A DNA stretch of 64,000 nucleotides from the IMG/VR virus record IMGVR_UViG_3300028840_006907, positions 256,001-320,000 of that record; one strand, given 5' to 3'. This document shows, in pieces, positions 1-64,000 of this stretch (its first letter is position 1; the number at the start of each line of letters is the position of its first letter). The position numbers and the translations under genes were made by a program. The notes under the pieces were generated by a model. The model had not been told where the DNA came from and did no database searches. It saw only the letters and a program-made list of their open reading frames with translations. Origin of the DNA: a virus.

Positions 1-2
1 TA

Positions 3-656
3 AGATATTATGGAGGATTATTTTTCGAATCATCGAGTAGTATGTATTTATCTTCCGTATCATCATTTACTCCTCCTGCAAATTGTTCTGTCTCTTTTTG
101 GCTCTTTCATAGTAATGATGGTGGCACTCCTAGAATAGTTAGCCATAGTGATAATTGGGAAATATGGATAAATGCAAGTAATCAAATATCTAATGATATG
201 AATTGGGGTACTTCTTTGGTATCTAGTGCTACTATTAATACTAATACACGATATTATATAGTATGTACAAGAGCTTCTGACAATACTTTACAAATATATG
301 TAAATGGCCAATTTGATAATTCTAGTAGTGGTGGAACAGGTTCACCAGGATCGGCCACGTTTTATGTAGGTGTTAAACAAACATTATTACAATATTTTGA
401 TGGTTATATAGAAGATTTAAGAATTTATAATAGAGTCCTTTCAGCAAATGAAATAGCCACTATTTATGGCTGTAAAGGAACAGATTCCATTACTTATGGC
501 TTAATTCATAAATGGCCTATGCAAGAAAAGGCAATAGATGTGGTTGCTAGTGGAACCGGGTCTATAATAGATTTAGGTCCAAGTAGACTAGATTTGACTC
601 CTAATAATAATCCTACTTATTCTGGAACACAATTGAAATTTAAAAGGTTTGGATAA
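3..656 (+). CDS. fiber-like protein, C-terminal LamG-type jellyroll module (5' partial, gene starts upstream of window)
   Basis: Frame is open from nt 3 with no stop; track ORF 42-656 aligns with the C-terminal ~200 aa of three downstream paralogs (FTPP..CSVSFW, YxVCT, EDLRIYNR, basic C-terminus). Confidence 0.55.
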   Translation, partial: RYYGGLFFESSSSMYLSSVSSFTPPANCSVSFWLFHSNDGGTPRIVSHSDNWEIWINASNQISNDMNWGTSLVSSATINTNTRYYIVCTRASDNTLQIYVNGQFDNSSSGGTGSPGSATFYVGVKQTLLQYFDGYIEDLRIYNRVLSANEIATIYGCKGTDSITYGLIHKWPMQEKAIDVVASGTGSIIDLGPSRLDLTPNNNPTYSGTQLKFKRFG

Positions 657-2878
657 TGGGTAAACAAATTTTTAGTTCAGAGGGTTCCGATACTTTCACT
701 GTACCAAAAGGAGTGACTTCCATTACTGTCAAGGCATGGGGTGCAGGAGCTGGTGGTGGAGGGGGTGGAACGGCTAGTGTTGGTGGAGCCGGAGGTGGTG
801 GAGGTTATGTTCAGGGTGATATATCTGTAACACCTGAAGAAACCCTTAATATTCATGTAGGTGGAAATGGAGGTTTAGGAACTTTTACAGGTACCGCAGC
901 TTCTGGTGGTGGGGGAGGAGGTAAATCTTCAGTTTACAGAAGTACAACTCCTTTATTTGTAGCTGGCTCTGGAGGAGGCGGAGGTGGTGGTGATAATTCA
1001 TCAGGGACTCCGGCGGGAGCCGGAGGTGCTGGTGGAGGAAGTACTGGTGGGTCTGGTGGTTCTTCCGGAGGAGCTAGTGGCGGTAGTGGTGGCACTCAGT
1101 CAATTGGTGGAACACAGGGTTCTGGAGGTCAAAATGCAGGAGTTTTTGGAAAAGCTCGTGCAGAAACCACTTTAAATAATGCCTTAAATTTTGATGGTGA
1201 TCCTGAATATGTTACAATAGGAACAGATTCTGTTTTTAATTTTACTAATTCTTTTACCCTTGAATGTTGGATTAAACCCGATAATGTAACAGGATCTAAA
1301 AGGGTAATAAGTTCAAGATCATCTGATACCAATAATGGAGTTGGATTTGGTATTAACGGTAACAATCCTGCTTTTACAACATATGGTAAACAAGATTTTA
1401 CTTCTACTGGAACCGTTTCAGCAGGAGTTTGGGCTCATATAGCAGTAGTCTTTACTTCAGGTAATAATGCAAGATTTTATATAAATGGAGAGTTTATAAA
1501 TCAGGTAGACGGTACCCAAGCAGCTACAACTTCTGGTATATATATGGTTCTTGGTATGCTTGGTTTTTATGATGATGAACAATATTGGGTAGGTGAACTT
1601 GATGAAATAAGAATGTGGAATGATGAGCGTACTGATAAAGAGATATCTGATTATTATGCTCAAACTCTTACAGGTAGTGAAGCAAACTTAGTCGCTTACT
1701 ATAAATGTAATGAATCATCAGGTACAAATCTTCCCGACGAAACCACAAATAGTAATGATGGCACACTCCAAAATATGGAAGATGCTGATTGGGTTACATC
1801 AAGTTGGTCTCCATTGACAGACGCTGCTGATGCTGGGGCTGGTGGTGACGGTGGAATGGGTACTGGCACTGGGGGTGGTGGCTCTGGTGGCACAACATAT
1901 GGCGGTGATGGTGGAATTGGTGATAGTGGTGGCACCCCTGGATTTTCTGGCGGTGGCGGAGGCGGTGCAGGCTATGGTGGAGGTGGCGGGGGATCATGTT
2001 CGGTTTCTGGCGGAGACGCTGGTGGTGGTGGGGGCGCTGGCTCTAGCTATATTATAGGTACCGCTACGTCAACTACCAATACGCAAGCATCAGGCCAGAA
2101 TCCACCTAATACGGGCGACCCAGACTATACTGGTTCTGTAGGAGTTGGAGGAAATGGGGGTAGTACAAGTACAAATGGGAATAATGGTAATGATGGTTTA
2201 ATAGTTATCAGTTGGGTTGACCCTCCAGCATATATAGGTATGAAATTTGAATCAGATAGTTCACAATTTTTGTCTTCTGTAGCAAATTTTACCGCTCCTT
2301 CTAGTACAACTGTTACATTTTGGTTATCTTCTACTAATCTCACAGGATTAAAAAGAATTATTGGTTGGTCCGATTTTTGGGAAATAAAGACGATTGATAA
2401 TGATATATCTAATGATTTAAATGGAGAGTTAACCACTTATTCTACAACTCCATTAGATCTTAATACTCTTTATCATGTTGCTTGTACATATAATTCCTCT
2501 GATGATGCTGCGAAAGTATATATAGATGGGTCTCTTGATGGTACGGGTTCAAATACTGAAACTCCTTCTGGAACAACACTACAAATAGGTTTTAGACCTG
2601 GTGCACCTGACGGTTATTTTGACGGTTATTTAGGTGATATAAGAATTTATGATAGGGTTTTATCTGATTTTGAAATAGCCACAATTCATGCATGTCGAGG
2701 AACTGATGGAATAGTCCATGGTTTACGTAATAGGTATTTATTAAATGAAAGAGCAATGAATGTTGCTGCTGATGGGACAGGTTCGGTTAAAGATATGGCT
2801 CAGGATCAATTAAACATGACTCCAAATAATAGTCCTGTTTATGAAGGAACAACATTAAAATATAGAAGGATGGGTTGA
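656..2878 (+). CDS. Gly-rich repeat protein with two LamG-type jellyroll segments (fiber/adhesin-like)
   Basis: 740 aa; ATG overlaps upstream stop (TAATG); long poly-Gly tracts; LamG-like motifs LDEIRMWN and GDIRIYDR; C-terminal module shared with neighbours. Confidence 0.7.
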   Translation: MGKQIFSSEGSDTFTVPKGVTSITVKAWGAGAGGGGGGTASVGGAGGGGGYVQGDISVTPEETLNIHVGGNGGLGTFTGTAASGGGGGGKSSVYRSTTPLFVAGSGGGGGGGDNSSGTPAGAGGAGGGSTGGSGGSSGGASGGSGGTQSIGGTQGSGGQNAGVFGKARAETTLNNALNFDGDPEYVTIGTDSVFNFTNSFTLECWIKPDNVTGSKRVISSRSSDTNNGVGFGINGNNPAFTTYGKQDFTSTGTVSAGVWAHIAVVFTSGNNARFYINGEFINQVDGTQAATTSGIYMVLGMLGFYDDEQYWVGELDEIRMWNDERTDKEISDYYAQTLTGSEANLVAYYKCNESSGTNLPDETTNSNDGTLQNMEDADWVTSSWSPLTDAADAGAGGDGGMGTGTGGGGSGGTTYGGDGGIGDSGGTPGFSGGGGGGAGYGGGGGGSCSVSGGDAGGGGGAGSSYIIGTATSTTNTQASGQNPPNTGDPDYTGSVGVGGNGGSTSTNGNNGNDGLIVISWVDPPAYIGMKFESDSSQFLSSVANFTAPSSTTVTFWLSSTNLTGLKRIIGWSDFWEIKTIDNDISNDLNGELTTYSTTPLDLNTLYHVACTYNSSDDAAKVYIDGSLDGTGSNTETPSGTTLQIGFRPGAPDGYFDGYLGDIRIYDRVLSDFEIATIHACRGTDGIVHGLRNRYLLNERAMNVAADGTGSVKDMAQDQLNMTPNNSPVYEGTTLKYRRMG

Positions 2879-2881
2879 TAA

Positions 2882-5173
2882 ATGGGACAGCAATCTTTCA
2901 GTACAGCCGGTTTAACTTCATTTCAAGTTCCTGTTGATATTACATCTATAACGGTAAAGTGTTGGGCTGGTGGAGCTGGTGGAGGAGCCGGGGGGACTTC
3001 TGGTGTTGGAGGAGTGGGTGGCGGTGGTGGCTATGTTCAGGGAGATATAACCGTCACTCCTTCGGAAATACTTAGTATTCATCTTGGGGGTGCTGGGAAT
3101 TCAGGAAGTTTTGGAGGAACTTCTGGTTCTGGAGGTGGTGGTGCTGGTCTATCTAGTGTCTCGCGTGGCTCAACACCTTTATTTGTAGCCGGAGCAGGTG
3201 GGGGAGGCGGTGGTGGAGACAATAGTAATCCGGCTGCTGGTGGAGCTGGTGGGGCAGGAGGTTCCTCTACCGGAGGAACTGGAGGCAGTTCTCTAAATGC
3301 CAATGGAGGAACTGGTGGAAGTCAAGTATCTGGTGGTACTGGTGGTACTGGTGGTATAGTTTCAGGTGCTGCTGGAGGTGCCCCTATTTCTGCAGCAGCT
3401 AATTTTGGTAATTGCCTTGACTTTGATGGAACAGATGAATGGGTCTCTTCAGCTAATTCTTATTCTAATCCTCAGACTTTTACAACTGAGTTATGGTTTA
3501 AAACTACCACTACTTCAGGAGGATTATTAATTGGTTTCGGAAACAGTCAAACAGGAACTTCTACCAGTTATGACAGAAGGATCTGGTTAAGTAATTCCGG
3601 AAATGTCTATTGTGGAGTTTATGCTGGATTAATTTTAGGAGTTCAGACGGTAAATTCTTCTGGTACATATAATGATGGAGAATGGCATCATGTTGCAATG
3701 GTCCATGACTCTGGAGGGTTTGAATTATTTGTTGATGGTATATCACAAGGAACAAATGCAAATCCTTCACAAGATACTTTTACAGGTTACTGGCGACTCG
3801 CAGGAACTACGGTTTGGTCGGGATGGTCTCCTGCTCCTACTAATAATTATTATGTAGGTCAAATTGATGAAGTCAGATTTTGGCAAGAAGCTCGAACAAC
3901 TTGTCAATTAATAAATAATGCAAATAAATATTTAGCTGGAACTGAGACTAATTTAGCTTTTTATTGGAAATTAAATGAATCTTCCGGTTCTACCGCAAAT
4001 GATGAAACTACCAATAATAATGATGGCACACTCCAAAATATGGAAGATGCAGACTGGGTTACTTCTAGTTGGAGTGGTAAGTGGATAGGTATTGGTACTG
4101 GAGGTGATGGTGGAGACGGTAATGATGGAGGGACTACTAGAGGATCAGAGGCTAATGGAGGTATCACTTGTGCTGGATCAGGTGGTACAGCCGATGTCGG
4201 TGCTGCTGGTTATGGTGGCGGTGGTGGCGGTGGCGCTGGTTACGGTGGAGGTGGAGGAGGCTCGGCTTCTCAAGCTTCAAATGCTGGTGGAGGTGGTGGA
4301 GGAGGTGGCTCCAGTTATATAATTGGTTCTGCTACGTCAACTACCAATACGCAAGCTTCGGGACAGAATCCTCCCAACACAAGCGACCCGGACTATACTG
4401 GTTCTGCAGGAGTTGGTGGAAATGGGGGTGCTACAAGTACTGCAGGATCAAATGGTAATAATGGTTTGATTGTTATTAGTTGGACAGAACCTCCGACATA
4501 TGTTGGGATAACATTTGTAGCGAGTAGTTCTCAAAGATTGGCATCAGTAGCAAATTTTACTCCTCCTCAAAATTGCTCCGTATCATGGTGGTTAAAACTA
4601 TCTTCGTTGAATCAGTTTGGGAGGACAGCAAGTCTAAGTGTTAATTGGGAAATAGGTCTATCTGATAATGCAGGTACTCCTACTGCTAATGGTATTATTA
4701 ATGCTATGAATAGTGGTGCTCTTTTGTATTCTTCAACAAGTCTTCAAGCTGATCTTCGTTATCATGTTGTATGTACAGCAACTTCTAGTGCCCGTCAAAT
4801 ATTTTTAAATGGTGTTCTTGATAATAGTGCTGCTTCTGGAGGGACTGCTCCTGCAGCAGGGACTCTTTATGTTGGATGTCAATATGGTGGAACTCTATAT
4901 TTTCTTGATGGGGCTATAGAGGATTTAAGGGTATATAATCGGATAATTACTGCAGAAGAAGTGGCTACAATTTATGCTTGTGAAGGAAGAGACGGTATAA
5001 CATATGGCTTAATACATCGATGGCCTATGAATGAAGGTGCAGCAGGTGTTGTAGCGAGTGGTACTGGTTCTGTAAAAGATGAGGCTACAAATCAATTGAA
5101 TTTAACTGCAACTAATAGTCCAGTTTATTCTGGATCACAATTGAATTATAGACGAAAATATAGGACTCATTAA
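2882..5173 (+). CDS. Gly-rich repeat protein with two LamG-type jellyroll segments (paralog of 656-2878)
   Basis: 763 aa; same architecture; shares identical peptide NDGTLQNMEDADWVTSSWS and near-identical DNA patches with 656-2878. Confidence 0.7.
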   Translation: MGQQSFSTAGLTSFQVPVDITSITVKCWAGGAGGGAGGTSGVGGVGGGGGYVQGDITVTPSEILSIHLGGAGNSGSFGGTSGSGGGGAGLSSVSRGSTPLFVAGAGGGGGGGDNSNPAAGGAGGAGGSSTGGTGGSSLNANGGTGGSQVSGGTGGTGGIVSGAAGGAPISAAANFGNCLDFDGTDEWVSSANSYSNPQTFTTELWFKTTTTSGGLLIGFGNSQTGTSTSYDRRIWLSNSGNVYCGVYAGLILGVQTVNSSGTYNDGEWHHVAMVHDSGGFELFVDGISQGTNANPSQDTFTGYWRLAGTTVWSGWSPAPTNNYYVGQIDEVRFWQEARTTCQLINNANKYLAGTETNLAFYWKLNESSGSTANDETTNNNDGTLQNMEDADWVTSSWSGKWIGIGTGGDGGDGNDGGTTRGSEANGGITCAGSGGTADVGAAGYGGGGGGGAGYGGGGGGSASQASNAGGGGGGGGSSYIIGSATSTTNTQASGQNPPNTSDPDYTGSAGVGGNGGATSTAGSNGNNGLIVISWTEPPTYVGITFVASSSQRLASVANFTPPQNCSVSWWLKLSSLNQFGRTASLSVNWEIGLSDNAGTPTANGIINAMNSGALLYSSTSLQADLRYHVVCTATSSARQIFLNGVLDNSAASGGTAPAAGTLYVGCQYGGTLYFLDGAIEDLRVYNRIITAEEVATIYACEGRDGITYGLIHRWPMNEGAAGVVASGTGSVKDEATNQLNLTATNSPVYSGSQLNYRRKYRTH

Positions 5174-5220
5174 TTATAAAATTTACATATAAGATCTATA
5201 TAACATATAAGGAGGTTCAA

Positions 5221-5736
5221 ATGTATAAAACAGCATTAGTATGTGGAGTCTGGGACAAATTGCATGAAGGGCATAAAAATATAATTAAATATTCTATAGA
5301 AAATTCTGAATTACTGAAAATTTTTGTATTAGAAATTAATATACATGATAGACATGAAGAGCCTTTTATACCTTATGAAGAAAGAAAAAAAACAGTCGAA
5401 AATTATGTCCTTTCTTTAGGGGCAAGAGATAAGGTACAAATAATAGGAAAAAAAGATGCTACGGAAGTTATGGTATTGGATGAATTGAGAACTGTAGATT
5501 GCGCCTTTGCTTGTGCTAAAGATAAAAATCAGCAAATTTTAGAAATGATAAAAATAACTCAAGATAGAGTTGCTAAATTAGAAGGCCCTGATGGACGTAA
5601 GCCATTTGTTATGGAATGGGTAGATCCTGTGAAAAATGATGAAGGAAAAATAATCTCTTCAAGTAAATACAGGAAAAAAAGCCGTTTAGAAAAAGAAAAG
5701 AGAGTAAATTCTTCAGGTGGATATGGTCGATTTTAA
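5221..5736 (+). CDS. HIGH-motif nucleotidyltransferase (cytidylyltransferase-like)
   Basis: AGGAGG RBS upstream; N-terminal GVWDKLHEGH matches the GxFDxxHxGH signature of glycerol-3-P cytidylyltransferase-type enzymes. Confidence 0.5.
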   Translation: MYKTALVCGVWDKLHEGHKNIIKYSIENSELLKIFVLEINIHDRHEEPFIPYEERKKTVENYVLSLGARDKVQIIGKKDATEVMVLDELRTVDCAFACAKDKNQQILEMIKITQDRVAKLEGPDGRKPFVMEWVDPVKNDEGKIISSSKYRKKSRLEKEKRVNSSGGYGRF

Positions 5737-6959
5737 TGGCACAATATAAAGTTCGTACATCTAATGCTAACCAAGGCCAGTATATGAAAAATGCTGGCTC
5801 TCGAACTACTACTGGTCCATTACAATTTGGGAGATCTGGTAAAGGAACAGCAAATGATGTTCGAATAGCTTTAAGATGGCAACCAAATATAGATATGACT
5901 GGTAAATATATGATAGTTACTTCTGCCTATATTCGTGTTACAAGAGAGACTGAAGATACTGGCGCATTTACAGCTACAGTTAGAGTGCATAATGGTTCTG
6001 CTCCTGATTTATCTACAACTGATTTAGCTTGGGGTTATTCTGATATAGGTTATTCTCAATCATGGTCGATAGCAGATTCATGGAGTGCTGATACTGAATT
6101 TACTTCACCTGATATGAAAAGCGCAGTACAAGCTTGGTTTAATAGGAGTGCTCATTCAAGTACGGATTGGATTGGTTTCATTATTGATGATGGTGATTCT
6201 GCTGATGATGAATATAAAGGAGTCTATGATGCTGATCATTCTACTTCAAGTTATCGTCCTGAATTAGAAATAAATTATAAAATATATTCAGGAGGAGATA
6301 ATGGTGGATTATCTTTTACAGCATCGAGTTCTCAGTATTTGGAATCAGTTAGTAATATTACACCTCCTGCAACATCTTCAGTATCTTTTTGGATTTATTT
6401 AACTGAATTGAATCAATTTGGTCGAACTATTAGTCGATTTGCTTATGAAATTGGTCTATCAGATAATGCCGGATCTCCTCCTAATGGGATAGTTAATGCT
6501 ATGACTAGTGGAACTATACTTGTATCAAGTTCTCTTACAGTGAATACCCTTTATCATTGTGTTTGTACGGCCTCATCTACTGCTCGACAGATATATCTTA
6601 ATGGAGTATTGAATACTTCAGGAGGTGGTGGTACGGTATCAACAGCAGGGACTATGTGGATCGGGTCACAAGATGGTGTTGATTTTTTCCTATCTGGTCA
6701 TTTAGAAGATATACGAATTTATAATCGTATCCTTACATTAGCTGAAGTTCAAACTATTTATGCTTGCCAAGGCTCAGATAGTATTACTTATGGATTAATT
6801 CATAGATGGCTTATGAATGAGGGTCCGATAAGTTCGGTAGCAAGTGGTACTGGACTAGTAAAAGATTATGGGATAAATCAAGTAAATATGACTCCATTTA
6901 ATAGTCCAGTTTTTTTAGGAACTCAAATGAAAAATAGGAATAAGTATAGGACCCATTAG
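5736..6959 (+). CDS. fiber-like protein, unique N-terminal domain plus shared C-terminal LamG-type module
   Basis: 407 aa; ATG overlaps upstream stop; C-terminal ~200 aa paralogous to 3-656 and to C-termini of 656-2878 and 2882-5173 (EDIRIYNR, ...KYRTH end). Confidence 0.65.
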   Translation: MAQYKVRTSNANQGQYMKNAGSRTTTGPLQFGRSGKGTANDVRIALRWQPNIDMTGKYMIVTSAYIRVTRETEDTGAFTATVRVHNGSAPDLSTTDLAWGYSDIGYSQSWSIADSWSADTEFTSPDMKSAVQAWFNRSAHSSTDWIGFIIDDGDSADDEYKGVYDADHSTSSYRPELEINYKIYSGGDNGGLSFTASSSQYLESVSNITPPATSSVSFWIYLTELNQFGRTISRFAYEIGLSDNAGSPPNGIVNAMTSGTILVSSSLTVNTLYHCVCTASSTARQIYLNGVLNTSGGGGTVSTAGTMWIGSQDGVDFFLSGHLEDIRIYNRILTLAEVQTIYACQGSDSITYGLIHRWLMNEGPISSVASGTGLVKDYGINQVNMTPFNSPVFLGTQMKNRNKYRTH

Positions 6960-7048
6960 GTTGTAATAATGTATAAATATTTCATTAATAATATTACAGG
7001 AATATGTCGATTTTAAAAAGATTTGGATAAAAATAAGGAGATTTTAAA

Positions 7049-8779
7049 ATGGCAGATGTATTAAATAGAACAACGAAAGAACAGAGGTTCAGTGTTCATA
7101 CTCCCGATTATTCAGTAGTAGACTGGATAATAAATCCAGATCTATCCGGAGTGATTGGAGTCCCAGTAAAATATTGGAAAATAGATGGTGATGTTGTTTC
7201 AGAGATGAATCAATCTGAAAAAGATGCGGTTGATAGTGCTCTATTGCCTGGTATAAAAACAGCTAAAAAAGCTTCTTTAAGAACAGAGGGTGACCAATTA
7301 ATAGAAAATCAAGGCTATTCAGCAGGTAAACAAAGATCATTAATTTCTCAGCATTCTAAAAGTACTAAAATGAAACCCAAAAGAGAAAAGTATGTTAGAG
7401 ATTTTATGGATTGGATTGAGCAAGTAGATGAAGAAGTCGTATTAAAACAAGATTTGGTAGATGATCAGACTTCAGAAGCAGGAGTAAATTCTGTTATTTT
7501 AGATTCTGCAGGTCTTATTGCTGCTGATCCTGGTGTTACCATTTCAGGTACTCTTGATACTACAGATAGTTCTAGCTTAGATAATTATCTTGATACAAAT
7601 GCTGAAGTGACTGATCCATTAACCGGTATTGTAGGTCCGTGGGATCAAATGCAGATATTAAATCATCGACGTGAAATATATAATGACTCATCAAATCCAA
7701 TTTATTGGCCTGATAATACTGCCATTTTAGGTTCGGGAGGTTATTTAGAAGATCATGCCAATCGGATTAATAATCTTGAAGTGATTCATGGAAAGTTAGG
7801 TTGGCATAATCAATTAATAACTCAAGCGACTTATACTCGACCTAAAGATCTGCTCATTTATTATGGGTGGTTAAACTCTTATAATTCAGGAATTCTTTCT
7901 TGGAACAATGAGAGCGTGGCTCAGCATATGGCGAGATATAGTCTTCTTGTTTTTGGAGACGGTATTCAGGATCCTGGCCATGGAGATTATGCCAATACTC
8001 AAGTTATTGTTCCACGTGTAAAGGCTTTAAGTTGTTATTCTGAAATTTATGGCTATGTAACTGTTGATCAAACTTTTAGTGATTTTACTTCAAAAGTTGA
8101 TCAATGGGATACCTTACAAGTAGATGGAATATTTTTAGATGAAGCGGGTTATGATCATGGTCGGACTCGGGATGAATTTAATCAGAGAGTAGATTATGTC
8201 CATGGCAAAACTTATGCTAATAAATGTTTTGCTAATGCTTGGAATACAGATCATATTTTAGGAATAACCAATGATCCTAGTTATCCTGATTCTACATATA
8301 ATGACTCTTGTGCTGAATCTAATTTAACTTTAAACGATTGGATTCTTCTTGAAAGTTTTCCTGTCAATACTACAGCATATGCAGCAAATGATGGGTATGA
8401 ATCTATCAGTGATTGGGCCACAAGAGGAGTAAAAGCGAAAGATTTAAGAGCTACATATGGTGTAAATTTTGCCAGTGTTAGTATGATTTCCAATGACCAT
8501 ACAGATAATACTGCTTTATCTAACTTTGCCTTTACTTCTTCGATGATGTTTTCATTAGAAGGTCATGGAACCTCAGATACCAATTATGCTGCTAGTTCTG
8601 CTAGGGTTAATTATTTTCCTCGTCCAGATATCACACAAATGGGAGTTGTTTATAGCTTAAATTGTTCTGTCCAAATTGATGCGAATGATTCGTCAGTCTA
8701 TCATAGATATACACCGAATGCTAAAATGTCGTTAGATTTTTCTGATGGTGCTCATACAAGTACTATAGCAAAATTTTAA
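7049..8779 (+). CDS. putative TIM-barrel glycoside hydrolase (GH114/spherulin-4-like), long form
   Basis: 576 aa; C-terminal ~300 aa paralogous to 9276-10208 (LLIYYGWLN, LVFGDGIQDP, VDGIFLDEAGYD); family assignment is by motif resemblance only. Confidence 0.5.
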   Translation: MADVLNRTTKEQRFSVHTPDYSVVDWIINPDLSGVIGVPVKYWKIDGDVVSEMNQSEKDAVDSALLPGIKTAKKASLRTEGDQLIENQGYSAGKQRSLISQHSKSTKMKPKREKYVRDFMDWIEQVDEEVVLKQDLVDDQTSEAGVNSVILDSAGLIAADPGVTISGTLDTTDSSSLDNYLDTNAEVTDPLTGIVGPWDQMQILNHRREIYNDSSNPIYWPDNTAILGSGGYLEDHANRINNLEVIHGKLGWHNQLITQATYTRPKDLLIYYGWLNSYNSGILSWNNESVAQHMARYSLLVFGDGIQDPGHGDYANTQVIVPRVKALSCYSEIYGYVTVDQTFSDFTSKVDQWDTLQVDGIFLDEAGYDHGRTRDEFNQRVDYVHGKTYANKCFANAWNTDHILGITNDPSYPDSTYNDSCAESNLTLNDWILLESFPVNTTAYAANDGYESISDWATRGVKAKDLRATYGVNFASVSMISNDHTDNTALSNFAFTSSMMFSLEGHGTSDTNYAASSARVNYFPRPDITQMGVVYSLNCSVQIDANDSSVYHRYTPNAKMSLDFSDGAHTSTIAKF

Positions 8780-8788
8780 GAGGATTTT

Positions 8789-9262
8789 ATGGATGTTTTA
8801 TTTGATGTTTATGATTCTGTTGGGGGTGTAGATGTTGATAGTGCTGTAACAGTATTATTTGATACTTCGAGATATATATGTAATAATGTGTCTTTATTAT
8901 CAGGAGAAATTAATATCTTACCTAATTCTCATAGTATAATTCCTCCAGACAATGATATCTTATTACTTATGGCAAAAGTTACAATAGATGCTGTTAGTGG
9001 GAATAATCAAACTCAAGCAAAGATATGGCTCGAAGTTGACACAGGTTCAGGTTATGTAGTGGTACCTGGAACTGATAGTTATTCTTATAGTATTTCAAAT
9101 AGTGTGGGTCATGGTACTGCTATTATAAATACCACATATCAAATTAGTAAATTAAATAAGATTATTTGTAAATTTAGAGTTAGAGCAGAAAAATCAGTGG
9201 GGAATAATTCTTTAAGTACACTAGCTCAAGCTAGTAATTTCATAGGTTTAATTAACGAATGA
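8789..9262 (+). CDS. hypothetical protein
   Basis: 157-aa ORF with RBS-like AAGAGGA upstream, located between the two glycosidase-like paralogs. Confidence 0.55.
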   Translation: MDVLFDVYDSVGGVDVDSAVTVLFDTSRYICNNVSLLSGEINILPNSHSIIPPDNDILLLMAKVTIDAVSGNNQTQAKIWLEVDTGSGYVVVPGTDSYSYSISNSVGHGTAIINTTYQISKLNKIICKFRVRAEKSVGNNSLSTLAQASNFIGLINE

Positions 9263-9275
9263 GGGAGGATTATTT

Positions 9276-10208
9276 ATGAGACCAAAGAACCTGTTAATTT
9301 ATTATGGGTGGCTTAACGCTTATAATAGCGCAGAAAATCAATGGCAAAATGAGAACGTGGCGATTGACCTTTGTAAATATAATGTACTCGTTTTTGGAGA
9401 TGGGATTCAGGATCCAAGTCACGGGGATTTTGCAAATACTCAAGCAATACTCGCTCGAATCAGGGAATTAAACCCAGCTTCATTGATTTTCGGTTATGTG
9501 ACTGTAAACCAATCTATAACAGATTTTACTACAAAAGTAGTATTATGGAATGATCTTGAAGTTGACGGCATCTTTATGGATGAAGCAGGCTATGATTATG
9601 GGAAAAATCGTGCTGAGTTAAATAGTCGTATTGATGTTGTCCATAGTCAAGAGACAGCAAATACATGCTTTTTAAATGCTTGGAATATTGATCATATTCT
9701 TGGTATAGAAGAAGATTCAAATTTTCCTAATGCCACTTTTAATCCAGGTTTAGTAGATTCTAATGCTTATGAAGATGATTGGTATTTATTAGAAAGTTTT
9801 GCCGTTAATACTTCAGCTTATGGTACAAATGATGGGTATGCTAATGGAAGTGAATGGGTTGTTCGTGGAAATAAAGCTATAGAAAAACGAAAAGAATATG
9901 GTATAAAGTTAGCCTCAACTGGAATTATTAATGATGATAATCCTGAAGGTCAGAGTTTATTTGATTTTTGTTATAGGTCTGCATTGGCTTTTAGTTTAAA
10001 TGCCAATGGTACTTCGGATGCTTTTTATGGAGCTAGTTCTGCAGCTACTAAATATTGGGATCGTCCTAAACCTTATCATTTCACCAAAGAGGAAGAATTT
10101 TCTGTAGTGGAAGATCAGAAGACAGCTAATGCTTATATTAGATTTTTTCCATTCATGAAAGTAACTCTTAATTTCGGAACCAATAGTTCATCTATATTAA
10201 GATGGTAA
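9276..10208 (+). CDS. putative TIM-barrel glycoside hydrolase (GH114/spherulin-4-like), short form
   Basis: 310 aa; GGGAGG RBS; paralog of 7049-8779 C-terminal region. Confidence 0.5.
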   Translation: MRPKNLLIYYGWLNAYNSAENQWQNENVAIDLCKYNVLVFGDGIQDPSHGDFANTQAILARIRELNPASLIFGYVTVNQSITDFTTKVVLWNDLEVDGIFMDEAGYDYGKNRAELNSRIDVVHSQETANTCFLNAWNIDHILGIEEDSNFPNATFNPGLVDSNAYEDDWYLLESFAVNTSAYGTNDGYANGSEWVVRGNKAIEKRKEYGIKLASTGIINDDNPEGQSLFDFCYRSALAFSLNANGTSDAFYGASSAATKYWDRPKPYHFTKEEEFSVVEDQKTANAYIRFFPFMKVTLNFGTNSSSILRW

Positions 10209-10209
10209 G

Positions 10210-10226
10210 TTAATAATCTTTTGATA
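10210..10226 (+). promoter_or_regulatory. conserved 17-nt motif TTAATAATCTTTTGATA (copy 1)
   Basis: Starts 2 nt after the stop of 9276-10208; near-identical copies at 14813, 15260, 19013, 27282, 58149. Confidence 0.5.
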
Positions 10227-10284
10227 CGAAAGCTATATATAGATAGTAATAAAATCCAAATAACAAATACAGATAGGAGATAGT

Positions 10285-10464
10285 ATGAATCAGGTTGATA
10301 TTGAAAGAGAACGTCTTGCTTTTGATGAAAAAGTAGCACTTGCTGAATTAGAGGAAGCGAAAGCAAATCAGAGAGTGAAAGAAATTAAATATCAAAAAGC
10401 TCGTTTTTGTTTAGAAATTTTCGTAGCGAATGCTCGGGAAGAAACTCAAAAAACACAAGGATAG
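10285..10464 (+). CDS. small hypothetical protein (59 aa, predicted helical)
   Basis: ATG preceded by AGGAGA; below the ORF-track size cut-off; fills the gap between motif copy 1 and the next gene. Confidence 0.4.
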   Translation: MNQVDIERERLAFDEKVALAELEEAKANQRVKEIKYQKARFCLEIFVANAREETQKTQG

Positions 10465-10470
10465 AATTTT

Positions 10471-10782
10471 ATGCCAGGAGAATTAAAAGATCCTGAACAA
10501 TCTATACCTTTTCACTATGACCCTAAATATGATCAAGTCCCTGGTGCTAATCAGCCAGGGGCTAGAAATACTGATGGGTATATAGAATCTATTATTATGG
10601 AGAATTTAGGGATAAGAGTCAGTCCTGAGAAGATGGAAATGATCATAGAAAAATTGGACGACAAAGGATTCTTTCATAGAAATCCGGGTAGTCAGGAGTT
10701 CAGGGATGAAGTGGTCAAACTAACTAAACGCTTTGTAATGGCGGGAAGGGTCGCTAGAAAATGCCTGATTTTAATAAATTGA
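10471..10782 (+). CDS. hypothetical protein
   Basis: 103-aa ORF directly upstream of the portal region. Confidence 0.5.
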   Translation: MPGELKDPEQSIPFHYDPKYDQVPGANQPGARNTDGYIESIIMENLGIRVSPEKMEMIIEKLDDKGFFHRNPGSQEFRDEVVKLTKRFVMAGRVARKCLILIN

Positions 10783-11141
10783 TAACTGAAATTGATGATG
10801 ATAGTAAAGACATAAAGATAAAATTAGGAAATTTATTTGAAAAATATGAAAATCTTTATCGGGAAGGGAATAGACAGTTTAGAACAGAGAGAATAGCTTC
10901 TGCTGGGTCAATGGATGGTCTGGAAGAATTTCGTCGTTTGATGCTTATTGTAAAAAGAAATAAGGATGTAGTGGCCTCGCTAATGCGGGGTATAGCTAAT
11001 TTTAGGTCTATTTCAAATTTTAAGTTTGTAGAAGAGGAAGTAGAAATTTCAAAACCGAAACCAAAGAAAACAAAGAAAGCTACTCCTGAAAAAGTGATCA
11101 TACCTATACCAATAGTAGCGGAGGAATTTAATGGCGAATAA
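10761..11141 (+). CDS. hypothetical protein
   Basis: 126-aa ORF overlapping the previous by 22 nt; K/E-rich C-terminus. Confidence 0.5.
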   Translation: MPDFNKLITEIDDDSKDIKIKLGNLFEKYENLYREGNRQFRTERIASAGSMDGLEEFRRLMLIVKRNKDVVASLMRGIANFRSISNFKFVEEEVEISKPKPKKTKKATPEKVIIPIPIVAEEFNGE

Positions 11142-14100
11142 ACGAATAAGAGTTGTAACAGCGCAAGATAATGTACCGAAACGGGCAACTCGAAGAAAAG
11201 TAGTCAGCAGGGATACTAATCCTAAGGTGACAAATCTTACAGATAATGAAAAAAGAGCCAGACGGATTGCTACAACAACATCTATGGGATTCGGTCTTCG
11301 TTCTGCAAGTGATATTGTAAATAGCAGTGAAGCAAACTTTTACTCCCCCCAATTAAGTACTGATTTTCTTGAGAAGCCACAGAATCTACGTGAACGTAGA
11401 GCCTTTTATAGATTCTTTTATAATACGAATGAAATTATCGGACAATCTATTGATATTCATTCCACATTACCTCTTTCGAAATTGCGTCTCGTTCCTCCAA
11501 AAGGGAGAAATAAACATCAGAACAATTACGTTTTTAAGTTTTTCCAAAAGATGTGTGATGAAATGAAGCTCTTTAAAACACTTATTGAGATAACTCATGA
11601 ATACTTTCTTTTTGGTAATTGCTTGGCTAAGTATGCCGAGGTAAAGACTCCCTTTGGGTATAAGGAAGCGAAAGAGATAGAAGTAGGTGACTTCTTATTG
11701 ACAGATAAAGGGCGCTATAGGAAAGTCTTGAAGAAATGTGTAAGACCTTCTGAAAATGTTCTCAAAGTTAAATGTTGGAAAGATTTTAGGGAATTACCTG
11801 TTTCTGAAGAACATCCTATAGAAATATTAAAAGATGATGGCTTTGTTTTTGCCCAAGCTGAGGAATTGTCCTTAAACGACTATATCCGAGTTACTTGGCC
11901 TACTGAAATATCTGATAAAGAATATGTTCCTTTTGAATTTACAGATAAATATACAAAAGTGGAAAATGGCTATGAGTTAAAATTTGAAGTACTGCGTACC
12001 AGAAATCCTCATGCTTTCCGTGCTCGAAAAGAATTATTATCATGGCTAAGTTCTTTATCTAAACCAGTAATAAGGACAAGAAAACAGTTGTCCGAAGATT
12101 TTGATGTTCCTCTTTCCACATTGAATAATGTGATTTATAAACTTGGGAAAGAACTTGATGTAAAATTTCATGAAAGAATAGGTGCTTCAGGTTTTCAAAA
12201 AGGTTCTCAAGTAAAATGGTTTCCTATTGAGGACATAGAAGTCACGGATTCCTATAGTATTCATAAAACCCTATTTTTAGATGCTATTGATGGAATTGAT
12301 ATCAATAATGATTTTGCGTATCTTGCAGGATATTGGTTGGGAGATGGCACTTTGGCTCGTGATTCGCAAAGAGGGACATGGGGTCGTGGTTTGTGGCAAA
12401 TTTCAGTAGACCAGGAATTTGAAGGTTTAAATCGGATACGAAGTATTTTACATAATTTTTTTGGTTCTGGTAATGTGATAGAATGGAATTCGGGTAATCT
12501 ACTTTATTTAAAAGTTATCTCAAATCCTGCTTTTTTAGAATGGTGGGCTGAAAATTTTGGTGAAACTTCTTTCGGTAGAAATTATAAAAGAATTCCTGAA
12601 TGGTTTATAAAACTTCCTATGGAAAAACTTCAAAATTTTCTGGCAGGTTTGATAGATTCAGATGGTTGTATTAGTGTGAGTGGTGAAAATCAGAAATGTA
12701 TAACGAATATCTCAATGGCGTCTCGAAATATAATGGATTCTGTAAGAGACATAACTTTAAAATGTGGTGTTGTAGTGAATTACAACGAAGGAACTGAAAG
12801 AGAAGTTACTTTACCACAGGGAGACAAATGTTTCTCAAAAAAAATGTATACTGTAACAGCCTCAGATGAAGAATCCTGTAAAATTTTAACTCAATATGCC
12901 ACAAAAAGTATACCTGTAGATGCCCAATTCTCAGAAATGGGAAGATATTGGATAAGAACTGATTCAGGTTTAGCCTTCAAAATTAAGTCTATAAAAACAG
13001 AAGAATATAATGATTTAGTATACAATTTTGAAGTAGAAGAAGACCATACCTATCAAGTAGCTGGTTTTAGTACTCATAATTGCTTTATTTTTGCTGAAGA
13101 AGATGATTGGAAGGAAGGTATAACTACCGAAAACATAGGACAGAAAAAAGAAGAGGCCAAACAACGTTCCCAGCTCCTTAAAGATAAATTTGATATTAAG
13201 GATAAGAATCCTCTTTATAAAGGATGGAAAAAGCTTCTTATACTTCCTCCTGACCAGGTTAGGGTTCGTAAACTTCCTCTTACTGATGAGGTAGCAATTG
13301 AATATATGCCTGATCCGGAAACTCGAAAATTTCTGACTTCTGATATACCAATTGATCCTACAGATCCTACAAGAAGGTTAGACTATTCTATTTCTAATGA
13401 ATTGCGGGAAAAAGTACGTCAAAGTGGGGTTATACCTTTGGATACCGATCCTTATACAGGTTCACATGTTTTTCATCTGGCAAGAAAGAAATCACAATAT
13501 GAGCCTCTTGGTGTATCTATCGTTGAGCGTTGCATAAATACTCTTGTTTTAATGGATAAATTGAGACAGGCTCAGACATCGATTGCATCGCGTCACATGA
13601 CTCCTATGCGTGTTGTATGGGCTGAGGACTTAAATTCGGATGATGTCGATAATTTACGTGAGCAGGTTGATCTTGCTTTAGTAGATCCTGATTTCAGTAT
13701 TATTGCCAATTATGAAATTCACTGGGAAGAAATGGGATCGAATGGCCGTTTATTAGATGTAGAAGCGGAAATGGAAAGCTCATTAAATAGATTATTTGCC
13801 GGATTAGGTGTGACTCGGGAAATGTTAACTGGTGAAGGTACTTATACAGGGAGTAGAGTTTCATTAGAAATAATGAATACTATGTATCTTCTTTTCCGTG
13901 AAGTGCTCCAGGATTATATAGAAAATACATTGTTTAAGCCTATAGCTAAAAAGAAGGGTTTTATAGAATATGATGAATATGGTAATGAGACACTTCTTTA
14001 TCCGAAAATCAGTTTTACCCGATTGGCTATTAGAGATAATGAGCAATATTTTGACGCAGCCTTTCAGTTATATCAGAAGGGTTCAATTTCCATCGATCTT

Positions 14101-14484
14101 ATTTTGGATATTCTTAATATTGATCCTGATGCGACCAGGGAAAAGATTGAACAAGATCTGTTTACTGTTAATGATAGTCTTTTCAATGAAATGATGAGAA
14201 ACCTTTATACAAATGTGGCTGCCCCACTTGTAGAGGAAACTAATGTTACTGAGAAATTGGCTAAATATCTTCATTTAGAAAAGACTGAAAAACCTGAGGC
14301 CACAGAAGGTGAATCTCGATTTAGTTCTGTTAATGGAAAGGATTACAGGAAAAAGCTTTCAAAAGTCATGAAATACTTTATTGATAATCCTGAAAAATTA
14401 AATTCCATTTTTGCAAAGAATGGACAGTTAAAACCTAAACAAGCGAGAAATAATCAATGCGTTGTCGCTCAATCCCGGAATTAA
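11131..14484 (+). CDS. portal protein interrupted by an intein
   Basis: 1117 aa; GGAGG RBS; exteins (aa 1-163 and 651-1117) total ~630 aa and carry a portal-like LFAGLGVTREMLTGEG motif; sits upstream of scaffold-like and capsid-like genes. Confidence 0.6.
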   Translation: MANKRIRVVTAQDNVPKRATRRKVVSRDTNPKVTNLTDNEKRARRIATTTSMGFGLRSASDIVNSSEANFYSPQLSTDFLEKPQNLRERRAFYRFFYNTNEIIGQSIDIHSTLPLSKLRLVPPKGRNKHQNNYVFKFFQKMCDEMKLFKTLIEITHEYFLFGNCLAKYAEVKTPFGYKEAKEIEVGDFLLTDKGRYRKVLKKCVRPSENVLKVKCWKDFRELPVSEEHPIEILKDDGFVFAQAEELSLNDYIRVTWPTEISDKEYVPFEFTDKYTKVENGYELKFEVLRTRNPHAFRARKELLSWLSSLSKPVIRTRKQLSEDFDVPLSTLNNVIYKLGKELDVKFHERIGASGFQKGSQVKWFPIEDIEVTDSYSIHKTLFLDAIDGIDINNDFAYLAGYWLGDGTLARDSQRGTWGRGLWQISVDQEFEGLNRIRSILHNFFGSGNVIEWNSGNLLYLKVISNPAFLEWWAENFGETSFGRNYKRIPEWFIKLPMEKLQNFLAGLIDSDGCISVSGENQKCITNISMASRNIMDSVRDITLKCGVVVNYNEGTEREVTLPQGDKCFSKKMYTVTASDEESCKILTQYATKSIPVDAQFSEMGRYWIRTDSGLAFKIKSIKTEEYNDLVYNFEVEEDHTYQVAGFSTHNCFIFAEEDDWKEGITTENIGQKKEEAKQRSQLLKDKFDIKDKNPLYKGWKKLLILPPDQVRVRKLPLTDEVAIEYMPDPETRKFLTSDIPIDPTDPTRRLDYSISNELREKVRQSGVIPLDTDPYTGSHVFHLARKKSQYEPLGVSIVERCINTLVLMDKLRQAQTSIASRHMTPMRVVWAEDLNSDDVDNLREQVDLALVDPDFSIIANYEIHWEEMGSNGRLLDVEAEMESSLNRLFAGLGVTREMLTGEGTYTGSRVSLEIMNTMYLLFREVLQDYIENTLFKPIAKKKGFIEYDEYGNETLLYPKISFTRLAIRDNEQYFDAAFQLYQKGSISIDLILDILNIDPDATREKIEQDLFTVNDSLFNEMMRNLYTNVAAPLVEETNVTEKLAKYLHLEKTEKPEATEGESRFSSVNGKDYRKKLSKVMKYFIDNPEKLNSIFAKNGQLKPKQARNNQCVVAQSRN
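11620..13080 (+). mobile_element. intein with LAGLIDADG homing-endonuclease domain (in-frame within portal gene)
   Basis: Begins with Cys after FGN, ends ...STHN followed by Cys; two LAGLIDADG motifs (LAGYWLGDGTL, LAGLIDSDGCI); 487 codons. Confidence 0.75.
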
Positions 14485-14816
14485 TCCGTTTAATTGCTAA
14501 AGAGATGGATAATGAGGGTGAGGTTGTTAAGAAGTTTAAGGCCAAACCAAAAAATAAACCTCCTCGTCGAAAGCCTTCTATTCAGAATGAAAGTAGTAAA
14601 TCTGATTATATGAAGAATTATATGGAAGAGTATCGGGGAGATGGTAAGGATTATCAAAAGAAGCCTGAATTGATAAAAGAACTTCGAAAGAAGCAAAGAG
14701 AACGTTTAAAGGGTAAAAAATTGCTAAAAGCTTCTGGTAATGTTGGCATAGGATCTAATACTCCTGTACGTGAATTATATATAACAGAGTCTTCTGATAT
14801 TCTATTTATAGATTAA
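14457..14816 (+). CDS. hypothetical basic protein
   Basis: 119-aa K/R-rich ORF overlapping portal 3' end; true start may be an internal ATG. Confidence 0.45.
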   Translation: MRCRSIPELIRLIAKEMDNEGEVVKKFKAKPKNKPPRRKPSIQNESSKSDYMKNYMEEYRGDGKDYQKKPELIKELRKKQRERLKGKKLLKASGNVGIGSNTPVRELYITESSDILFID

Positions 14817-14829
14817 TAATCTTTTGATA
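14813..14829 (+). promoter_or_regulatory. conserved 17-nt motif TTAATAATCTTTTGATA (copy 2)
   Basis: Overlaps stop codon of 14457-14816; 41 nt upstream of ATG at 14871. Confidence 0.5.
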
Positions 14830-14870
14830 TTTATTTGATTCTTCCAAGTTTAGAGAGAAGGAATAAAGGT

Positions 14871-15257
14871 ATGTCGAAGAAAAAAGGTTTAGGACAACAT
14901 GTTGAGAAATCTCTTACTGTGATGGATGATCTAGCAAAGGGTTTAAAAGATTTTGCTCATATGCCTTTGAAAAAAGGTTTAGTTTCAAACGATACCTATG
15001 ACGATGATATAGGGAAATTAATTAATAGTGCTAAGGAAGAGGCTTTTGCCCTTATTAATAAAATCGATGATTTAAAGCATAAAGTAAAGGGTATGAAGAA
15101 AAAGCACAATAGCCGTTTTGCTAGAAATGTTGTAGCTCGTTTTCTTGAGTCTAAGACTGAGATGGAAGAGTGGGTAAAAACGGTTAAAGAAGAAAAAGTT
15201 AGTGAAGATCCTGAAAAATGGGTAAAAACAGTCAAAGAGAAAAAGGTTCAGAAATAA
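14871..15257 (+). CDS. hypothetical protein
   Basis: Start chosen at ATG with AGAAGGA RBS (track start 14835); C-terminal short repeat EEWVKTVKEEKV/EKWVKTVKEKKV. Confidence 0.5.
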   Translation: MSKKKGLGQHVEKSLTVMDDLAKGLKDFAHMPLKKGLVSNDTYDDDIGKLINSAKEEAFALINKIDDLKHKVKGMKKKHNSRFARNVVARFLESKTEMEEWVKTVKEEKVSEDPEKWVKTVKEKKVQK

Positions 15258-15259
15258 GA

Positions 15260-15276
15260 TTAATAATCTTCTAATA
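15260..15276 (+). promoter_or_regulatory. conserved 17-nt motif, variant TTAATAATCTTCTAATA (copy 3)
   Basis: Starts 3 nt after the stop at 15257; 41 nt upstream of ATG 15318. Confidence 0.45.
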
Positions 15277-15317
15277 ATGCTTTAAAAGGCAACAATAATA
15301 AATAAAGGTATTTAGCG

Positions 15318-15887
15318 ATGAATATTATTTTATTAGTCCCCAAAGTGGTACAAAATTATATAGGTCAATTTCCAGAAGTTAGACATAATGCATATAATTA
15401 TTTCAATTATGATAACAGAATCATAGATGAAAGAGTTAATCGTCATGATCAAAAGCCCCCTTATAAAGGGCCAGATGATTTTTCTAATCCGGATTATGAC
15501 GCTTTGATTACATATGCTAAAACTATAATAAATCCTATTCTAGCTAAATATAGTATGAAAGTGGCTCATGAGGATGCTCTTCATACAGCAATTCGTGATT
15601 TCAATAACGGTTTATTCGATGGTAAAGTTAATGCCTCTAAATTTGAAGTATTGTTGAAAGGGATGGCTTTACCTGCAGTGCCAATGCAACCTCCTTGTCC
15701 GTGTGGGGTTATGGCCAAGAAAGAAGATAAAAAAGAAAAACCTACTGAAATTAAACCTCATGTTTTAAAACAGTTAGGTTTAAGTCCTAAAGATATTCCA
15801 ATGAGACAAGTTGTTAAAAAAGTGGTGCAAAGAGGTAAGGCACCCCTTGTTGTTCGTGAAAAAGGTAAGCATATAATTAAGAAATAA
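15318..15887 (+). CDS. hypothetical protein
   Basis: 189-aa ORF with ATG start. Confidence 0.55.
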   Translation: MNIILLVPKVVQNYIGQFPEVRHNAYNYFNYDNRIIDERVNRHDQKPPYKGPDDFSNPDYDALITYAKTIINPILAKYSMKVAHEDALHTAIRDFNNGLFDGKVNASKFEVLLKGMALPAVPMQPPCPCGVMAKKEDKKEKPTEIKPHVLKQLGLSPKDIPMRQVVKKVVQRGKAPLVVREKGKHIIKK

Positions 15888-15917
15888 ATTTACAAAAAAA
15901 TACTAAGGAGGATTGTA

Positions 15918-16250
15918 ATGGCTCTTAAGAATGCGAAAGAATATACTGAAAGATTAGACAAAATCGCTGATAAAATTGAAAAGATTTCTCCAGAACTTGC
16001 TCTCTGCATAGATAAAATCTCAGATGTTATTGAGGGCAAAAAAGATGCTTCTACTCTTAAGTTTGATCCAGATGAAGCAAAATACATGGCTAATCGTTTT
16101 AACTTTGATGTACGTCAACGTGAAGCTGATGAACCTTACATGGATAATTTCAACAAGAGTGATTTCGAACAAGTAATGGATGAAAAGAAAAATCCAGAGC
16201 CAATCCGTACTGCAAGCGTTCCTTATCAAAAAGTACAAGAAGAAAAATAA
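15918..16250 (+). CDS. hypothetical protein
   Basis: 110 aa; strong RBS TAAGGAGG. Confidence 0.6.
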   Translation: MALKNAKEYTERLDKIADKIEKISPELALCIDKISDVIEGKKDASTLKFDPDEAKYMANRFNFDVRQREADEPYMDNFNKSDFEQVMDEKKNPEPIRTASVPYQKVQEEK

Positions 16251-16283
16251 TTTTTGTTCTCTTTTGATTTAAGGAGGTAATTA

Positions 16284-16820
16284 ATGCCTGCATTATATCC
16301 ATCAGCGGTGGCACCTGAGGCTTTTAAACCAGGTGAATGCGTTAGAAGGTTTGTAACGGAATGGAATGTTACTCCCTATTTGGGTGTTGTGTCACATATT
16401 GTTCCGGCAACTAGTAAAGTATGGGTTCAATGGCCTTTTGGGTCTCAACCTGAAGATCCTGAATTTCTTGTTAAAGTAAATCCTGATGTTGCAGGAATGC
16501 CTACAGCTTTTATTGATCGAGGTTATAACTCTTATGAGAAGACTTTGTCGGAAAAGGCTTATGGAGCTATTCCTAAAAGAATAATACCTAGTCGTGACTG
16601 TGTTAAACCTATAGTTGTTACTGCTCGGGATAAAATGGCCATACGTATTGCTCATACATTTGCTACTCGGACGATAGGGAGTCTTGTTGATGACATTGAA
16701 GGTTGTTTAAAAGATGGTATGACAGATGTACAGACCTATAATAAAATCTTTAATAAATATGGGACTATATGTTCTGATTATATCATAAAATCTTCAATTA
16801 AAAAGATTTATCAATCGTAA
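16284..16820 (+). CDS. hypothetical protein
   Basis: 178 aa; RBS AAGGAGG. Confidence 0.6.
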   Translation: MPALYPSAVAPEAFKPGECVRRFVTEWNVTPYLGVVSHIVPATSKVWVQWPFGSQPEDPEFLVKVNPDVAGMPTAFIDRGYNSYEKTLSEKAYGAIPKRIIPSRDCVKPIVVTARDKMAIRIAHTFATRTIGSLVDDIEGCLKDGMTDVQTYNKIFNKYGTICSDYIIKSSIKKIYQS

Positions 16821-16830
16821 GGAGATATCA

Positions 16831-17127
16831 ATGATACATAAATGGACTACTAAGTTCGGGCCAGTAGTTTTAATTACTCCCGAATCAGAAGGTAGAAGGA
16901 GACCTACAGTAGGAATTTTTTCAAAAGGTTATGAGGGTTACGCTGTAGGTAATAAAGCAAATGTGCTTAAGACTCTTATAGAGACTAAAGCTCATTTTAC
17001 TCAGGAGAAAGATGAAAAACCCGATGTTTCAGATAAAGTAAAAAGCCCTATTAAAAAGTTTTCATTTGCAAATGTGATTCGTGTTTATGCGAAAAAATTA
17101 GAGGAGAAGAATAATGTTTCTTCATAA
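16831..17127 (+). CDS. hypothetical protein
   Basis: 98 aa; RBS AAGGAGA. Confidence 0.5.
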   Translation: MIHKWTTKFGPVVLITPESEGRRRPTVGIFSKGYEGYAVGNKANVLKTLIETKAHFTQEKDEKPDVSDKVKSPIKKFSFANVIRVYAKKLEEKNNVSS

Positions 17128-17416
17128 ATATAAGGATGAATCAGGGACTTTTTATGGTTTGACGGGTTCGAGTAATTCTAATAATGTGAAGCTATTAGCA
17201 GATTCTGTAGGAAAGAATGTTATCCCGGCTGACCGGGTTAAGAATGCTCTTGCCCTTATAGAAGCTGCCTTTAGGGAGAAGCCTGAGGAAAAGAAACCAG
17301 AACCTGAGAAAAAGAAACCCGAGAAAGAAGAGAAGTCTGAAAAAAAGGAAAAAACAGCTATTTCGGATGTAATCCGTAAATACGGGCTGACGCTAAATTC
17401 ACTAGATAAGGAATAA
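17114..17416 (+). CDS. hypothetical protein (K/E-rich)
   Basis: 100 aa; RBS GGAGAAG; overlaps previous gene by 14 nt. Confidence 0.5.
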   Translation: MFLHKYKDESGTFYGLTGSSNSNNVKLLADSVGKNVIPADRVKNALALIEAAFREKPEEKKPEPEKKKPEKEEKSEKKEKTAISDVIRKYGLTLNSLDKE

Positions 17417-17420
17417 TTAT

Positions 17421-18989
17421 ATGGCAATGCTAAAATACGGCTCGGCTGTTATAATCGATTCTGAAGTAAGCACTGATCAGTGGTCTAAGAGTGTTTGTTG
17501 CGGTAATAAAGGTAAACATTCTTGTGGTGAAGGTAAATGCCGGGTCAAGATTGCTAAAAATGTATTTGCTAAATATACTCCTGAGAAATACTTATTGAGC
17601 CATTGTACGATTATAGCTGCAGTTGATACTGAATTAGCTAATCCTTCTGATCCTAAAAGTGATTATTATATCCATCCTAATTTTTCCAAATATGTAAATA
17701 ATAATGGTGATGCATGGTCAAAGCAGATGCTTGCTTCATGTTACCGTTCTTTTATAGGTTCCCATAATTACTTGGAACATGTACAAATACCCGAACTCAG
17801 TAAGGGGAGGGTAATTGATGCTATTCTGAGAGAAGTCCCTATAGGACGAGATAAACAGGGTAAAGAGTTAACAACCTATTATGTTGATATTCTTGTTGCT
17901 ACTGAGAGAAAGCATAAACAGTTAATAGCTGATATTCAATCAAAGAAGCTTAATTCTCTTAGTATGGGATGTAAAATAGCTTATAGCATATGTACTAAAT
18001 GTGGTAAAAAGGCAGTAGATGAAACAGAGGCTTGTCAGCATATTCGTTTTGAAAAGAACAATATGTTTTATGATAATAATGGTGTTCAACGTAAGGTAGC
18101 TGAATTGTGTGGCCATTATTCTGAGCCTGAGAGTGTTACTTTCATCGATGCTTCATGGGTAAAAAATCCTGCATTTACTGGTGCTGTAATTCGAAATATC
18201 GTTAATCCACCAGAAAACATCTTGGCTAAAATTGAGGAAGCTAGTAAAAAAGAAAGTTATCTGATTCAAGAAGATGATTTTCTTAAGGCTGCTCATAAAA
18301 TAGCCCAGGATCCTCCAGCAGAAGAAGAACCTCCTGCAGAGGAAGAGACTGCTCCTGATACTGAGGCACCAGAAGCTCCTCCTGAAGAAGCTACTCCAGC
18401 CGATGAAGGTGGTGCTGTTGAAGAGCCTCCTGCCGAGTTACCTGAGGTAGATCAGAATAATGTCAAGACTTGGAAAAATGAGGTAAAGAAAAAGGTCCTT
18501 CAAGAATTGGGTGATGAATTAGTTGAAGAGATGACAAAAGAAGATGATATGGGACCTCGTGAATTAGAAACTTTGGATGATAGTTTAATTCAACCAACCG
18601 CATCTCAAGCATTAAAGCGTATGTGGGTATTAAAGGAAGGTTGGAATAAATTCCTGAAGGAAACGACAAATGGTTTAAGTAAAGATAATCATGATCGGTT
18701 AAAATTCGGTGCTTTCATAATGTTGAATAGCAATGATCCTAAAGTTTTATCTCATTATGGTTATAACCGTAGGGATTTTTTAGCAGTGATGTCTTACATA
18801 GATCAATTTTTTAAGAATCGTTTACCAGTAAGAGTGAAGAAAGCAGTAGCTAAGCTCAATGGTACGAAGGATTTATCATTAAAAGATACTGTACATTCTT
18901 TACAAAAGCTTTCGGGAAAAAGGCTTGCTGAAAAAGAAATTAAGAAGTCTTTAGTGTGGTTAAAATTAATGGATTTGTACAAAGAATAA
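17421..18989 (+). CDS. hypothetical head-module protein with Cys clusters and acidic Pro/Glu-rich segment
   Basis: 522 aa; CCGNKGKHSCGEGKC and CTKCGK...C motifs; low-complexity PPAEEEPPAEEE segment; lies between portal and scaffold-like gene (no protease motifs recognised). Confidence 0.6.
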   Translation: MAMLKYGSAVIIDSEVSTDQWSKSVCCGNKGKHSCGEGKCRVKIAKNVFAKYTPEKYLLSHCTIIAAVDTELANPSDPKSDYYIHPNFSKYVNNNGDAWSKQMLASCYRSFIGSHNYLEHVQIPELSKGRVIDAILREVPIGRDKQGKELTTYYVDILVATERKHKQLIADIQSKKLNSLSMGCKIAYSICTKCGKKAVDETEACQHIRFEKNNMFYDNNGVQRKVAELCGHYSEPESVTFIDASWVKNPAFTGAVIRNIVNPPENILAKIEEASKKESYLIQEDDFLKAAHKIAQDPPAEEEPPAEEETAPDTEAPEAPPEEATPADEGGAVEEPPAELPEVDQNNVKTWKNEVKKKVLQELGDELVEEMTKEDDMGPRELETLDDSLIQPTASQALKRMWVLKEGWNKFLKETTNGLSKDNHDRLKFGAFIMLNSNDPKVLSHYGYNRRDFLAVMSYIDQFFKNRLPVRVKKAVAKLNGTKDLSLKDTVHSLQKLSGKRLAEKEIKKSLVWLKLMDLYKE

Positions 18990-19012
18990 GTGAAAAAAAG
19001 TTAAGTACAATA

Positions 19013-19029
19013 GTTTCAATTATTAATAA
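19013..19029 (+). promoter_or_regulatory. conserved 17-nt motif, variant TTAATAATCTTTTAATA (copy 4)
   Basis: Intergenic, 72 nt upstream of ATG 19102. Confidence 0.45.
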
Positions 19030-19101
19030 TCTTTTAATATTGGTATGATGGACAACAAAAAAGATTAAAAATAAAAGATAAATATTCATAGGAGGTTAAA
19101 C

Positions 19102-19935
19102 ATGGCGAGAGAAAGATTGAGCTGGGATAAGAAGAAGGAAGCCGAACAAAAGAAACAGGCTGATCCTTACACAATGAATCAAGATCATACTAATCCACCA
19201 GCTTCGAAATACGATATTGGTGGTCCTTCTGAATTTGCAGAAGATCCAGATATGAAAACTCCATGGAAAAATGAGGGTCGTGTTGAGACTGGTCATCCTG
19301 CTCCAGCTCGTGAAGCAGTTAAAGCTGCTCGTCAGTTGGAAGACAAAGCTCTCAAATGCATTACCATTGCTCAGAGAATACTTCCAGGAGCCTCTGATAA
19401 CATTATCGAAGATCAAGCGACTGATTTTATGCATTTACCTGACAAATGCATCCTCGCTACTCTTCAACGTCAAGCTGAATTAGCAGAAAAGCTTGCTAAA
19501 GATGATGAGAAGGACGAGGAAAAAATGGAAGAAGAAAAGGAAGCTAAAGAAGAAAAAGTAGTTGAAGAAAAGCCTGCTGAAAAAGAAGCAGCTAAAGAAA
19601 AAGAAGAACCGGAAGAAGAGGAAGAAAAGGAAGCTAAAGAAGAAAAAGTAGCTGAAGAAAAGCCTGCTGAAAAAGAAGCAGCTAAAGAAAAAGAAGAGCC
19701 GGAAGAAGAAGAGGAAGAAAAGGAAGCTAAAGAAGAGCCAAAAAAAGAAGCTACCGCAGAAATGGATATTGAATTAGGTGGTGATAATAGTGTGGATCTT
19801 CTCGATTCAGTATTTGCTGCTGAAGAAAAACAAGGTGCAAAAAAACTTAGTGGGATAGTGAAACAGGCTTCATCAGAAGGTGAATTGGGTAGTCTCTGGA
19901 CTTCTCCACCTGATGTGTCTGAAGCTTTCAAATAA
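19102..19935 (+). CDS. scaffolding-like acidic repeat protein
   Basis: 277 aa; RBS GGAGG; extremely E/K-rich with tandem repeat EEKEAKEEKV(V/A)EEKPAEKEAAKEKEEPEEEEE; immediately upstream of capsid candidates. Confidence 0.55.
   Translation: MARERLSWDKKKEAEQKKQADPYTMNQDHTNPPASKYDIGGPSEFAEDPDMKTPWKNEGRVETGHPAPAREAVKAARQLEDKALKCITIAQRILPGASDNIIEDQATDFMHLPDKCILATLQRQAELAEKLAKDDEKDEEKMEEEKEAKEEKVVEEKPAEKEAAKEKEEPEEEEEKEAKEEKVAEEKPAEKEAAKEKEEPEEEEEEKEAKEEPKKEATAEMDIELGGDNSVDLLDSVFAAEEKQGAKKLSGIVKQASSEGELGSLWTSPPDVSEAFK
19531..19737 (+). repeat. in-frame tandem repeat (period ~90-93 nt, ~2.3 copies) inside scaffold-like gene
   Basis: Near-identical units at 19531-19620 and 19621-19713 plus a partial third copy. 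Confidence 0.8.
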
Positions 19936-19985
19936 AGAAGATATTCGCAATTAACAGAATTTACTAACTTAGGAGGTTAAGATTT

Positions 19986-20549
19986 ATGGCTAGTTCAAAT
20001 CTCCCGCTCCCTAATGCGCATTGTAATGTTCTGTATCGTCAGACTTTCAATACTTACGGTACAATCGTTGCTGCTGGATTAACTCAGAATAACCGCGTAG
20101 GGAACGCACAGAAAGCGAACAATACTCGCCTGAATGCAAATACCAATTTAGGTATTCTCGCAGGTAGTGTTGTTGCTGTAGCTGGAAGTGGTACAATTGG
20201 GCCGTGCGCCGGTGACGCTTCTGCAAATGACCTTGCAGTAGGTATTGCAGTAAATGATGCTGTCGGTAACGCCTATGAGTCAAGTTCCGCTGTAGCATCG
20301 AACAGAGTAGTTTATGCCCATGGAACCGGTACAGTCTTTAATACCGATATCTATGAGACAAAAGCAACGGACGGCACCGCTGCTGTTACCTATACTGCAG
20401 GTGACAGATTGTATTCATCCCAGAATGGGTTGCTTACAAATTCAAGTGGTATGGCCTTAGTTCCTAGTGCCTATCATACTATGATTGGCATTGTTTTAGA
20501 AGTTCCAACTGCTTCTAATCCATATATGACCGTTCAAATGAGAATATAA
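19986..20549 (+). CDS. hypothetical head protein (A/G/T/S/N-rich; possible decoration protein)
   Basis: 187 aa; RBS AGGAGG; position between scaffold-like and capsid genes; function not established. Confidence 0.5.
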   Translation: MASSNLPLPNAHCNVLYRQTFNTYGTIVAAGLTQNNRVGNAQKANNTRLNANTNLGILAGSVVAVAGSGTIGPCAGDASANDLAVGIAVNDAVGNAYESSSAVASNRVVYAHGTGTVFNTDIYETKATDGTAAVTYTAGDRLYSSQNGLLTNSSGMALVPSAYHTMIGIVLEVPTASNPYMTVQMRI

Positions 20550-20564
20550 GGGAGGTGAGTCTCA

Positions 20565-21437
20565 ATGGCTGAAATTAGCAATCAAGTAAAACAAGAAATT
20601 ATTGCTGAGTATATTAAAACTGCCGGTGGACGTGCGAAACTCGCTGCGTCAATGACTCAGCCTTTACGTCTTAGGAGAGACTACACCAGTGTAGGTCGTA
20701 AGACTTTCTTGGTAGAACAGCTCCCTGACGGTGCATTACCAATTTATGACAAAGATCCTAATGTCACAGCATATGTGATTGGTGAAGAAGGTGCCAACAT
20801 TTTGGCTATCACCAAACCTCGCCGTGTCATTTTTCCTTTGTTTGAAATTGCATCCAATCCGGAAATTCCGTTAACTCAAATCAAAGAACGTCGTTTCGAT
20901 CTCATCGAACGTGCTCAAGACCTTGCTAAATCAGAAATTCAGGCTGAAGAAGACACACGTGTTTTTGAAGTTCTGGATGCTGTAGCAACAAATGGTTTTG
21001 ATAACATCGGTGCAACGAATGCAGATATCCCTGCAACTGCTCCTCTTACACCTTCAGACCTCGCTGATGCTTTTGCACTAGTAGAGCGCCATGATCTGCG
21101 TGTAGCAAGAGTATTTGCCAATGCACTGGATTACAGTGACATTCGTAAGTGGGGACGTGATGTTCTTGATATCGAGAGTCAGGCAACATTACTTAAAACT
21201 GGTCTTATGGCAACCGTTTGGGGAGCCCAGATCATAGTTTCAAGAAAAGTTCCTGTAGGATACATCTATGTATGTGCAGAACCTGAATTCTTTGGCCGGA
21301 TACCTGTCCGTACAGAGCTTACAGTTCTCTCTGCTGATGATCCACGTAACCGTACAATCGGATTTTCATGTTTTGAAAATCTTGGTATTGGTTGCCACAA
21401 TCCTCTCGGCTTGGATCGTGTCGTACTTTCTCGATAA
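20565..21437 (+). CDS. major capsid protein candidate (HK97 fold)
   Basis: 290 aa; RBS GGGAGG; followed by a strong terminator; head-module context; resemblance to HK97-fold/encapsulin-type shell proteins is by eye only. Confidence 0.55.
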   Translation: MAEISNQVKQEIIAEYIKTAGGRAKLAASMTQPLRLRRDYTSVGRKTFLVEQLPDGALPIYDKDPNVTAYVIGEEGANILAITKPRRVIFPLFEIASNPEIPLTQIKERRFDLIERAQDLAKSEIQAEEDTRVFEVLDAVATNGFDNIGATNADIPATAPLTPSDLADAFALVERHDLRVARVFANALDYSDIRKWGRDVLDIESQATLLKTGLMATVWGAQIIVSRKVPVGYIYVCAEPEFFGRIPVRTELTVLSADDPRNRTIGFSCFENLGIGCHNPLGLDRVVLSR

Positions 21438-21460
21438 GAATTGATACTTATTGATAAAAA

Positions 21461-21507
21461 GGGCTATTAGAGGGACAGTCCCCACTAATGGCCCTTTCTT
21501 TTTTTAT
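21461..21507 (+). terminator. rho-independent terminator after capsid gene
   Basis: ~14-bp GC-containing stem (GGGCTATTAGAGGG / CCCACTAATGGCCC) followed by TTTCTTTTTTT. Confidence 0.75.
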
Positions 21508-21526
21508 GAATTAAAGGGAGTAAAAA

Positions 21527-21892
21527 ATGAAAAGTCTATCATCGTTTTTAAAAAAGATAGCTTATCGTATAGCTACTGAATTCCCTGATACTTCAGAATT
21601 ACGCGAGAATGAACCTGATTGGTCTGAGCTAAATAAAGAGTCTCTTCCATGGCAGGCATTTGCTAATTATAAGTCCATGGATAAAGAGAAAAAATCTACC
21701 TGGAAATATCCTCATCATTTTATAGCTGGAGGTAAAAAAGAGGATGGGATTTTTACATCAGGTACGATGTATCTTCATAAAGGTGGTTTAAACGCTGCCT
21801 GGGCTGCTGCTCAAGGTGCTCGGTCAGGAAAAAAAGCTACTCCAGAAATTATCACTCATTTAGAAAGACATCGTAAAGCTATAAAAGAATAA
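21527..21892 (+). CDS. hypothetical protein
   Basis: 121 aa; RBS AAGGGAG. Confidence 0.55.
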   Translation: MKSLSSFLKKIAYRIATEFPDTSELRENEPDWSELNKESLPWQAFANYKSMDKEKKSTWKYPHHFIAGGKKEDGIFTSGTMYLHKGGLNAAWAAAQGARSGKKATPEIITHLERHRKAIKE

Positions 21893-22028
21893 GCTAAAAA
21901 AATTTGTAATTATTCTTCATTTAAAACGTTTTGATTTAAAAGAAGTTATCATATTTTATGGTAACTTTTTTTCATTTGTTTAAAAAATTTTGCTGTTCGT
22001 TTCCCTTCTAAACCTTGTATTAATATGT

Positions 22029-23063
22029 ATGGGAAAGAAATGCAAAGATAAGCACTGTTTTAATGATGCTGAAATAAAAGGTTATTGTGTAAGGCATTAT
22101 TTTAGCCTACCTAGATGTGAGTATCCTGGGTGTCCGAATATTACTCTTGTTAAAAACGGCCTCTGTAAAAAACACTCTGAATTAGATCCAAAAGACATAC
22201 CTAATTATAAACCGAAAAGAAGACAGGAATCGGTTAAAAGGGAAATTAAGTTTCCTAAAAATTGGAATCATTTTTCTTTGGAACAGAAAAAAATCCTTCT
22301 TAATAAGGAAACGAAGTCTAAATTAATAATATATATCTTAAAAAAGGATCAAAGTTTTGATGTAAAGAATGCTTGTAAAAGGAGGCTTCTGGAATTAGGG
22401 TGTGAAATACCAAAAGATTTAACGTATAAATGTAAAGTCCCTGGTTGTGATAATGGTCCAAGTTCGTTAAATCATTATACTAGTGGATTTTGCCAAACTC
22501 ATTATCAGCAATATCTAAAAGGAATAATAGATAAAGACGGTAAATCAATCAGGGATTTGGTAGATGTAGGGAAACACAATGCTAATATATCTCCTGAAAG
22601 GGCTATATTATCTAAATATAATACTTTAATTAAAGGCATACACCATATCAGGAAAGAATTGCGAAATCTGAGAGATATGTCCTTTGACATGGATTATAAA
22701 TTTAATTTCTTTCCGCAATTAGGGTTTGTTGAAGACAGTTTAAAATTTATTTATAGTCCCCATTTTATTCTGAAGAATACATCGTTTTTGAAAAACACTA
22801 CATTAAAGGAGATCTTGGGAGAGAAAGAAGAACACGCACAGGTGATGTTGAAATTAGATGGCAATGAATATAAGGGGGAATTGATTCAGGGAGATGAATC
22901 AAAAATATTCATTACTGATAAAATAGATAAGAAAGGTTCAGTAGTTCTTTTTTTGAGAGGTATAGAAGATTTTACAGAATATCCTTTTGAATGCAAAGCT
23001 TATGATAAGGAAACTAACATAGTACAGAATATACGAATAGAGGAAATTCGTGAAGATAAGTAG
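22029..23063 (+). CDS. Cys/His-rich repeat zinc-finger protein (putative DNA-binding)
   Basis: Start set at first ATG (track start is TTG at 21990); three copies of Cx3-4(G)Cx7-12GxCxxH(Y): CFNDAEIKGYCVRHY, CEYPGCPNITLVKNGLCKKHS, CKVPGCDNGPSSLNHYTSGFCQTHY. Confidence 0.55.
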   Translation: MGKKCKDKHCFNDAEIKGYCVRHYFSLPRCEYPGCPNITLVKNGLCKKHSELDPKDIPNYKPKRRQESVKREIKFPKNWNHFSLEQKKILLNKETKSKLIIYILKKDQSFDVKNACKRRLLELGCEIPKDLTYKCKVPGCDNGPSSLNHYTSGFCQTHYQQYLKGIIDKDGKSIRDLVDVGKHNANISPERAILSKYNTLIKGIHHIRKELRNLRDMSFDMDYKFNFFPQLGFVEDSLKFIYSPHFILKNTSFLKNTTLKEILGEKEEHAQVMLKLDGNEYKGELIQGDESKIFITDKIDKKGSVVLFLRGIEDFTEYPFECKAYDKETNIVQNIRIEEIREDK

Positions 23064-23068
23064 GTTTT

Positions 23069-23245
23069 ATGATTATAACGACTCTTTCTTGTGCCATTAT
23101 TTTAATCGCAATATTTTTATTGATATTGTCTTTATTATCTGATTGTGAGCCTTTTGGGATAAGTCGAGATCTAATAGTCACTCTTTTTCAGATATTAAAT
23201 GCTATTTTAGCTGGAGCTATAATCATTTATCATAATTGGGGTTAA
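23069..23245 (+). CDS. small hydrophobic protein (58 aa, two predicted TM segments)
   Basis: ATG ORF below track cut-off; hydrophobic ILIAIFLLILSLL and ILNAILAGAIIIY; weak support. Confidence 0.3.
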   Translation: MIITTLSCAIILIAIFLLILSLLSDCEPFGISRDLIVTLFQILNAILAGAIIIYHNWG

Positions 23246-23249
23246 TTTA

Positions 23250-23459
23250 TTACCACTTATTGTAATTTCTGCCATATGAATTATTTCTATGGTTTTGATT
23301 GCTTCCATTCCTATCATCTTTTTCGGCTTTTCTTTTTTTCCTACAATCTGGACATCTTACTGGATCGCTGAAACCTTTTTGATTAAAGAAATCCTGTTCA
23401 CCGGCTGTGAAAGTAAAATTATTACCACAATCTCTGCAAGCTATCTGTCTGTCAGACAT
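23250..23459 (-). CDS. zinc-ribbon protein (zf-trcl-like)
   Basis: 69 aa; RBS AAGGAGAAAAT; CRDCGNNFTFTAGEQDFF...RCPDCRKKR four-Cys ribbon; last gene of the minus-strand cassette. Confidence 0.55.
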   Translation of the reverse strand: MSDRQIACRDCGNNFTFTAGEQDFFNQKGFSDPVRCPDCRKKRKAEKDDRNGSNQNHRNNSYGRNYNKW

Positions 23460-23473
23460 ATTTTCTCCTTTGG

Positions 23474-24361
23474 TTATTCCTCTAATTTTTCTACAATCGA
23501 TTTCAATTTATTAATATGTTCTTGTTCTTCTTGTATTTTTTCTTCCCATAGATCAGAATCTTTAAGTGAGGTAATAGTCCGGTCTATAAGATTTACGAGA
23601 ACACTCGGTTCTAATGCATCCAGTTCCCAGCTTTCTTCTCCAAATTTTATAATATATGATTGATATCGGGAATCAGTAGTTTTGGCAGGATTGGGAGGAG
23701 GGCTAAATTCCTCTATTTGATTAAAGTTCAGAGCGATACGTTTTACTTCCATTCCACCCATAAATAATTCTAATCGATCAGTTATGTCCCTAGTCATATC
23801 GATCCCAGATGGATCATGATCGCCTAGATGGATGACAATAGGTATCTGTGATTTACCTTTAAATTTCATTGCATGTCTTCTGAATCTGCGACCTGCTGAC
23901 CACATTTCACTTTGAGAAGTATAACCTCTACATGAAAAATATGGCACATCATGTTGATTACATATCCTGTCTATAACTCCGACAAGAGCATCTTTTTCTA
24001 TCCAGACTTCGGGACGATATATTTGGTTTTCCCATTTATCGATTTCATATTGTTCAATACAAGTTTCGATAATTTGAGCTGGGCTGTCCCAATGAGATAA
24101 CTGTTGTAATTCTCTTGTTCTATCTTCAAGTCTATCCCAATCTACTAATCCAGCAAGTCGAGCATCATTGATAATAGATCCCAATCTTTTATACTCTGAT
24201 TGTTTATTAGCAATAAGATCTCGGGAGACAAACTGGTAGTATAATTGACGAAGAGTAAGTTTAAATCCTTGCCCTCTATATTCTTCGATGATATTATTAG
24301 CTTGATCTATTATAGTTAAGCTAGAACTTGCGAAATTTTTCTTGATATATGCTATTTTCAT
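23474..24361 (-). CDS. Spo11/TopoVI-A-like Toprim protein (minimal stand-alone form)
   Basis: 295 aa; winged-helix LRQLYYQ (Tyr41/42), Toprim IEKDA (Glu122) and HLGDHDPSG (Asp181/183) with Top6A-like spacing; start overlaps upstream stop (ATGA). Confidence 0.55.
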   Translation of the reverse strand: MKIAYIKKNFASSSLTIIDQANNIIEEYRGQGFKLTLRQLYYQFVSRDLIANKQSEYKRLGSIINDARLAGLVDWDRLEDRTRELQQLSHWDSPAQIIETCIEQYEIDKWENQIYRPEVWIEKDALVGVIDRICNQHDVPYFSCRGYTSQSEMWSAGRRFRRHAMKFKGKSQIPIVIHLGDHDPSGIDMTRDITDRLELFMGGMEVKRIALNFNQIEEFSPPPNPAKTTDSRYQSYIIKFGEESWELDALEPSVLVNLIDRTITSLKDSDLWEEKIQEEQEHINKLKSIVEKLEE

Positions 24362-25038
24362 TGGGAGATAATATTTATTGTAGTTGGGTATTGGTTTTTT
24401 ACTATGAATTCTGCTTCTGCTTCATTTAAAGCTTCTACTGAAACAGTTTTATTATGAATGATACTTTTTTTATTATAATAAAATTCAATATTCATTTGAA
24501 ATTTTCGTTTCTTTGGTGGGGTAAAATCCTGTTGTATATCTATAAAAAAATTTTGTGGGCCTAAAATAGAAGGACCTATAAGTTTTTCAGTAGTTTCCTT
24601 TTTTATACTAATTATTTCTTTTGGAGAAAATTGGTCTTTTATTTTTTTAATAGCGTCTTCGATATCTTCAGCAAAAATATTAATTGTTGTTGGGGTTTCG
24701 AATTCTTTTGTTTCTCCTAATATTTTATTCTGATAAAAGAGTATCATTTGAACTTCAAATCGTTGATGAGTTTTATACGGCTTATTAAAGTTTTCGATTA
24801 TTCTTTTTTCAAGTGAAGCATAATCAAATTCAAATGTATTAGGACCATAATCCATTCGGCAATGGTTAGGCCATAGAGGTTGTGATTCTGGAGAATGGTG
24901 TTCAGTATATGGATTGGAGCTTTTTGGTTCACCTTTAAGTTCTGGTCTATAAAAATCTGTCCAGTCTGTCAATTGCCCAGTTTTAATAAGAAGTTTTAAA
25001 TATGCTGGATCTATTCTTTTGTATTTATGATCTTCCAT
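24358..25038 (-). CDS. hypothetical protein (first gene of Toprim cassette)
   Basis: Start set at ATG with AAGGAAAATT RBS (track TTG start at 25086); 226 aa; no recognised motifs. Confidence 0.5.
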   Translation of the reverse strand: MEDHKYKRIDPAYLKLLIKTGQLTDWTDFYRPELKGEPKSSNPYTEHHSPESQPLWPNHCRMDYGPNTFEFDYASLEKRIIENFNKPYKTHQRFEVQMILFYQNKILGETKEFETPTTINIFAEDIEDAIKKIKDQFSPKEIISIKKETTEKLIGPSILGPQNFFIDIQQDFTPPKKRKFQMNIEFYYNKKSIIHNKTVSVEALNEAEAEFIVKNQYPTTINIISQ

Positions 25039-25215
25039 AATTTTCCTTAAAAAAGATGTTTGAATTATAACTAAAATATAATTCAAACATCAACAAATTT
25101 TATGTAGAAATAAATTGTATGGGGAGAATCCCACAATATCTAAGTATACTAAAAAGTTTAGACAAAGACAAAGAAAAAAACTAATTTGAAGAAATAAAAT
25201 ACTATATTAAGTAAG

Positions 25216-25248
25216 AAATATACCAAAATAGCCCAAAATATACCAAAA
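25216..25248 (+). promoter_or_regulatory. two direct repeats AAATATACCAAAA in divergent intergenic region
   Basis: Copies at 25216-25228 and 25236-25248 (20-bp centre-to-centre) between the minus-strand cassette and gene 25374. Confidence 0.4.
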
Positions 25249-25373
25249 GTTTTTGCTTATTTCATCTAAGTCTAATTTTTTGAAGTATTTGGAATAAAAA
25301 TAATATAATTTATGATTTATTATGGTTTTTCTTATTAAGTAGATCGTGTATCTAATTTTGAAAGGAGTTGCCT

Positions 25374-26087
25374 ATGGCAGAAGAACAAAAGAGCTATAAA
25401 GATGTTTATCCTGAGATTGACCCTCTCATTAAAGCAGATCCTCTCCTTAATTGGGGAAGATTTAAAAAAGAGCATCCTGATTTATCTAATAAAATTACAA
25501 GATGGTCTTATCTTCGTCGAAGAAGCATAATTTTAGGTTACGGGGGTTATGGGAGTAAGATGAAAAATAAGAAAAAGAGTAAGAAAGGTGCCCGTAGAAT
25601 GAAAAAGAAAGAAACTCCAAAGAAAGTTAAAGTAGTAAAGACTATCCAGAATTTAAAAGGTGTTACTGATGAGCAGATTGTCAAGTATGTTAGTGATACT
25701 CTTCCAACCTCGAAAAATAAAAGGGAATATGTCAAATTGGGTAAAATATTAGTAAAAAACCCAGGTATATCATATCCAGATTTAAAGAAAAAGAAGTTTG
25801 TAACAATGAGCAATCCGACTTATTACATATTCAGAAAAAACTTTATTAATCATTTCAGTGCTAATGGTAAAGTAGAGCCGGAAGTAGTTGAGACGAAACC
25901 TAAGAAAAAGAATGGCTATAAAAGAAAAGGGACTATTTATAGATCTATACTTATCGATAAAGAAGCTAGTGATGTTGAGGTAGCTCAAGCGAAAAAAATT
26001 ATTGGAGCAATGAGAGAAGAAGAAAAAATGAATTATGAAGTAGAAGAATTAAAAACTGGTTATGAAATCAGAAAGTTTACTAAATAA
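25374..26087 (+). CDS. lysine-rich basic protein (possible nucleic-acid binding)
   Basis: Start at ATG with AAAGGAG RBS (track TTG start at 25368); K-rich tract KMKNKKKSKKGARRMKKKETPKKVK. Confidence 0.55.
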   Translation: MAEEQKSYKDVYPEIDPLIKADPLLNWGRFKKEHPDLSNKITRWSYLRRRSIILGYGGYGSKMKNKKKSKKGARRMKKKETPKKVKVVKTIQNLKGVTDEQIVKYVSDTLPTSKNKREYVKLGKILVKNPGISYPDLKKKKFVTMSNPTYYIFRKNFINHFSANGKVEPEVVETKPKKKNGYKRKGTIYRSILIDKEASDVEVAQAKKIIGAMREEEKMNYEVEELKTGYEIRKFTK

Positions 26088-26103
26088 TTAAGGAGGTTAA
26101 TGT

Positions 26104-26490
26104 ATGACTAGAGGCTCACTTAAGAAAAAGTTGTCGGGAGAAAAATCTTGGCTTATTATTAATGATGGCTCAGATGGGGTGAAGGTGGTAAAGGAGTTTG
26201 GTATACAGAAACGGAAAGTAATTGAGTTTTCTTTAGTTTGTGTTTCAGAGGGTATTTATATCAAACATCCTCACTATGAGTTCCGATCTACTGTATCTCA
26301 TTATTGCTCTACTCAGAAGGACATAAGATTGAGTCTAAATAAGACATTTCTTTCGTCAATTATAAAAACCCTAAGAAAGATAGGTTTGTGGGAAGCCATT
26401 GTAAACAAGGACTTTTTACAAGTCAATCGAGATAACTCAAAATCAAATAAAGGTGTCGTGAAAAGGGAATTAAGACGATTATTGGGGTAG
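26104..26490 (+). CDS. hypothetical protein
   Basis: 128 aa; RBS TAAGGAGG. Confidence 0.55.
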   Translation: MTRGSLKKKLSGEKSWLIINDGSDGVKVVKEFGIQKRKVIEFSLVCVSEGIYIKHPHYEFRSTVSHYCSTQKDIRLSLNKTFLSSIIKTLRKIGLWEAIVNKDFLQVNRDNSKSNKGVVKRELRRLLG

Positions 26491-26494
26491 TTTA

Positions 26495-27253
26495 GTGAAG
26501 AGGAAAGAATCAACAAAGACTTCAGAGTTTCTAGAAAATCTTTTGAAAAAGATGGCTTCTAGGAGACTCATTCGAATTCGTACAGAAAATAATAAATCCT
26601 TGAAGATTTCCTATAAAGGGTGCAGTGATCTTTTTAGTTCAAAATGGAATATAAAAATATACAATTCAGGGACAGTTGTATGTACTGATTTAGTACCTTT
26701 AAGAAAGTATGCTGTTGGGAAATTTAAGCTTCCTGATCCGTCTTTAAAATTGATAAAATGCGACGACAGCGGCTGGGGGTTTCCCTTATGCGGAATTTTG
26801 ATAGGTCTTGAATTTAATAGAAAAATATATGTGGGTGAAATAGGTGTTGAGTATTTTAAGTCACCTTCATTTGAAAAGAAAGAGTATTTGAAAAAATATT
26901 CTGATGAGGGTATTAAAATACTTAATAAAAAAATAGGTGCTAATCCTAAAACCCATAGAATTGAAATATGTACTGGATATGTAAATGGAACTCTTCGAGA
27001 TGATTTAAGAGAATTAGGATATGATGTACGAACAGTCGAAATAACGGGTCTACTCCAGAATAAGCTAGAGATATATTATAAAATGTACATAAAGAAGAAG
27101 ACTGGAGTAGATCTCGCCTATGACCCTAAAGAAGTAACAAAAAAACAGCTAGTTTTTGAATACCACAAGGCCCTGGAATGGGGTCAGAAGTATGCACCTC
27201 ATTTATTGAAATCTGGATGGCAGTCCATGAAAGATAAAGGTATTACTGGATAA
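26495..27253 (+). CDS. hypothetical protein (weak RNase H-like fold suggestion)
   Basis: 252 aa, GTG start; DDSGWGFPLCG resembles the first-strand motif of RNase H-fold nucleases; speculative. Confidence 0.4.
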   Translation: MKRKESTKTSEFLENLLKKMASRRLIRIRTENNKSLKISYKGCSDLFSSKWNIKIYNSGTVVCTDLVPLRKYAVGKFKLPDPSLKLIKCDDSGWGFPLCGILIGLEFNRKIYVGEIGVEYFKSPSFEKKEYLKKYSDEGIKILNKKIGANPKTHRIEICTGYVNGTLRDDLRELGYDVRTVEITGLLQNKLEIYYKMYIKKKTGVDLAYDPKEVTKKQLVFEYHKALEWGQKYAPHLLKSGWQSMKDKGITG

Positions 27254-27281
27254 TACCACCCACCTAAAATATTTCCAAAAA

Positions 27282-27298
27282 TTAATAATTTATTGATA
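27282..27298 (+). promoter_or_regulatory. conserved 17-nt motif, variant TTAATAATTTATTGATA (copy 5)
   Basis: 34 nt upstream of ATG 27333. Confidence 0.4.
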
Positions 27299-27332
27299 TT
27301 TTCTTTTCTGGAAAAAGCAGAAAGGAAAATAT

Positions 27333-27764
27333 ATGCGTGTATTAATATCTGATGTAATTCGAAAGACTGCTATAGATTTTAGTGTGTTACGAAAAATTCC
27401 CGGTTTTCTTAAAAATCCTATAGAAGCTGCTAAAAAATATATTGTAGATCTTATTTTAGAAGATCCTGAAAAGAATTTAATGCCTGTTTTAAATTTTAAA
27501 CCTGGTGCAAGTGCCAAAACTGCTCTTGTACCTTATCCAAAAGGAACACCCAGACCTAAAAAGAAAAAGAAGATTATGGATACAAAGACAATCCTAGGTC
27601 TTACTGCAGTAGTAGCTTTGACGTTTTTGCTTCAAATATTTGGTCCAGGATTTGTAAAGGATATTGAAAAAGATGTCCAATCTAAAATAAATGATAAAAA
27701 AATTATCCAAACTATAAAGACTAATTATGCTGAGACACAAAAAGCAATAGAAGGAGAATTCTAA
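27333..27764 (+). CDS. membrane-anchored hypothetical protein
   Basis: 143 aa; RBS AAAGGAAAA; one hydrophobic helix ILGLTAVVALTFLLQIFG. Confidence 0.55.
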   Translation: MRVLISDVIRKTAIDFSVLRKIPGFLKNPIEAAKKYIVDLILEDPEKNLMPVLNFKPGASAKTALVPYPKGTPRPKKKKKIMDTKTILGLTAVVALTFLLQIFGPGFVKDIEKDVQSKINDKKIIQTIKTNYAETQKAIEGEF

Positions 27765-27808
27765 TTCCCGCCTTTCTTATGGTTAAGTGTTTTCTAGTAA
27801 GGGAGTGA

Positions 27809-28537
27809 GTGTATGCACTCCCTTCGAAATGGATCTCAAAAATTATGAAAATTACGATAGCTTCCTGTATAAGAAAAACTGCACTGCAATCAAAAGCTGA
27901 TCACTGGGCTTCTAAGATCAGAGACAATTATGATATGACCTGTGAGTTTGGTCCAAAAGTCTATGATGGTCATTTAATCCTTAGAGAAGTATACAATATA
28001 TTAAAACCGGTTCCACCAGCCCTTATAAAAGATTGTGGTATTAAGAAGCTCCTGATTCGGGGAGACATGGGTCCGAATAAACCGTATTATCCGAATCACG
28101 GATATTTTGTAGGTGATCAAGTAGCATTAAATGCTGATATTTTCCACCATCCTGATTTACCCGATGATTTTTTTGATCATCGTGGGTATTTTCTAACTCG
28201 TCCTCAACAGACACTTTTACATGAAGTTTCTCATGCATTCGATTTTCATAACGGTGAATTATCTAGAAAAGAAAATTGGTTAAAATTGTCTGGATGGAGT
28301 GATAGTTTTAGACCCGGTCTTAAACGTCTCATTATTAGTGAGCCTGGTACTCCTCAAATAGTTGGAGATATGTATTATGATCCTAAAGCTGAAGGATTTA
28401 CAAGATTTTATGCTCGTAGAAATAGTGAAGAAGATTGGGCTGATTCTAGTGCCTTTTATATAGGTGGGCTTAAGAATAAAGTGCCTATAAAAAAACATAC
28501 CTATTTTGATAATATTTATAAAAAATATTATCCCTAA
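27809..28537 (+). CDS. putative zinc metallopeptidase (HExxH)
   Basis: 242 aa; GTG start after GGGAG; single HEVSH motif in TLLHEVSHAFDFH; family not assignable by eye. Confidence 0.4.
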   Translation: MYALPSKWISKIMKITIASCIRKTALQSKADHWASKIRDNYDMTCEFGPKVYDGHLILREVYNILKPVPPALIKDCGIKKLLIRGDMGPNKPYYPNHGYFVGDQVALNADIFHHPDLPDDFFDHRGYFLTRPQQTLLHEVSHAFDFHNGELSRKENWLKLSGWSDSFRPGLKRLIISEPGTPQIVGDMYYDPKAEGFTRFYARRNSEEDWADSSAFYIGGLKNKVPIKKHTYFDNIYKKYYP

Positions 28538-28607
28538 CTTTTTAAACTATTATTTTAAATCAGAGATTATAGTATATTTCTAAGATTATACCATAAGATA
28601 TTAAGTA

Positions 28608-29783
28608 ATGATTCCAGAAAATAATTCTCTATTAGATTTGACAGGTGAAAAATTTGGAGACTGGAAAGTTATTTCTCGTGCTTCAAATATTAAAGGCCAT
28701 ACCAGATGGCTTTGTGTCTGTAATTGTGGTAAAAAAGTTCCTGTTTATACCTCAAGTTTAAGGTCAGGAAAATCAACTAGTTGTGGGCATAAGAAAAGAA
28801 ATTTCATAGATTTATCAGGTAAAAGATTTGGTAAGTTATATGTAATTGGTGAGACAACAAAAAACCCTTATACCTATGCCTTAAGATATCGTTCCAAAAA
28901 TAAAGGAAAATGTTGGGAATGTTTATGTGATTGTGGAAATAAATGTATTGTAACTTCTAGGAATTTGTTATCGGGTAATACTAAAAGTTGTGGTTGTTTA
29001 GGGATTTTTTCTGATCCCACTAAAGGTTCTAAAAAGGCTCTTTTTAGAAAATATAAAAGAAGTGCAAAAATAAGAGACCATTCTTTTAATATATCTTTTG
29101 ATCAATTTTTAGTTATGATAGATCAAGAGTGCTTTTATTGTGGAAAAAGTCCTTCTCAAACTTTTAAAGGTAATAGAGAAGATTTTCTTTATAATGGTAT
29201 TGATAGATTAGAGAGTAATAGAGGTTATGAAATAGGTAACATAGTTACTTGTTGTAAAGAATGTAATTATTTAAAATGGACAAAAAGTATTAACGATTTT
29301 TTAATATGGCTAAAAATGTGTTATAATCATTTAAATCTTGAGTTCACTGACTCCCTTTTAACTATCCAAATAAATTCAAATGAAGTGGATATTCAAAATA
29401 ATGAAAAATATAATCTAAGAAAAGATGATCCTTGTTATTACTCTAAGAATACGTTTTATAATGTTTATAAAAATGTTTGTGGTAAGAAAAGAGGGTTAAT
29501 TTTTGAATTGAGTTTTGAGGAATTCTTTTCTATTAGTCAAAGGAAATGTTTTTATTGTGGTATAGAACCTAATAAGCTCTTTAAAAAGGGTTCAAGTAAA
29601 GGATTCTTTTATAATGGTCTTGATAGGATAAATAATGACATGGGTTATATCAAAGATAATATTGTTACTTGTTGTTCAATTTGCAATGAATCTAAGATGA
29701 ATTTAGATCAAAAAATTTTTATTAATAGAATCAAAAAATGCTATGGATATTTAAAGAAATATTATTTAAAAAAATTTTTTTGA
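28608..29783 (+). CDS. tandem HNH-like (His-Me finger/zinc-ribbon) endonuclease-like protein
   Basis: 391 aa; N-terminal CxC..C zinc knuckles; two repeats of CFYCG...YNG(I/L)DR(L/I)..N.GY...NIVTCC..CN..K (HNH-like, His replaced by Arg in DR). Confidence 0.5.
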   Translation: MIPENNSLLDLTGEKFGDWKVISRASNIKGHTRWLCVCNCGKKVPVYTSSLRSGKSTSCGHKKRNFIDLSGKRFGKLYVIGETTKNPYTYALRYRSKNKGKCWECLCDCGNKCIVTSRNLLSGNTKSCGCLGIFSDPTKGSKKALFRKYKRSAKIRDHSFNISFDQFLVMIDQECFYCGKSPSQTFKGNREDFLYNGIDRLESNRGYEIGNIVTCCKECNYLKWTKSINDFLIWLKMCYNHLNLEFTDSLLTIQINSNEVDIQNNEKYNLRKDDPCYYSKNTFYNVYKNVCGKKRGLIFELSFEEFFSISQRKCFYCGIEPNKLFKKGSSKGFFYNGLDRINNDMGYIKDNIVTCCSICNESKMNLDQKIFINRIKKCYGYLKKYYLKKFF

Positions 29784-29865
29784 ATTTTTTGCTTAATACT
29801 TACCCTCCTTCGTGTCGTATAATAGATAGGGTTGATCCAATTTCAACATTTAGTTTAGGAATTTT

Positions 29866-31947
29866 ATGAAACCAACAATTTCTCTTGTAATGGTAGTCTA
29901 TAATGTCAGTAAGACACTTGATAGATGTCTTAAAGGTTTTAGTCAGTGTTCGGATGAAATAGTAGTTGTTATAGATAATAAAACAACGGATAATAGTGAA
30001 GAAATTGCTCGAAAATATACCGATAAAATTTATCATTTCGATTGGATAGATGACTTTTCTGCCGCGAGAAATTTCTCTTTTGATAAGTGCACATGTGATT
30101 TTATCCACTGGTGCGATGGTGATGATTACATTCTTCCTGAAGATATAAAAATGATAAATGATCTAGATCTTACTGATTGGGATATGGTTGTTATGGATTA
30201 TGTCTATGCTCAGGATGAGTTTGGAAATGATAAATCGGTTGTCCCCAGAGAGAGAATTATAAGAAGATCTCTGGGATTGAAATGGGAGGGTGAAATACAT
30301 GAGTGTATTTTACTTCAAGGAAGAGTAAAACATACCCATATCCGAACTTATCATGATAAACAGCATGGGACTTCTGAACGTAATCTTGCCATATTAGAAA
30401 GAATTACTGAGAAAAATCCTAGTTCAAGAAATCTCTATTATCTCGGTAAAGAATATTATGATATGGGTAGAATTGATGAGGCAATTAATTATCTTTTGAA
30501 ATTTCTTGATTGTCCTGATGCCTTTTGGGAAAATGCTTATCAGGCTCATTGTAAATTGGCTATGGCTTATTTACAGAAAAAAGATGAGACTAGATTTAAA
30601 AAGCATATTTTTGAATCGATTAAGATGGAAGACCGTCAGGCAGAACCTATATATTTTCTCGCTTTATATTATATGAATAAAGGTCAATGGGATAGAGCTA
30701 TTCAGTGGTTTGAAGTATGTGCTCATATGGAGCATCCTGCAGATCTTCTAGGTGCTCATTTACCAGAATATTATACATGGTTACCTAATTTAAATCTTTG
30801 TGTTTGTTATAATGCTATTGGTGAAATTGAGAAAGCATACGAATGTAATGAAAAAGTTTTGAAATACCGTTCAAAAGATCCTCGTGCTGTCAGTAATAGA
30901 GAAATTCTTAAAAATGCTTTAAACTCAAAAAAGAAGAAAGAAGATGGTCAAGGTAAAAAACTGAATCTCGGTTGTGGTGGTAAACCTGTAGAGGGTTTTG
31001 TCAGTGTTGATATATTTAAAAGTCCCAAAATTGATGAAGTTTTTGATATGGGTGATATTCCGTATAAAGATAATACTATAGGAGCTATTTATAGTGAGCA
31101 TGCTTTAGAACATGTTTCTTTTGAACGAGTAGAAGAAGTTCTTAAAGAATGGTTTCGAGTTTTACAACCAGGGGGAGAACTTTTCCTTTATATGCCTGAT
31201 TTTGAAAATTGTTGTAAAAGTTATATAAATGCTCCGATTGACCATCCTCATTTTATGAATACTAAAGCTTGGTTTAAATATACTGTCTATGGAATTCAAA
31301 AGAGTCAGGGCGGGGAACCAGATGAAGCCCAGTTCCATCTTAGTGGCTTTTCAAAAGAGGAGATAAAAATAGTATTAGAACGGAATGGTTTTGTTATTGA
31401 TAAAGTAGAAAATTATGGTGGGGAAGGTCAGAAGCCTGATTATGGAACTCCTTCTATGGAAATCCATGCCCGAAAGCCTGAAGTAAAAAAGGAAATAATA
31501 CCTGTCAAGAAAGAGTCTGTGAAAGTGGTAGAGAAACCGAAACCTGTGAAAAAGGATTCGGGTATAAAGGTAGCCTGGATCGGGACTGAGAATTGGGTAG
31601 CTGCTCAGACAAGAATCAGAATATTAAATGTGCATCAATGGTTAAATGACCATGGTATAGAATCGGTGGTAACAAATAACTGCAAGGATGTAATCACGCA
31701 AGATTTTGATGTAGCCATTGTCGGAAAGAGATTTGATGAAGAAATTTATAATGGTGTCAAGGAATTGAAGAAGTCCAATAAAATAGTCTATTGCGATTTA
31801 TGTGAGGATGTTGTTAATTGGGCCTGGGTAAATGAGATAATGGTTGAATGTGATAAAGTTATCTGTTGTTCTAATACTCTTGCTGAGAGGGTGAAGCCAG
31901 TGAATCCTAATGTTGTAGTTATTGAAGATGCCTACGAGATGGTATAA
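29866..31947 (+). CDS. multidomain glycosyltransferase (GT2) / TPR-like / class I methyltransferase fusion
   Basis: 693 aa; N-terminal GT-A motifs (SLVMVVYN, DxD in WCDGDD); central SAM-methyltransferase motifs (LNLGCGGKP, LQPGGELFLYMPD). Confidence 0.65.
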   Translation: MKPTISLVMVVYNVSKTLDRCLKGFSQCSDEIVVVIDNKTTDNSEEIARKYTDKIYHFDWIDDFSAARNFSFDKCTCDFIHWCDGDDYILPEDIKMINDLDLTDWDMVVMDYVYAQDEFGNDKSVVPRERIIRRSLGLKWEGEIHECILLQGRVKHTHIRTYHDKQHGTSERNLAILERITEKNPSSRNLYYLGKEYYDMGRIDEAINYLLKFLDCPDAFWENAYQAHCKLAMAYLQKKDETRFKKHIFESIKMEDRQAEPIYFLALYYMNKGQWDRAIQWFEVCAHMEHPADLLGAHLPEYYTWLPNLNLCVCYNAIGEIEKAYECNEKVLKYRSKDPRAVSNREILKNALNSKKKKEDGQGKKLNLGCGGKPVEGFVSVDIFKSPKIDEVFDMGDIPYKDNTIGAIYSEHALEHVSFERVEEVLKEWFRVLQPGGELFLYMPDFENCCKSYINAPIDHPHFMNTKAWFKYTVYGIQKSQGGEPDEAQFHLSGFSKEEIKIVLERNGFVIDKVENYGGEGQKPDYGTPSMEIHARKPEVKKEIIPVKKESVKVVEKPKPVKKDSGIKVAWIGTENWVAAQTRIRILNVHQWLNDHGIESVVTNNCKDVITQDFDVAIVGKRFDEEIYNGVKELKKSNKIVYCDLCEDVVNWAWVNEIMVECDKVICCSNTLAERVKPVNPNVVVIEDAYEMV

Positions 31948-31956
31948 GGAGTACAA

Positions 31957-32706
31957 ATGGAAGTTAGGAAATTTGAAAATGTCCGAGAACTAATAGATAG
32001 TATGAATTCGGTCGGAAAAAGAATTTGGATTGGGGCTGATGATCCTAAAAATTTGACCTTAAGAGTAGTAGACGAAAATTTAGACTATGCTTTTGAGATA
32101 GGTATGTCTGATATGAAAGATACAGCACATTTATTAAATGCTCAAGAAATCGAAGTTTTCCGAAATAGCAAAGACCACTGGAGATTGGTGAAGGATGTCA
32201 AGATCACTGAGCATCAGAAATATCTAATTAGTCATTCTTATTTCAATGGTATGGCGGATTATTTGAGTAGAATTTACAGTCAAGAGTCGTACTTTAGTGA
32301 TTTACGGTTGAATGGTGAGATCAAGATATTAAAAGAAGGCGAATTACCTTTATACGATATTAATCCAGAAAAAGAAACCTATTGTTTTGGTGAGGATGGT
32401 GAAGAGTTAATAAAGGTTGGATTTAAAAACAGAGTATATGTCCCTCTTTTTGAGATAGCCCAATGTCCTTTAAAAAAGTATAACTCTGTATGGGATGTAA
32501 AGGTAGACGATTTTATTACCAATAATGATTTATTGGAATATGAGAACGATTTTTATGAAAGAATCGTAAAGGAGATAGGGACAAAAGTTAAGATAATTAT
32601 CCCTATAAGAACTCCTATAACTGTTTTACCAGTGACTAACTGGGTTAAAGGTGAATTTGGTTTTTCATCTTTTATTATTCTTGGGATCGGAGTATTTAAA
32701 CAGTGA
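31957..32706 (+). CDS. hypothetical protein
   Basis: 249 aa; RBS TAAGGAG. Confidence 0.55.
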   Translation: MEVRKFENVRELIDSMNSVGKRIWIGADDPKNLTLRVVDENLDYAFEIGMSDMKDTAHLLNAQEIEVFRNSKDHWRLVKDVKITEHQKYLISHSYFNGMADYLSRIYSQESYFSDLRLNGEIKILKEGELPLYDINPEKETYCFGEDGEELIKVGFKNRVYVPLFEIAQCPLKKYNSVWDVKVDDFITNNDLLEYENDFYERIVKEIGTKVKIIIPIRTPITVLPVTNWVKGEFGFSSFIILGIGVFKQ

Positions 32707-33434
32707 TTGATATTTTTATGACCACATGGTTTCGAGAAGAGTTCACACGTAAGTCTATTGAATTGATTCATGAAAGGACTAAACCTGGCACTTTCCAACT
32801 TCATATTTTTGATAATAACAGTGGCCCGAAGATGCGCGAGTATTTAATAGGGCTTTTAAAAAATAAGAAAATAGCATCATTACATCTTGATTCTCGGAAT
32901 ACCGGATGTCTTTATAATAAAGGTATTTTTCATATGATGGTGGAGGATTTTTGTAAATATTATATATGTACAGATAATGATGTCTATCCGCCTAAACTCT
33001 CTCCTGATTGGCTATCCCAGATGATTAAAATTATGGATGCTCATCCTGAACTAGCCTTTCTTGTCCCTCAGATACCCCCTCAGTGGCTTCAGGAACCTGA
33101 TCTTGCTAATTTAAAGGATGATATCGTTTATTGTAAAGCTGTTGGAAACACTTTTAAATTAGTTCGTAGAAAAGCGTTTCCTATATCAGAATTCCGTCCT
33201 GTACTAGGAGCATATGGTGATGATGCTCAGGTATGTGAACAGGTAAAATTACGAAATTATAAAGTAGCGTTTTGTCGGAATATTTTTTGTTATCATGCAG
33301 GACAATGTGAAAATTGGGGTTATAAAAAAGAAGAGATAGATTTGGATCCTCGTAAAGATGGTTACGGTAAACCGTTTAGCTATAAATTAATGAATGAAGA
33401 AACCTATGAACCTTTTCCGGAGAACAAAATATGA
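32703..33434 (+). CDS. putative glycosyltransferase (GT-A fold)
   Basis: 243 aa; GTG start overlapping upstream stop; GT2-like FDNNSG and TDNDV motifs. Confidence 0.45.
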   Translation: MIDIFMTTWFREEFTRKSIELIHERTKPGTFQLHIFDNNSGPKMREYLIGLLKNKKIASLHLDSRNTGCLYNKGIFHMMVEDFCKYYICTDNDVYPPKLSPDWLSQMIKIMDAHPELAFLVPQIPPQWLQEPDLANLKDDIVYCKAVGNTFKLVRRKAFPISEFRPVLGAYGDDAQVCEQVKLRNYKVAFCRNIFCYHAGQCENWGYKKEEIDLDPRKDGYGKPFSYKLMNEETYEPFPENKI

Positions 33435-33778
33435 AAAAGGCCACAGTAATAAGTCTGAGTGTAATAGTAGCTATTCTGGCAATAATTATTATAGTTACAA
33501 TAACTCATAACAGTGGAATAAATCTTACCAATCTTCATGTATCTGAAGATAAAAAAATTGAAGTAAATGAATGGGAACCTATAAAAACAGCCGGTGAAGA
33601 TGAACTAGTAAAAGTAGTTTGGGATCAGAAATATGGAGCTACGAAGACTGAGAATTGTAAAGTTGTATTTGAGAATAAGAAAAAGAAATTGTATAAATTA
33701 ATTGCCCCTGGTCTGGAAGTAGTAATAGAGCGTTCAAATATAAATGATATCTCATTTGAGATTATTAAAAAACAATAG
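33431..33778 (+). CDS. membrane-anchored hypothetical protein
   Basis: 115 aa; N-terminal hydrophobic anchor VISLSVIVAILAIIIIV; ATGA overlap with upstream gene. Confidence 0.55.
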   Translation: MKKATVISLSVIVAILAIIIIVTITHNSGINLTNLHVSEDKKIEVNEWEPIKTAGEDELVKVVWDQKYGATKTENCKVVFENKKKKLYKLIAPGLEVVIERSNINDISFEIIKKQ

Positions 33779-33844
33779 TGGTTCGAATAGATAGACCTAT
33801 ATATGGCACTATTCATTTAACTTTGATGTGTAAAGGAGATTGAA

Positions 33845-34657
33845 ATGAGTGAGTATATTCCTCAAATTTGTATTAGTGCTAGTGATCCTGTTAATTCGGT
33901 AAAAAGTCTACAGGGAAGTATTATAGGTATTCTATTTGAAAAAAAGGGTAAAGAAATTAAAAGTTCTATTTATGATAGACTCAAATCAATAGATAATAAA
34001 ATCAAAGAATATGAATCAGTATGTGGTAAGACTGAATCATTTGTGGAAGAGAAAGAGAAAGAACTAAAATCTTTAAAGGAATTTCATCAAACAAAAGAAG
34101 ACGAAAAAAAGGCTCTATTATTGCCTATTAAAAAGGAAATTGAAGAAAAAATAAAAAGAGCCAATGATATTACTTATGAATTTGATCTTAGTGTGTTTAA
34201 TGCAACAAAAGAGAAAGCGATTGAATTTGAAAAAGGTTTTGATGATATTAAAAATAAATTTGATGAGATAGATAATTTACTTATAAAAGATAGAGCTGTT
34301 ATTAAAGGTGCCAGAGGTATTCAGGGTTCAACAGGTCTTATGGGAGAAACGGGGATTCAGGGAGAACCTGTTCACGGTATAGGTTATGGAAGTGATGGTA
34401 ATATAGGAATAGGTACTGATAACCCTGATTCTATTCTTCATATGGGGACTGATCCAGGAGATAAAGCATATAGTAGATTAAATACACTTAATAATCTTTT
34501 AAAAAAATATATCAATAAACTGGAATCATTAAAAGAAGGTATTAATAGATTGAAAGAAGAAAAGAGACGTCTTCAATTAACCTATGATAATATTGATGAA
34601 TCCAGGGATTACAAATTAGATCTTAATATGTTGTCTGCTTTCGGTTTCGAAAAATAA
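33845..34657 (+). CDS. coiled-coil protein with short collagen-like (G-X-Y)7 segment
   Basis: 270 aa; RBS AAAGGAGA; GARGIQGSTGLMGETGIQGEP flanked by heptad-like K/E-rich sequence. Confidence 0.55.
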   Translation: MSEYIPQICISASDPVNSVKSLQGSIIGILFEKKGKEIKSSIYDRLKSIDNKIKEYESVCGKTESFVEEKEKELKSLKEFHQTKEDEKKALLLPIKKEIEEKIKRANDITYEFDLSVFNATKEKAIEFEKGFDDIKNKFDEIDNLLIKDRAVIKGARGIQGSTGLMGETGIQGEPVHGIGYGSDGNIGIGTDNPDSILHMGTDPGDKAYSRLNTLNNLLKKYINKLESLKEGINRLKEEKRRLQLTYDNIDESRDYKLDLNMLSAFGFEK

Positions 34658-34670
34658 CTGGAGGAATGTT

Positions 34671-35144
34671 ATGAAAATTGTAAAAGCAATGAAAAAAATT
34701 GCCCGGTTGAAAGGGGAAGTACGCGAATTAAAGAAACGCATGAGCCGTTGTTTAAATACCCTAGAAGATAATGAAGATTTTGTTGAATCCTATAAGGATT
34801 TAGAGAAAGAATTACTTCATAAAATTACGATGATTATAAATTTGAAAAGTATTATTATGAAAGCAAATATTGATAATAATATGTTTTCTGTTATTGTGAA
34901 TTTGGGTGAACTTAAGAGTTATATGGAATATTTAAAAGAACTTGAACCTAAATCGGGTTTTAATAGTTTAAATGATTATTCAGATAAAAATGCTGAATTT
35001 AAATCACAATTGACTATAAAAGAAAAGAATGATAAAATTTCTGAATGTCAAAAAGCTATTAATGATTTGACAGATCTATTGGACGATTTTAATGCTACAA
35101 CTAATGTAGAATTTACAGAAATAGATTTAAAATTATTTGAATAA
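34671..35144 (+). CDS. hypothetical coiled-coil protein
   Basis: 157 aa; RBS GGAGGAA. Confidence 0.55.
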   Translation: MKIVKAMKKIARLKGEVRELKKRMSRCLNTLEDNEDFVESYKDLEKELLHKITMIINLKSIIMKANIDNNMFSVIVNLGELKSYMEYLKELEPKSGFNSLNDYSDKNAEFKSQLTIKEKNDKISECQKAINDLTDLLDDFNATTNVEFTEIDLKLFE

Positions 35145-35149
35145 ATAAA

Positions 35150-35340
35150 AAGTGTAGTTGTCCGATGAATAGGTTATAATTTAGTTCAGTTCCGATTGAG
35201 CTTTTTTATAATTTATAAAAAATACATGGTATAAAGATATTGATATTTTCTTAATAATCGTCTTAGGTTTTACAAGTTTTTAGTTTTCAGTTGAGTCGAA
35301 TATCATTGTTCTTTTTTAGTTTTAGTTGACAACTACACTT
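35150..35340. repeat. 13-bp perfect inverted repeat pair flanking a 165-bp AT-rich segment
   Basis: AAGTGTAGTTGTC at 35150-35162 and its reverse complement GACAACTACACTT at 35328-35340. Confidence 0.7.
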
Positions 35341-35361
35341 CCTTTATTAGATAGGAATAAT

Positions 35362-35652
35362 ATGGGTAAACTTCATAAAGAACTTTTTAAAGGATTAAAA
35401 TGGGTCCTTATTGCTATACTTATTATAGCGTTTATGGTGGGAGCCTGGGTAGGGTTGGCATGGTCAATAGGTTGGTTTGTAAATAGATTTTTTGATTTAC
35501 AAAATTTCAGCCCTGAGAGTTACATTTCATTCGGATCTATTATGCTGGTCTTTAATCTAATATTACAAATAATAACTGTAATTATCACCGTATGGGCTCT
35601 TCTTGCCTGGGGAAAATCCCGAGGAATGAATAATTTAAAGGGGGTCAAGTGA
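35362..35652 (+). CDS. small membrane protein (two TM helices)
   Basis: Start at ATG (track TTG start at 35326); hydrophobic LIAILIIAFMVGAWVGLAW and LVFNLILQIITVIITVWALLAW. Confidence 0.5.
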   Translation: MGKLHKELFKGLKWVLIAILIIAFMVGAWVGLAWSIGWFVNRFFDLQNFSPESYISFGSIMLVFNLILQIITVIITVWALLAWGKSRGMNNLKGVK

Positions 35653-36134
35653 ATCGTACAATAGAGATTGATGCTGAATTTTTTGAGCACCTTTTAAATT
35701 GTATGGCAAATCAGAAGTATATCGGATCCCAATTACCTGAAAAAGCTGCCGAGAAACAAAAGATTATTGATGAGGCATGGCGAAAAGGTATGGATATATT
35801 AAATCCTATCGTTAAAACGAAAGATAAAGCAGAGGATGCTTTAAAAAAATTCAATAAGAAACTTCATAAAGATCTCCCCCTTATTACAAAAAAGATAAAA
35901 GATGTAATGGATGACAATAAATATCCAAAGGATTATGTCACTGAATATGCTATGAAGTGGACTTCTGTAAGACAAGATTGTGAGATGTATTGTCTTATAG
36001 CAGAATCGGTAGATAAAGAAGAATTCGAAAAGTTATGTGAAGACAGAAGTTATACCCGGAATATGAGAGATTATATCATAGAGGTTTTAAAACATGTAGG
36101 GTTAGGAGATAATCTTGAACTGGGACATGAATAG
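35649..36134 (+). CDS. hypothetical protein
   Basis: 161 aa; GTG start after AAGGGGG, overlapping upstream stop. Confidence 0.5.
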   Translation: MNRTIEIDAEFFEHLLNCMANQKYIGSQLPEKAAEKQKIIDEAWRKGMDILNPIVKTKDKAEDALKKFNKKLHKDLPLITKKIKDVMDDNKYPKDYVTEYAMKWTSVRQDCEMYCLIAESVDKEEFEKLCEDRSYTRNMRDYIIEVLKHVGLGDNLELGHE

Positions 36135-36315
36135 GTTTGAAAGATGGTTTTTAAAACGGCTTTGTAGAAAGATAGTGACACAGGGTGATCATAAGAGGCG
36201 TATTATTGAACATTATAAAATATTAATGGAAGCTGCAAAAGAAGAATTTACAGAAGAAAATAAGTATGGTCTTGATAGTTTCATGCAAGAATGTTTTGAA
36301 AAAGCACTTAAATAG
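36127..36315 (+). CDS. small hypothetical protein
   Basis: 62 aa from ATG (track TTG start at 36115); overlaps upstream gene end. Confidence 0.35.
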   Translation: MNRFERWFLKRLCRKIVTQGDHKRRIIEHYKILMEAAKEEFTEENKYGLDSFMQECFEKALK

Positions 36316-36335
36316 TAAAGGAAGATAATTGAAAT

Positions 36336-39320
36336 ATGGCAGAGCAATTAAAAGTTGGATGGGTCGGATATGGGGGTAATAGTTGGATGGCTGAGGATCT
36401 TCGGCCAGTTATAGAAAAGCTAGGAATGACTTTATTCACGATTCATGAACATGATAACGCAGATATTAAATGGGAAAAGGATAACTGGTTCAATCATTTA
36501 AAAAAAGCTGATATAGTTATAGCTCCAGCTAATTATAAAAAACAACCTGCAAAGAGTGCAAATCGATTAATACAATCAATGTCAATGGGTAAACCTGTCA
36601 TATGTTCTCCTTTACCTGCATATTTAGATGTGGCTAAAAAACATCCTGGTTCATTTCTTCTAGCTGATGTCCCGGAAGAATGGGAGGAATGTTTAAAATT
36701 GCTTAGAGATAATCCTTCTTTTCGTAAACAGATGAGTGAGAAGGCTCTAGAAGCTGTTGAAGATTTTTCGATAAATGTCATAGGAAATAAGTGGCTAGAA
36801 TTATTAGAGAAAGATGTACCAATAAAAAAAGATACTGAATCGAATAAAGTTCTTATTACAGATATAATCATACCTACATATAAAAATCTTCGTGGCTTGA
36901 AGTTATGTATTGAGAGTATTCTGGAGTGTACGTTAGTGCCGTACAATATTATAATTGTAAATAATGGAACTGATGAGGAATTGCATAACTATTGTTCTCA
37001 ATTGGTAAATGTAACTTACATAAAAAAAGACAGACTTAATTTTGCCCAAGCCATGAATGTCGGGATTAAAGCAGGTGATTCTGATTTAGTCGTTCTATTA
37101 AATGATGATGTTATTGTCAGTAAAGGATGGCTTATGAATTTGAAATATGCCTGTACTGAAGATGTGGGTGCAGTAGGACCTTTAAGTAATTGTGATAAAT
37201 CCTGGCTCCATAATCATGATATCAATATTGGTGGAGTAGAATTACTGCCTGGTTCAAATACTTTTGAACAAATTGAGCCTATTATTTCTCAGATATATAA
37301 TTATGAATCTCCTTTTTTAGAAGAACCTGAACGAAAATGGGTTGCATTTTATGCTACTTTAATTCCTCGGTCAGTAATAGAAGAAGTAGGTTTTTTAGAT
37401 GAGTCCTTTACAAATTCGGGAGAGGATGTTGATTATTGTAACAGGATTATGAAGTTAGGGTATAAAATAAAACAGACCTATAAAAGTTTTGTATTTCATT
37501 TCGGAGCTGTAAGTAGGAAATTACTGGAGCAGGAAGATAAGGGCACTTATCAGAAAGCTGATGAGGAGACTCAAGAATATTTAAAGATCAAGTATTCAAA
37601 ACCAACAGTAATAATCTATTCCGGTGCCAGTTGGGAGAGATGGAGTTATAAGTCTCTTGAACAGGGGGGTATTGGTGGTAGTGAAGTTTGGCAGATAAAT
37701 GTTTGTCGTGAGTTAAATAAATTGGGTTATAGAGTAATCAGTTTTAATGATTCCCCGGAAAAGGAAATGTGGGAAGATGGGATTCAATATCTTCATTATG
37801 GAGAATTTTCGAAATGGTGTGATGGTAACTATGCCGATTACGCAATTATAAGTAGAACAACCGATCCTTTACATCATCCTTTAAGAGCTGGAAAAATATT
37901 TATAATGGTTCACGATGTCTGGTTACTTTCTGCTAGAGATCAATTATTCCTTGATAAAGTAGATAAATTTTGTGTACTTAGTAAATGGCATTGGGATTTT
38001 TTTAAAGGTCACCATGGAATCCAAGATGAATCAAAATTGGCGTTGACTTCTAATGGGATAGATTTTAATCGTTATGATAACAAAAATATTGAAAGACATC
38101 CTTATAAAATGTTTTACAGTTCTTCCCCGGATCGAGGTCTTGATACACTCCTTTACCTATTTCCCTTTATTAAGGAAAAAATTCCAGAACTTGAACTCCA
38201 TATTTATTATGGATTTAACAATTGGGAAAAGGCAGTGAAGATGAGAAAAAACCAGATTGAGATAGATAGAATGAATAAAATAAAAAAGGATATGGAACAA
38301 CCTGGGGTATTTTATCATGGCCGAGTTGGTCAGAAGGAGCTAGCTGAAGCGCAATTAGAATGTTCTCTTTGGGCCTATCCGACGGATTTTGAAGAAGTTT
38401 TTTGCATCACTGCTATTGAGGCTCAAAGAGCCAGAATCCCTGTATTAGCAACGAATTACGCTGCTTTACAGACAACAGTAGGTGACTCAGGAATTCTAAT
38501 AGGAAATGGCATGAAAGGAGAATCTTATACACGAGATTATCGATTAAAATTTGTAGATGAGTGTATAAAAGTTTTAACAGATAAAGAATATAGAGAACAC
38601 TGGATTGAGAAAGGTTTAAAAAATACGGAGAAATATTCTTGGGAACAAGTGGCTAAAAATTGGAAGAAATTGTTTGAAAAAAGTGATCAAAAAGTAGAAG
38701 CAAAAATTATAGATGAAAAAGAATACAAGAAAGATCGAGTGCTAGTTCATGAAATGAAAATAAGTTCTAATTATATGCCAGATCCTCACAGCCATTTAAA
38801 TAATGAGAGAGATCGTTTTCATTATTATAAAACACTTAATGCTTTCGTTTCATCAAATTCATGTAGTGCATTGGATGTGGGTTGTTTTGATGGGTGGATT
38901 GATTTTCTTCTTATAGAACAAGGATTTAAATTAACTGGAGTTGAGTTGATGGAACCTCTTGTTCAAGCTGCTCGAAAATATGCAGAAGTTAAACAACTTG
39001 ATTATACAATTTATCAGGGTTTTTTTGAAGAGATTGAGATAGACCAGAAATTTGATTTAGTGATATGTTTGGAGACTTTGGAACATATTGATTTAAAACT
39101 TGTCCCTGAGTATATACAAAAAATGAAAAGTCTTGCTACAAAGGGTCTTTTCATATCACTCCCGGATCAGAAACATGAAGATAATACCCAGCATTTATGG
39201 ACACCTACTGAAAATTTAATAAGAAAAATGTGGGGTAATAAAAAGAATTTTTCATTGGAATACCATACTTATCAGGATTCAAATTTACCCGCTAATTGGT
39301 TAATTTATTTCGAAGTGTAG
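36336..39320 (+). CDS. giant multidomain glycosyltransferase (GT2 + GT4-like) / methyltransferase fusion
   Basis: 994 aa; GT-A segment (ITDIIIPTYKN...IIIVNNG), GT-B/GT4-like segment (EVFCITAIEAQRARIPVLAT), C-terminal class I methyltransferase motifs (ALDVGCFDGW, LETLEHI). Confidence 0.65.
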   Translation: MAEQLKVGWVGYGGNSWMAEDLRPVIEKLGMTLFTIHEHDNADIKWEKDNWFNHLKKADIVIAPANYKKQPAKSANRLIQSMSMGKPVICSPLPAYLDVAKKHPGSFLLADVPEEWEECLKLLRDNPSFRKQMSEKALEAVEDFSINVIGNKWLELLEKDVPIKKDTESNKVLITDIIIPTYKNLRGLKLCIESILECTLVPYNIIIVNNGTDEELHNYCSQLVNVTYIKKDRLNFAQAMNVGIKAGDSDLVVLLNDDVIVSKGWLMNLKYACTEDVGAVGPLSNCDKSWLHNHDINIGGVELLPGSNTFEQIEPIISQIYNYESPFLEEPERKWVAFYATLIPRSVIEEVGFLDESFTNSGEDVDYCNRIMKLGYKIKQTYKSFVFHFGAVSRKLLEQEDKGTYQKADEETQEYLKIKYSKPTVIIYSGASWERWSYKSLEQGGIGGSEVWQINVCRELNKLGYRVISFNDSPEKEMWEDGIQYLHYGEFSKWCDGNYADYAIISRTTDPLHHPLRAGKIFIMVHDVWLLSARDQLFLDKVDKFCVLSKWHWDFFKGHHGIQDESKLALTSNGIDFNRYDNKNIERHPYKMFYSSSPDRGLDTLLYLFPFIKEKIPELELHIYYGFNNWEKAVKMRKNQIEIDRMNKIKKDMEQPGVFYHGRVGQKELAEAQLECSLWAYPTDFEEVFCITAIEAQRARIPVLATNYAALQTTVGDSGILIGNGMKGESYTRDYRLKFVDECIKVLTDKEYREHWIEKGLKNTEKYSWEQVAKNWKKLFEKSDQKVEAKIIDEKEYKKDRVLVHEMKISSNYMPDPHSHLNNERDRFHYYKTLNAFVSSNSCSALDVGCFDGWIDFLLIEQGFKLTGVELMEPLVQAARKYAEVKQLDYTIYQGFFEEIEIDQKFDLVICLETLEHIDLKLVPEYIQKMKSLATKGLFISLPDQKHEDNTQHLWTPTENLIRKMWGNKKNFSLEYHTYQDSNLPANWLIYFEV

Positions 39321-39322
39321 TT

Positions 39323-39610
39323 ATGAATAGGTATGACATTATTTTGGGTAACAATAGTCGGTTAGCGATGATGGAAAAATGGTCCCCTAAAGATTATAGA
39401 CAGGAATATTTAGGGGAATTCGTAAAACCAACATGTTCAGTTTCTGATGGTCATAATAATTATTGCCCATCAAAACCAGAACATTTTTTTGAGTATCATG
39501 GTAAAGAAGTGGGTTTATGTAAAGACTGCTATTTACATTATTTAAATGGACATTTTGATAAAAGATTTCAGAAAAAGAATTATGGTTATACCATCTATCA
39601 AATCGATTAA
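39323..39610 (+). CDS. small Cys-containing hypothetical protein
   Basis: Start at ATG (track TTG start at 39296); 95 aa; CSVSDGHNNYC...CKDC. Confidence 0.4.
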   Translation: MNRYDIILGNNSRLAMMEKWSPKDYRQEYLGEFVKPTCSVSDGHNNYCPSKPEHFFEYHGKEVGLCKDCYLHYLNGHFDKRFQKKNYGYTIYQID

Positions 39611-39611
39611 A

Positions 39612-40247
39612 ATGAAAAAAGGGCTATTTTTTACTTTTGAAGGTATTGATGGTTGTGGCAAAAGTACTCAATTAAGATTATCTACAGAATATCTTAAAAC
39701 TAAAAATATCCCTCATATAGTGACCCGAGAACCGGGAGGTACACCACTAGCAGAGAAAGTCAGAGAAATAATATTATCCCCACAGAATGATATTAAAGAT
39801 CGAGCTGAAGTTTTATTATACCTTGCTTCTAGAGCACAACATGTGGAAGAAAAGATAATCCCGGCAATGGAGCAAGGTAAAATTGTGCTTTGTGATCGTT
39901 TTCAGGAAGCTACATTTGCTTATCAAGGATTTGGTCGTGGTTTTTTAAGAGAGACTTTAGAAGTTTTAAATAATTTCTCTACTGATGGGTTGCAGCCAAC
40001 AAGGACCTTTATTTTTGATGTGAGTCTTAAATGTGCTAGTGAGAGATTAAAGAAGACCGGTAAAGCTCCGGATCGGCTTGAGCAAAATTCTCTTGAATTT
40101 TTTAGTAAAGTACGACAGGGTTTTTTTTCTCTAGCTGAAATTCATTCTGATCGAATACATCTTATTAATAGTGAGAAACCTATAGATGAAATTTTTGAAA
40201 TTGTTAAAAAAGATATAAACAAATATATAGATTATGGAAGCATATAA
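39612..40247 (+). CDS. tmk: thymidylate kinase
   Basis: Start set at MKKGLFFTFEGIDGCGKST (P-loop) rather than upstream track start; VTREPGGT motif present. Confidence 0.8.
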   Translation: MKKGLFFTFEGIDGCGKSTQLRLSTEYLKTKNIPHIVTREPGGTPLAEKVREIILSPQNDIKDRAEVLLYLASRAQHVEEKIIPAMEQGKIVLCDRFQEATFAYQGFGRGFLRETLEVLNNFSTDGLQPTRTFIFDVSLKCASERLKKTGKAPDRLEQNSLEFFSKVRQGFFSLAEIHSDRIHLINSEKPIDEIFEIVKKDINKYIDYGSI

Positions 40248-40401
40248 ACTTTGTCCTCGATGTGGGGAATTGGTACCATTCAATACATATTTTGGTGGGT
40301 ATTTTTGTAAGTGTGGTTGGAAAGATGATACTTTTGATAAAGAGCGTATTGCTGCTATGAGAAAATGGAAACTACCAAAATCTTCAGATGGAATTATTTA
40401 A
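40234..40401 (+). CDS. small zinc-ribbon protein (55 aa)
   Basis: ATG ORF below track cut-off; CPRCGELV...CKCGW; overlaps tmk 3' end by 14 nt. Confidence 0.3.
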   Translation: MEAYKLCPRCGELVPFNTYFGGYFCKCGWKDDTFDKERIAAMRKWKLPKSSDGII

Positions 40402-40681
40402 GTTCATACCATTCTGGCATTGCTTCTTTTTTTGAAAGTTTTCGTTGTACCTTTATAGATGTTTTAGGTTCATTTTTAACATATACTTTGTTATATCCCA
40501 GGGATTCCTGGGGATTTAATTCCATATCATTTGTTATTTCAAAAGAGATACCAGAAAAATCACTCTCTATTCTAACTCTTCTTTTATTATTCTCCTTCGA
40601 TTTTTTAACTGCTCTAAGAAGTTCTCTTAATGTTTTTTCGGTAAGATGTATCGTACTTTTATCGATATTTATATGAGGCAT
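40394..40681 (-). CDS. hypothetical basic protein
   Basis: Start at ATG (track TTG start at 40693); protein-like K/E-rich composition, preferred over the F/L-rich + strand ORF 40365-40676. Confidence 0.45.
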   Translation of the reverse strand: MPHINIDKSTIHLTEKTLRELLRAVKKSKENNKRRVRIESDFSGISFEITNDMELNPQESLGYNKVYVKNEPKTSIKVQRKLSKKEAMPEWYELK

Positions 40682-40930
40682 ATTCCCACCCAATAAATTT
40701 TATAGCCGATCAAAAATTAAAGATAATATAATGCATTTCTAAATTTCAAATTTCCTTTAATTCAAAGGGTATTTCAGTGTCTCTTTGTGGCTCTTCAGTT
40801 TAATAATCATTTAATATTAGCTTCTAATTAGGTAGAGTTATACAAGAAATATTTATGAATAAATTCGATTATCTATTAATAGTTAACCGTTTTAAAAGCA
40901 TAGAAAATCTTAGGAATAAAAAGAGGCTGT

Positions 40931-42280
40931 ATGGAACAAAAATTATCGGTTATAGGATTAGGTAAATTGGGCTGTACAATGATGGTATGTTTTGCTCATA
41001 AAGGATGGGAAGTTATAGGGGTTGATGTTAATGAATTAACTATTGAAACTATTCTACGAGGTCGGAGTCCTATCGATGAACCTTTTGTAGAAGAGATGAT
41101 AAGTGATAATGCAGAAAGGATAAGAGTAACATCTGATTGTGAAAATGCTGTTTTAAATAGTGATGTAAGTTTTGTAATAGTTCCTACTCCCAGTAAGGAA
41201 GATGGGTCTTTTTCGACAGAATATGTTGAAAATGCTACAATGGAAGTTGCGAAAGCTTTGACAAAAAAGAACTCTTATCATTTAATTGTAATTACTTCTA
41301 CTGTTCTTCCTGGAGACAGTCTTCGAATTTCTTATGAGATTGCTCGGGAGTCAGGGAAAGAACTAGGAAAGGATTTCGGTGTTGTTTATAATCCTGATTT
41401 CATAGCACTCGGTAAAATTGTCAGCGATTTTTTAAACCCTGACATGATCCTTATCGGTGAGTACGATGAGAAGTCAGGAGATATCATTCAAGACATACAC
41501 CTGAAACTTATAGATAGTAATCCTACTTTTCATAGGATGAATTTCTTTAATGCTGAACTGGCGAAAATTTCTCTTAATGCCTACTGTACTTTGAAAATTA
41601 CTTTTGCGAACATAATCGCGGAGATATGTGAGAATTTACCTGGCGGTGATTCTAATAAAGTCTTAAGTGCTGTAGGAGCTGATAGTCGGGTGGGTCAAAA
41701 ATATCTCAAAGGTGGTTTGGGGTACAGCGGACCATGTTTTCCGCGTGATAATCGAGCCCTCGCCCATTCTGCAAGGTTCTTTGGCACTACAAATTATTTC
41801 TGTGAGATGACAGATGCAATAAACAACTATCATAAAACAGAAAGAATATGCAATCTTTTATTGGGGTACATGGAAGAAAAGAACACAAAAGAATTAGCTA
41901 TACTTGGTTTATCCTATAAGGAAGATACTCCTGTGATTGAAGAATCTGTATCTATTTCAGTTATAAAAACTCTTTGGGAAAAAGGAATGAATATAAAAGT
42001 TTTTGATCCGGTTGCTATGGAAAATGCAAAAAGAGAATTAGAAGGTTATGATAATATTTATTATGCCTCTTCTGAATATGATTGTATAGATGGTACTTCC
42101 GTTTGTTTTATAGCTACTCCTTGGAAACAGTTCTTTAGTTTGAATCATCAAGAAGTAATAAAAAGAATGAAAAAGAGTTCTATTATTCTTGACTCATGGG
42201 GAGTATTACCTTATGACAGAGCAACTAATAGAGGCAAAAAAGTAGAGGTAAAACAACTAGGGAAAAATTATCAATCGTAA
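40931..42280 (+). CDS. UDP-sugar 6-dehydrogenase family protein (UDP-glucose/UDP-ManNAc dehydrogenase-like)
   Basis: 449 aa; N-terminal Rossmann GLGKLG; catalytic-Cys region GGLGYSGPCFPRD. Confidence 0.75.
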   Translation: MEQKLSVIGLGKLGCTMMVCFAHKGWEVIGVDVNELTIETILRGRSPIDEPFVEEMISDNAERIRVTSDCENAVLNSDVSFVIVPTPSKEDGSFSTEYVENATMEVAKALTKKNSYHLIVITSTVLPGDSLRISYEIARESGKELGKDFGVVYNPDFIALGKIVSDFLNPDMILIGEYDEKSGDIIQDIHLKLIDSNPTFHRMNFFNAELAKISLNAYCTLKITFANIIAEICENLPGGDSNKVLSAVGADSRVGQKYLKGGLGYSGPCFPRDNRALAHSARFFGTTNYFCEMTDAINNYHKTERICNLLLGYMEEKNTKELAILGLSYKEDTPVIEESVSISVIKTLWEKGMNIKVFDPVAMENAKRELEGYDNIYYASSEYDCIDGTSVCFIATPWKQFFSLNHQEVIKRMKKSSIILDSWGVLPYDRATNRGKKVEVKQLGKNYQS

Positions 42281-42342
42281 AAATTAGATATAAGAAGTCT
42301 CATTGAGACTATTCAATAAAATAATAAATAGGAATAAAAAAG

Positions 42343-43146
42343 ATGCCGAGATTAAGCTTTATTGTCACTGGACGAAATGACAATTATGACCAAAATTTTA
42401 ATGAACGTTTAACCATCGCTTTAAGAAGAAATATAAAATCCCTTCCAGACGCTGAATTCATTTTTGTAGAATGGAATCCTTATTTAGACCGCCCATTAAC
42501 ATGTTCAAAATTAAAAAGGACTTTTGGAGATCGAGTTAAATATTATGTAGTTCATCCTAAATATCATAAATATTATTGTAACATTGATGGTTTTCTTGAA
42601 TACCCTCCAAAAAATATCGGAATACGTAAGGCTACAGGTGAATTTATTATTTGTACAAATTCAGATGTAATTTTTTGTCCAGATCTAGTTCATTGTATGA
42701 ATATGCATTTGGAAAAAAATGTCCTTTATCGTGCTACTCGAATTGATATCCGACCAGATTATCTTAATGTAAGTTTCCCCCTTCATCCAAAATTTAAGCT
42801 TGAAACAAATCAAGGTCCTATGAATGCAGCGGGTGATTTTCTTTTAATGCATCGGGATCTATGGTATAAAACTACTGGTTATTGCGAGGAATACCCGTGG
42901 CAGAGATTACATAAAGATGCTCAGATAGTTTATTTGCTTTCTAATAAAAGAGGGTATGAAGTTCGAAACATAGGATCTATGACACATTGGAGACATCCTA
43001 GCTCCTGGTCTAATGGAAAATGTCGAGCTAGAGTAGGTGATGTGAATTGGGATTTTCAAAAATGTAATTACAAAATGAATAAAAAAACATGGGGTCTCAC
43101 GTTTACAGATGAGGTCGAAAAAGACGGCATAATTTGGCTAATTTAA
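42343..43146 (+). CDS. putative glycosyltransferase (GT-A fold)
   Basis: 267 aa; GT2-like NIGIRKATGEFIICTNSDVIF. Confidence 0.4.
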   Translation: MPRLSFIVTGRNDNYDQNFNERLTIALRRNIKSLPDAEFIFVEWNPYLDRPLTCSKLKRTFGDRVKYYVVHPKYHKYYCNIDGFLEYPPKNIGIRKATGEFIICTNSDVIFCPDLVHCMNMHLEKNVLYRATRIDIRPDYLNVSFPLHPKFKLETNQGPMNAAGDFLLMHRDLWYKTTGYCEEYPWQRLHKDAQIVYLLSNKRGYEVRNIGSMTHWRHPSSWSNGKCRARVGDVNWDFQKCNYKMNKKTWGLTFTDEVEKDGIIWLI

Positions 43147-43176
43147 ATTTACATATAGATATTGAAAGGAGATTGT

Positions 43177-44151
43177 ATGAAACGTATATTGGTTACTGGA
43201 GCAGGCGGTTTTATTGGAGGCCATTTAGTCACTCGATTGAAAGAGGAGGGCTATTGGGTTCGTGGAGTTGATATTAAAGAGCATGAATATAAGAAGACTG
43301 ATGCAGATGAATTTTATCTTAAAGATTTGAGAATAATGCAAAATTGTCTTACTTCATGCGCTGATATTGATGAATGTTATACATTAGCTGCTGACATGGG
43401 TGGTGCAGGATTTGTTTTTACTGGTGAGAATGATGCTGATATCATGCATAATTCTGCGAAGATAAATTTAAATATGGCTGAAGCTTGCCGAATACAAGGA
43501 GTAAAGAAGATATTTTATTCCTCTTCAGCGTGCATGTATCCTGCTCATAATCAAACCGATCCGGATAATCCTTTACTTTCTGAGGATTCTGCTTATCCTG
43601 CAGCTCCCGATAGTGAATACGGGTGGGAAAAACTTTTCTCAGAACATCTTTATTTAGCTTATAACAAAAATTATGGACTGGATGTTCGTGTGGCAAGATT
43701 TCATAATATTTTTGGAGTTTTGGGAACATGGCAAGGTGGAAGAGAAAAAGCTCCTGCTGCATTGAATCGTAAAGTAGCTATGGCTAAAGATGGTGATGTA
43801 ATCGAAGTGTGGGGACCTGGTACTCAAACACGTTCTTTCCTTTATATAGAGGAATGTATTGAAGCAGTACGTCGTTTCATGGAATCAGATTTTTTAGGCC
43901 CTGTAAATATAGGTTCTGAAGAAATGATTTCAATAAACGATCTTGCGAAAATGGCCATAGATATTAGTGGTAAAAAACTTACTATCAAAAATGTGGAAGG
44001 TCCTGTAGGAGTTATGGGCCGTAATTCAGATAATAATTTATATGAAGAAAAGGTTGGATGGAGACCTTCAAAACCTTTACATTATGGTATGGAAAAGACT
44101 TATGCTTGGATAAGTGATCAAATTAAACAAATTTATCCCTTTAGAAAATAG
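43177..44151 (+). CDS. NAD-dependent nucleotide-sugar epimerase/dehydratase (SDR family)
   Basis: Start at ATG with AAAGGAG RBS (track TTG start at 43162); VTGAGGFIGGHL; YGWEK (YxxxK). Confidence 0.75.
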   Translation: MKRILVTGAGGFIGGHLVTRLKEEGYWVRGVDIKEHEYKKTDADEFYLKDLRIMQNCLTSCADIDECYTLAADMGGAGFVFTGENDADIMHNSAKINLNMAEACRIQGVKKIFYSSSACMYPAHNQTDPDNPLLSEDSAYPAAPDSEYGWEKLFSEHLYLAYNKNYGLDVRVARFHNIFGVLGTWQGGREKAPAALNRKVAMAKDGDVIEVWGPGTQTRSFLYIEECIEAVRRFMESDFLGPVNIGSEEMISINDLAKMAIDISGKKLTIKNVEGPVGVMGRNSDNNLYEEKVGWRPSKPLHYGMEKTYAWISDQIKQIYPFRK

Positions 44152-44154
44152 CTT

Positions 44155-44856
44155 ATGGAATTAATAACAAAAGCAGTTATAATGGCTGGTGGAGAGGGTA
44201 CTCGGTTAAGACCTTATACAGAAATGACTCCTAAAGCAATGTTAGAGGTTAACGGTATTCCTCTCTTACGTTTAATGATAGAGAGACTTCATAGTTTTGG
44301 TATAACTCATTTCTATTTAAGTGTAAATTATCTCTCGAAAGTAATCTGTGATTATTTCGGTGATGGATCTAAATTTGGGATTAATATCACTTATATAAAA
44401 GAACCTTATTCGATGGGGACCGCAGGTTCAATTAGTATGGTTGATATTGAAGAACCTTTTTTGGTTATAAATGGAGATGTTTATACCAGTCTTGATTTTA
44501 GAGATCTCTTTGTAGAATTTAGAAGATCTAAATCAGATCTATTAATATGTTGTAGGGAGCAATTATTAAAAACAGATTATGGTGTTATTGTAAAAGAAGA
44601 TGACAGGATAACTTCCTGGGTTGAAAAACCTGAGTTTACTCATTACATAAGTTGTGGTATCTATGTATTCAAACCAGAGATTGTAAAATATATACCTAAA
44701 GAACATTTTTTTAATATGAATCATTTAGCTGAAGCGGTTATTGAAAAGAATAAAAAAGCTGGATTTTATTTAATGGATGATCTAGATATCTGGATTGATA
44801 TAGGAACTATTGAAGAATATAATAAGGTCAAGGAATTGTTAACAGTAAAAAAATAA
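44155..44856 (+). CDS. sugar-phosphate nucleotidyltransferase
   Basis: 233 aa; AVIMAGGEGTRLRPYT motif. Confidence 0.75.
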   Translation: MELITKAVIMAGGEGTRLRPYTEMTPKAMLEVNGIPLLRLMIERLHSFGITHFYLSVNYLSKVICDYFGDGSKFGINITYIKEPYSMGTAGSISMVDIEEPFLVINGDVYTSLDFRDLFVEFRRSKSDLLICCREQLLKTDYGVIVKEDDRITSWVEKPEFTHYISCGIYVFKPEIVKYIPKEHFFNMNHLAEAVIEKNKKAGFYLMDDLDIWIDIGTIEEYNKVKELLTVKK

Positions 44857-44865
44857 GAGGATAAA

Positions 44866-45759
44866 GTGAGAGTTGTATTTATTGGTTGCGTCAATTTCAG
44901 TAAAGCAATGTTGGAATATGCTTTAGAAATAGAGTGCCTTGAAATAGTGGGTATCGTGACAAAATCAGAATCCAATTTTAATACAGATTTCTGTTCTTTG
45001 GCCCCTTTAGCCCAGGAACATAATATTTCTTATCTTTTATACGATCAATTAAAATCGGAAAGTGGACTCAATAGTTGGGTTGAATTAAAATTTCCTGATG
45101 TGATCTTTTGTTTTGGTTGGTCCCATTTATTAAAAGCTGAACTTATAGAAATTCCTAAAATAGGAGTCATAGGACATCATCCTACAATGCTTCCTAAGAA
45201 TAGAGGGCGACATCCAGTAATATGGGCGTTAGCTTTAGGATTGGAGTATACTGCTTCAACTTTTTTCTTTATAGATCCTGGGGTGGATTCTGGGGATATT
45301 CTAGATCAAATCCCTGTAAATATAAATTTTGATGATGATGCTAGTATTCTCTATCAGAAGATCACAGTGACTGCAGGAAAGCAATTAAAAACATTTTCTC
45401 CTCTTTTGGAGAAAGGAGAATATATAGTTGTTAAACAAGATATGAGTAAAGCTACATGGTGGAGAAAAAGGTCAAAAGCTGATGGATATATTGATTGGCG
45501 TATGAGTTGTTTTTCCATTCATAATTTAGTCCGGGCTTTGACTTGTCCTTATGTAGGGGCTCATTGTGAATTTAACAATAGGGATATAAAGATCTGGAAA
45601 GTTAGAATAATGTATAAAGGATTAGATGATATTGAACCAGGTAAAATAATCGATTTAAATAGAAATAAAAATGAAATCTATATAAAGTGCGGGGATGGAG
45701 TTATGTGTATCTATGATCATGAATTTGATCCTCTGCCTGAGATCGGAACTTATTTATGA
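44866..45759 (+). CDS. sugar N-formyltransferase (formyl_trans_N family)
   Basis: 297 aa; GTG start after AGAGGA; HPTMLPKNRGRHP matches HxSLLPxxRG; C-terminal domain as in Fmt-like enzymes. Confidence 0.65.
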   Translation: MRVVFIGCVNFSKAMLEYALEIECLEIVGIVTKSESNFNTDFCSLAPLAQEHNISYLLYDQLKSESGLNSWVELKFPDVIFCFGWSHLLKAELIEIPKIGVIGHHPTMLPKNRGRHPVIWALALGLEYTASTFFFIDPGVDSGDILDQIPVNINFDDDASILYQKITVTAGKQLKTFSPLLEKGEYIVVKQDMSKATWWRKRSKADGYIDWRMSCFSIHNLVRALTCPYVGAHCEFNNRDIKIWKVRIMYKGLDDIEPGKIIDLNRNKNEIYIKCGDGVMCIYDHEFDPLPEIGTYL

Positions 45760-46415
45760 AAATTATTGCCATTGCACCTCATCCTGATGATGAGACTCTG
45801 GGATGTGGTGGTACACTCTTGAAGCATCGGGATGCCTCAGATGATATTTATTTGGTTCTTGTTACTACAGCAGGTTCTGAATACAGTGAAGAGCATATCA
45901 ATAATAAATACAAAGAAATAGATAATGCCAACGAGATTTTTGAATTTAAGACTATCTTCGATTTGGGTTTCCCTGTTACTCATATTGGTTCTATAGATAT
46001 ATCAGAAATAATTGGTAAACTAATGGACACATTTAAATTAGTGGGTCCCGATATTATTTATGTTCCTTTCCCGTATGATATTCATACTGATCATCAAGTT
46101 GTTTTTGATGCGGTTTCTTCGTGTACAAAATGGTTCAGAATACCTACTTTGAAAAGAATACTAGCCTATGAAACTATATCTGAAACAGATTTTATTATTA
46201 GACCCGGTCCTTCTTTTATCCCTAATGTTTTTGTCAATATTGAAGATCACATTGATAAAAAGATAGAGGCTATGAAATGCTATGCTAGTGAAATTGCTAT
46301 GCCTCCTTTTCCTCGTAGTGAGGAGAATATCAGAGCCCTGGCAACATTAAGAGGTTCAACATCTGGTTTCAAAGCTGCGGAAGCTTTCATGTTGTTAAAG
46401 GAGATAGATGAATGA
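45756..46415 (+). CDS. PIG-L/LmbE family deacetylase
   Basis: 219 aa; AIAPHPDDETLGCGGT motif; ATGA overlap with upstream gene. Confidence 0.7.
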   Translation: MKIIAIAPHPDDETLGCGGTLLKHRDASDDIYLVLVTTAGSEYSEEHINNKYKEIDNANEIFEFKTIFDLGFPVTHIGSIDISEIIGKLMDTFKLVGPDIIYVPFPYDIHTDHQVVFDAVSSCTKWFRIPTLKRILAYETISETDFIIRPGPSFIPNVFVNIEDHIDKKIEAMKCYASEIAMPPFPRSEENIRALATLRGSTSGFKAAEAFMLLKEIDE

Positions 46416-47380
46416 GTAAAAAAGTTTTAGTTACTGGTGCAGGAGGATTTATAGGATCTCATTTAGTAAAACGGCTCATGGAATATGGGTATGATGTTAC
46501 AGCACTGGTAAAATATAATGCAAATGGTTCTTGGGGCTGGTTAGACACATTTCATCGTTCTGTAATCAAAGATATTAGAGTAGAGTTGGGTGATGTTCGG
46601 GATCCGGAACAAATGATGAGATATAAAAACATGGATATTATTTTCCATTTAGCTGCTTTGATAGGTATCCCTTATTCCTATGTAGCTCCTCGTTCATATG
46701 TCGATACCAATATAAACGGTACTTTAAACATGCTTCAGGTTTGTCGGGAAAATGGAGCTACTTATATTCATACATCAACTTCTGAGGTATATGGTACAGC
46801 CCTTTATGAACCTATTGATGAAAAACATCCTATCCAAACACAGAGTCCATATTCAGCTACAAAAAGTGCTGGAGATAGTTTAGCAAAGAGTTATTATCTT
46901 TCCTTCGATTTGCCCGTTATTATAGTAAGACCATTCAATACTTTTGGAACACGTCAATCTTTAAGAGCTGTTATTCCCACTATTATCAGTCAGGCATGTA
47001 AAGATGATGTTATAAAACTTGGAGATCCAAGTACCATGAGAGATTTCATTTTTGTGGATGATACTGTAGAAGGCTTTATAAAGGCCGCTGAGAGGGGAAA
47101 ATCTGGAGAGACTTATAATATAGGTTATGGCAAAAAAAGGTCAATAAGAAGTATTGTGGATGACGTAGGCAATATATTAGGTAAAGTTTTAAAAATTGAA
47201 TCGGAACCAGAGAGAATGCGACCTCCGAAGAGTGAGGTAAGAGTTCTTGTTTGTAATAATGAAAAAGCAAAAAAAGAATTGGGATGGGATATTAAATGGC
47301 CTTTTAAAAAAGGGTTGGAATATTTGATCTACGATTGGCAACGAGAAAACAAAGAAAGTAAAGATTTTTATCATGTCTAG
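46412..47380 (+). CDS. NAD-dependent nucleotide-sugar epimerase/dehydratase (SDR family)
   Basis: 322 aa; VTGAGGFIGSHL; YSATK (YxxxK). Confidence 0.75.
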   Translation: MSKKVLVTGAGGFIGSHLVKRLMEYGYDVTALVKYNANGSWGWLDTFHRSVIKDIRVELGDVRDPEQMMRYKNMDIIFHLAALIGIPYSYVAPRSYVDTNINGTLNMLQVCRENGATYIHTSTSEVYGTALYEPIDEKHPIQTQSPYSATKSAGDSLAKSYYLSFDLPVIIVRPFNTFGTRQSLRAVIPTIISQACKDDVIKLGDPSTMRDFIFVDDTVEGFIKAAERGKSGETYNIGYGKKRSIRSIVDDVGNILGKVLKIESEPERMRPPKSEVRVLVCNNEKAKKELGWDIKWPFKKGLEYLIYDWQRENKESKDFYHV

Positions 47381-48449
47381 TATATTTTTACACATACCTC
47401 ATATAGGGGAAGAGGAAAAGGCAGAAGTAAATAAGGCTCTTAATACTGGAGAATTGACCTGTGGAAATTATTTAAATCAATTTGAAAAAGAATTAAGTGA
47501 AAGGATAAATTCTCCTGTTGTTTTATGCTCTTCTGGAACAGCAGCTTTGCAATTAGGTCTACATGCTATGGGTATAGGTCCAGGAGATGAAGTAATTGTT
47601 CCTAATATGTCTTTTGTTTCGACTATAAATTCTGTTTTATATATGGGTGCTACCCCAGTTTTGTGCGATGTAGGTGATCCTGAATACGAGCTTTCCATTG
47701 ATCCTGAAGAAATAATCGATCTCATAACTCCTCGAACTAAAGCTATAATGGTATCTCATCTTTGTGGGGGATACGGTGACATTGAAAAGATATTAGATAT
47801 AGCTAGTGCGTATAAAGTTGATGTCATTGAAGATGCTGCTCAGGCAGTAGGTTGTACTATGAATGGCAAAGCTTTGGGAACATTTGGAAAGTTTGGTGTC
47901 TATTCATTTAATGGGAATAAAATTATCACCACAGGTGGTGGAGGCACTCTTTTAACTTCAGATCGTGGAATGAGTCAGAGAGTACGAAATCTTCTTAATC
48001 AAGCGAAAGACATTTTAAATCCTTTTTCTCATATAGAGATGGGGTATAATTATAGAATCAGTAATATCCATGCTGCGATAGGTTGTGCTCAATTAAAAAA
48101 ATTAGACTCTTTTATTGATAAGAAAAAATTTATTCATGAGACCTATAAAAAGAAGTTAGACATAATAACTTATAAGGAAAAATCCAATTATTGGTTGAAT
48201 GTTTATAAAGTAAAAAAATTTAATCCTTATGAAGCTGTTTGGAATCTGGATTACAAAAGCATAGAGACTCGTCCTATTTATACCCCTTTTCATATGATGG
48301 ATTTTCTTAAAAAATATGGTGAGGATGAATACCCGGTTTCAGAGAAATTATATAACAGTCTTTTTTGTTTGCCATCTTATTTATCTCTTGATGAAGAGAT
48401 AATCGATAAAGTAGTGGATGAAATAAATAATTTGGAGAATAGTGAATGA
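47373..48449 (+). CDS. DegT/DnrJ/EryC1-type PLP-dependent sugar aminotransferase
   Basis: 358 aa; conserved layout with PLP-lysine region YSFNGNKIITTGGGG. Confidence 0.75.
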   Translation: MSSIFLHIPHIGEEEKAEVNKALNTGELTCGNYLNQFEKELSERINSPVVLCSSGTAALQLGLHAMGIGPGDEVIVPNMSFVSTINSVLYMGATPVLCDVGDPEYELSIDPEEIIDLITPRTKAIMVSHLCGGYGDIEKILDIASAYKVDVIEDAAQAVGCTMNGKALGTFGKFGVYSFNGNKIITTGGGGTLLTSDRGMSQRVRNLLNQAKDILNPFSHIEMGYNYRISNIHAAIGCAQLKKLDSFIDKKKFIHETYKKKLDIITYKEKSNYWLNVYKVKKFNPYEAVWNLDYKSIETRPIYTPFHMMDFLKKYGEDEYPVSEKLYNSLFCLPSYLSLDEEIIDKVVDEINNLENSE

Positions 48450-49141
48450 AAAAACATATCCTTTTGATGTTTAATATGGGAAATAGTGGTGGGAAGTATT
48501 TCGAAGATATTTGTAATACTCACGAAGATGTTCAGATATGGCAAGAAGCAAATCACCTTTTAAAAGTAGATCATCTTGAGACACCAGTTCAGTTCGACAG
48601 GGTATATGCTTTTTTCATGAAACAGTATGAAGAAAATAAGAAAAAAACCATCGGATTAATAAAAGCTTTTGATCATCGGTTAATAGGATTGGCTGAAAGA
48701 ACTGGTGGGTCTATCATGCAGATGTTCAGACATCCTGTAGGTGTGGTGGGTTTTAAGACAGGCCATAAAATGGCTGAGTGTGAACAGAGAGGTTTGTTTG
48801 ACAAACTAGACACACCTGAAAAGATTTTTGAAGCTCATGTGGATTTTTATGCCTCAATATATAATTCCTATACGAAGAATGCTCATAAGTGGCCTGTTGT
48901 TAAATTAGAGGATTTAAAAAAGTCTTTACGGGAAAGAACTCCGTATTTTGAAGATGTAATGAAAAAAGCGCTGAAAGTTGACTGGCAACCGAAACATACA
49001 AAAAAAGTTATTAATATGGGAGGGCTTGAAGAGAATAGAGATCATTTTGATATTTGGAAATCATGGGAAGATTGGAAGAAAGATATTTTTCTGAAGTATT
49101 TCCAGGAAATAATGAAATTGTATATGTATGAATGGGAATGA
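48446..49141 (+). CDS. sulfotransferase-like protein (paralog of 52367-53158)
   Basis: 231 aa; MFNMGNSGGKYF and RHPVG motifs; shared C-terminal W..W.W.KK..F.KYF signature with 52367-53158. Confidence 0.4.
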   Translation: MKKHILLMFNMGNSGGKYFEDICNTHEDVQIWQEANHLLKVDHLETPVQFDRVYAFFMKQYEENKKKTIGLIKAFDHRLIGLAERTGGSIMQMFRHPVGVVGFKTGHKMAECEQRGLFDKLDTPEKIFEAHVDFYASIYNSYTKNAHKWPVVKLEDLKKSLRERTPYFEDVMKKALKVDWQPKHTKKVINMGGLEENRDHFDIWKSWEDWKKDIFLKYFQEIMKLYMYEWE

Positions 49142-49155
49142 TAGGAGGACGAAGT

Positions 49156-50151
49156 ATGAAAAATTTGGAAATCATAGCTGAGTTCGGAACTAATCATGTC
49201 GATCCTAATGGTAAAGTTCTTGAAAATATTGAGGATTTGATACATACACTAGCAGACAAAGGAGCGACTGCAGTTAAATTTCAGCTTTTTAAAGCTGATA
49301 ATTTAGTAGAAAAGAATACTGAAGTACATGGCCTTATAAAAAATTTGGAAATTGCTCTTGAAGAGCATGTCAGATTAAAAAAGATCTGCGAAGAAATAGG
49401 TTTGCGGTATCTTTGCACTCCTTTTTGCGTTGAGTCTTTGGATGCTCTTCTTAGTATAGGAGTAAAGGAAATAAAAATAGCCAGTTGTGATTGTGGTAAT
49501 TTACAATTGATGTCAGATATTGTACAACGTCATAACAAAATTCATCGAGTTATAATGGCTACAGGTATGTCAACATTGAATGAAATTGGTGTTTCCATTG
49601 ACATCCTTATTGATGGAGGATTTAATATTGATCTTTTACATTGTACAAGTGTTTACCCTACACCGATATACCGAGCTTCTCTAGACATGATAAGAGTCTT
49701 AAAAAAGAAGTGGGGTTTATTTAATATAGGATATTCGGATCATACATTGGGGACTGAAGTGGTGGGTATAGCCCGAGCTATGGGTTGTACCATTTTTGAA
49801 AAGCATGTAACTCCTGATAGAACAATGCCCGGTTTTGATCATGCTTATTCTTTTCCTATTGATGAATTTGATAAATATGTCGATGCTATCAAGAATGTCG
49901 ATCAGATAATAGGAGAAGAAAGAAAATACGTAGATAAAAAAGAAGCAGTATCTCGTGATGCCATGAAAAGAGGCATATGGTTTAAAAAAGAAGTGTTTAA
50001 AGGGCAGAAAATAACCAGAGATGATATCATTGTACGAAGACCGTTGAAAGGGGCCGTTAACCAGACTTACTATTTTTCTGTTCTTGGTAAAAAAGTAAAG
50101 AAGAATTTTAATGAGGATGATCCCGTTTTAACGGAGAATTTATATGAGTAA
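49156..50151 (+). CDS. nonulosonic acid synthase (NeuB/PseI/LegI family)
   Basis: Start at ATG with AGGAGG RBS (track start 49132); IIAEFGTNH motif near N-terminus; length ~331 aa typical of NeuB. Confidence 0.7.
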   Translation: MKNLEIIAEFGTNHVDPNGKVLENIEDLIHTLADKGATAVKFQLFKADNLVEKNTEVHGLIKNLEIALEEHVRLKKICEEIGLRYLCTPFCVESLDALLSIGVKEIKIASCDCGNLQLMSDIVQRHNKIHRVIMATGMSTLNEIGVSIDILIDGGFNIDLLHCTSVYPTPIYRASLDMIRVLKKKWGLFNIGYSDHTLGTEVVGIARAMGCTIFEKHVTPDRTMPGFDHAYSFPIDEFDKYVDAIKNVDQIIGEERKYVDKKEAVSRDAMKRGIWFKKEVFKGQKITRDDIIVRRPLKGAVNQTYYFSVLGKKVKKNFNEDDPVLTENLYE

Positions 50152-51052
50152 AATAGGAATTCGATGTGATTGTGGACCGGTAATGGGCATGGGTCATATA
50201 TCTAGGCAGAAACTTATTTATGAAGAACTCATGAAATTGGACCACGAAGTTTCTTTTTTTGTAAAAAGAGAACGGAACATAGTTAAATCAATGGGACTTC
50301 CACTTTCAAATAAGATTTTAATGGATACAATGGATACTTTGATAATTGATTTAGTGGAAGGTTTTGAGGATTATGATTTTCCTCGAACTAAAATAGTTTT
50401 TTATGATGGTCCGGAAATGATACATTGTGATGCTGATATCATTTTTGCTTTAAATTATAAACAACAGAAATCCTGGTATAGAGGAACGGGTTATTATGTT
50501 GGGCTAGATTATATCCCGATGGATCCCAGCATTTCTAAAATAGAGAAAGAATTTGGTAATTTAGAAAAAATATTAATTATGACAAGTGGAATCGATCCTT
50601 GGGATATGCCAGGACAAATAGTTAGAGTTATTAAGGATCTGGGTTATGACATCACAGTTAAATTATCTAATGCTTATCCAAAAGATTGGATCAGTAAACT
50701 TGAGAAACATGCTGAGATAATTTTAAATGTGGATAGTGTTGCTTCATTATATGAAGAATATGATTTAATGATATGTACTGCAGGAAATGTGTTGTTCGAG
50801 GCTGCTGTAGCTGGTTTACCCTGTATAAGTTTTTCGACGGGTAAAGTTCAGGAGGGCCATGGGGCGTTTATGAGTGACAAAGGTTTTTCAGTTCATCTTG
50901 GAGGCTTTTGGAATAATACTGCTGAAGTTGGTTATTTGTCTGATGCTATAAAATTTTTAGCTGATAGATCGGATAGAGAACAAAGATCTGAGATAGGTCG
51001 TTCTATTTGTGATGGTAAAGGATTAGAAAGGATAATAAATATTATAGGGTAA
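50144..51052 (+). CDS. PseG-like UDP-sugar hydrolase / GT-B family protein
   Basis: 302 aa; IRCDCGPVMGMGHISR resembles the PseG R.D...G.GH..R signature; GT28-like C-terminal segment. Confidence 0.5.
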   Translation: MSKIGIRCDCGPVMGMGHISRQKLIYEELMKLDHEVSFFVKRERNIVKSMGLPLSNKILMDTMDTLIIDLVEGFEDYDFPRTKIVFYDGPEMIHCDADIIFALNYKQQKSWYRGTGYYVGLDYIPMDPSISKIEKEFGNLEKILIMTSGIDPWDMPGQIVRVIKDLGYDITVKLSNAYPKDWISKLEKHAEIILNVDSVASLYEEYDLMICTAGNVLFEAAVAGLPCISFSTGKVQEGHGAFMSDKGFSVHLGGFWNNTAEVGYLSDAIKFLADRSDREQRSEIGRSICDGKGLERIINIIG

Positions 51053-51055
51053 AAT

Positions 51056-51718
51056 ATGAAAACTATCGCATTTACATTGCCAGTAAGAAAGAACAGTCAA
51101 AGAGTAAAAAATAAAATGTTAAGACCTTTTGCAGGGAGAAGTTTATTTGAGATCTATTTGGATAAAATCGAATGTTTCAAACATTTGGTTTATGTTGTTG
51201 CCTATGAAGAAGAATTTATTAACATAGCTAAAAAAAGGGGATTTAAATATCTTCATAGAAGTGAAGAGTCTGCTAATGGGGAAACTTCTCCAGTTATCCA
51301 TAGTTATTTAAATGAGATGAAAGAAGATTTCATTTTTATGGCAACTGCGTGTTGTCCTTTGATGAAGACAGAGACTTTGAAAAATATCATGGTAGAGCTA
51401 TGTTCAAAACTCCATGATCCTAATTATCACGGTTTAATAACTGTAAAAAGATGTGGTAATGCTATTTGGAATTCAGAGAAGAAAGTAATGAATGATGATG
51501 TTCGAACTTTCAATACTAAGTTAAGAAAACCTTTTTACATCGAGACTAGTTCCGTTTTTGTTTTTAGACGTGAAAGATTTCTTAAACTAGGTGCATATTG
51601 GGATTTTGGTGATAAAGATCCCGATCTTTATGAAATTAATTCAATTGAAGCTACTGATATTGATACAATGGATGATTTCGAAGTAGCTGAAATACTTTAC
51701 AAAAGAAGGTTGTCATGA
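51056..51718 (+). CDS. CMP-nonulosonic acid synthetase-like cytidylyltransferase
   Basis: 220 aa; N-terminal PVRKNSQRVKNK as in acylneuraminate cytidylyltransferases. Confidence 0.55.
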   Translation: MKTIAFTLPVRKNSQRVKNKMLRPFAGRSLFEIYLDKIECFKHLVYVVAYEEEFINIAKKRGFKYLHRSEESANGETSPVIHSYLNEMKEDFIFMATACCPLMKTETLKNIMVELCSKLHDPNYHGLITVKRCGNAIWNSEKKVMNDDVRTFNTKLRKPFYIETSSVFVFRRERFLKLGAYWDFGDKDPDLYEINSIEATDIDTMDDFEVAEILYKRRLS

Positions 51719-52374
51719 AAAATTATGGCTATGCTGATATGAGTGAAAAAGAAAAATTATCTAAAGAACAAGTATTAGAATTTTGGAAAAATCCTATAAA
51801 CGATAATACTAATAAAAATGAGAACAATGATCCTGAGCATTATTTGAGTGGGGAAAAACGTAGCCGATATCTCGTTGAATTAATTAAAAGGCATTTACAT
51901 AAAGAAGCAAAAATATTAGAGATTGGTTGTAATGTCGGGAGGAATTTGCATTATCTATATGAAACAGGTTATAACAATTTAAATGGGATAGAAATTAATG
52001 ATAATGCTGTTCAAGTGATGCATAAAAATTATCCCGAATTATATGGAAGTGTAGGAATTTATAATTGTCCGGTTGAATCTATTATTACATCTTTTTCCGA
52101 TGAAGCCTATGACTTGGTCTTTACAATGGCTGTTTTAGAGCACATTCATTATGAGAGTGATTTCATTTTCTCTGAGATAGCTCGGGTAGCCAAAAGATGT
52201 ATAATTACAATTGAAGATGAAAAAACTACCTGGAGTAACAGACATTTTCCTCGTAATTATAAGGAGGTGTTTGAGAAGATCGGGAATTGGGTACAGATTT
52301 ATGATATGAATTGTGGTGGGATTAATATACTTGATGATCGATTTTGGGTAAGGGTATTTAAAAAGAATGTCTAA
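51715..52374 (+). CDS. class I SAM-dependent methyltransferase
   Basis: 219 aa; motif I ILEIGCNVGRN. Confidence 0.65.
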   Translation: MKNYGYADMSEKEKLSKEQVLEFWKNPINDNTNKNENNDPEHYLSGEKRSRYLVELIKRHLHKEAKILEIGCNVGRNLHYLYETGYNNLNGIEINDNAVQVMHKNYPELYGSVGIYNCPVESIITSFSDEAYDLVFTMAVLEHIHYESDFIFSEIARVAKRCIITIEDEKTTWSNRHFPRNYKEVFEKIGNWVQIYDMNCGGINILDDRFWVRVFKKNV

Positions 52375-53158
52375 ACGAATAGTGTTAGTCAGAAATATGG
52401 GAAACAGTGGCGGTGCCTGGTTAATGAAGGTATTTAATATGCATGAAAACATATTAATGTTTCAGGAATTAAACCAGATACTGAGGTTAAGATATGATTA
52501 TTCGGATATAAATAAGAAGAATCTAAATTACCCTCATGTTGACTATGATGTAAAAATAGCTCAACGGAGTCGTGATCTTAAAGGATTTTTATTTAATAGT
52601 AGAACTCAGTGTCATATAGCAACTAGTTTTCTTTTATATCAATATGATATTAGAAAAGAAGATGCGATTGGGTTAATAAAATGTTTTGATCATGAATCTA
52701 TAAGAGAATGTAGAGTAAAATGTCCTTCTGTTAAAGTTGTACAAGTTTTAAGAAATCCTATTGGTATAATAGATTTTTATATGAGTCAGGAAAATTTAAG
52801 GCAAATAGCCCATCATGATCCATATGAAATATCTTTTAAAAAACATGTGGATTTCTTTCATAATAAATTTATAGATTTTTGGGAAAATAATGAAAAAAAA
52901 GGTGAGAAAATTATACGACTAGAAGATTTGAATATATCATTGAAAGATGGAAATCCTTTCTTAAAAGACACTATGGAAGATTTATTTGAAGTTAATTTCT
53001 CAAATGAATTTATTGAAAAAATCAAACAAAATTTAGGTTATGGGAATGAAGGTAACCAGAATAAAGAGATATGGCAAAACTGGGAAGGATGGAAAAAAGA
53101 ATATTTCAAGAAATATTTCGAAAATCTAATGATGAATCTTGGCTATGAATTGAGGTGA
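52367..53158 (+). CDS. sulfotransferase-like protein
   Basis: 263 aa; VRNMGNSGGAWL (5'-PSB-like) and LRNPIGIIDFYMS (3'-PB-like); paralog of 48446-49141. Confidence 0.4.
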   Translation: MSKRIVLVRNMGNSGGAWLMKVFNMHENILMFQELNQILRLRYDYSDINKKNLNYPHVDYDVKIAQRSRDLKGFLFNSRTQCHIATSFLLYQYDIRKEDAIGLIKCFDHESIRECRVKCPSVKVVQVLRNPIGIIDFYMSQENLRQIAHHDPYEISFKKHVDFFHNKFIDFWENNEKKGEKIIRLEDLNISLKDGNPFLKDTMEDLFEVNFSNEFIEKIKQNLGYGNEGNQNKEIWQNWEGWKKEYFKKYFENLMMNLGYELR

Positions 53159-53161
53159 TAA

Positions 53162-53737
53162 ATGAATTTATTTGAATCTGCGTACTATACTGAAGAGGAT
53201 CTGAGAAAAGGCGGTTTTAAAAGTGTCGGTAAAAATGTTCAGATTGATAAAAGTTGCACGATAATAGGCTTAGATAAAATCACTCTAGGAGATAATGTTC
53301 GAATCGATGGTTACTGTTGTATTATTGCCACAAAAGAGGAAGTGATTTTCGGTTCTTATATTCATATAGGTTCGTTTTGTCATCTCTGTGGAACTGCAGG
53401 TCTTATAATGAAAGATTTTTCAGGTTTGTCACAAGGAGTTCGAATTTACTCCTCTTCTGATGATTATTCAGGAAAGTTTTTAACTAATCCAACTGTTCCC
53501 GATAAATACACAGGTATAATAAGAGAACCAGTTATTATAGGTAAACATGTTATAATCGGGGCTAATACTGTTATTCTTCCAGGAGTTGTTATAGGTGATG
53601 GGTCAGCTATTGGTGCCATGTCCCTTGTAACAAAAGACGTAGATAAAAATAGTGTCTATGCAGGTTGTCCAGCGAAATTTATAAAAACACGTTCAAAAAG
53701 AATATTTGATTTAGAGAAGAGGTTATTAAATGAATAA
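53162..53737 (+). CDS. hexapeptide-repeat (LbH) sugar acetyltransferase
   Basis: 191 aa; repeated [LIV]-G-x-x-x-x hexapeptides (VIIGKHVIIGANTVILPGVVIGDGSAIG). Confidence 0.7.
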   Translation: MNLFESAYYTEEDLRKGGFKSVGKNVQIDKSCTIIGLDKITLGDNVRIDGYCCIIATKEEVIFGSYIHIGSFCHLCGTAGLIMKDFSGLSQGVRIYSSSDDYSGKFLTNPTVPDKYTGIIREPVIIGKHVIIGANTVILPGVVIGDGSAIGAMSLVTKDVDKNSVYAGCPAKFIKTRSKRIFDLEKRLLNE

Positions 53738-54443
53738 ATCAATTTTCATATGTTCAGGAGGTCGATGTGGTACACATTGGGTTCGGCCTATTCTTGCTCA
53801 GCTTTTAGATTTACAAACTGGGTTTGATTGGAAAGGATATAATCCAAATAAAATTCCCTTTAAAACAGAACCTGGAGCTATTTGGAAAATAAAGATGGTA
53901 GAAAAGAGAGAGCCAGGAGGAAGGATTTATTCAGGGCATATGCCAATTACAGAACTTCTACCTATTATCAGTTTAGTAAATATAATAATTCTTATAAGAG
54001 ATCCTAGAGATATGTGTGTTTCGGCTGCATATTATACTCCAGAAAGAAGAGTATTAACTCAAGAAGAATTTGAATCTAAATTTAATAATTTATTAATACA
54101 AGGAAGCCCGAATCCTGATTTTCATGAATCTTATATAGAAAGTAAGAATAAAATACCTCATTTTTTATTAAAATATGAAGATATGATTCATGATGATTAT
54201 GGCTCAATAGTTAAATTTTTAAATAATTCAGGTTATAAATTTGAAGAAGAAAAATTAAAATATGTACTTGATAAAAACTCATTCAAGAATTTATCAGGTG
54301 GACGAGAAGCCGGTGAGGAGGATAATACCGCTTTTTATAGAAAAGGTATTGTGGGTGATTGGGTAAATTATCTCTCTAATGGTTTACTTGAACAATATAC
54401 CGATAGGCATAAAACTTTGTTGGAAGAATGGGGGTATATGTAA
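53730..54443 (+). CDS. sulfotransferase
   Basis: 237 aa; CSGGRCGTHW (5'-PSB-like) and LIRDPRDMCVSAAYY (3'-PB RDPxD..VS.Y). Confidence 0.55.
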   Translation: MNKSIFICSGGRCGTHWVRPILAQLLDLQTGFDWKGYNPNKIPFKTEPGAIWKIKMVEKREPGGRIYSGHMPITELLPIISLVNIIILIRDPRDMCVSAAYYTPERRVLTQEEFESKFNNLLIQGSPNPDFHESYIESKNKIPHFLLKYEDMIHDDYGSIVKFLNNSGYKFEEEKLKYVLDKNSFKNLSGGREAGEEDNTAFYRKGIVGDWVNYLSNGLLEQYTDRHKTLLEEWGYM

Positions 54444-54444
54444 T

Positions 54445-55116
54445 ATGGAAGATTATTTTGAACAAATGGTAACAGTTTTTAAAAAGTACTTTAAAGAGTA
54501 TTATCGTAATGTATTCACAAATCAATCAGTGGAAACCTGTACAGGTATTTATAATCTTTGTAAAAAAGAAAATCCAGATCAAGTAGTGGAAATGGGAACC
54601 AATCATGGGGCTTCTACTCTTTCTATAGTAAAAGCACTGACTGATTTAGGGAAAGATTTGTCTATTATTACTTCAATTGATTTAGACCACGAGAAATGGA
54701 AGGCAACATTTAATATACAAAAAGAATTGATTAAAAAGTATGATTTAAATTTAGGAAAAGTAAAATTAATAACTCAAGATTTTAATTCAGTAGATCCTGT
54801 AGAAATAATTGACCCTGAAAAGAAAGTATTTATTTTTTATGATATGCATGATCATCGAGGCCCATGGTCACAGAGACTACTTGATTTATGGGTACCTTTA
54901 GTTAAGAATGGTGTCTTCTCTATTCATGATGTAACTCCTGTAAGTGAATCCTTTGAAATAGTTCAGGATAAAATTTCCCCTCGAACAAAGATACAGTATA
55001 AGAGTGGGCAGTATTTTGCAGGTTTCAATGAATGTTTTCGAATAATAAAATGGGCAAATACAAATAACATAAATATAGAGATATTTCCAGGAGGAGTATA
55101 TTTCAGAAATGGCTAA
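54445..55116 (+). CDS. class I SAM-dependent methyltransferase-like protein
   Basis: Start at ATG just after upstream stop (track start 54379); VVEMGTNHGASTLSI motif. Confidence 0.5.
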   Translation: MEDYFEQMVTVFKKYFKEYYRNVFTNQSVETCTGIYNLCKKENPDQVVEMGTNHGASTLSIVKALTDLGKDLSIITSIDLDHEKWKATFNIQKELIKKYDLNLGKVKLITQDFNSVDPVEIIDPEKKVFIFYDMHDHRGPWSQRLLDLWVPLVKNGVFSIHDVTPVSESFEIVQDKISPRTKIQYKSGQYFAGFNECFRIIKWANTNNINIEIFPGGVYFRNG

Positions 55117-55795
55117 CATTTTTATTGGAAAAAATATGTCAAATATAAAAAATATTCCTGGTTTAAATAAAATAACAAAGATACATGATGTGGCTGATTA
55201 TGTGAGATTAGCTGATTTTGTCTATAAAACAATTTCCCATTCTATGGATAGTGGGATTGATTTAGATTATTCTGTTAATCAATTGTATTGGCAATTTGTG
55301 AATAAAAAGAGATTTGGATGGTGCTATATGCATGCTCTGTATTATCATCTTATAGTACAAGAATATGGTCGTGAATCTTTTGTTTATGATTATGGCTTAC
55401 CAGCGCCACAATTAACTCATAGTGTTGTTGTAGTAACTTTACGTGATGATAAGTATTTAATTGATCCTTATTTTAATCGTTATTATGTAACAGAAAAAGG
55501 GAATCCGTATACATTTCCTGACTTATTGGCTATGATAAAAACTGATCCAACAAAAATTTATAGTAAATATGGACCTGGTTTGAAAGAAGTTAAACAGGGA
55601 GATAAATATATAGAAACTTCTCCTGAACAATTTGAAAAAGGAGTATTGGAATCGTGGCGAGTAAATCAGAATTATGATAAAATAATGATGGAAAAATTTA
55701 ATAGCACAAATGCATTATTATTAATGCATTGTAAAGTACAAAAAGCTAAAGTATGTAAAAAAATAGATGGGACAAAGTATTTTGACTTTTTCTAA
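55109..55795 (+). CDS. hypothetical protein
   Basis: 228-aa ORF inside glycan island. Confidence 0.5.
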   Translation: MANIFIGKNMSNIKNIPGLNKITKIHDVADYVRLADFVYKTISHSMDSGIDLDYSVNQLYWQFVNKKRFGWCYMHALYYHLIVQEYGRESFVYDYGLPAPQLTHSVVVVTLRDDKYLIDPYFNRYYVTEKGNPYTFPDLLAMIKTDPTKIYSKYGPGLKEVKQGDKYIETSPEQFEKGVLESWRVNQNYDKIMMEKFNSTNALLLMHCKVQKAKVCKKIDGTKYFDFF

Positions 55796-56570
55796 TGTTA
55801 TATCCTTTATCAGTGCATTTAAAAAGTTTAAACCTCCTTATGGTATGATACAGCATTCTGCTATGTATTCATGGAATGCTAATAATATTGAAGTATTTGT
55901 TCCAGATAATGAGGTTGGAGTTAAAGATGCTTGTCAGAGTTATCCTAATATTAAATTAATCCCCGATGTTAAACGGGCTCGGGAAATGGGCTTTTCAAAT
56001 CAGTCTCCTATGGTAAAAGATCTGATTGCAAAAGCTCTACCTTTAATCAATACTCCGATGGTAGCTTTAATTAATTCAGACATTATAATTCAACCTGATT
56101 TTATAGAAAGAATAGAAAAAATACTGAAAGAATACGGTTTTGATATTTATATGGTGGGAACTCGATTTGATATTAAATTGGATATTCATATAAGTTCGGA
56201 AGAGACATATAAACAGGTATTGAGTTCAGAACGAAAAAGTTATGATGGCAGTACTTCTTCAGATATATTTATAGCTTCTAAATTTACCTGGAGGAAGATA
56301 GTTCATGAAATGCCTGATTTTATTCTAGGTCGGTATGGGTGGGATAATTGGTTACATATGATTGCAGAACTTAAAGGATATCGTAAATTTAATTGTACAG
56401 ATGCTTTGACTATTCTTCATTGTGAGCATGATCATAAGCATATAGTTCTTCAGGAAAAGGCTGAAAAACAAAGTGCTCCAAGTTCACAGCATAATTTAAA
56501 GTTATGGAATGAAGTAAAAAATGTTTATGGGACGACCAGGATAAATGCATGGCCAAAAATTGAAATATAA
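55767..56570 (+). CDS. hypothetical protein (possible glycosyltransferase)
   Basis: 267-aa ORF; weak GT-like ALINSDIIIQPDF; overlaps previous gene. Confidence 0.45.
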   Translation: MGQSILTFSNVISFISAFKKFKPPYGMIQHSAMYSWNANNIEVFVPDNEVGVKDACQSYPNIKLIPDVKRAREMGFSNQSPMVKDLIAKALPLINTPMVALINSDIIIQPDFIERIEKILKEYGFDIYMVGTRFDIKLDIHISSEETYKQVLSSERKSYDGSTSSDIFIASKFTWRKIVHEMPDFILGRYGWDNWLHMIAELKGYRKFNCTDALTILHCEHDHKHIVLQEKAEKQSAPSSQHNLKLWNEVKNVYGTTRINAWPKIEI

Positions 56571-56571
56571 T

Positions 56572-56610
56572 AGGGGTAAAGAAGTTTCTCTACCCCTACA
56601 TGCACATTTT
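56572..56610 (+). terminator. candidate terminator hairpin
   Basis: 7-bp stem AGGGGTA/TACCCCT with 12-nt loop, T-run shortly downstream; weak. Confidence 0.3.
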
Positions 56611-56661
56611 AACCACAATCCCATCTTATGGCTAAAAATATAATAAAAGGATGATACAAGA

Positions 56662-57480
56662 ATGAACCTTCTTCAGAGAGTAAAAAAATATTGGGATGAT
56701 AGACCCTGTAATATACGCCATTCAAAGGAACCCGTTGGAACCAGAAATTATTTCAATGAGGTTGAATATAAAAAATATAAAGTTGAACCGCATATATCAG
56801 GTTTCGCTGATTTTAATAAATGGAAGGATAAAAAGGTCCTTGAGATAGGCTGTGGGCTGGGCACTGAGACTATAAATTTTGCTAGAGCTGGTGCTAGGGT
56901 TGTCGCTGTGGATATGTCTGAGAAATCTTTGGAGCTGGCTAAGAAACGAGCGGAAGTTTTTGGCTTGTCCGATAAGATTACATTTTATCAGGGAAATGCT
57001 GAAGAACTTGATAAATTTATCCCAGCTCAGAAATTTGATCTTATCTGGTCTTTTGGTGTTATTCATCATACCCCGAATCCTGAGAACGTTATTGAATGTA
57101 TCAAGAAGTACCTGTCTCCAAGCAGTGAATTACGAATGATGGTTTATAATAAATTTAGTTGGAAAGTATTCTGGATCCTTTTTAAGTACGGGAAGTTTAA
57201 GTTTTGGGATATTGATAAATTCATAGCTCAAAATTCAGAAGCTCAGACCGGGTGCCCAATCACCTACACTTATACAAATAAATCAGTTCAAAAATTACTA
57301 AAAGGGTTTGTAATCGATAATATTAAAATTGAGCATATTTTTCCTTATAAAATTCGTGAATATAAGGAGAATAAATTCAAATTTATCTGGTATTTTAGAT
57401 ACCTGCCCAAATGGTTTTTTCATTGGTTAGAAAAGAGAATCGGTTGGCATATGTGCATAATCGCCAGATGGAGAATTTAG
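56662..57480 (+). CDS. class I SAM-dependent methyltransferase
   Basis: 272 aa; motif I VLEIGCGLGTET, VVAVDMS. Confidence 0.7.
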   Translation: MNLLQRVKKYWDDRPCNIRHSKEPVGTRNYFNEVEYKKYKVEPHISGFADFNKWKDKKVLEIGCGLGTETINFARAGARVVAVDMSEKSLELAKKRAEVFGLSDKITFYQGNAEELDKFIPAQKFDLIWSFGVIHHTPNPENVIECIKKYLSPSSELRMMVYNKFSWKVFWILFKYGKFKFWDIDKFIAQNSEAQTGCPITYTYTNKSVQKLLKGFVIDNIKIEHIFPYKIREYKENKFKFIWYFRYLPKWFFHWLEKRIGWHMCIIARWRI

Positions 57481-57601
57481 GGGTGGCCAGCCCCGCGTAG
57501 GCGGGGAAAAGGGATACGATAAGAAAAAATCTGCTCTGTGGAACAGCCCCACGAAAGTGGGGAATAATGCCACCCATTTTAAAAGATAGTATTGGGTGGT
57601 C
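57481..57601 (+). other. GC-rich multi-hairpin element between convergent genes
   Basis: Hairpins CCCCGC-GTAG-GCGGGG (57491-57506) and CCCCAC-GAAA-GTGGGG (57547-57562); GGGTGGC (57481-87) and GGGTGG (57594-99) both complementary to GCCACCC (57569-75). Confidence 0.5.
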
Positions 57602-57631
57602 TTTTAAATCAACTCTAAATTTTCCAGGAGT

Positions 57632-58096
57632 TTACAACCAGTCATCTTCTTTTCGGATAGATATTTTAGATAAAGTATCATTGTTAAGAAAAAGAGTTAC
57701 AATATAACGAACCCATTGATCATCATAATACCCAAATTCTTGTATTTCACTATTATCTGGAAATGAATCTACTATAACACTAGGTCCATAAACTTTCAGG
57801 ATTTTTCTTTTTGACATTCCAATCTTTAAATTTTGAAATTTACCTTCTTTAATTTCGATGTTATATAATCGGTGAGCAAAGATGTAACAAACCATATTCG
57901 GATAGTGCATATAAAGATCACTTTTAATAGTATCAATTTTTATAGGTTCTCCGAATTTTTCTATAACATCTTTAACAGTAAGGTCTTTTCGAAGATCGAA
58001 ATCAGGTCCGAATGGGAAGACACCGCAACTGTCGATTGAACGACTGAAGCATAAACTTACAAAAAGTATGATTGATATTAAAGTTTTCATATTCAC
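57632..58096 (-). CDS. secreted hypothetical protein (signal peptide)
   Basis: 154 aa; RBS GAGAGGAG; N-terminal MNMKTLISIILFVSLCFS. Confidence 0.6.
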   Translation of the reverse strand: MNMKTLISIILFVSLCFSRSIDSCGVFPFGPDFDLRKDLTVKDVIEKFGEPIKIDTIKSDLYMHYPNMVCYIFAHRLYNIEIKEGKFQNLKIGMSKRKILKVYGPSVIVDSFPDNSEIQEFGYYDDQWVRYIVTLFLNNDTLSKISIRKEDDWL

Positions 58097-58148
58097 TCCT
58101 CTCTATATATTATACCAGTCAAATAGCCATTTTATACCAAAAAAAATT

Positions 58149-58165
58149 GTAATAATCTTTTAATT
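58149..58165 (+). promoter_or_regulatory. conserved 17-nt motif, variant GTAATAATCTTTTAATT (copy 6)
   Basis: 30 nt upstream of ATG 58196. Confidence 0.4.
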
Positions 58166-58195
58166 GCGATGTAACGTAATGAAAAGGGGTAAATT

Positions 58196-58963
58196 ATGAT
58201 AGATGCGAAAAGAGTCGTTTTTTCATACTTAAATTTAAAAGTTGCCAAAGATATGACACCAGAAGAGGCAAAGAAAATAGTGGATAAAATGCCTCCAGGA
58301 AGATTTGATAAAATTAAAAAATTGTTACAGCCTTTTGCTAGATTGTTTAAAAAATCTTTTAATGTAAGAGATGCTGGTGTCCTTGATACTTTAGGAAAAT
58401 TAAGTAGGGCTAAGGGAATTCCTCTTGTTGAATTGTTAGCAGTAGCTTCTATCATGTTTGGTGCTACTGTTCCGTCTTATGCTGACACTGCTAAAGAAAA
58501 AGCTCCAATAGTTCAAGTAAAAGAGAAAAGGCCCATTTCTGAGGTAAGAGCGGATCTAGAAAAAGTTTTTGAATTACCAAAAGGTTTAATGACTCTTGTA
58601 AAAGTTACTCCTCAATTAGCAATAAATTTAAAAGGTATAGATGGATTTGTAGAGACCGTGGGTAAAAATCTCGATAAGAGTATAACTCCTGAAGTTTCAG
58701 TATTGTTAAATCAAGTCCCAGATAATCAATGGCCTGAATTATTGTCTGGTTTAGTAATGCAGAAAATTCAAGAAGATGATAAAGTTGATAAGAAATTTAA
58801 AAAGTTTATTAAACACCATAAAACTAGCCCTCAAAATATGAAAAAAGAGATAGCAAAAGTTGTCTCACAAGAGAAATCTGGCATTCAAAAATTTGTTGAT
58901 AAAGGCATGGCTGAGAAGGGCCTAGCTAAAAAAGCCCATGAAAGAGGCTATTTAATTTCATAA
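58196..58963 (+). CDS. hypothetical protein
   Basis: 255 aa; RBS AAAAGGGG; preceded by motif copy 6; preferred over antisense ORF 58132-58455. Confidence 0.55.
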   Translation: MIDAKRVVFSYLNLKVAKDMTPEEAKKIVDKMPPGRFDKIKKLLQPFARLFKKSFNVRDAGVLDTLGKLSRAKGIPLVELLAVASIMFGATVPSYADTAKEKAPIVQVKEKRPISEVRADLEKVFELPKGLMTLVKVTPQLAINLKGIDGFVETVGKNLDKSITPEVSVLLNQVPDNQWPELLSGLVMQKIQEDDKVDKKFKKFIKHHKTSPQNMKKEIAKVVSQEKSGIQKFVDKGMAEKGLAKKAHERGYLIS

Positions 58964-59496
58964 ATAGCTGTCTTTGTAGTTTTCATACCGAAAAGTTTAA
59001 ATGGATATTTCCCTAAAAACAATTCTATTGCATCTTGGTATACGTATTCTACAGGATTTTGAAGAATTATAATTCCTCCTTTTCTCACTTTTGGAACAGC
59101 CTCTTTGATACAAGAAGATCTTGATCTACCATTTATGAAAATGATATCAAAAGAATGATCAGCAAAGTTATTTATATAATTTACATAGTCTCTAAAATTC
59201 TTATATAAATAAGCCGGTACAGTACTTCCGAAGCTCTCATGGCTGTAAGGAAAGGGTTTAGGGTCATCGATAGGTTCTATTAATTCATAAGTAAAATTTC
59301 CTTTATTAGGTCCTATCTGTTTTTTTAATGTCTCATATGTTTCTCTGTCATGTTCCACTGATACTACAGCTTTAACAGTTCTTCTGAAATAAATAGTAGA
59401 ATCTCCTGATCCATATTCAAAAGTGATCATGTCATATTCAATGAAACTTTTTAACCAGTCTATAGCTTCAGGTTCAATTGGGGGGTAAACTTCCAT
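58948..59496 (-). CDS. class I methyltransferase-fold protein
   Basis: 182 aa; FEYGSGDSTIYF, DIIFINGR, KGGIIIL motifs. Confidence 0.45.
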   Translation of the reverse strand: MEVYPPIEPEAIDWLKSFIEYDMITFEYGSGDSTIYFRRTVKAVVSVEHDRETYETLKKQIGPNKGNFTYELIEPIDDPKPFPYSHESFGSTVPAYLYKNFRDYVNYINNFADHSFDIIFINGRSRSSCIKEAVPKVRKGGIIILQNPVEYVYQDAIELFLGKYPFKLFGMKTTKTAIYEIK

Positions 59497-59856
59497 TTAT
59501 TCTTCCTCTATTCTTTTTAGTCCAATATTTCCAAGTTCTTCATCATTAAGTTTTTCTAATTTTATATGTTCATTCATGATAATTACATAAAATGGAATAT
59601 CAATAGATGATTGAAAGATGTCAATTAAATCTTGTGCTTGTGCCTCGGTAACAGGCATTTTAGGTCTTATAATGACAAGATCATCTTCTTTCAATTGTAA
59701 CTTTTCTAATTGGTAATTTATAACGATGTTTTCTACATATTGTTCAGCTACCTCTTTTGGATTGTGGCTCAAAGTATATCCGCATTTGTCACATTTGCCT
59801 GTATAAAAATCGATAGCTTCATCTCTACATTCAGGGCATTCTATTTTTTTATCCAT
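59497..59856 (-). CDS. zinc-ribbon-containing hypothetical protein
   Basis: 119 aa; CPECRDEAIDFYTGKCDKCG at N-terminus. Confidence 0.5.
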   Translation of the reverse strand: MDKKIECPECRDEAIDFYTGKCDKCGYTLSHNPKEVAEQYVENIVINYQLEKLQLKEDDLVIIRPKMPVTEAQAQDLIDIFQSSIDIPFYVIIMNEHIKLEKLNDEELGNIGLKRIEEE

Positions 59857-59858
59857 TT

Positions 59859-60485
59859 CTAAAATTTCCTTTCTACAGTATCTTTGAATTTAATCATTTT
59901 CCCAGTTCCGGTTCCTATGTGAGGAAAAGGAGTTTCAAATTCATATTTAATGACACATTTTGGCCAAGTCATGGTTGATTTTCCTCTTCTTTGTACTTTT
60001 GTTGTTGTCACACTTCTATTGTTATCTTCTATAATGAATGTGCAAGGTAAATCCCAACCATCTACATAACGAACAGCTTCATAAAAATGTCCTTCATCTT
60101 CAGCTCCATCTCCAATAAAACACCATACTTTATTTTTGCTTTTCTCCATTTTTAAAGATAAGGCTATTCCGGTAGCTATAGAAGCGGTTCCTGCTAGTAT
60201 AGAAGATGACAGGAAATTTAATTTTTTATCGAAGACATGCATTGAATCCCCGTTTAATAATATCTTTTCAAGATCTTTTTCATTTCCTCCTGCTAGTAAA
60301 TAATGGTAGTGGGATCGATGGGTAGAAAGAATATAATCTCCTTCATTAACTTTTTTGAATATTTCAATAATTTGATCTTCATTTCCTCCATTTAAATATA
60401 TCAAATAAGGAAGAAGCCCTTCTTCAAAGAGTTCAATTACTCTCTTTTCAAAAGAGATAAGTTCATTTTTTGTTTTATTAAACAT
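59859..60485 (-). CDS. transketolase-like N-terminal (TPP-binding) subunit
   Basis: 208 aa; GGAG RBS; TPP motif WCFIGDGAEDEG...IIEDNNRSV. Confidence 0.6.
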   Translation of the reverse strand: MFNKTKNELISFEKRVIELFEEGLLPYLIYLNGGNEDQIIEIFKKVNEGDYILSTHRSHYHYLLAGGNEKDLEKILLNGDSMHVFDKKLNFLSSSILAGTASIATGIALSLKMEKSKNKVWCFIGDGAEDEGHFYEAVRYVDGWDLPCTFIIEDNNRSVTTTKVQRRGKSTMTWPKCVIKYEFETPFPHIGTGTGKMIKFKDTVERKF

Positions 60486-61527
60486 AGTTATCTCCGTAAC
60501 ATTCTATTATTTGATGTATTATCTTATTTTTTGCCTCATTAGCACATTGATGTGTACAAGATATGTCAGGTCTAAAATTTTGAAAGAAATTTTCTGTATC
60601 TCGTGAGAACCAGGTTTCACTGAATTTTTTATTTTTAATGGATCCTACCAATCCTTTTGGAGAATAAGCCATATTGTGACAAGTATAGATATTGAGATCA
60701 GCTCCAATTACAGGTACTATTAACGAGAAGAAACATTTTTTGTATTCTCTTTTATTTACCATAGGAGATATATTGTAACTGTCAAAAACATCAATACCTT
60801 CAATTTGACTAGCATATATAGTATCCAATTGTTCTCTTACTTGATATTTAATGGTATTGTGATAGTTATAAAAATCAGGAACCCACACCGGGGAGAATCG
60901 TATATTATCTACACCCATTTTATGTACAAGTTGAAAAGCTTCTATTAAGAATTCACAATTTTCTTTTGTTATGATATAGTTGACCCCGAGATTACAGGAA
61001 CTTTCTTTTTTTGAAAAGTTAAGAACATTTTCTACTATTTGATGAAACATTTTAGGGGATGCTTTTCTCGATTCGATAAAACTTTTTTCATCCCAGTAAT
61101 CGATAGAAACTCTAATCCATTTAGCATGAGTCATAATATCAGCTATGTTTCCACTGAGGAATTGACCATTTGTTAATATGGAAAGATCTATTTTACACTC
61201 AAGAGTTTTTTCAAGTATTTTCTCAATACCTTTATGAATTAATGGCTCTCCTCCACCAGAATAGGTAATAGCTTTAACACCAATGTCTTGAAGATCCTCT
61301 AATATTTCCATCATCTTTTCTGTGGGAATTTCATCCACTCTTTTCATATCGTCATGCATTTTAGAAAAGGAATAGTTGTACACACAGAAGTAACAATTAT
61401 GACAACATCTATTGGTAGGTTTTATTCTGACATAGATAGGAGAAGTTACAACATCATTTCGAAACGATTTCAATTTATCAGGAAACCACACTATTTTATA
61501 GTTGTTGTATTTATTATTCATTGTCAT
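60478..61527 (-). CDS. radical SAM enzyme
   Basis: Start at ATG after GAGG (track TTG start at 61545); CX3CX2C in PTNRCCHNCYFC; lies between the two transketolase-like halves. Confidence 0.7.
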   Translation of the reverse strand: MTMNNKYNNYKIVWFPDKLKSFRNDVVTSPIYVRIKPTNRCCHNCYFCVYNYSFSKMHDDMKRVDEIPTEKMMEILEDLQDIGVKAITYSGGGEPLIHKGIEKILEKTLECKIDLSILTNGQFLSGNIADIMTHAKWIRVSIDYWDEKSFIESRKASPKMFHQIVENVLNFSKKESSCNLGVNYIITKENCEFLIEAFQLVHKMGVDNIRFSPVWVPDFYNYHNTIKYQVREQLDTIYASQIEGIDVFDSYNISPMVNKREYKKCFFSLIVPVIGADLNIYTCHNMAYSPKGLVGSIKNKKFSETWFSRDTENFFQNFRPDISCTHQCANEAKNKIIHQIIECYGDNYV

Positions 61528-62038
61528 AGAAACCTCGTGTTTCAATTAGCATCATAGAGGTTTCCCATTTTGCTGCCTCTTTATAATGGTATAAAATTTC
61601 TTCTGAGTTATTTAATCTGATAACAGGAAAATCTACCATTTTCGATACAGCTTCAGTATGGTCCTGGACATGAGTTATGCAACTATATAAAGGTTTTTCT
61701 TTTTTCCCAATGACAACTCTTATAATCACTTTAGGATCGTAATCACCGTTTGACATAACTTTTATTTTGTCTAAATGATTTACTATTGAATCTAGTGCAT
61801 TTAAAACAAAATCAAATCGTTCAAAATAAACAATTGGTTTGTATCCTCTGATGCTCATTCCTATGGCCATTCCTGCCATTAAGTTCTCGGCTACAGGTGT
61901 TTCGATTAATTGAGATTCCGGAACATCAATTAAGGTATTAGCTGCTCTAGTGTATTTTGTATTATATCCTATAAATACTGTTTTTTCTTGTTTAGCCAAT
62001 TCATTCATCGAGTATTTAAGAGCATCTATATATCGCAT
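61514..62038 (-). CDS. transketolase-like C-terminal (pyrimidine-binding) subunit
   Basis: 174 aa; ETPVAENLMAGMAIGMSIRGYKPIVYFERFDF. Confidence 0.6.
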   Translation of the reverse strand: MRYIDALKYSMNELAKQEKTVFIGYNTKYTRAANTLIDVPESQLIETPVAENLMAGMAIGMSIRGYKPIVYFERFDFVLNALDSIVNHLDKIKVMSNGDYDPKVIIRVVIGKKEKPLYSCITHVQDHTEAVSKMVDFPVIRLNNSEEILYHYKEAAKWETSMMLIETRGFYDNE

Positions 62039-62656
62039 CTATTTAACCTTTTCTTTTGGTGTAATAATCAGATAACCTTGGTCTCGGTAATCTTTTGTGA
62101 CATCGTGTGTCTCTTTAAACATTTCAACAATGTAATTAGTACCATTTAAACCGTATTTAGGTCTGAAGTATCTGTAACGTGCTATTAAATTACCTGTTTC
62201 AAATGGCCCATCTTCATGATGATTTAGATCATCAATAATCATGACGTCTTTACCTTTTCGATATTTTTTTATCATTTCGAGTTCTAAGTTTAAAGGAAAT
62301 TTCAATCTTTTTGGAAGATCTTCATCATAGTGATGTCCATCTATCTGAAAGTCAGCTCCGGGAAAATGAGCATCTAAAAAGAAAAGAACTACATCAGTTT
62401 CTTTAACTTCATTTTTAAATAGTGATTCGAGTCCTACTGGAGATTCACAATTCAAAAAATTAATTCGTGGGTCTACAATATTTTTTGAGGTTTCATTGAA
62501 AAGTTTTTCGATAATTTCAATAGAGTGTATTTTTTCAAAAGGAAATCCTAATGCATATGTTACTCCTTCTCCTTTTCCCGTACCTGTCTCTATCATAATA
62601 TTGCATCCGTAATCTCTGATATACTCATCAAGTTTATGCTTGTTTAGAGTTCCCAT
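62039..62656 (-). CDS. class I methyltransferase-fold protein
   Basis: 205 aa; glycine-rich motif I-like IETGTGKGEGV. Confidence 0.45.
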   Translation of the reverse strand: MGTLNKHKLDEYIRDYGCNIMIETGTGKGEGVTYALGFPFEKIHSIEIIEKLFNETSKNIVDPRINFLNCESPVGLESLFKNEVKETDVVLFFLDAHFPGADFQIDGHHYDEDLPKRLKFPLNLELEMIKKYRKGKDVMIIDDLNHHEDGPFETGNLIARYRYFRPKYGLNGTNYIVEMFKETHDVTKDYRDQGYLIITPKEKVK

Positions 62657-63513
62657 TATATTTCCCTTTGGTTAAAGTTTGGTGTATAAAATTGTTGAAT
62701 CGCTTTATAATCATGTGGTAAAAAGTATTTCTTTATCCATGTATATGTAGGCATTCTATTGTAGATATTTTGATCATGAGTTTTTATGAATAATTTATGA
62801 GGAGGAAGTACTTTACAACATAAAATAGCACAGAAAGAATCGCACCCAACATAATAACCTGCGTATTTTGACAGGGCTATTATTGAAGTTAAAGGAATGT
62901 CTTTTGGGGCTATGAAATGATTTAAAGTAGGTGCAACAGGTGTGTCTGAAATAATGAGAACCTTTAAGCCAGTCTTTATTGACAGGTTATTTATAAATTC
63001 CCAATCATCATTATTGATAACCGCTATATCACTTCGTGGTCTTGAAGAGGTTGGATAGTGCATTAAGATATATTTAAAAGGTTCTATTTTTAATCCATTC
63101 CAATCAATATCATCAACACTAGCGCTCATTAAAAATGATGACCCTTGAAAAGTTCTATTGGTATCCATTATCATTGGTACCATGTCTACGGGACGTACAT
63201 CATCTTCAGGTTTTATATTAAGTAATTCTTTTCCTATTGTGTAATCAGGTTCGATGTCAGATCTAAAATGCCAGAAGGTATCTTTTATCGGGCTAGATTG
63301 AAAGGTCCTTCTCATATTTTTTCTACCTACTTCTTCATCTATGAAGTGATGCTTTTTTACTCTGTAATAGATATTATGATCAATTATAGGAGCTATGCAT
63401 TTCCCAAATCTGCATGGCCAGTATATTTCAGTTATAGATTCTCTTTCTTTTTGAGTCATTAAAGCATCGATACACATCATATCTCCGATGCCGACAGAGA
63501 AGTAAATTTTCAT
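62656..63513 (-). CDS. hypothetical protein
   Basis: 285 aa; GGAG RBS; start overlaps upstream gene. Confidence 0.55.
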   Translation of the reverse strand: MKIYFSVGIGDMMCIDALMTQKERESITEIYWPCRFGKCIAPIIDHNIYYRVKKHHFIDEEVGRKNMRRTFQSSPIKDTFWHFRSDIEPDYTIGKELLNIKPEDDVRPVDMVPMIMDTNRTFQGSSFLMSASVDDIDWNGLKIEPFKYILMHYPTSSRPRSDIAVINNDDWEFINNLSIKTGLKVLIISDTPVAPTLNHFIAPKDIPLTSIIALSKYAGYYVGCDSFCAILCCKVLPPHKLFIKTHDQNIYNRMPTYTWIKKYFLPHDYKAIQQFYTPNFNQREI

Positions 63514-64000
63514 TATTTTTCTCCAAAAATCATAAATGAGTGAAATAGGTCCCTTTCGGAAGCATAAATATTTTTATAGCCTTTGTTTTTCATGTAATCT
63601 TGGATAATTTTAGGTGTAAAGATATGCCTATGTTTTCTATTGTTCCATGGCCTCCAATATTCTTGTTCATAATGAGGAAGGTATAAGAACAATATCCCTC
63701 CTTCTTTTAAAATTTCATACCAATAATCCATGGCATCTATCCAGTTTTCGATATGTTCTAAGCAATGACTTGAGAAGACATAATCGACATCTTTCTTTGG
63801 TAAATTTAAAGCATGATACCCATCATCGAAGATTAGGTCAATAGGAATAGCTCCAGGTAAAGCCCAGGATCCTTTTCTGCATCCTATGTCATAACCTGTA
63901 CCTTTACATAATTGTTGGGCATAAGGTATAGCGAATTTGGCTGCATAACCTTCTGCTTGAAAATGGGGGTAAAATTTATTATTGAATTCTATTAATTCCA
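63513..64000 (-). CDS. class I SAM-dependent methyltransferase (5' partial, runs off window end)
   Basis: Minus-strand frame open to nt 63998 with no stop; motifs YDIGCRKG and DYVFSSHCLEH; track ORF 63513-63731 is its C-terminal part. Confidence 0.5.
   Translation of the reverse strand, partial: ELIEFNNKFYPHFQAEGYAAKFAIPYAQQLCKGTGYDIGCRKGSWALPGAIPIDLIFDDGYHALNLPKKDVDYVFSSHCLEHIENWIDAMDYWYEILKEGGILFLYLPHYEQEYWRPWNNRKHRHIFTPKIIQDYMKNKGYKNIYASERDLFHSFMIFGEK

Follow-up and report, generated by a model that had tools for sequence, protein, structure and literature searches.

A conserved radical SAM and split ThDP enzyme cassette, probably for sugar modification, in a huge phage

We analyzed a 64,000-nucleotide stretch (the window) of IMG/VR record IMGVR_UViG_3300028840_006907, whose minus strand carries a conserved cassette of translationally coupled genes, in which a radical SAM (rSAM) enzyme is encoded between the two subunits of a split thiamine diphosphate (ThDP) enzyme. 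The carrier of the cassette is a huge phage, and its setting is a glycan-building island. A split ThDP alpha/beta pair lies within 6 kb of the rSAM gene in 33 of 36 non-redundant rSAM ortholog groups across phages, bacteria, and archaea, an arrangement that is far beyond chance. We found no paper in the literature on this pairing.

The minus-strand operon

The triad belongs to a cluster of eight minus-strand ORFs (58948-64000), all of which were recovered in an ORF check of the window with the coordinates and order given in the preliminary description, the rSAM gene lying between the ThDP halves:

63513..64000 (-), class I SAM methyltransferase (Pfam Methyltransf_23 2.8e-12, Methyltransf_11 6.4e-7)
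62656..63513 (-), predicted 285-aa GT-B glycosyltransferase, family 9 (GT9) heptosyltransferase-like (AF2 model and Foldseek)
62039..62656 (-), 205-aa protein, candidate methyltransferase fold (sequence motif, weak paralog match)
61514..62038 (-), mini-E1 beta, 174 aa, pyrimidine-binding (Pyr) domain only (Transket_pyr 1.8e-6, NF006667, phrog_34187)
60478..61545 (-), rSAM enzyme with a C-terminal twitch/SPASM-like auxiliary cluster site (Radical_SAM 5.8e-17)
59859..60485 (-), mini-E1 alpha, 208 aa, ThDP diphosphate-binding (PP) domain only (E1_dh 1.3e-19)
59497..59856 (-), 119-aa protein with an N-terminal zinc ribbon (CPEC...CDKC, by sequence reading)
58948..59496 (-), 182-aa candidate CmcI/Methyltransf_24-type methyltransferase (sub-threshold Methyltransf_24 match), last operon gene
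58933..58949 (-), terminator-like hairpin with a 5-bp stem (consensus scan; weak evidence)

The methyltransferase at 63513-64000 is the first gene in the window, which holds 161 of its 162 codons (the first is missing; the protein is 162 aa in the parent contig). The operon extends upstream past the window; ahead of this gene, on the same strand of the parent contig, are a GT10, an FkbM methyltransferase, an MT-GT2, and a GT2. There is no obvious sugar-activating gene within the window operon itself. Genes for NeuB and a CMP-sugar-acid synthetase are present in the window's glycan island, as part of a nonulosonic-acid pathway that adjoins the cassette.

Profile searches of Pfam, PHROG, and NCBIfam returned no matches for the 62656-63513 protein. 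Its AlphaFold model (pLDDT 92.2) has a GT-B fold, and Foldseek comparison with the PDB retrieved WaaC (2h1f, 2gt1), TibC (4rb4), and CapG/UDP-GlcNAc 2-epimerase folds (E 3.5e-4 to 2e-3); it is probably a glycosyltransferase of the GT-B type, similar to family 9 heptosyltransferases. In S-SM2 a homolog (SSM2_199) is encoded directly 3' of the fused alpha-beta gene, and in two other loci (L037 and L040) homologs are encoded 3' of alpha. The same searches gave no family match for the 62039-62656 product, which possibly has a methyltransferase fold: its IETGTGKGEG stretch is similar to SAM-binding motif I, and a paralog encoded just past the end of the window has a weak Methyltransf_4 match. A homolog is also found in S-SM2 (locus L002, 6078-6635).

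The preliminary description had placed methyltransferases on both flanks of the cluster. The upstream one is supported by its Methyltransf_23 match, whereas the 58948-59496 product, conserved in one other locus (L115), is possibly a CmcI/Methyltransf_24-type methyltransferase, its match (E 0.0058, 17.9 bits) falling under Pfam's 26.3-bit cut-off. The hairpin lies just 3' of this last gene, at the convergent junction with a plus-strand ORF (58196-58963). The zinc ribbon described earlier in the 59497-59856 protein is evident from two N-terminal CxxC pairs; the C-terminal part (residues 44-118) matches phrog_18156 (3.1e-6), apart from which family searches gave nothing. Among the homologous loci compared, only the parent contig and a single 74%-related contig encode this protein, which is specific to the window's phage lineage.

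The split ThDP enzyme and its radical SAM partner

The ThDP halves had been described as transketolase-like, an identity that we rejected on the basis of Pfam and NCBIfam profile matches (E1_dh, PDH E1 alpha and beta). Judged by these profiles, they are truncated versions ("mini-E1") of the pyruvate dehydrogenase E1 beta and alpha subunits; the cofactor motifs are intact, and an E2-binding domain is absent. The beta subunit matches NCBIfam PDH E1 beta NF006667 (8.9e-17) over profile positions 6-172 of 327, lacks the C-terminal E2-binding domain, and conserves the activating glutamate, its Glu51 aligning with cofactor-activating Glu59 of Geobacillus stearothermophilus E1 beta (1w85_B). The alpha subunit, 208 aa long where real E1 alpha has about 365 aa, matches PDH_E1_alph_y (1.6e-26, 93 bits; cut-off 393.85). 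The mini-E1 alpha family shows no variation in GDG-X27-NN and other E1 alpha motifs, and the best 120 homologs are all mini forms of 199-232 aa with at least 60% identity. The predicted enzyme is a minimal heterodimer without the regions through which genuine E1 docks into dehydrogenase complexes. Both halves match phrog_34187 (beta at positions 237-404, 1.7e-51); because this profile is an alpha-then-beta fusion, the window order, with beta first and alpha at the end, is a permutation of the fused one.

The rSAM enzyme, which probably begins with the ATG at 61527 (349 aa), carries the CX3CX2C motif reported earlier at C47/C51/C54. Four extra cysteines are invariant (C271-X17-C289...C330-X3-C334), and because they fit one four-Cys site we predict one auxiliary cluster; we assign the enzyme to the twitch/SPASM type. 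Pfam and NCBIfam profiles detected no B12-binding or other methylase-type domain. The closest structures are DesII and BlsE, both acting on sugar nucleotides, at 13-19% sequence identity; other top fold matches include anSME, SuiB, SkfB, and PqqE, and EpeE is among the fold matches too.

Conservation of the triad and alternation with an alcohol dehydrogenase

The triad genes overlap by 17 and 8 nt in the window. A synteny search, as foreseen in the preliminary description, located the same triad in phage LR756501.1 (735 kb) and at dozens of further loci from phages, bacteria, and archaea. The ThDP pair is E1-type in 21 of the 33 linked rSAM groups and true transketolase-type, a different family, in the other 12; therefore the rSAM enzyme tracks ThDP chemistry, not a single protein lineage. 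The inverted gene order, previously considered unusual, is indeed permuted but is one of two common arrangements (beta-rSAM-alpha in 8 non-redundant groups, alpha-(x)-beta-rSAM in 10). Constant across them is the position of beta directly upstream of rSAM. In one representative protein (P0280) beta and rSAM are fused, and this beta portion shares 42% identity with beta of the window. The linkage upholds the earlier suggestion of a dedicated unit in the glycan island. It led us to reject the contrary reading, that a housekeeping split transketolase or E1 was interrupted by an unrelated rSAM gene, to which we attach almost no probability; the truncation of the subunits, their lack of an E2-binding domain, and the uniformly mini-sized close homologs likewise speak against it.

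In bacteria, archaea, and phages, the surroundings of the cassette include glycosyltransferases, RmlA/B/C (NDP-sugar), C-methyltransferases, GT9, and HldE-like genes, and the triad of the window, that of LR756501.1, and those of all cellular loci are enclosed by glycan genes. The substrate is probably a sugar, nucleotide-linked.

In mini-E1 loci without rSAM, a Zn-dependent alcohol dehydrogenase (ADH) is encoded directly upstream and a short-chain dehydrogenase/reductase (SDR) usually directly downstream. Across 40 non-redundant mini-E1 alpha groups, 24 have rSAM only, 14 ADH only, none both, and two neither. The rSAM gene occurs mainly with split ThDP enzymes and fused forms mostly lack it, but split forms with ADH and without rSAM exist (L163, L164, and L171). 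On a rough tree, ADH-linked forms occur at a minimum of three positions, one of which is nested among rSAM-linked forms. This exclusion points to an oxidative, carbonyl-making role for rSAM rather than the C-methylation or epimerization proposed earlier, methylation being further disfavored by the missing B12-binding domain. An SDR is near rSAM in 1 of 145 E1-type loci and 3 of 14 transketolase-type loci; because it accompanies the ADH form and rarely the rSAM form, the two cassettes are not strictly parallel. The exclusion could also reflect two different pathways instead of equivalent steps, and the ADH could act after, not before, the ThDP step.

The fused mini-E1 proteins of cyanophages (phrog_34187; S-SM2 SSM2_198 and P-TIM68 AIR93527, annotated as 'transketolase central region-containing protein') are 47-51% identical to the window's alpha. 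They belong to the same ThDP family and lie inside phage sugar clusters, and S-SM2 carries homologs of the window's 285-aa and 205-aa proteins. However, they are alpha-then-beta fusions with no rSAM and a Zn-dependent ADH directly upstream; an SDR lies within 1.5 kb in P-TIM68 but not in S-SM2.

Proposed chemistry and its alternatives

That split E1-type enzymes add two-carbon branches to deoxysugars, as the preliminary description held, agrees with the PDH-E1-like pairs Plm8/Plm9 (paulomycose) and AviB1/AviB2 (eurekanate), which attach a pyruvate-derived two-carbon chain to keto-deoxysugars (PMC4802897). Two-carbon attachment to a keto-sugar is documented or proposed for this group of pairs, which also includes the kosinostatin and trioxacarcin homologs (PMC4802897; see also PMC5659172 and PMC10338323). 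The window cassette is like Plm8/Plm9 and AviB1/AviB2, by description, in having a two-subunit E1-type ThDP enzyme in a sugar-biosynthesis cluster. Unlike it, those pathways rely on NAD-dependent 4,6-dehydratases for the keto group and have no rSAM partner, and the window's truncated subunits (alpha 208 aa, beta 174 aa) form their own highly conserved family. YerE of yersiniose A biosynthesis, cited in PMC4802897 as attaching a two-carbon branch to a CDP-keto-sugar of O-antigen, is a single-chain acetolactate-synthase-family flavoprotein, also without an rSAM partner.

A precedent for the oxidation is BtrN, the butirosin 2-deoxy-scyllo-inosamine dehydrogenase, described in PMC3715490 as converting a secondary alcohol of a carbohydrate-like ring to a ketone with one auxiliary 4Fe-4S cluster and, citing Grove et al. 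2010, as a two-cluster radical SAM dehydrogenase. The window rSAM is likewise a radical SAM enzyme with one auxiliary cluster, predicted from its cysteines. Its ligand spacing presumably resembles the CX17C...CX2C of BtrN. In other aminoglycoside producers, an NAD-dependent Zn-type dehydrogenase performs BtrN's step, the same kind of replacement as the rSAM/Zn-ADH alternation at mini-E1 loci. DesII (TDP-desosamine; deamination or dehydrogenation) and BlsE (blasticidin S; decarboxylation), unlike the window rSAM, have no link to a ThDP enzyme.

We propose, with a little less than even confidence and with substrate, step order, and product all inferred, that oxidation of a sugar hydroxyl by rSAM is paired with addition of a two-carbon unit by the ThDP enzyme. 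The rSAM enzyme would abstract hydrogen from a hydroxyl-bearing sugar carbon and, with the auxiliary cluster as electron sink, oxidize that carbon to a carbonyl, like BtrN and DesII. Pyruvate would yield a two-carbon carbanion on the ThDP enzyme, which would join it to the new carbonyl; the resulting sugar would carry a C-acetyl or hydroxyethyl branch or be chain-extended. Some settings tell against this proposal: in certain phages, such as contig L116, the triad is outside a glycan island; small phages have no nucleotide-sugar genes near it; and the window operon lacks an obvious sugar-activating gene.

It is conceivable, though unlikely, that rSAM or the Zn-ADH instead makes a 2-oxo acid from a 2-hydroxy acid, which mini-E1 decarboxylates to an aldehyde before a reductase or transferase completes a small substituent or chain-shortened sugar. 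Possible substrates include sugar acids, such as one from the neighboring nonulosonic-acid pathway. The E1-type ancestry is that of 2-oxo-acid decarboxylases, NeuB and the CMP-sugar-acid synthetase are at hand, and the succession of ADH, ThDP enzyme, and SDR at loci without rSAM fits the dehydrogenase-decarboxylase-reductase logic of coenzyme M biosynthesis (ComC/ComDE) and phosphonate pathways. However, the transketolase-type enzymes that replace E1 in 12 groups are transferases, not plain decarboxylases, and many host loci have dTDP-deoxysugar genes and lack sugar-acid genes. The known sugar-cluster E1 pairs, moreover, are carboligases (PMC4802897). We find it rather improbable that, as first suggested, the ThDP pair branches a conventional NDP-4-keto sugar that rSAM independently C-methylates or epimerizes: NDP-hexose C-methyltransferases and epimerases are often near the cassette, and twitch/SPASM-type epimerases such as EpeE exist, but methylase-type domains are absent, and the invariant beta-rSAM adjacency, overlaps, fusion, and exclusive Zn-ADH alternation would go unexplained.

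Still less probable is that rSAM post-translationally modifies the split ThDP enzyme (e.g., beta) and not a small molecule. Many SPASM/twitch enzymes modify proteins or peptides, with anSME, SuiB, SkfB, and PqqE among the top folds; the best NCBIfam match is an oxidoreductase maturase (2.7e-25, far under the family cut-off); and the preference for split forms and the placement directly after beta would both fit. Yet this leaves unexplained the replacement by Zn-ADH and a need shared by two unrelated ThDP families, it sits poorly with the split ADH forms without rSAM, and the top structural matches, DesII and BlsE, are small-molecule enzymes. We regard it as very improbable that the phage cassettes serve to hypermodify DNA bases instead of making surface or virion glycans. 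In the 242-kb T4-like contig L116, the triad is flanked by a dNMP kinase on one side and a NUDIX gene on the other, with clamp-loader genes close by, and some small phages have it beside RusA and RecT-like genes. Against this stand the glycan setting of the window, LR756501.1, and all cellular loci, and other small phages in which the triad lies between coat and head-tail genes, with a GT2-TPR protein.

Under the oxidation and two-carbon addition that we propose, the product would be transferred by the neighboring GT9-like glycosyltransferase and decorated by the flanking methyltransferases. The cassette probably builds an unusual modified sugar via uncharacterized chemistry.

A truncated E1-type enzyme encoded around a radical SAM protein

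All eight minus-strand ORFs that the preliminary description had placed at 58948-64000 were recovered, and Pfam confirmed the methyltransferase at 63513-64000 and the radical SAM (rSAM) domain at 60478-61545. The two genes flanking the latter do encode halves of a thiamine diphosphate (ThDP) enzyme, one with a Transket_pyr domain and one with a ThDP-binding domain in Pfam. The cassette comprises:

61514-62038, minus strand, beta half (Pyr domain, Transket_pyr)
60478-61545, minus strand, rSAM enzyme
59859-60485, minus strand, alpha half (PP domain, ThDP-binding)

The two halves had been described as transketolase-like; they are instead of the E1 type. Alpha matches Pfam E1_dh above its cut-off (1.3e-19) and the NCBIfam pyruvate dehydrogenase (PDH) E1 alpha family at 1.6e-26 (93 bits against a cut-off of 393.85), beta matches PDH E1 beta at 8.9e-17 (61 bits against 321), and the best PDB sequence matches of both are pyruvate and branched-chain dehydrogenase E1 subunits. 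As to a split transketolase, Pfam gave no Transketolase_N match in alpha and no Transketolase_C domain in either half, and the NCBIfam transketolase families match alpha only at 2e-8 over 58 residues. Neither subunit is a full-length E1. Alpha has 208 aa, covering profile positions 16-181 of 315 (real E1 alpha subunits have about 330-370 aa), and beta has 174 aa, covering positions 6-172 of 327 (about 325 aa in real E1 beta). Beta lacks the C-terminal domain through which a real E1 beta docks to E2. Despite this truncation, the catalytic essentials of a ThDP enzyme are retained: the ThDP/Mg motif GDG-X27-NN of alpha (GDGAEDEG...IIEDNN) is conserved in a 15-sequence alignment, and Glu51 of beta aligns with Glu59 of 1w85_B as the cofactor-activating glutamate. 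We refer to the pair as mini-E1. Like the sugar-branching pairs of the AviB1/AviB2 and Plm8/Plm9 type, it is an E1 alpha/beta pair within a glycan cluster.

The three genes are packed for translational coupling. From its ATG at 61527 the rSAM gene overlaps the end of beta by 17 nt, alpha in turn has its ATG overlapping the stop of rSAM by 8 nt, and the gene after alpha begins 2 nt past the alpha stop.

The rSAM protein matches PF04055 with 62.8 bits (cut-off 29.5), and its AlphaFold model has a pLDDT of 86.9. The cysteines of the CX3CX2C motif (C47, C51, C54) are invariant, as are the SAM-binding GGE-type motif SGGGEP and five further cysteines (C184, C271, C289, C330, C334). The seven-cysteine SPASM motif, which includes CX2CX5CX3C and binds two auxiliary clusters, is absent, with no CX2CX5CX3C in the window protein; C271, C289, C330 and C334, with C184, fit a twitch-like site and suffice for one auxiliary cluster. 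PF13186 has a precomputed match in many homologues and none in the window protein. Pfam likewise gave no match in the window rSAM to PF02310, the B12-binding domain of cobalamin-dependent radical SAM C-methyltransferases; separate B12-rSAM genes are present at some neighbouring loci. None of the curated NCBIfam radical SAM equivalogs (MoaA, NirJ, PqqE, BlsE, viperin, the W-cofactor maturase and others) reaches its cut-off, the best match being TIGR04317 with 89 bits against 380 and the rest lower.

Many long rSAM homologues carry inserts that, judged by eye, look like inteins (P0266, P0268, P0278, P0279, P0328, P0337, P0338, P0364, P0380, P0384, P0404 and P0408), placed right after CX3CX2C or within SGGGEP; with inserts at these core motifs, the family looks like one that inteins target repeatedly. 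A reading of the long homologues as ThDP-rSAM fusions was rejected, all but one carrying such intein-like insertions. The only true beta-rSAM fusion among them is P0280, a single representative protein.

Linkage to ThDP enzymes and alternation with an alcohol dehydrogenase

The same beta-rSAM-alpha order occurs in LR756501.1, a 735-kb uncultured phage (62% amino acid identity in alpha, 51% in rSAM), among NDP-hexose C-methyltransferase-like and epimerase genes. In a distant DNA search the triad was matched only in LR756501/LR756503, the cyanophage matches being to methyltransferases. At the protein level the rSAM family is large, with 1687 matches at E<=1e-5 in a word-indexed search and 218 clusters (50% identity) at E<=1e-30 in an exhaustive one. 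We searched the ORFs of 25 genomic loci and of 80 of the 159 viral loci found with the window proteins. The genomic loci come from bacteria (Patescibacteria, Methylococcaceae, Magnetospirillaceae, Verrucomicrobia, Desulfovibrionales, Lachnospiraceae) and archaea (Pace-, Woese- and Nanoarchaeota, Methanosarcinales). After collapse at 80% rSAM identity 36 groups remained, and in 33 of them a split ThDP alpha/beta pair is encoded no more than 6 kb from the rSAM gene.

Arrangement of ThDP genes around rSAM (36 groups)
beta-rSAM-alpha, all adjacent (window type): 8
alpha-(x)-beta-rSAM: 10
other E1-type arrangements (L020, L053): 2
fused E1 (L027): 1
transketolase-type pair: 12
without a ThDP pair within 6 kb: 3 (one at a contig end)

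Beta lies directly upstream of rSAM in all 18 groups with the two common E1-type arrangements. The 12 transketolase-type pairs belong to another ThDP family, with Transketolase_N and Transket_pyr halves (Pfam, NCBIfam), and are often ordered rSAM, TK-N, TK-pyr, short-chain dehydrogenase/reductase (SDR), as at L035 and L117; true transketolase-type halves do accompany the same rSAM, at loci other than the window. The gene order had been called inverted and unusual. Permuted it is, relative to phrog_34187, a 405-position single-chain profile that runs alpha then beta and is matched by both window halves, but it is not unusual: with 8 groups sharing it and 10 having alpha-(x)-beta-rSAM, it is a common variant. 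The actual regularity is that this rSAM is coupled to ThDP chemistry, no matter which ThDP lineage provides the enzyme. Chance juxtaposition of the rSAM gene and the ThDP halves was considered and excluded.

Searching from the alpha side with alignment A5 as the query gave 74 new viral loci, 54 with rSAM and 20 without. Two of these 20 are cut at a contig end, and most of the others encode a fused alpha-beta protein, as in the cyanophages S-SM2 and P-TIM68. By Pfam, rSAM-less loci have a Zn-dependent medium-chain alcohol dehydrogenase (ADH) gene directly upstream and usually an SDR gene directly downstream. Across all loci, an ADH gene lies within 1.5 kb of the ThDP genes in none of 161 that contain rSAM and in 19 of 20 rSAM-less E1-type loci with enough flank. 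The two partners exclude each other likewise among mini-E1 alphas grouped at 80% identity.

Partner of mini-E1 alpha (40 groups)
rSAM only: 24
Zn-ADH only: 14
both: 0
neither: 2 (one, L019, with an adjacent divergent rSAM paralogue)

On a rough neighbour-joining tree, built without support values, ADH-linked alphas fall in at least three places. One of these is that of L163, a split beta-alpha pair, which is placed within the rSAM-linked forms as the sister of LR756501. This scatter suggests repeated exchange of the partner. In the alternative cassette the ADH has only generic MDR matches, all below cut-offs and to no specific subfamily, and so gives no pointer to the substrate.

Most rSAM-less loci (in the range L135-L188) have the fused mini-E1 between Zn-ADH and SDR, a second cassette. 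The protein annotated in cyanophages as 'transketolase central region-containing protein' is a fused mini-E1 (S-SM2, 7969-11003; P-TIM68, 7970-10194). Its cluster in both genomes includes genes of the heptose type (GmhA, a kinase, a nucleotidyltransferase); in S-SM2, no SDR gene lies within 1.5 kb of the fused gene. L163, a 193-kb viral contig, carries two mini-E1 pairs at 4429-10383: a beta-alpha pair with Zn-ADH before and a GT47-like gene after it, and an alpha-beta pair about 3 kb downstream.

Phage, glycan island and accessory genes

The window belongs to a huge phage. Its genes include ones for virion structural proteins, a portal and a head protease, and proteins identical to those of the window are found on metagenomic contigs of 388,651 and 469,617 bp. 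A megablast of the first 20 kb of the window against phage genomes gave no match. A large plus-strand glycan island extends from about 30 kb to 57.5 kb, with genes for glycosyltransferases, UDP-glucose dehydrogenase, epimerases/dehydratases, a formyltransferase, an aminotransferase, NeuB, a CMP-sugar-acid synthetase, a sulfotransferase, an acetyltransferase and many methyltransferases. Within it lies a near-complete, phage-encoded nonulosonic-acid pathway of the pseudaminic or legionaminic type (44866-51718, plus strand), which also includes a PIG-L deacetylase, a PseB-like dehydratase, a DegT aminotransferase and the formyltransferase; two of its genes are:

49132-50151, plus strand, NeuB
51056-51718, plus strand, CMP-sugar-acid synthetase

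The minus-strand operon with the triad is convergent with this island. The window holds the operon's end, and its upstream part, past the window end, has GT10, FkbM methyltransferase, MT-GT2 and GT2 genes. A promoter scan did no better than on shuffled sequence.

Several other features of the window were seen. GC skew is about +0.2 to +0.3 across most of it and near zero or negative after about 58 kb, the fall (58000-64000) coinciding with the coding-strand switch. The glycan island is closely preceded by an HNH/endonuclease VII-type ORF (28608-29783, plus strand) and contains a thymidylate kinase-like gene (39546-40247, plus strand). A portal-like ORF of 1117 aa (11131-14484, plus strand) has weak or faint Pfam matches to intein and LAGLIDADG homing-endonuclease domains; its best PHROG portal match covers only residues 697-945 and the second 770-1009, so that it looks like an intein-containing portal gene.

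Among the accessory genes, the 285-aa protein (62656-63513) is modelled with a GT-B fold (pLDDT 92.2), whose best matches, the heptosyltransferases WaaC and TibC and UDP-GlcNAc 2-epimerase-type folds, are weak (E ~1e-3, TM ~0.4). It has no match to PF01075 or any other Pfam family and no PDB profile match; in S-SM2 a homologue directly follows the fused alpha-beta gene, and in two viral contigs one follows alpha. The 205-aa protein, a possible methyltransferase on weak evidence, has a homologue in S-SM2, and a paralogue is encoded immediately beyond the window. The genes for the zinc-ribbon protein and the terminal methyltransferase-like protein occur only in this phage lineage. At other loci the accessory seen most often is cl2, an unannotated 254-aa family at 47 loci, which may carry GT9-like motifs. 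Pfam, PHROG and NCBIfam returned nothing for the 285-aa and 205-aa proteins or cl2, and for the 119-aa protein nothing beyond a part-length match to phrog_18156. When profiles of the accessory families (cl2, cl3, cl56, the 285-aa family and others) were compared with one another, no relationship emerged, and PDB sequences searched with the profiles A3 and A4 gave nothing meaningful. Other recurrent neighbours are GT2-TPR, GT-A-like, GT9, HldE-like, FkbM, B12-rSAM, SDR and RmlA/B/C genes.

In two small phages (about 20-38 kb; L100, 7034-11691, and L073, 5748-11080), GT2-TPR, the 254-aa family and the ThDP/rSAM cassette occur together after a P22-like coat gene and before unannotated, presumed head-tail genes, with no nucleotide-sugar genes nearby. 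This setting hints at glycosylation of virion proteins with host sugar nucleotides.

Proposed chemistry and its implications

E1-type and transketolase-type enzymes share the delivery of a ThDP-bound two-carbon carbanion to a carbonyl acceptor, and a partner that can be an ADH at some loci and a twitch-type rSAM at others fits a step in which that carbonyl is made. DesII and BlsE have nucleotide-linked sugars as substrates and take a hydrogen from a carbon that bears a hydroxyl, and BtrN stands in for the NAD-dependent Zn-type dehydrogenase of other aminoglycoside producers, the same kind of replacement as that of rSAM and Zn-ADH at mini-E1 loci. BtrN and anSME, described as dehydrogenases, make use of an auxiliary cluster (Grove et al. 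2010, as cited in PMC3715490). The most economical model, to which we give slightly less than an even chance, is that a sugar hydroxyl would be oxidised, by rSAM here and by Zn-ADH elsewhere, that mini-E1 would then add a pyruvate-derived C2 unit, and that a GT9-like enzyme would transfer the product, with methylation to follow; every chemical step in it is inferred. A sugar-branching role of ThDP enzymes is established for Plm8/Plm9 and AviB1/AviB2 (PMC4802897). We propose the same two-carbon role here, except that a 4,6-dehydratase would not be the source of the keto group.

The main rival keeps the oxidant and changes its product: it would yield a 2-oxo acid that mini-E1 merely decarboxylates, which we consider rather unlikely. 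That the rSAM is an independent tailoring enzyme seems improbable, and that it is a maturase more improbable still. The least probable reading, to which we give very little credence, is a cassette for DNA hypermodification. It draws on L116, a 242-kb T4-like phage contig in which the triad (4227-11144) lies outside any glycan island, between a dNMP kinase gene upstream, with four unannotated ORFs intervening, and a NUDIX hydrolase gene directly after; clamp-loader genes are near. Beyond the oxidation and C2-addition model, there may be a widespread new partnership, which we regard as possible if on the unlikely side, in which a twitch-type rSAM readies a carbohydrate, as a carbonyl or a substrate radical, for C-C bond formation by a minimal two-subunit ThDP enzyme. 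In its more radical version, substrate radical and ThDP enamine would combine in a natural coupling reaction (radical acyl transfer).

Sugar-branching ThDP E1 pairs and radical SAM sugar dehydrogenases and lyases are each known; to our knowledge, ThDP-dependent sugar branching is known only downstream of NAD-dependent dehydratases. In the full-text literature covered, which leaves out most subscription journals, we found neither an obligate rSAM-ThDP pairing nor the mini-E1 family nor the rSAM/Zn-ADH alternation, and there is a moderate chance that the cassette chemistry itself is new. An rSAM hard-wired to a ThDP enzyme would add a new biosynthetic route for sugars that are branched or extended, and radical SAM enzymes would gain a new functional class. 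With about 2.2 kb and a natural control in the Zn-ADH cassette, the cassette offers a testable target for enzymology. For annotation, the cyanophage 'transketolase central region-containing protein' is a member of a truncated E1-like family with an alcohol-dehydrogenase partner. Were the partnership true, phages, CPR bacteria and DPANN archaea could attach two-carbon branches at positions beyond the reach of NAD-dependent chemistry, and phages would use the product as a decoration of the virion or of the host surface. Found in huge phages, beside coat genes in small ones and, in related form, in cyanophages, the cassette bears on phage glycans and their purpose, which may be virion glycosylation or host-surface remodelling.
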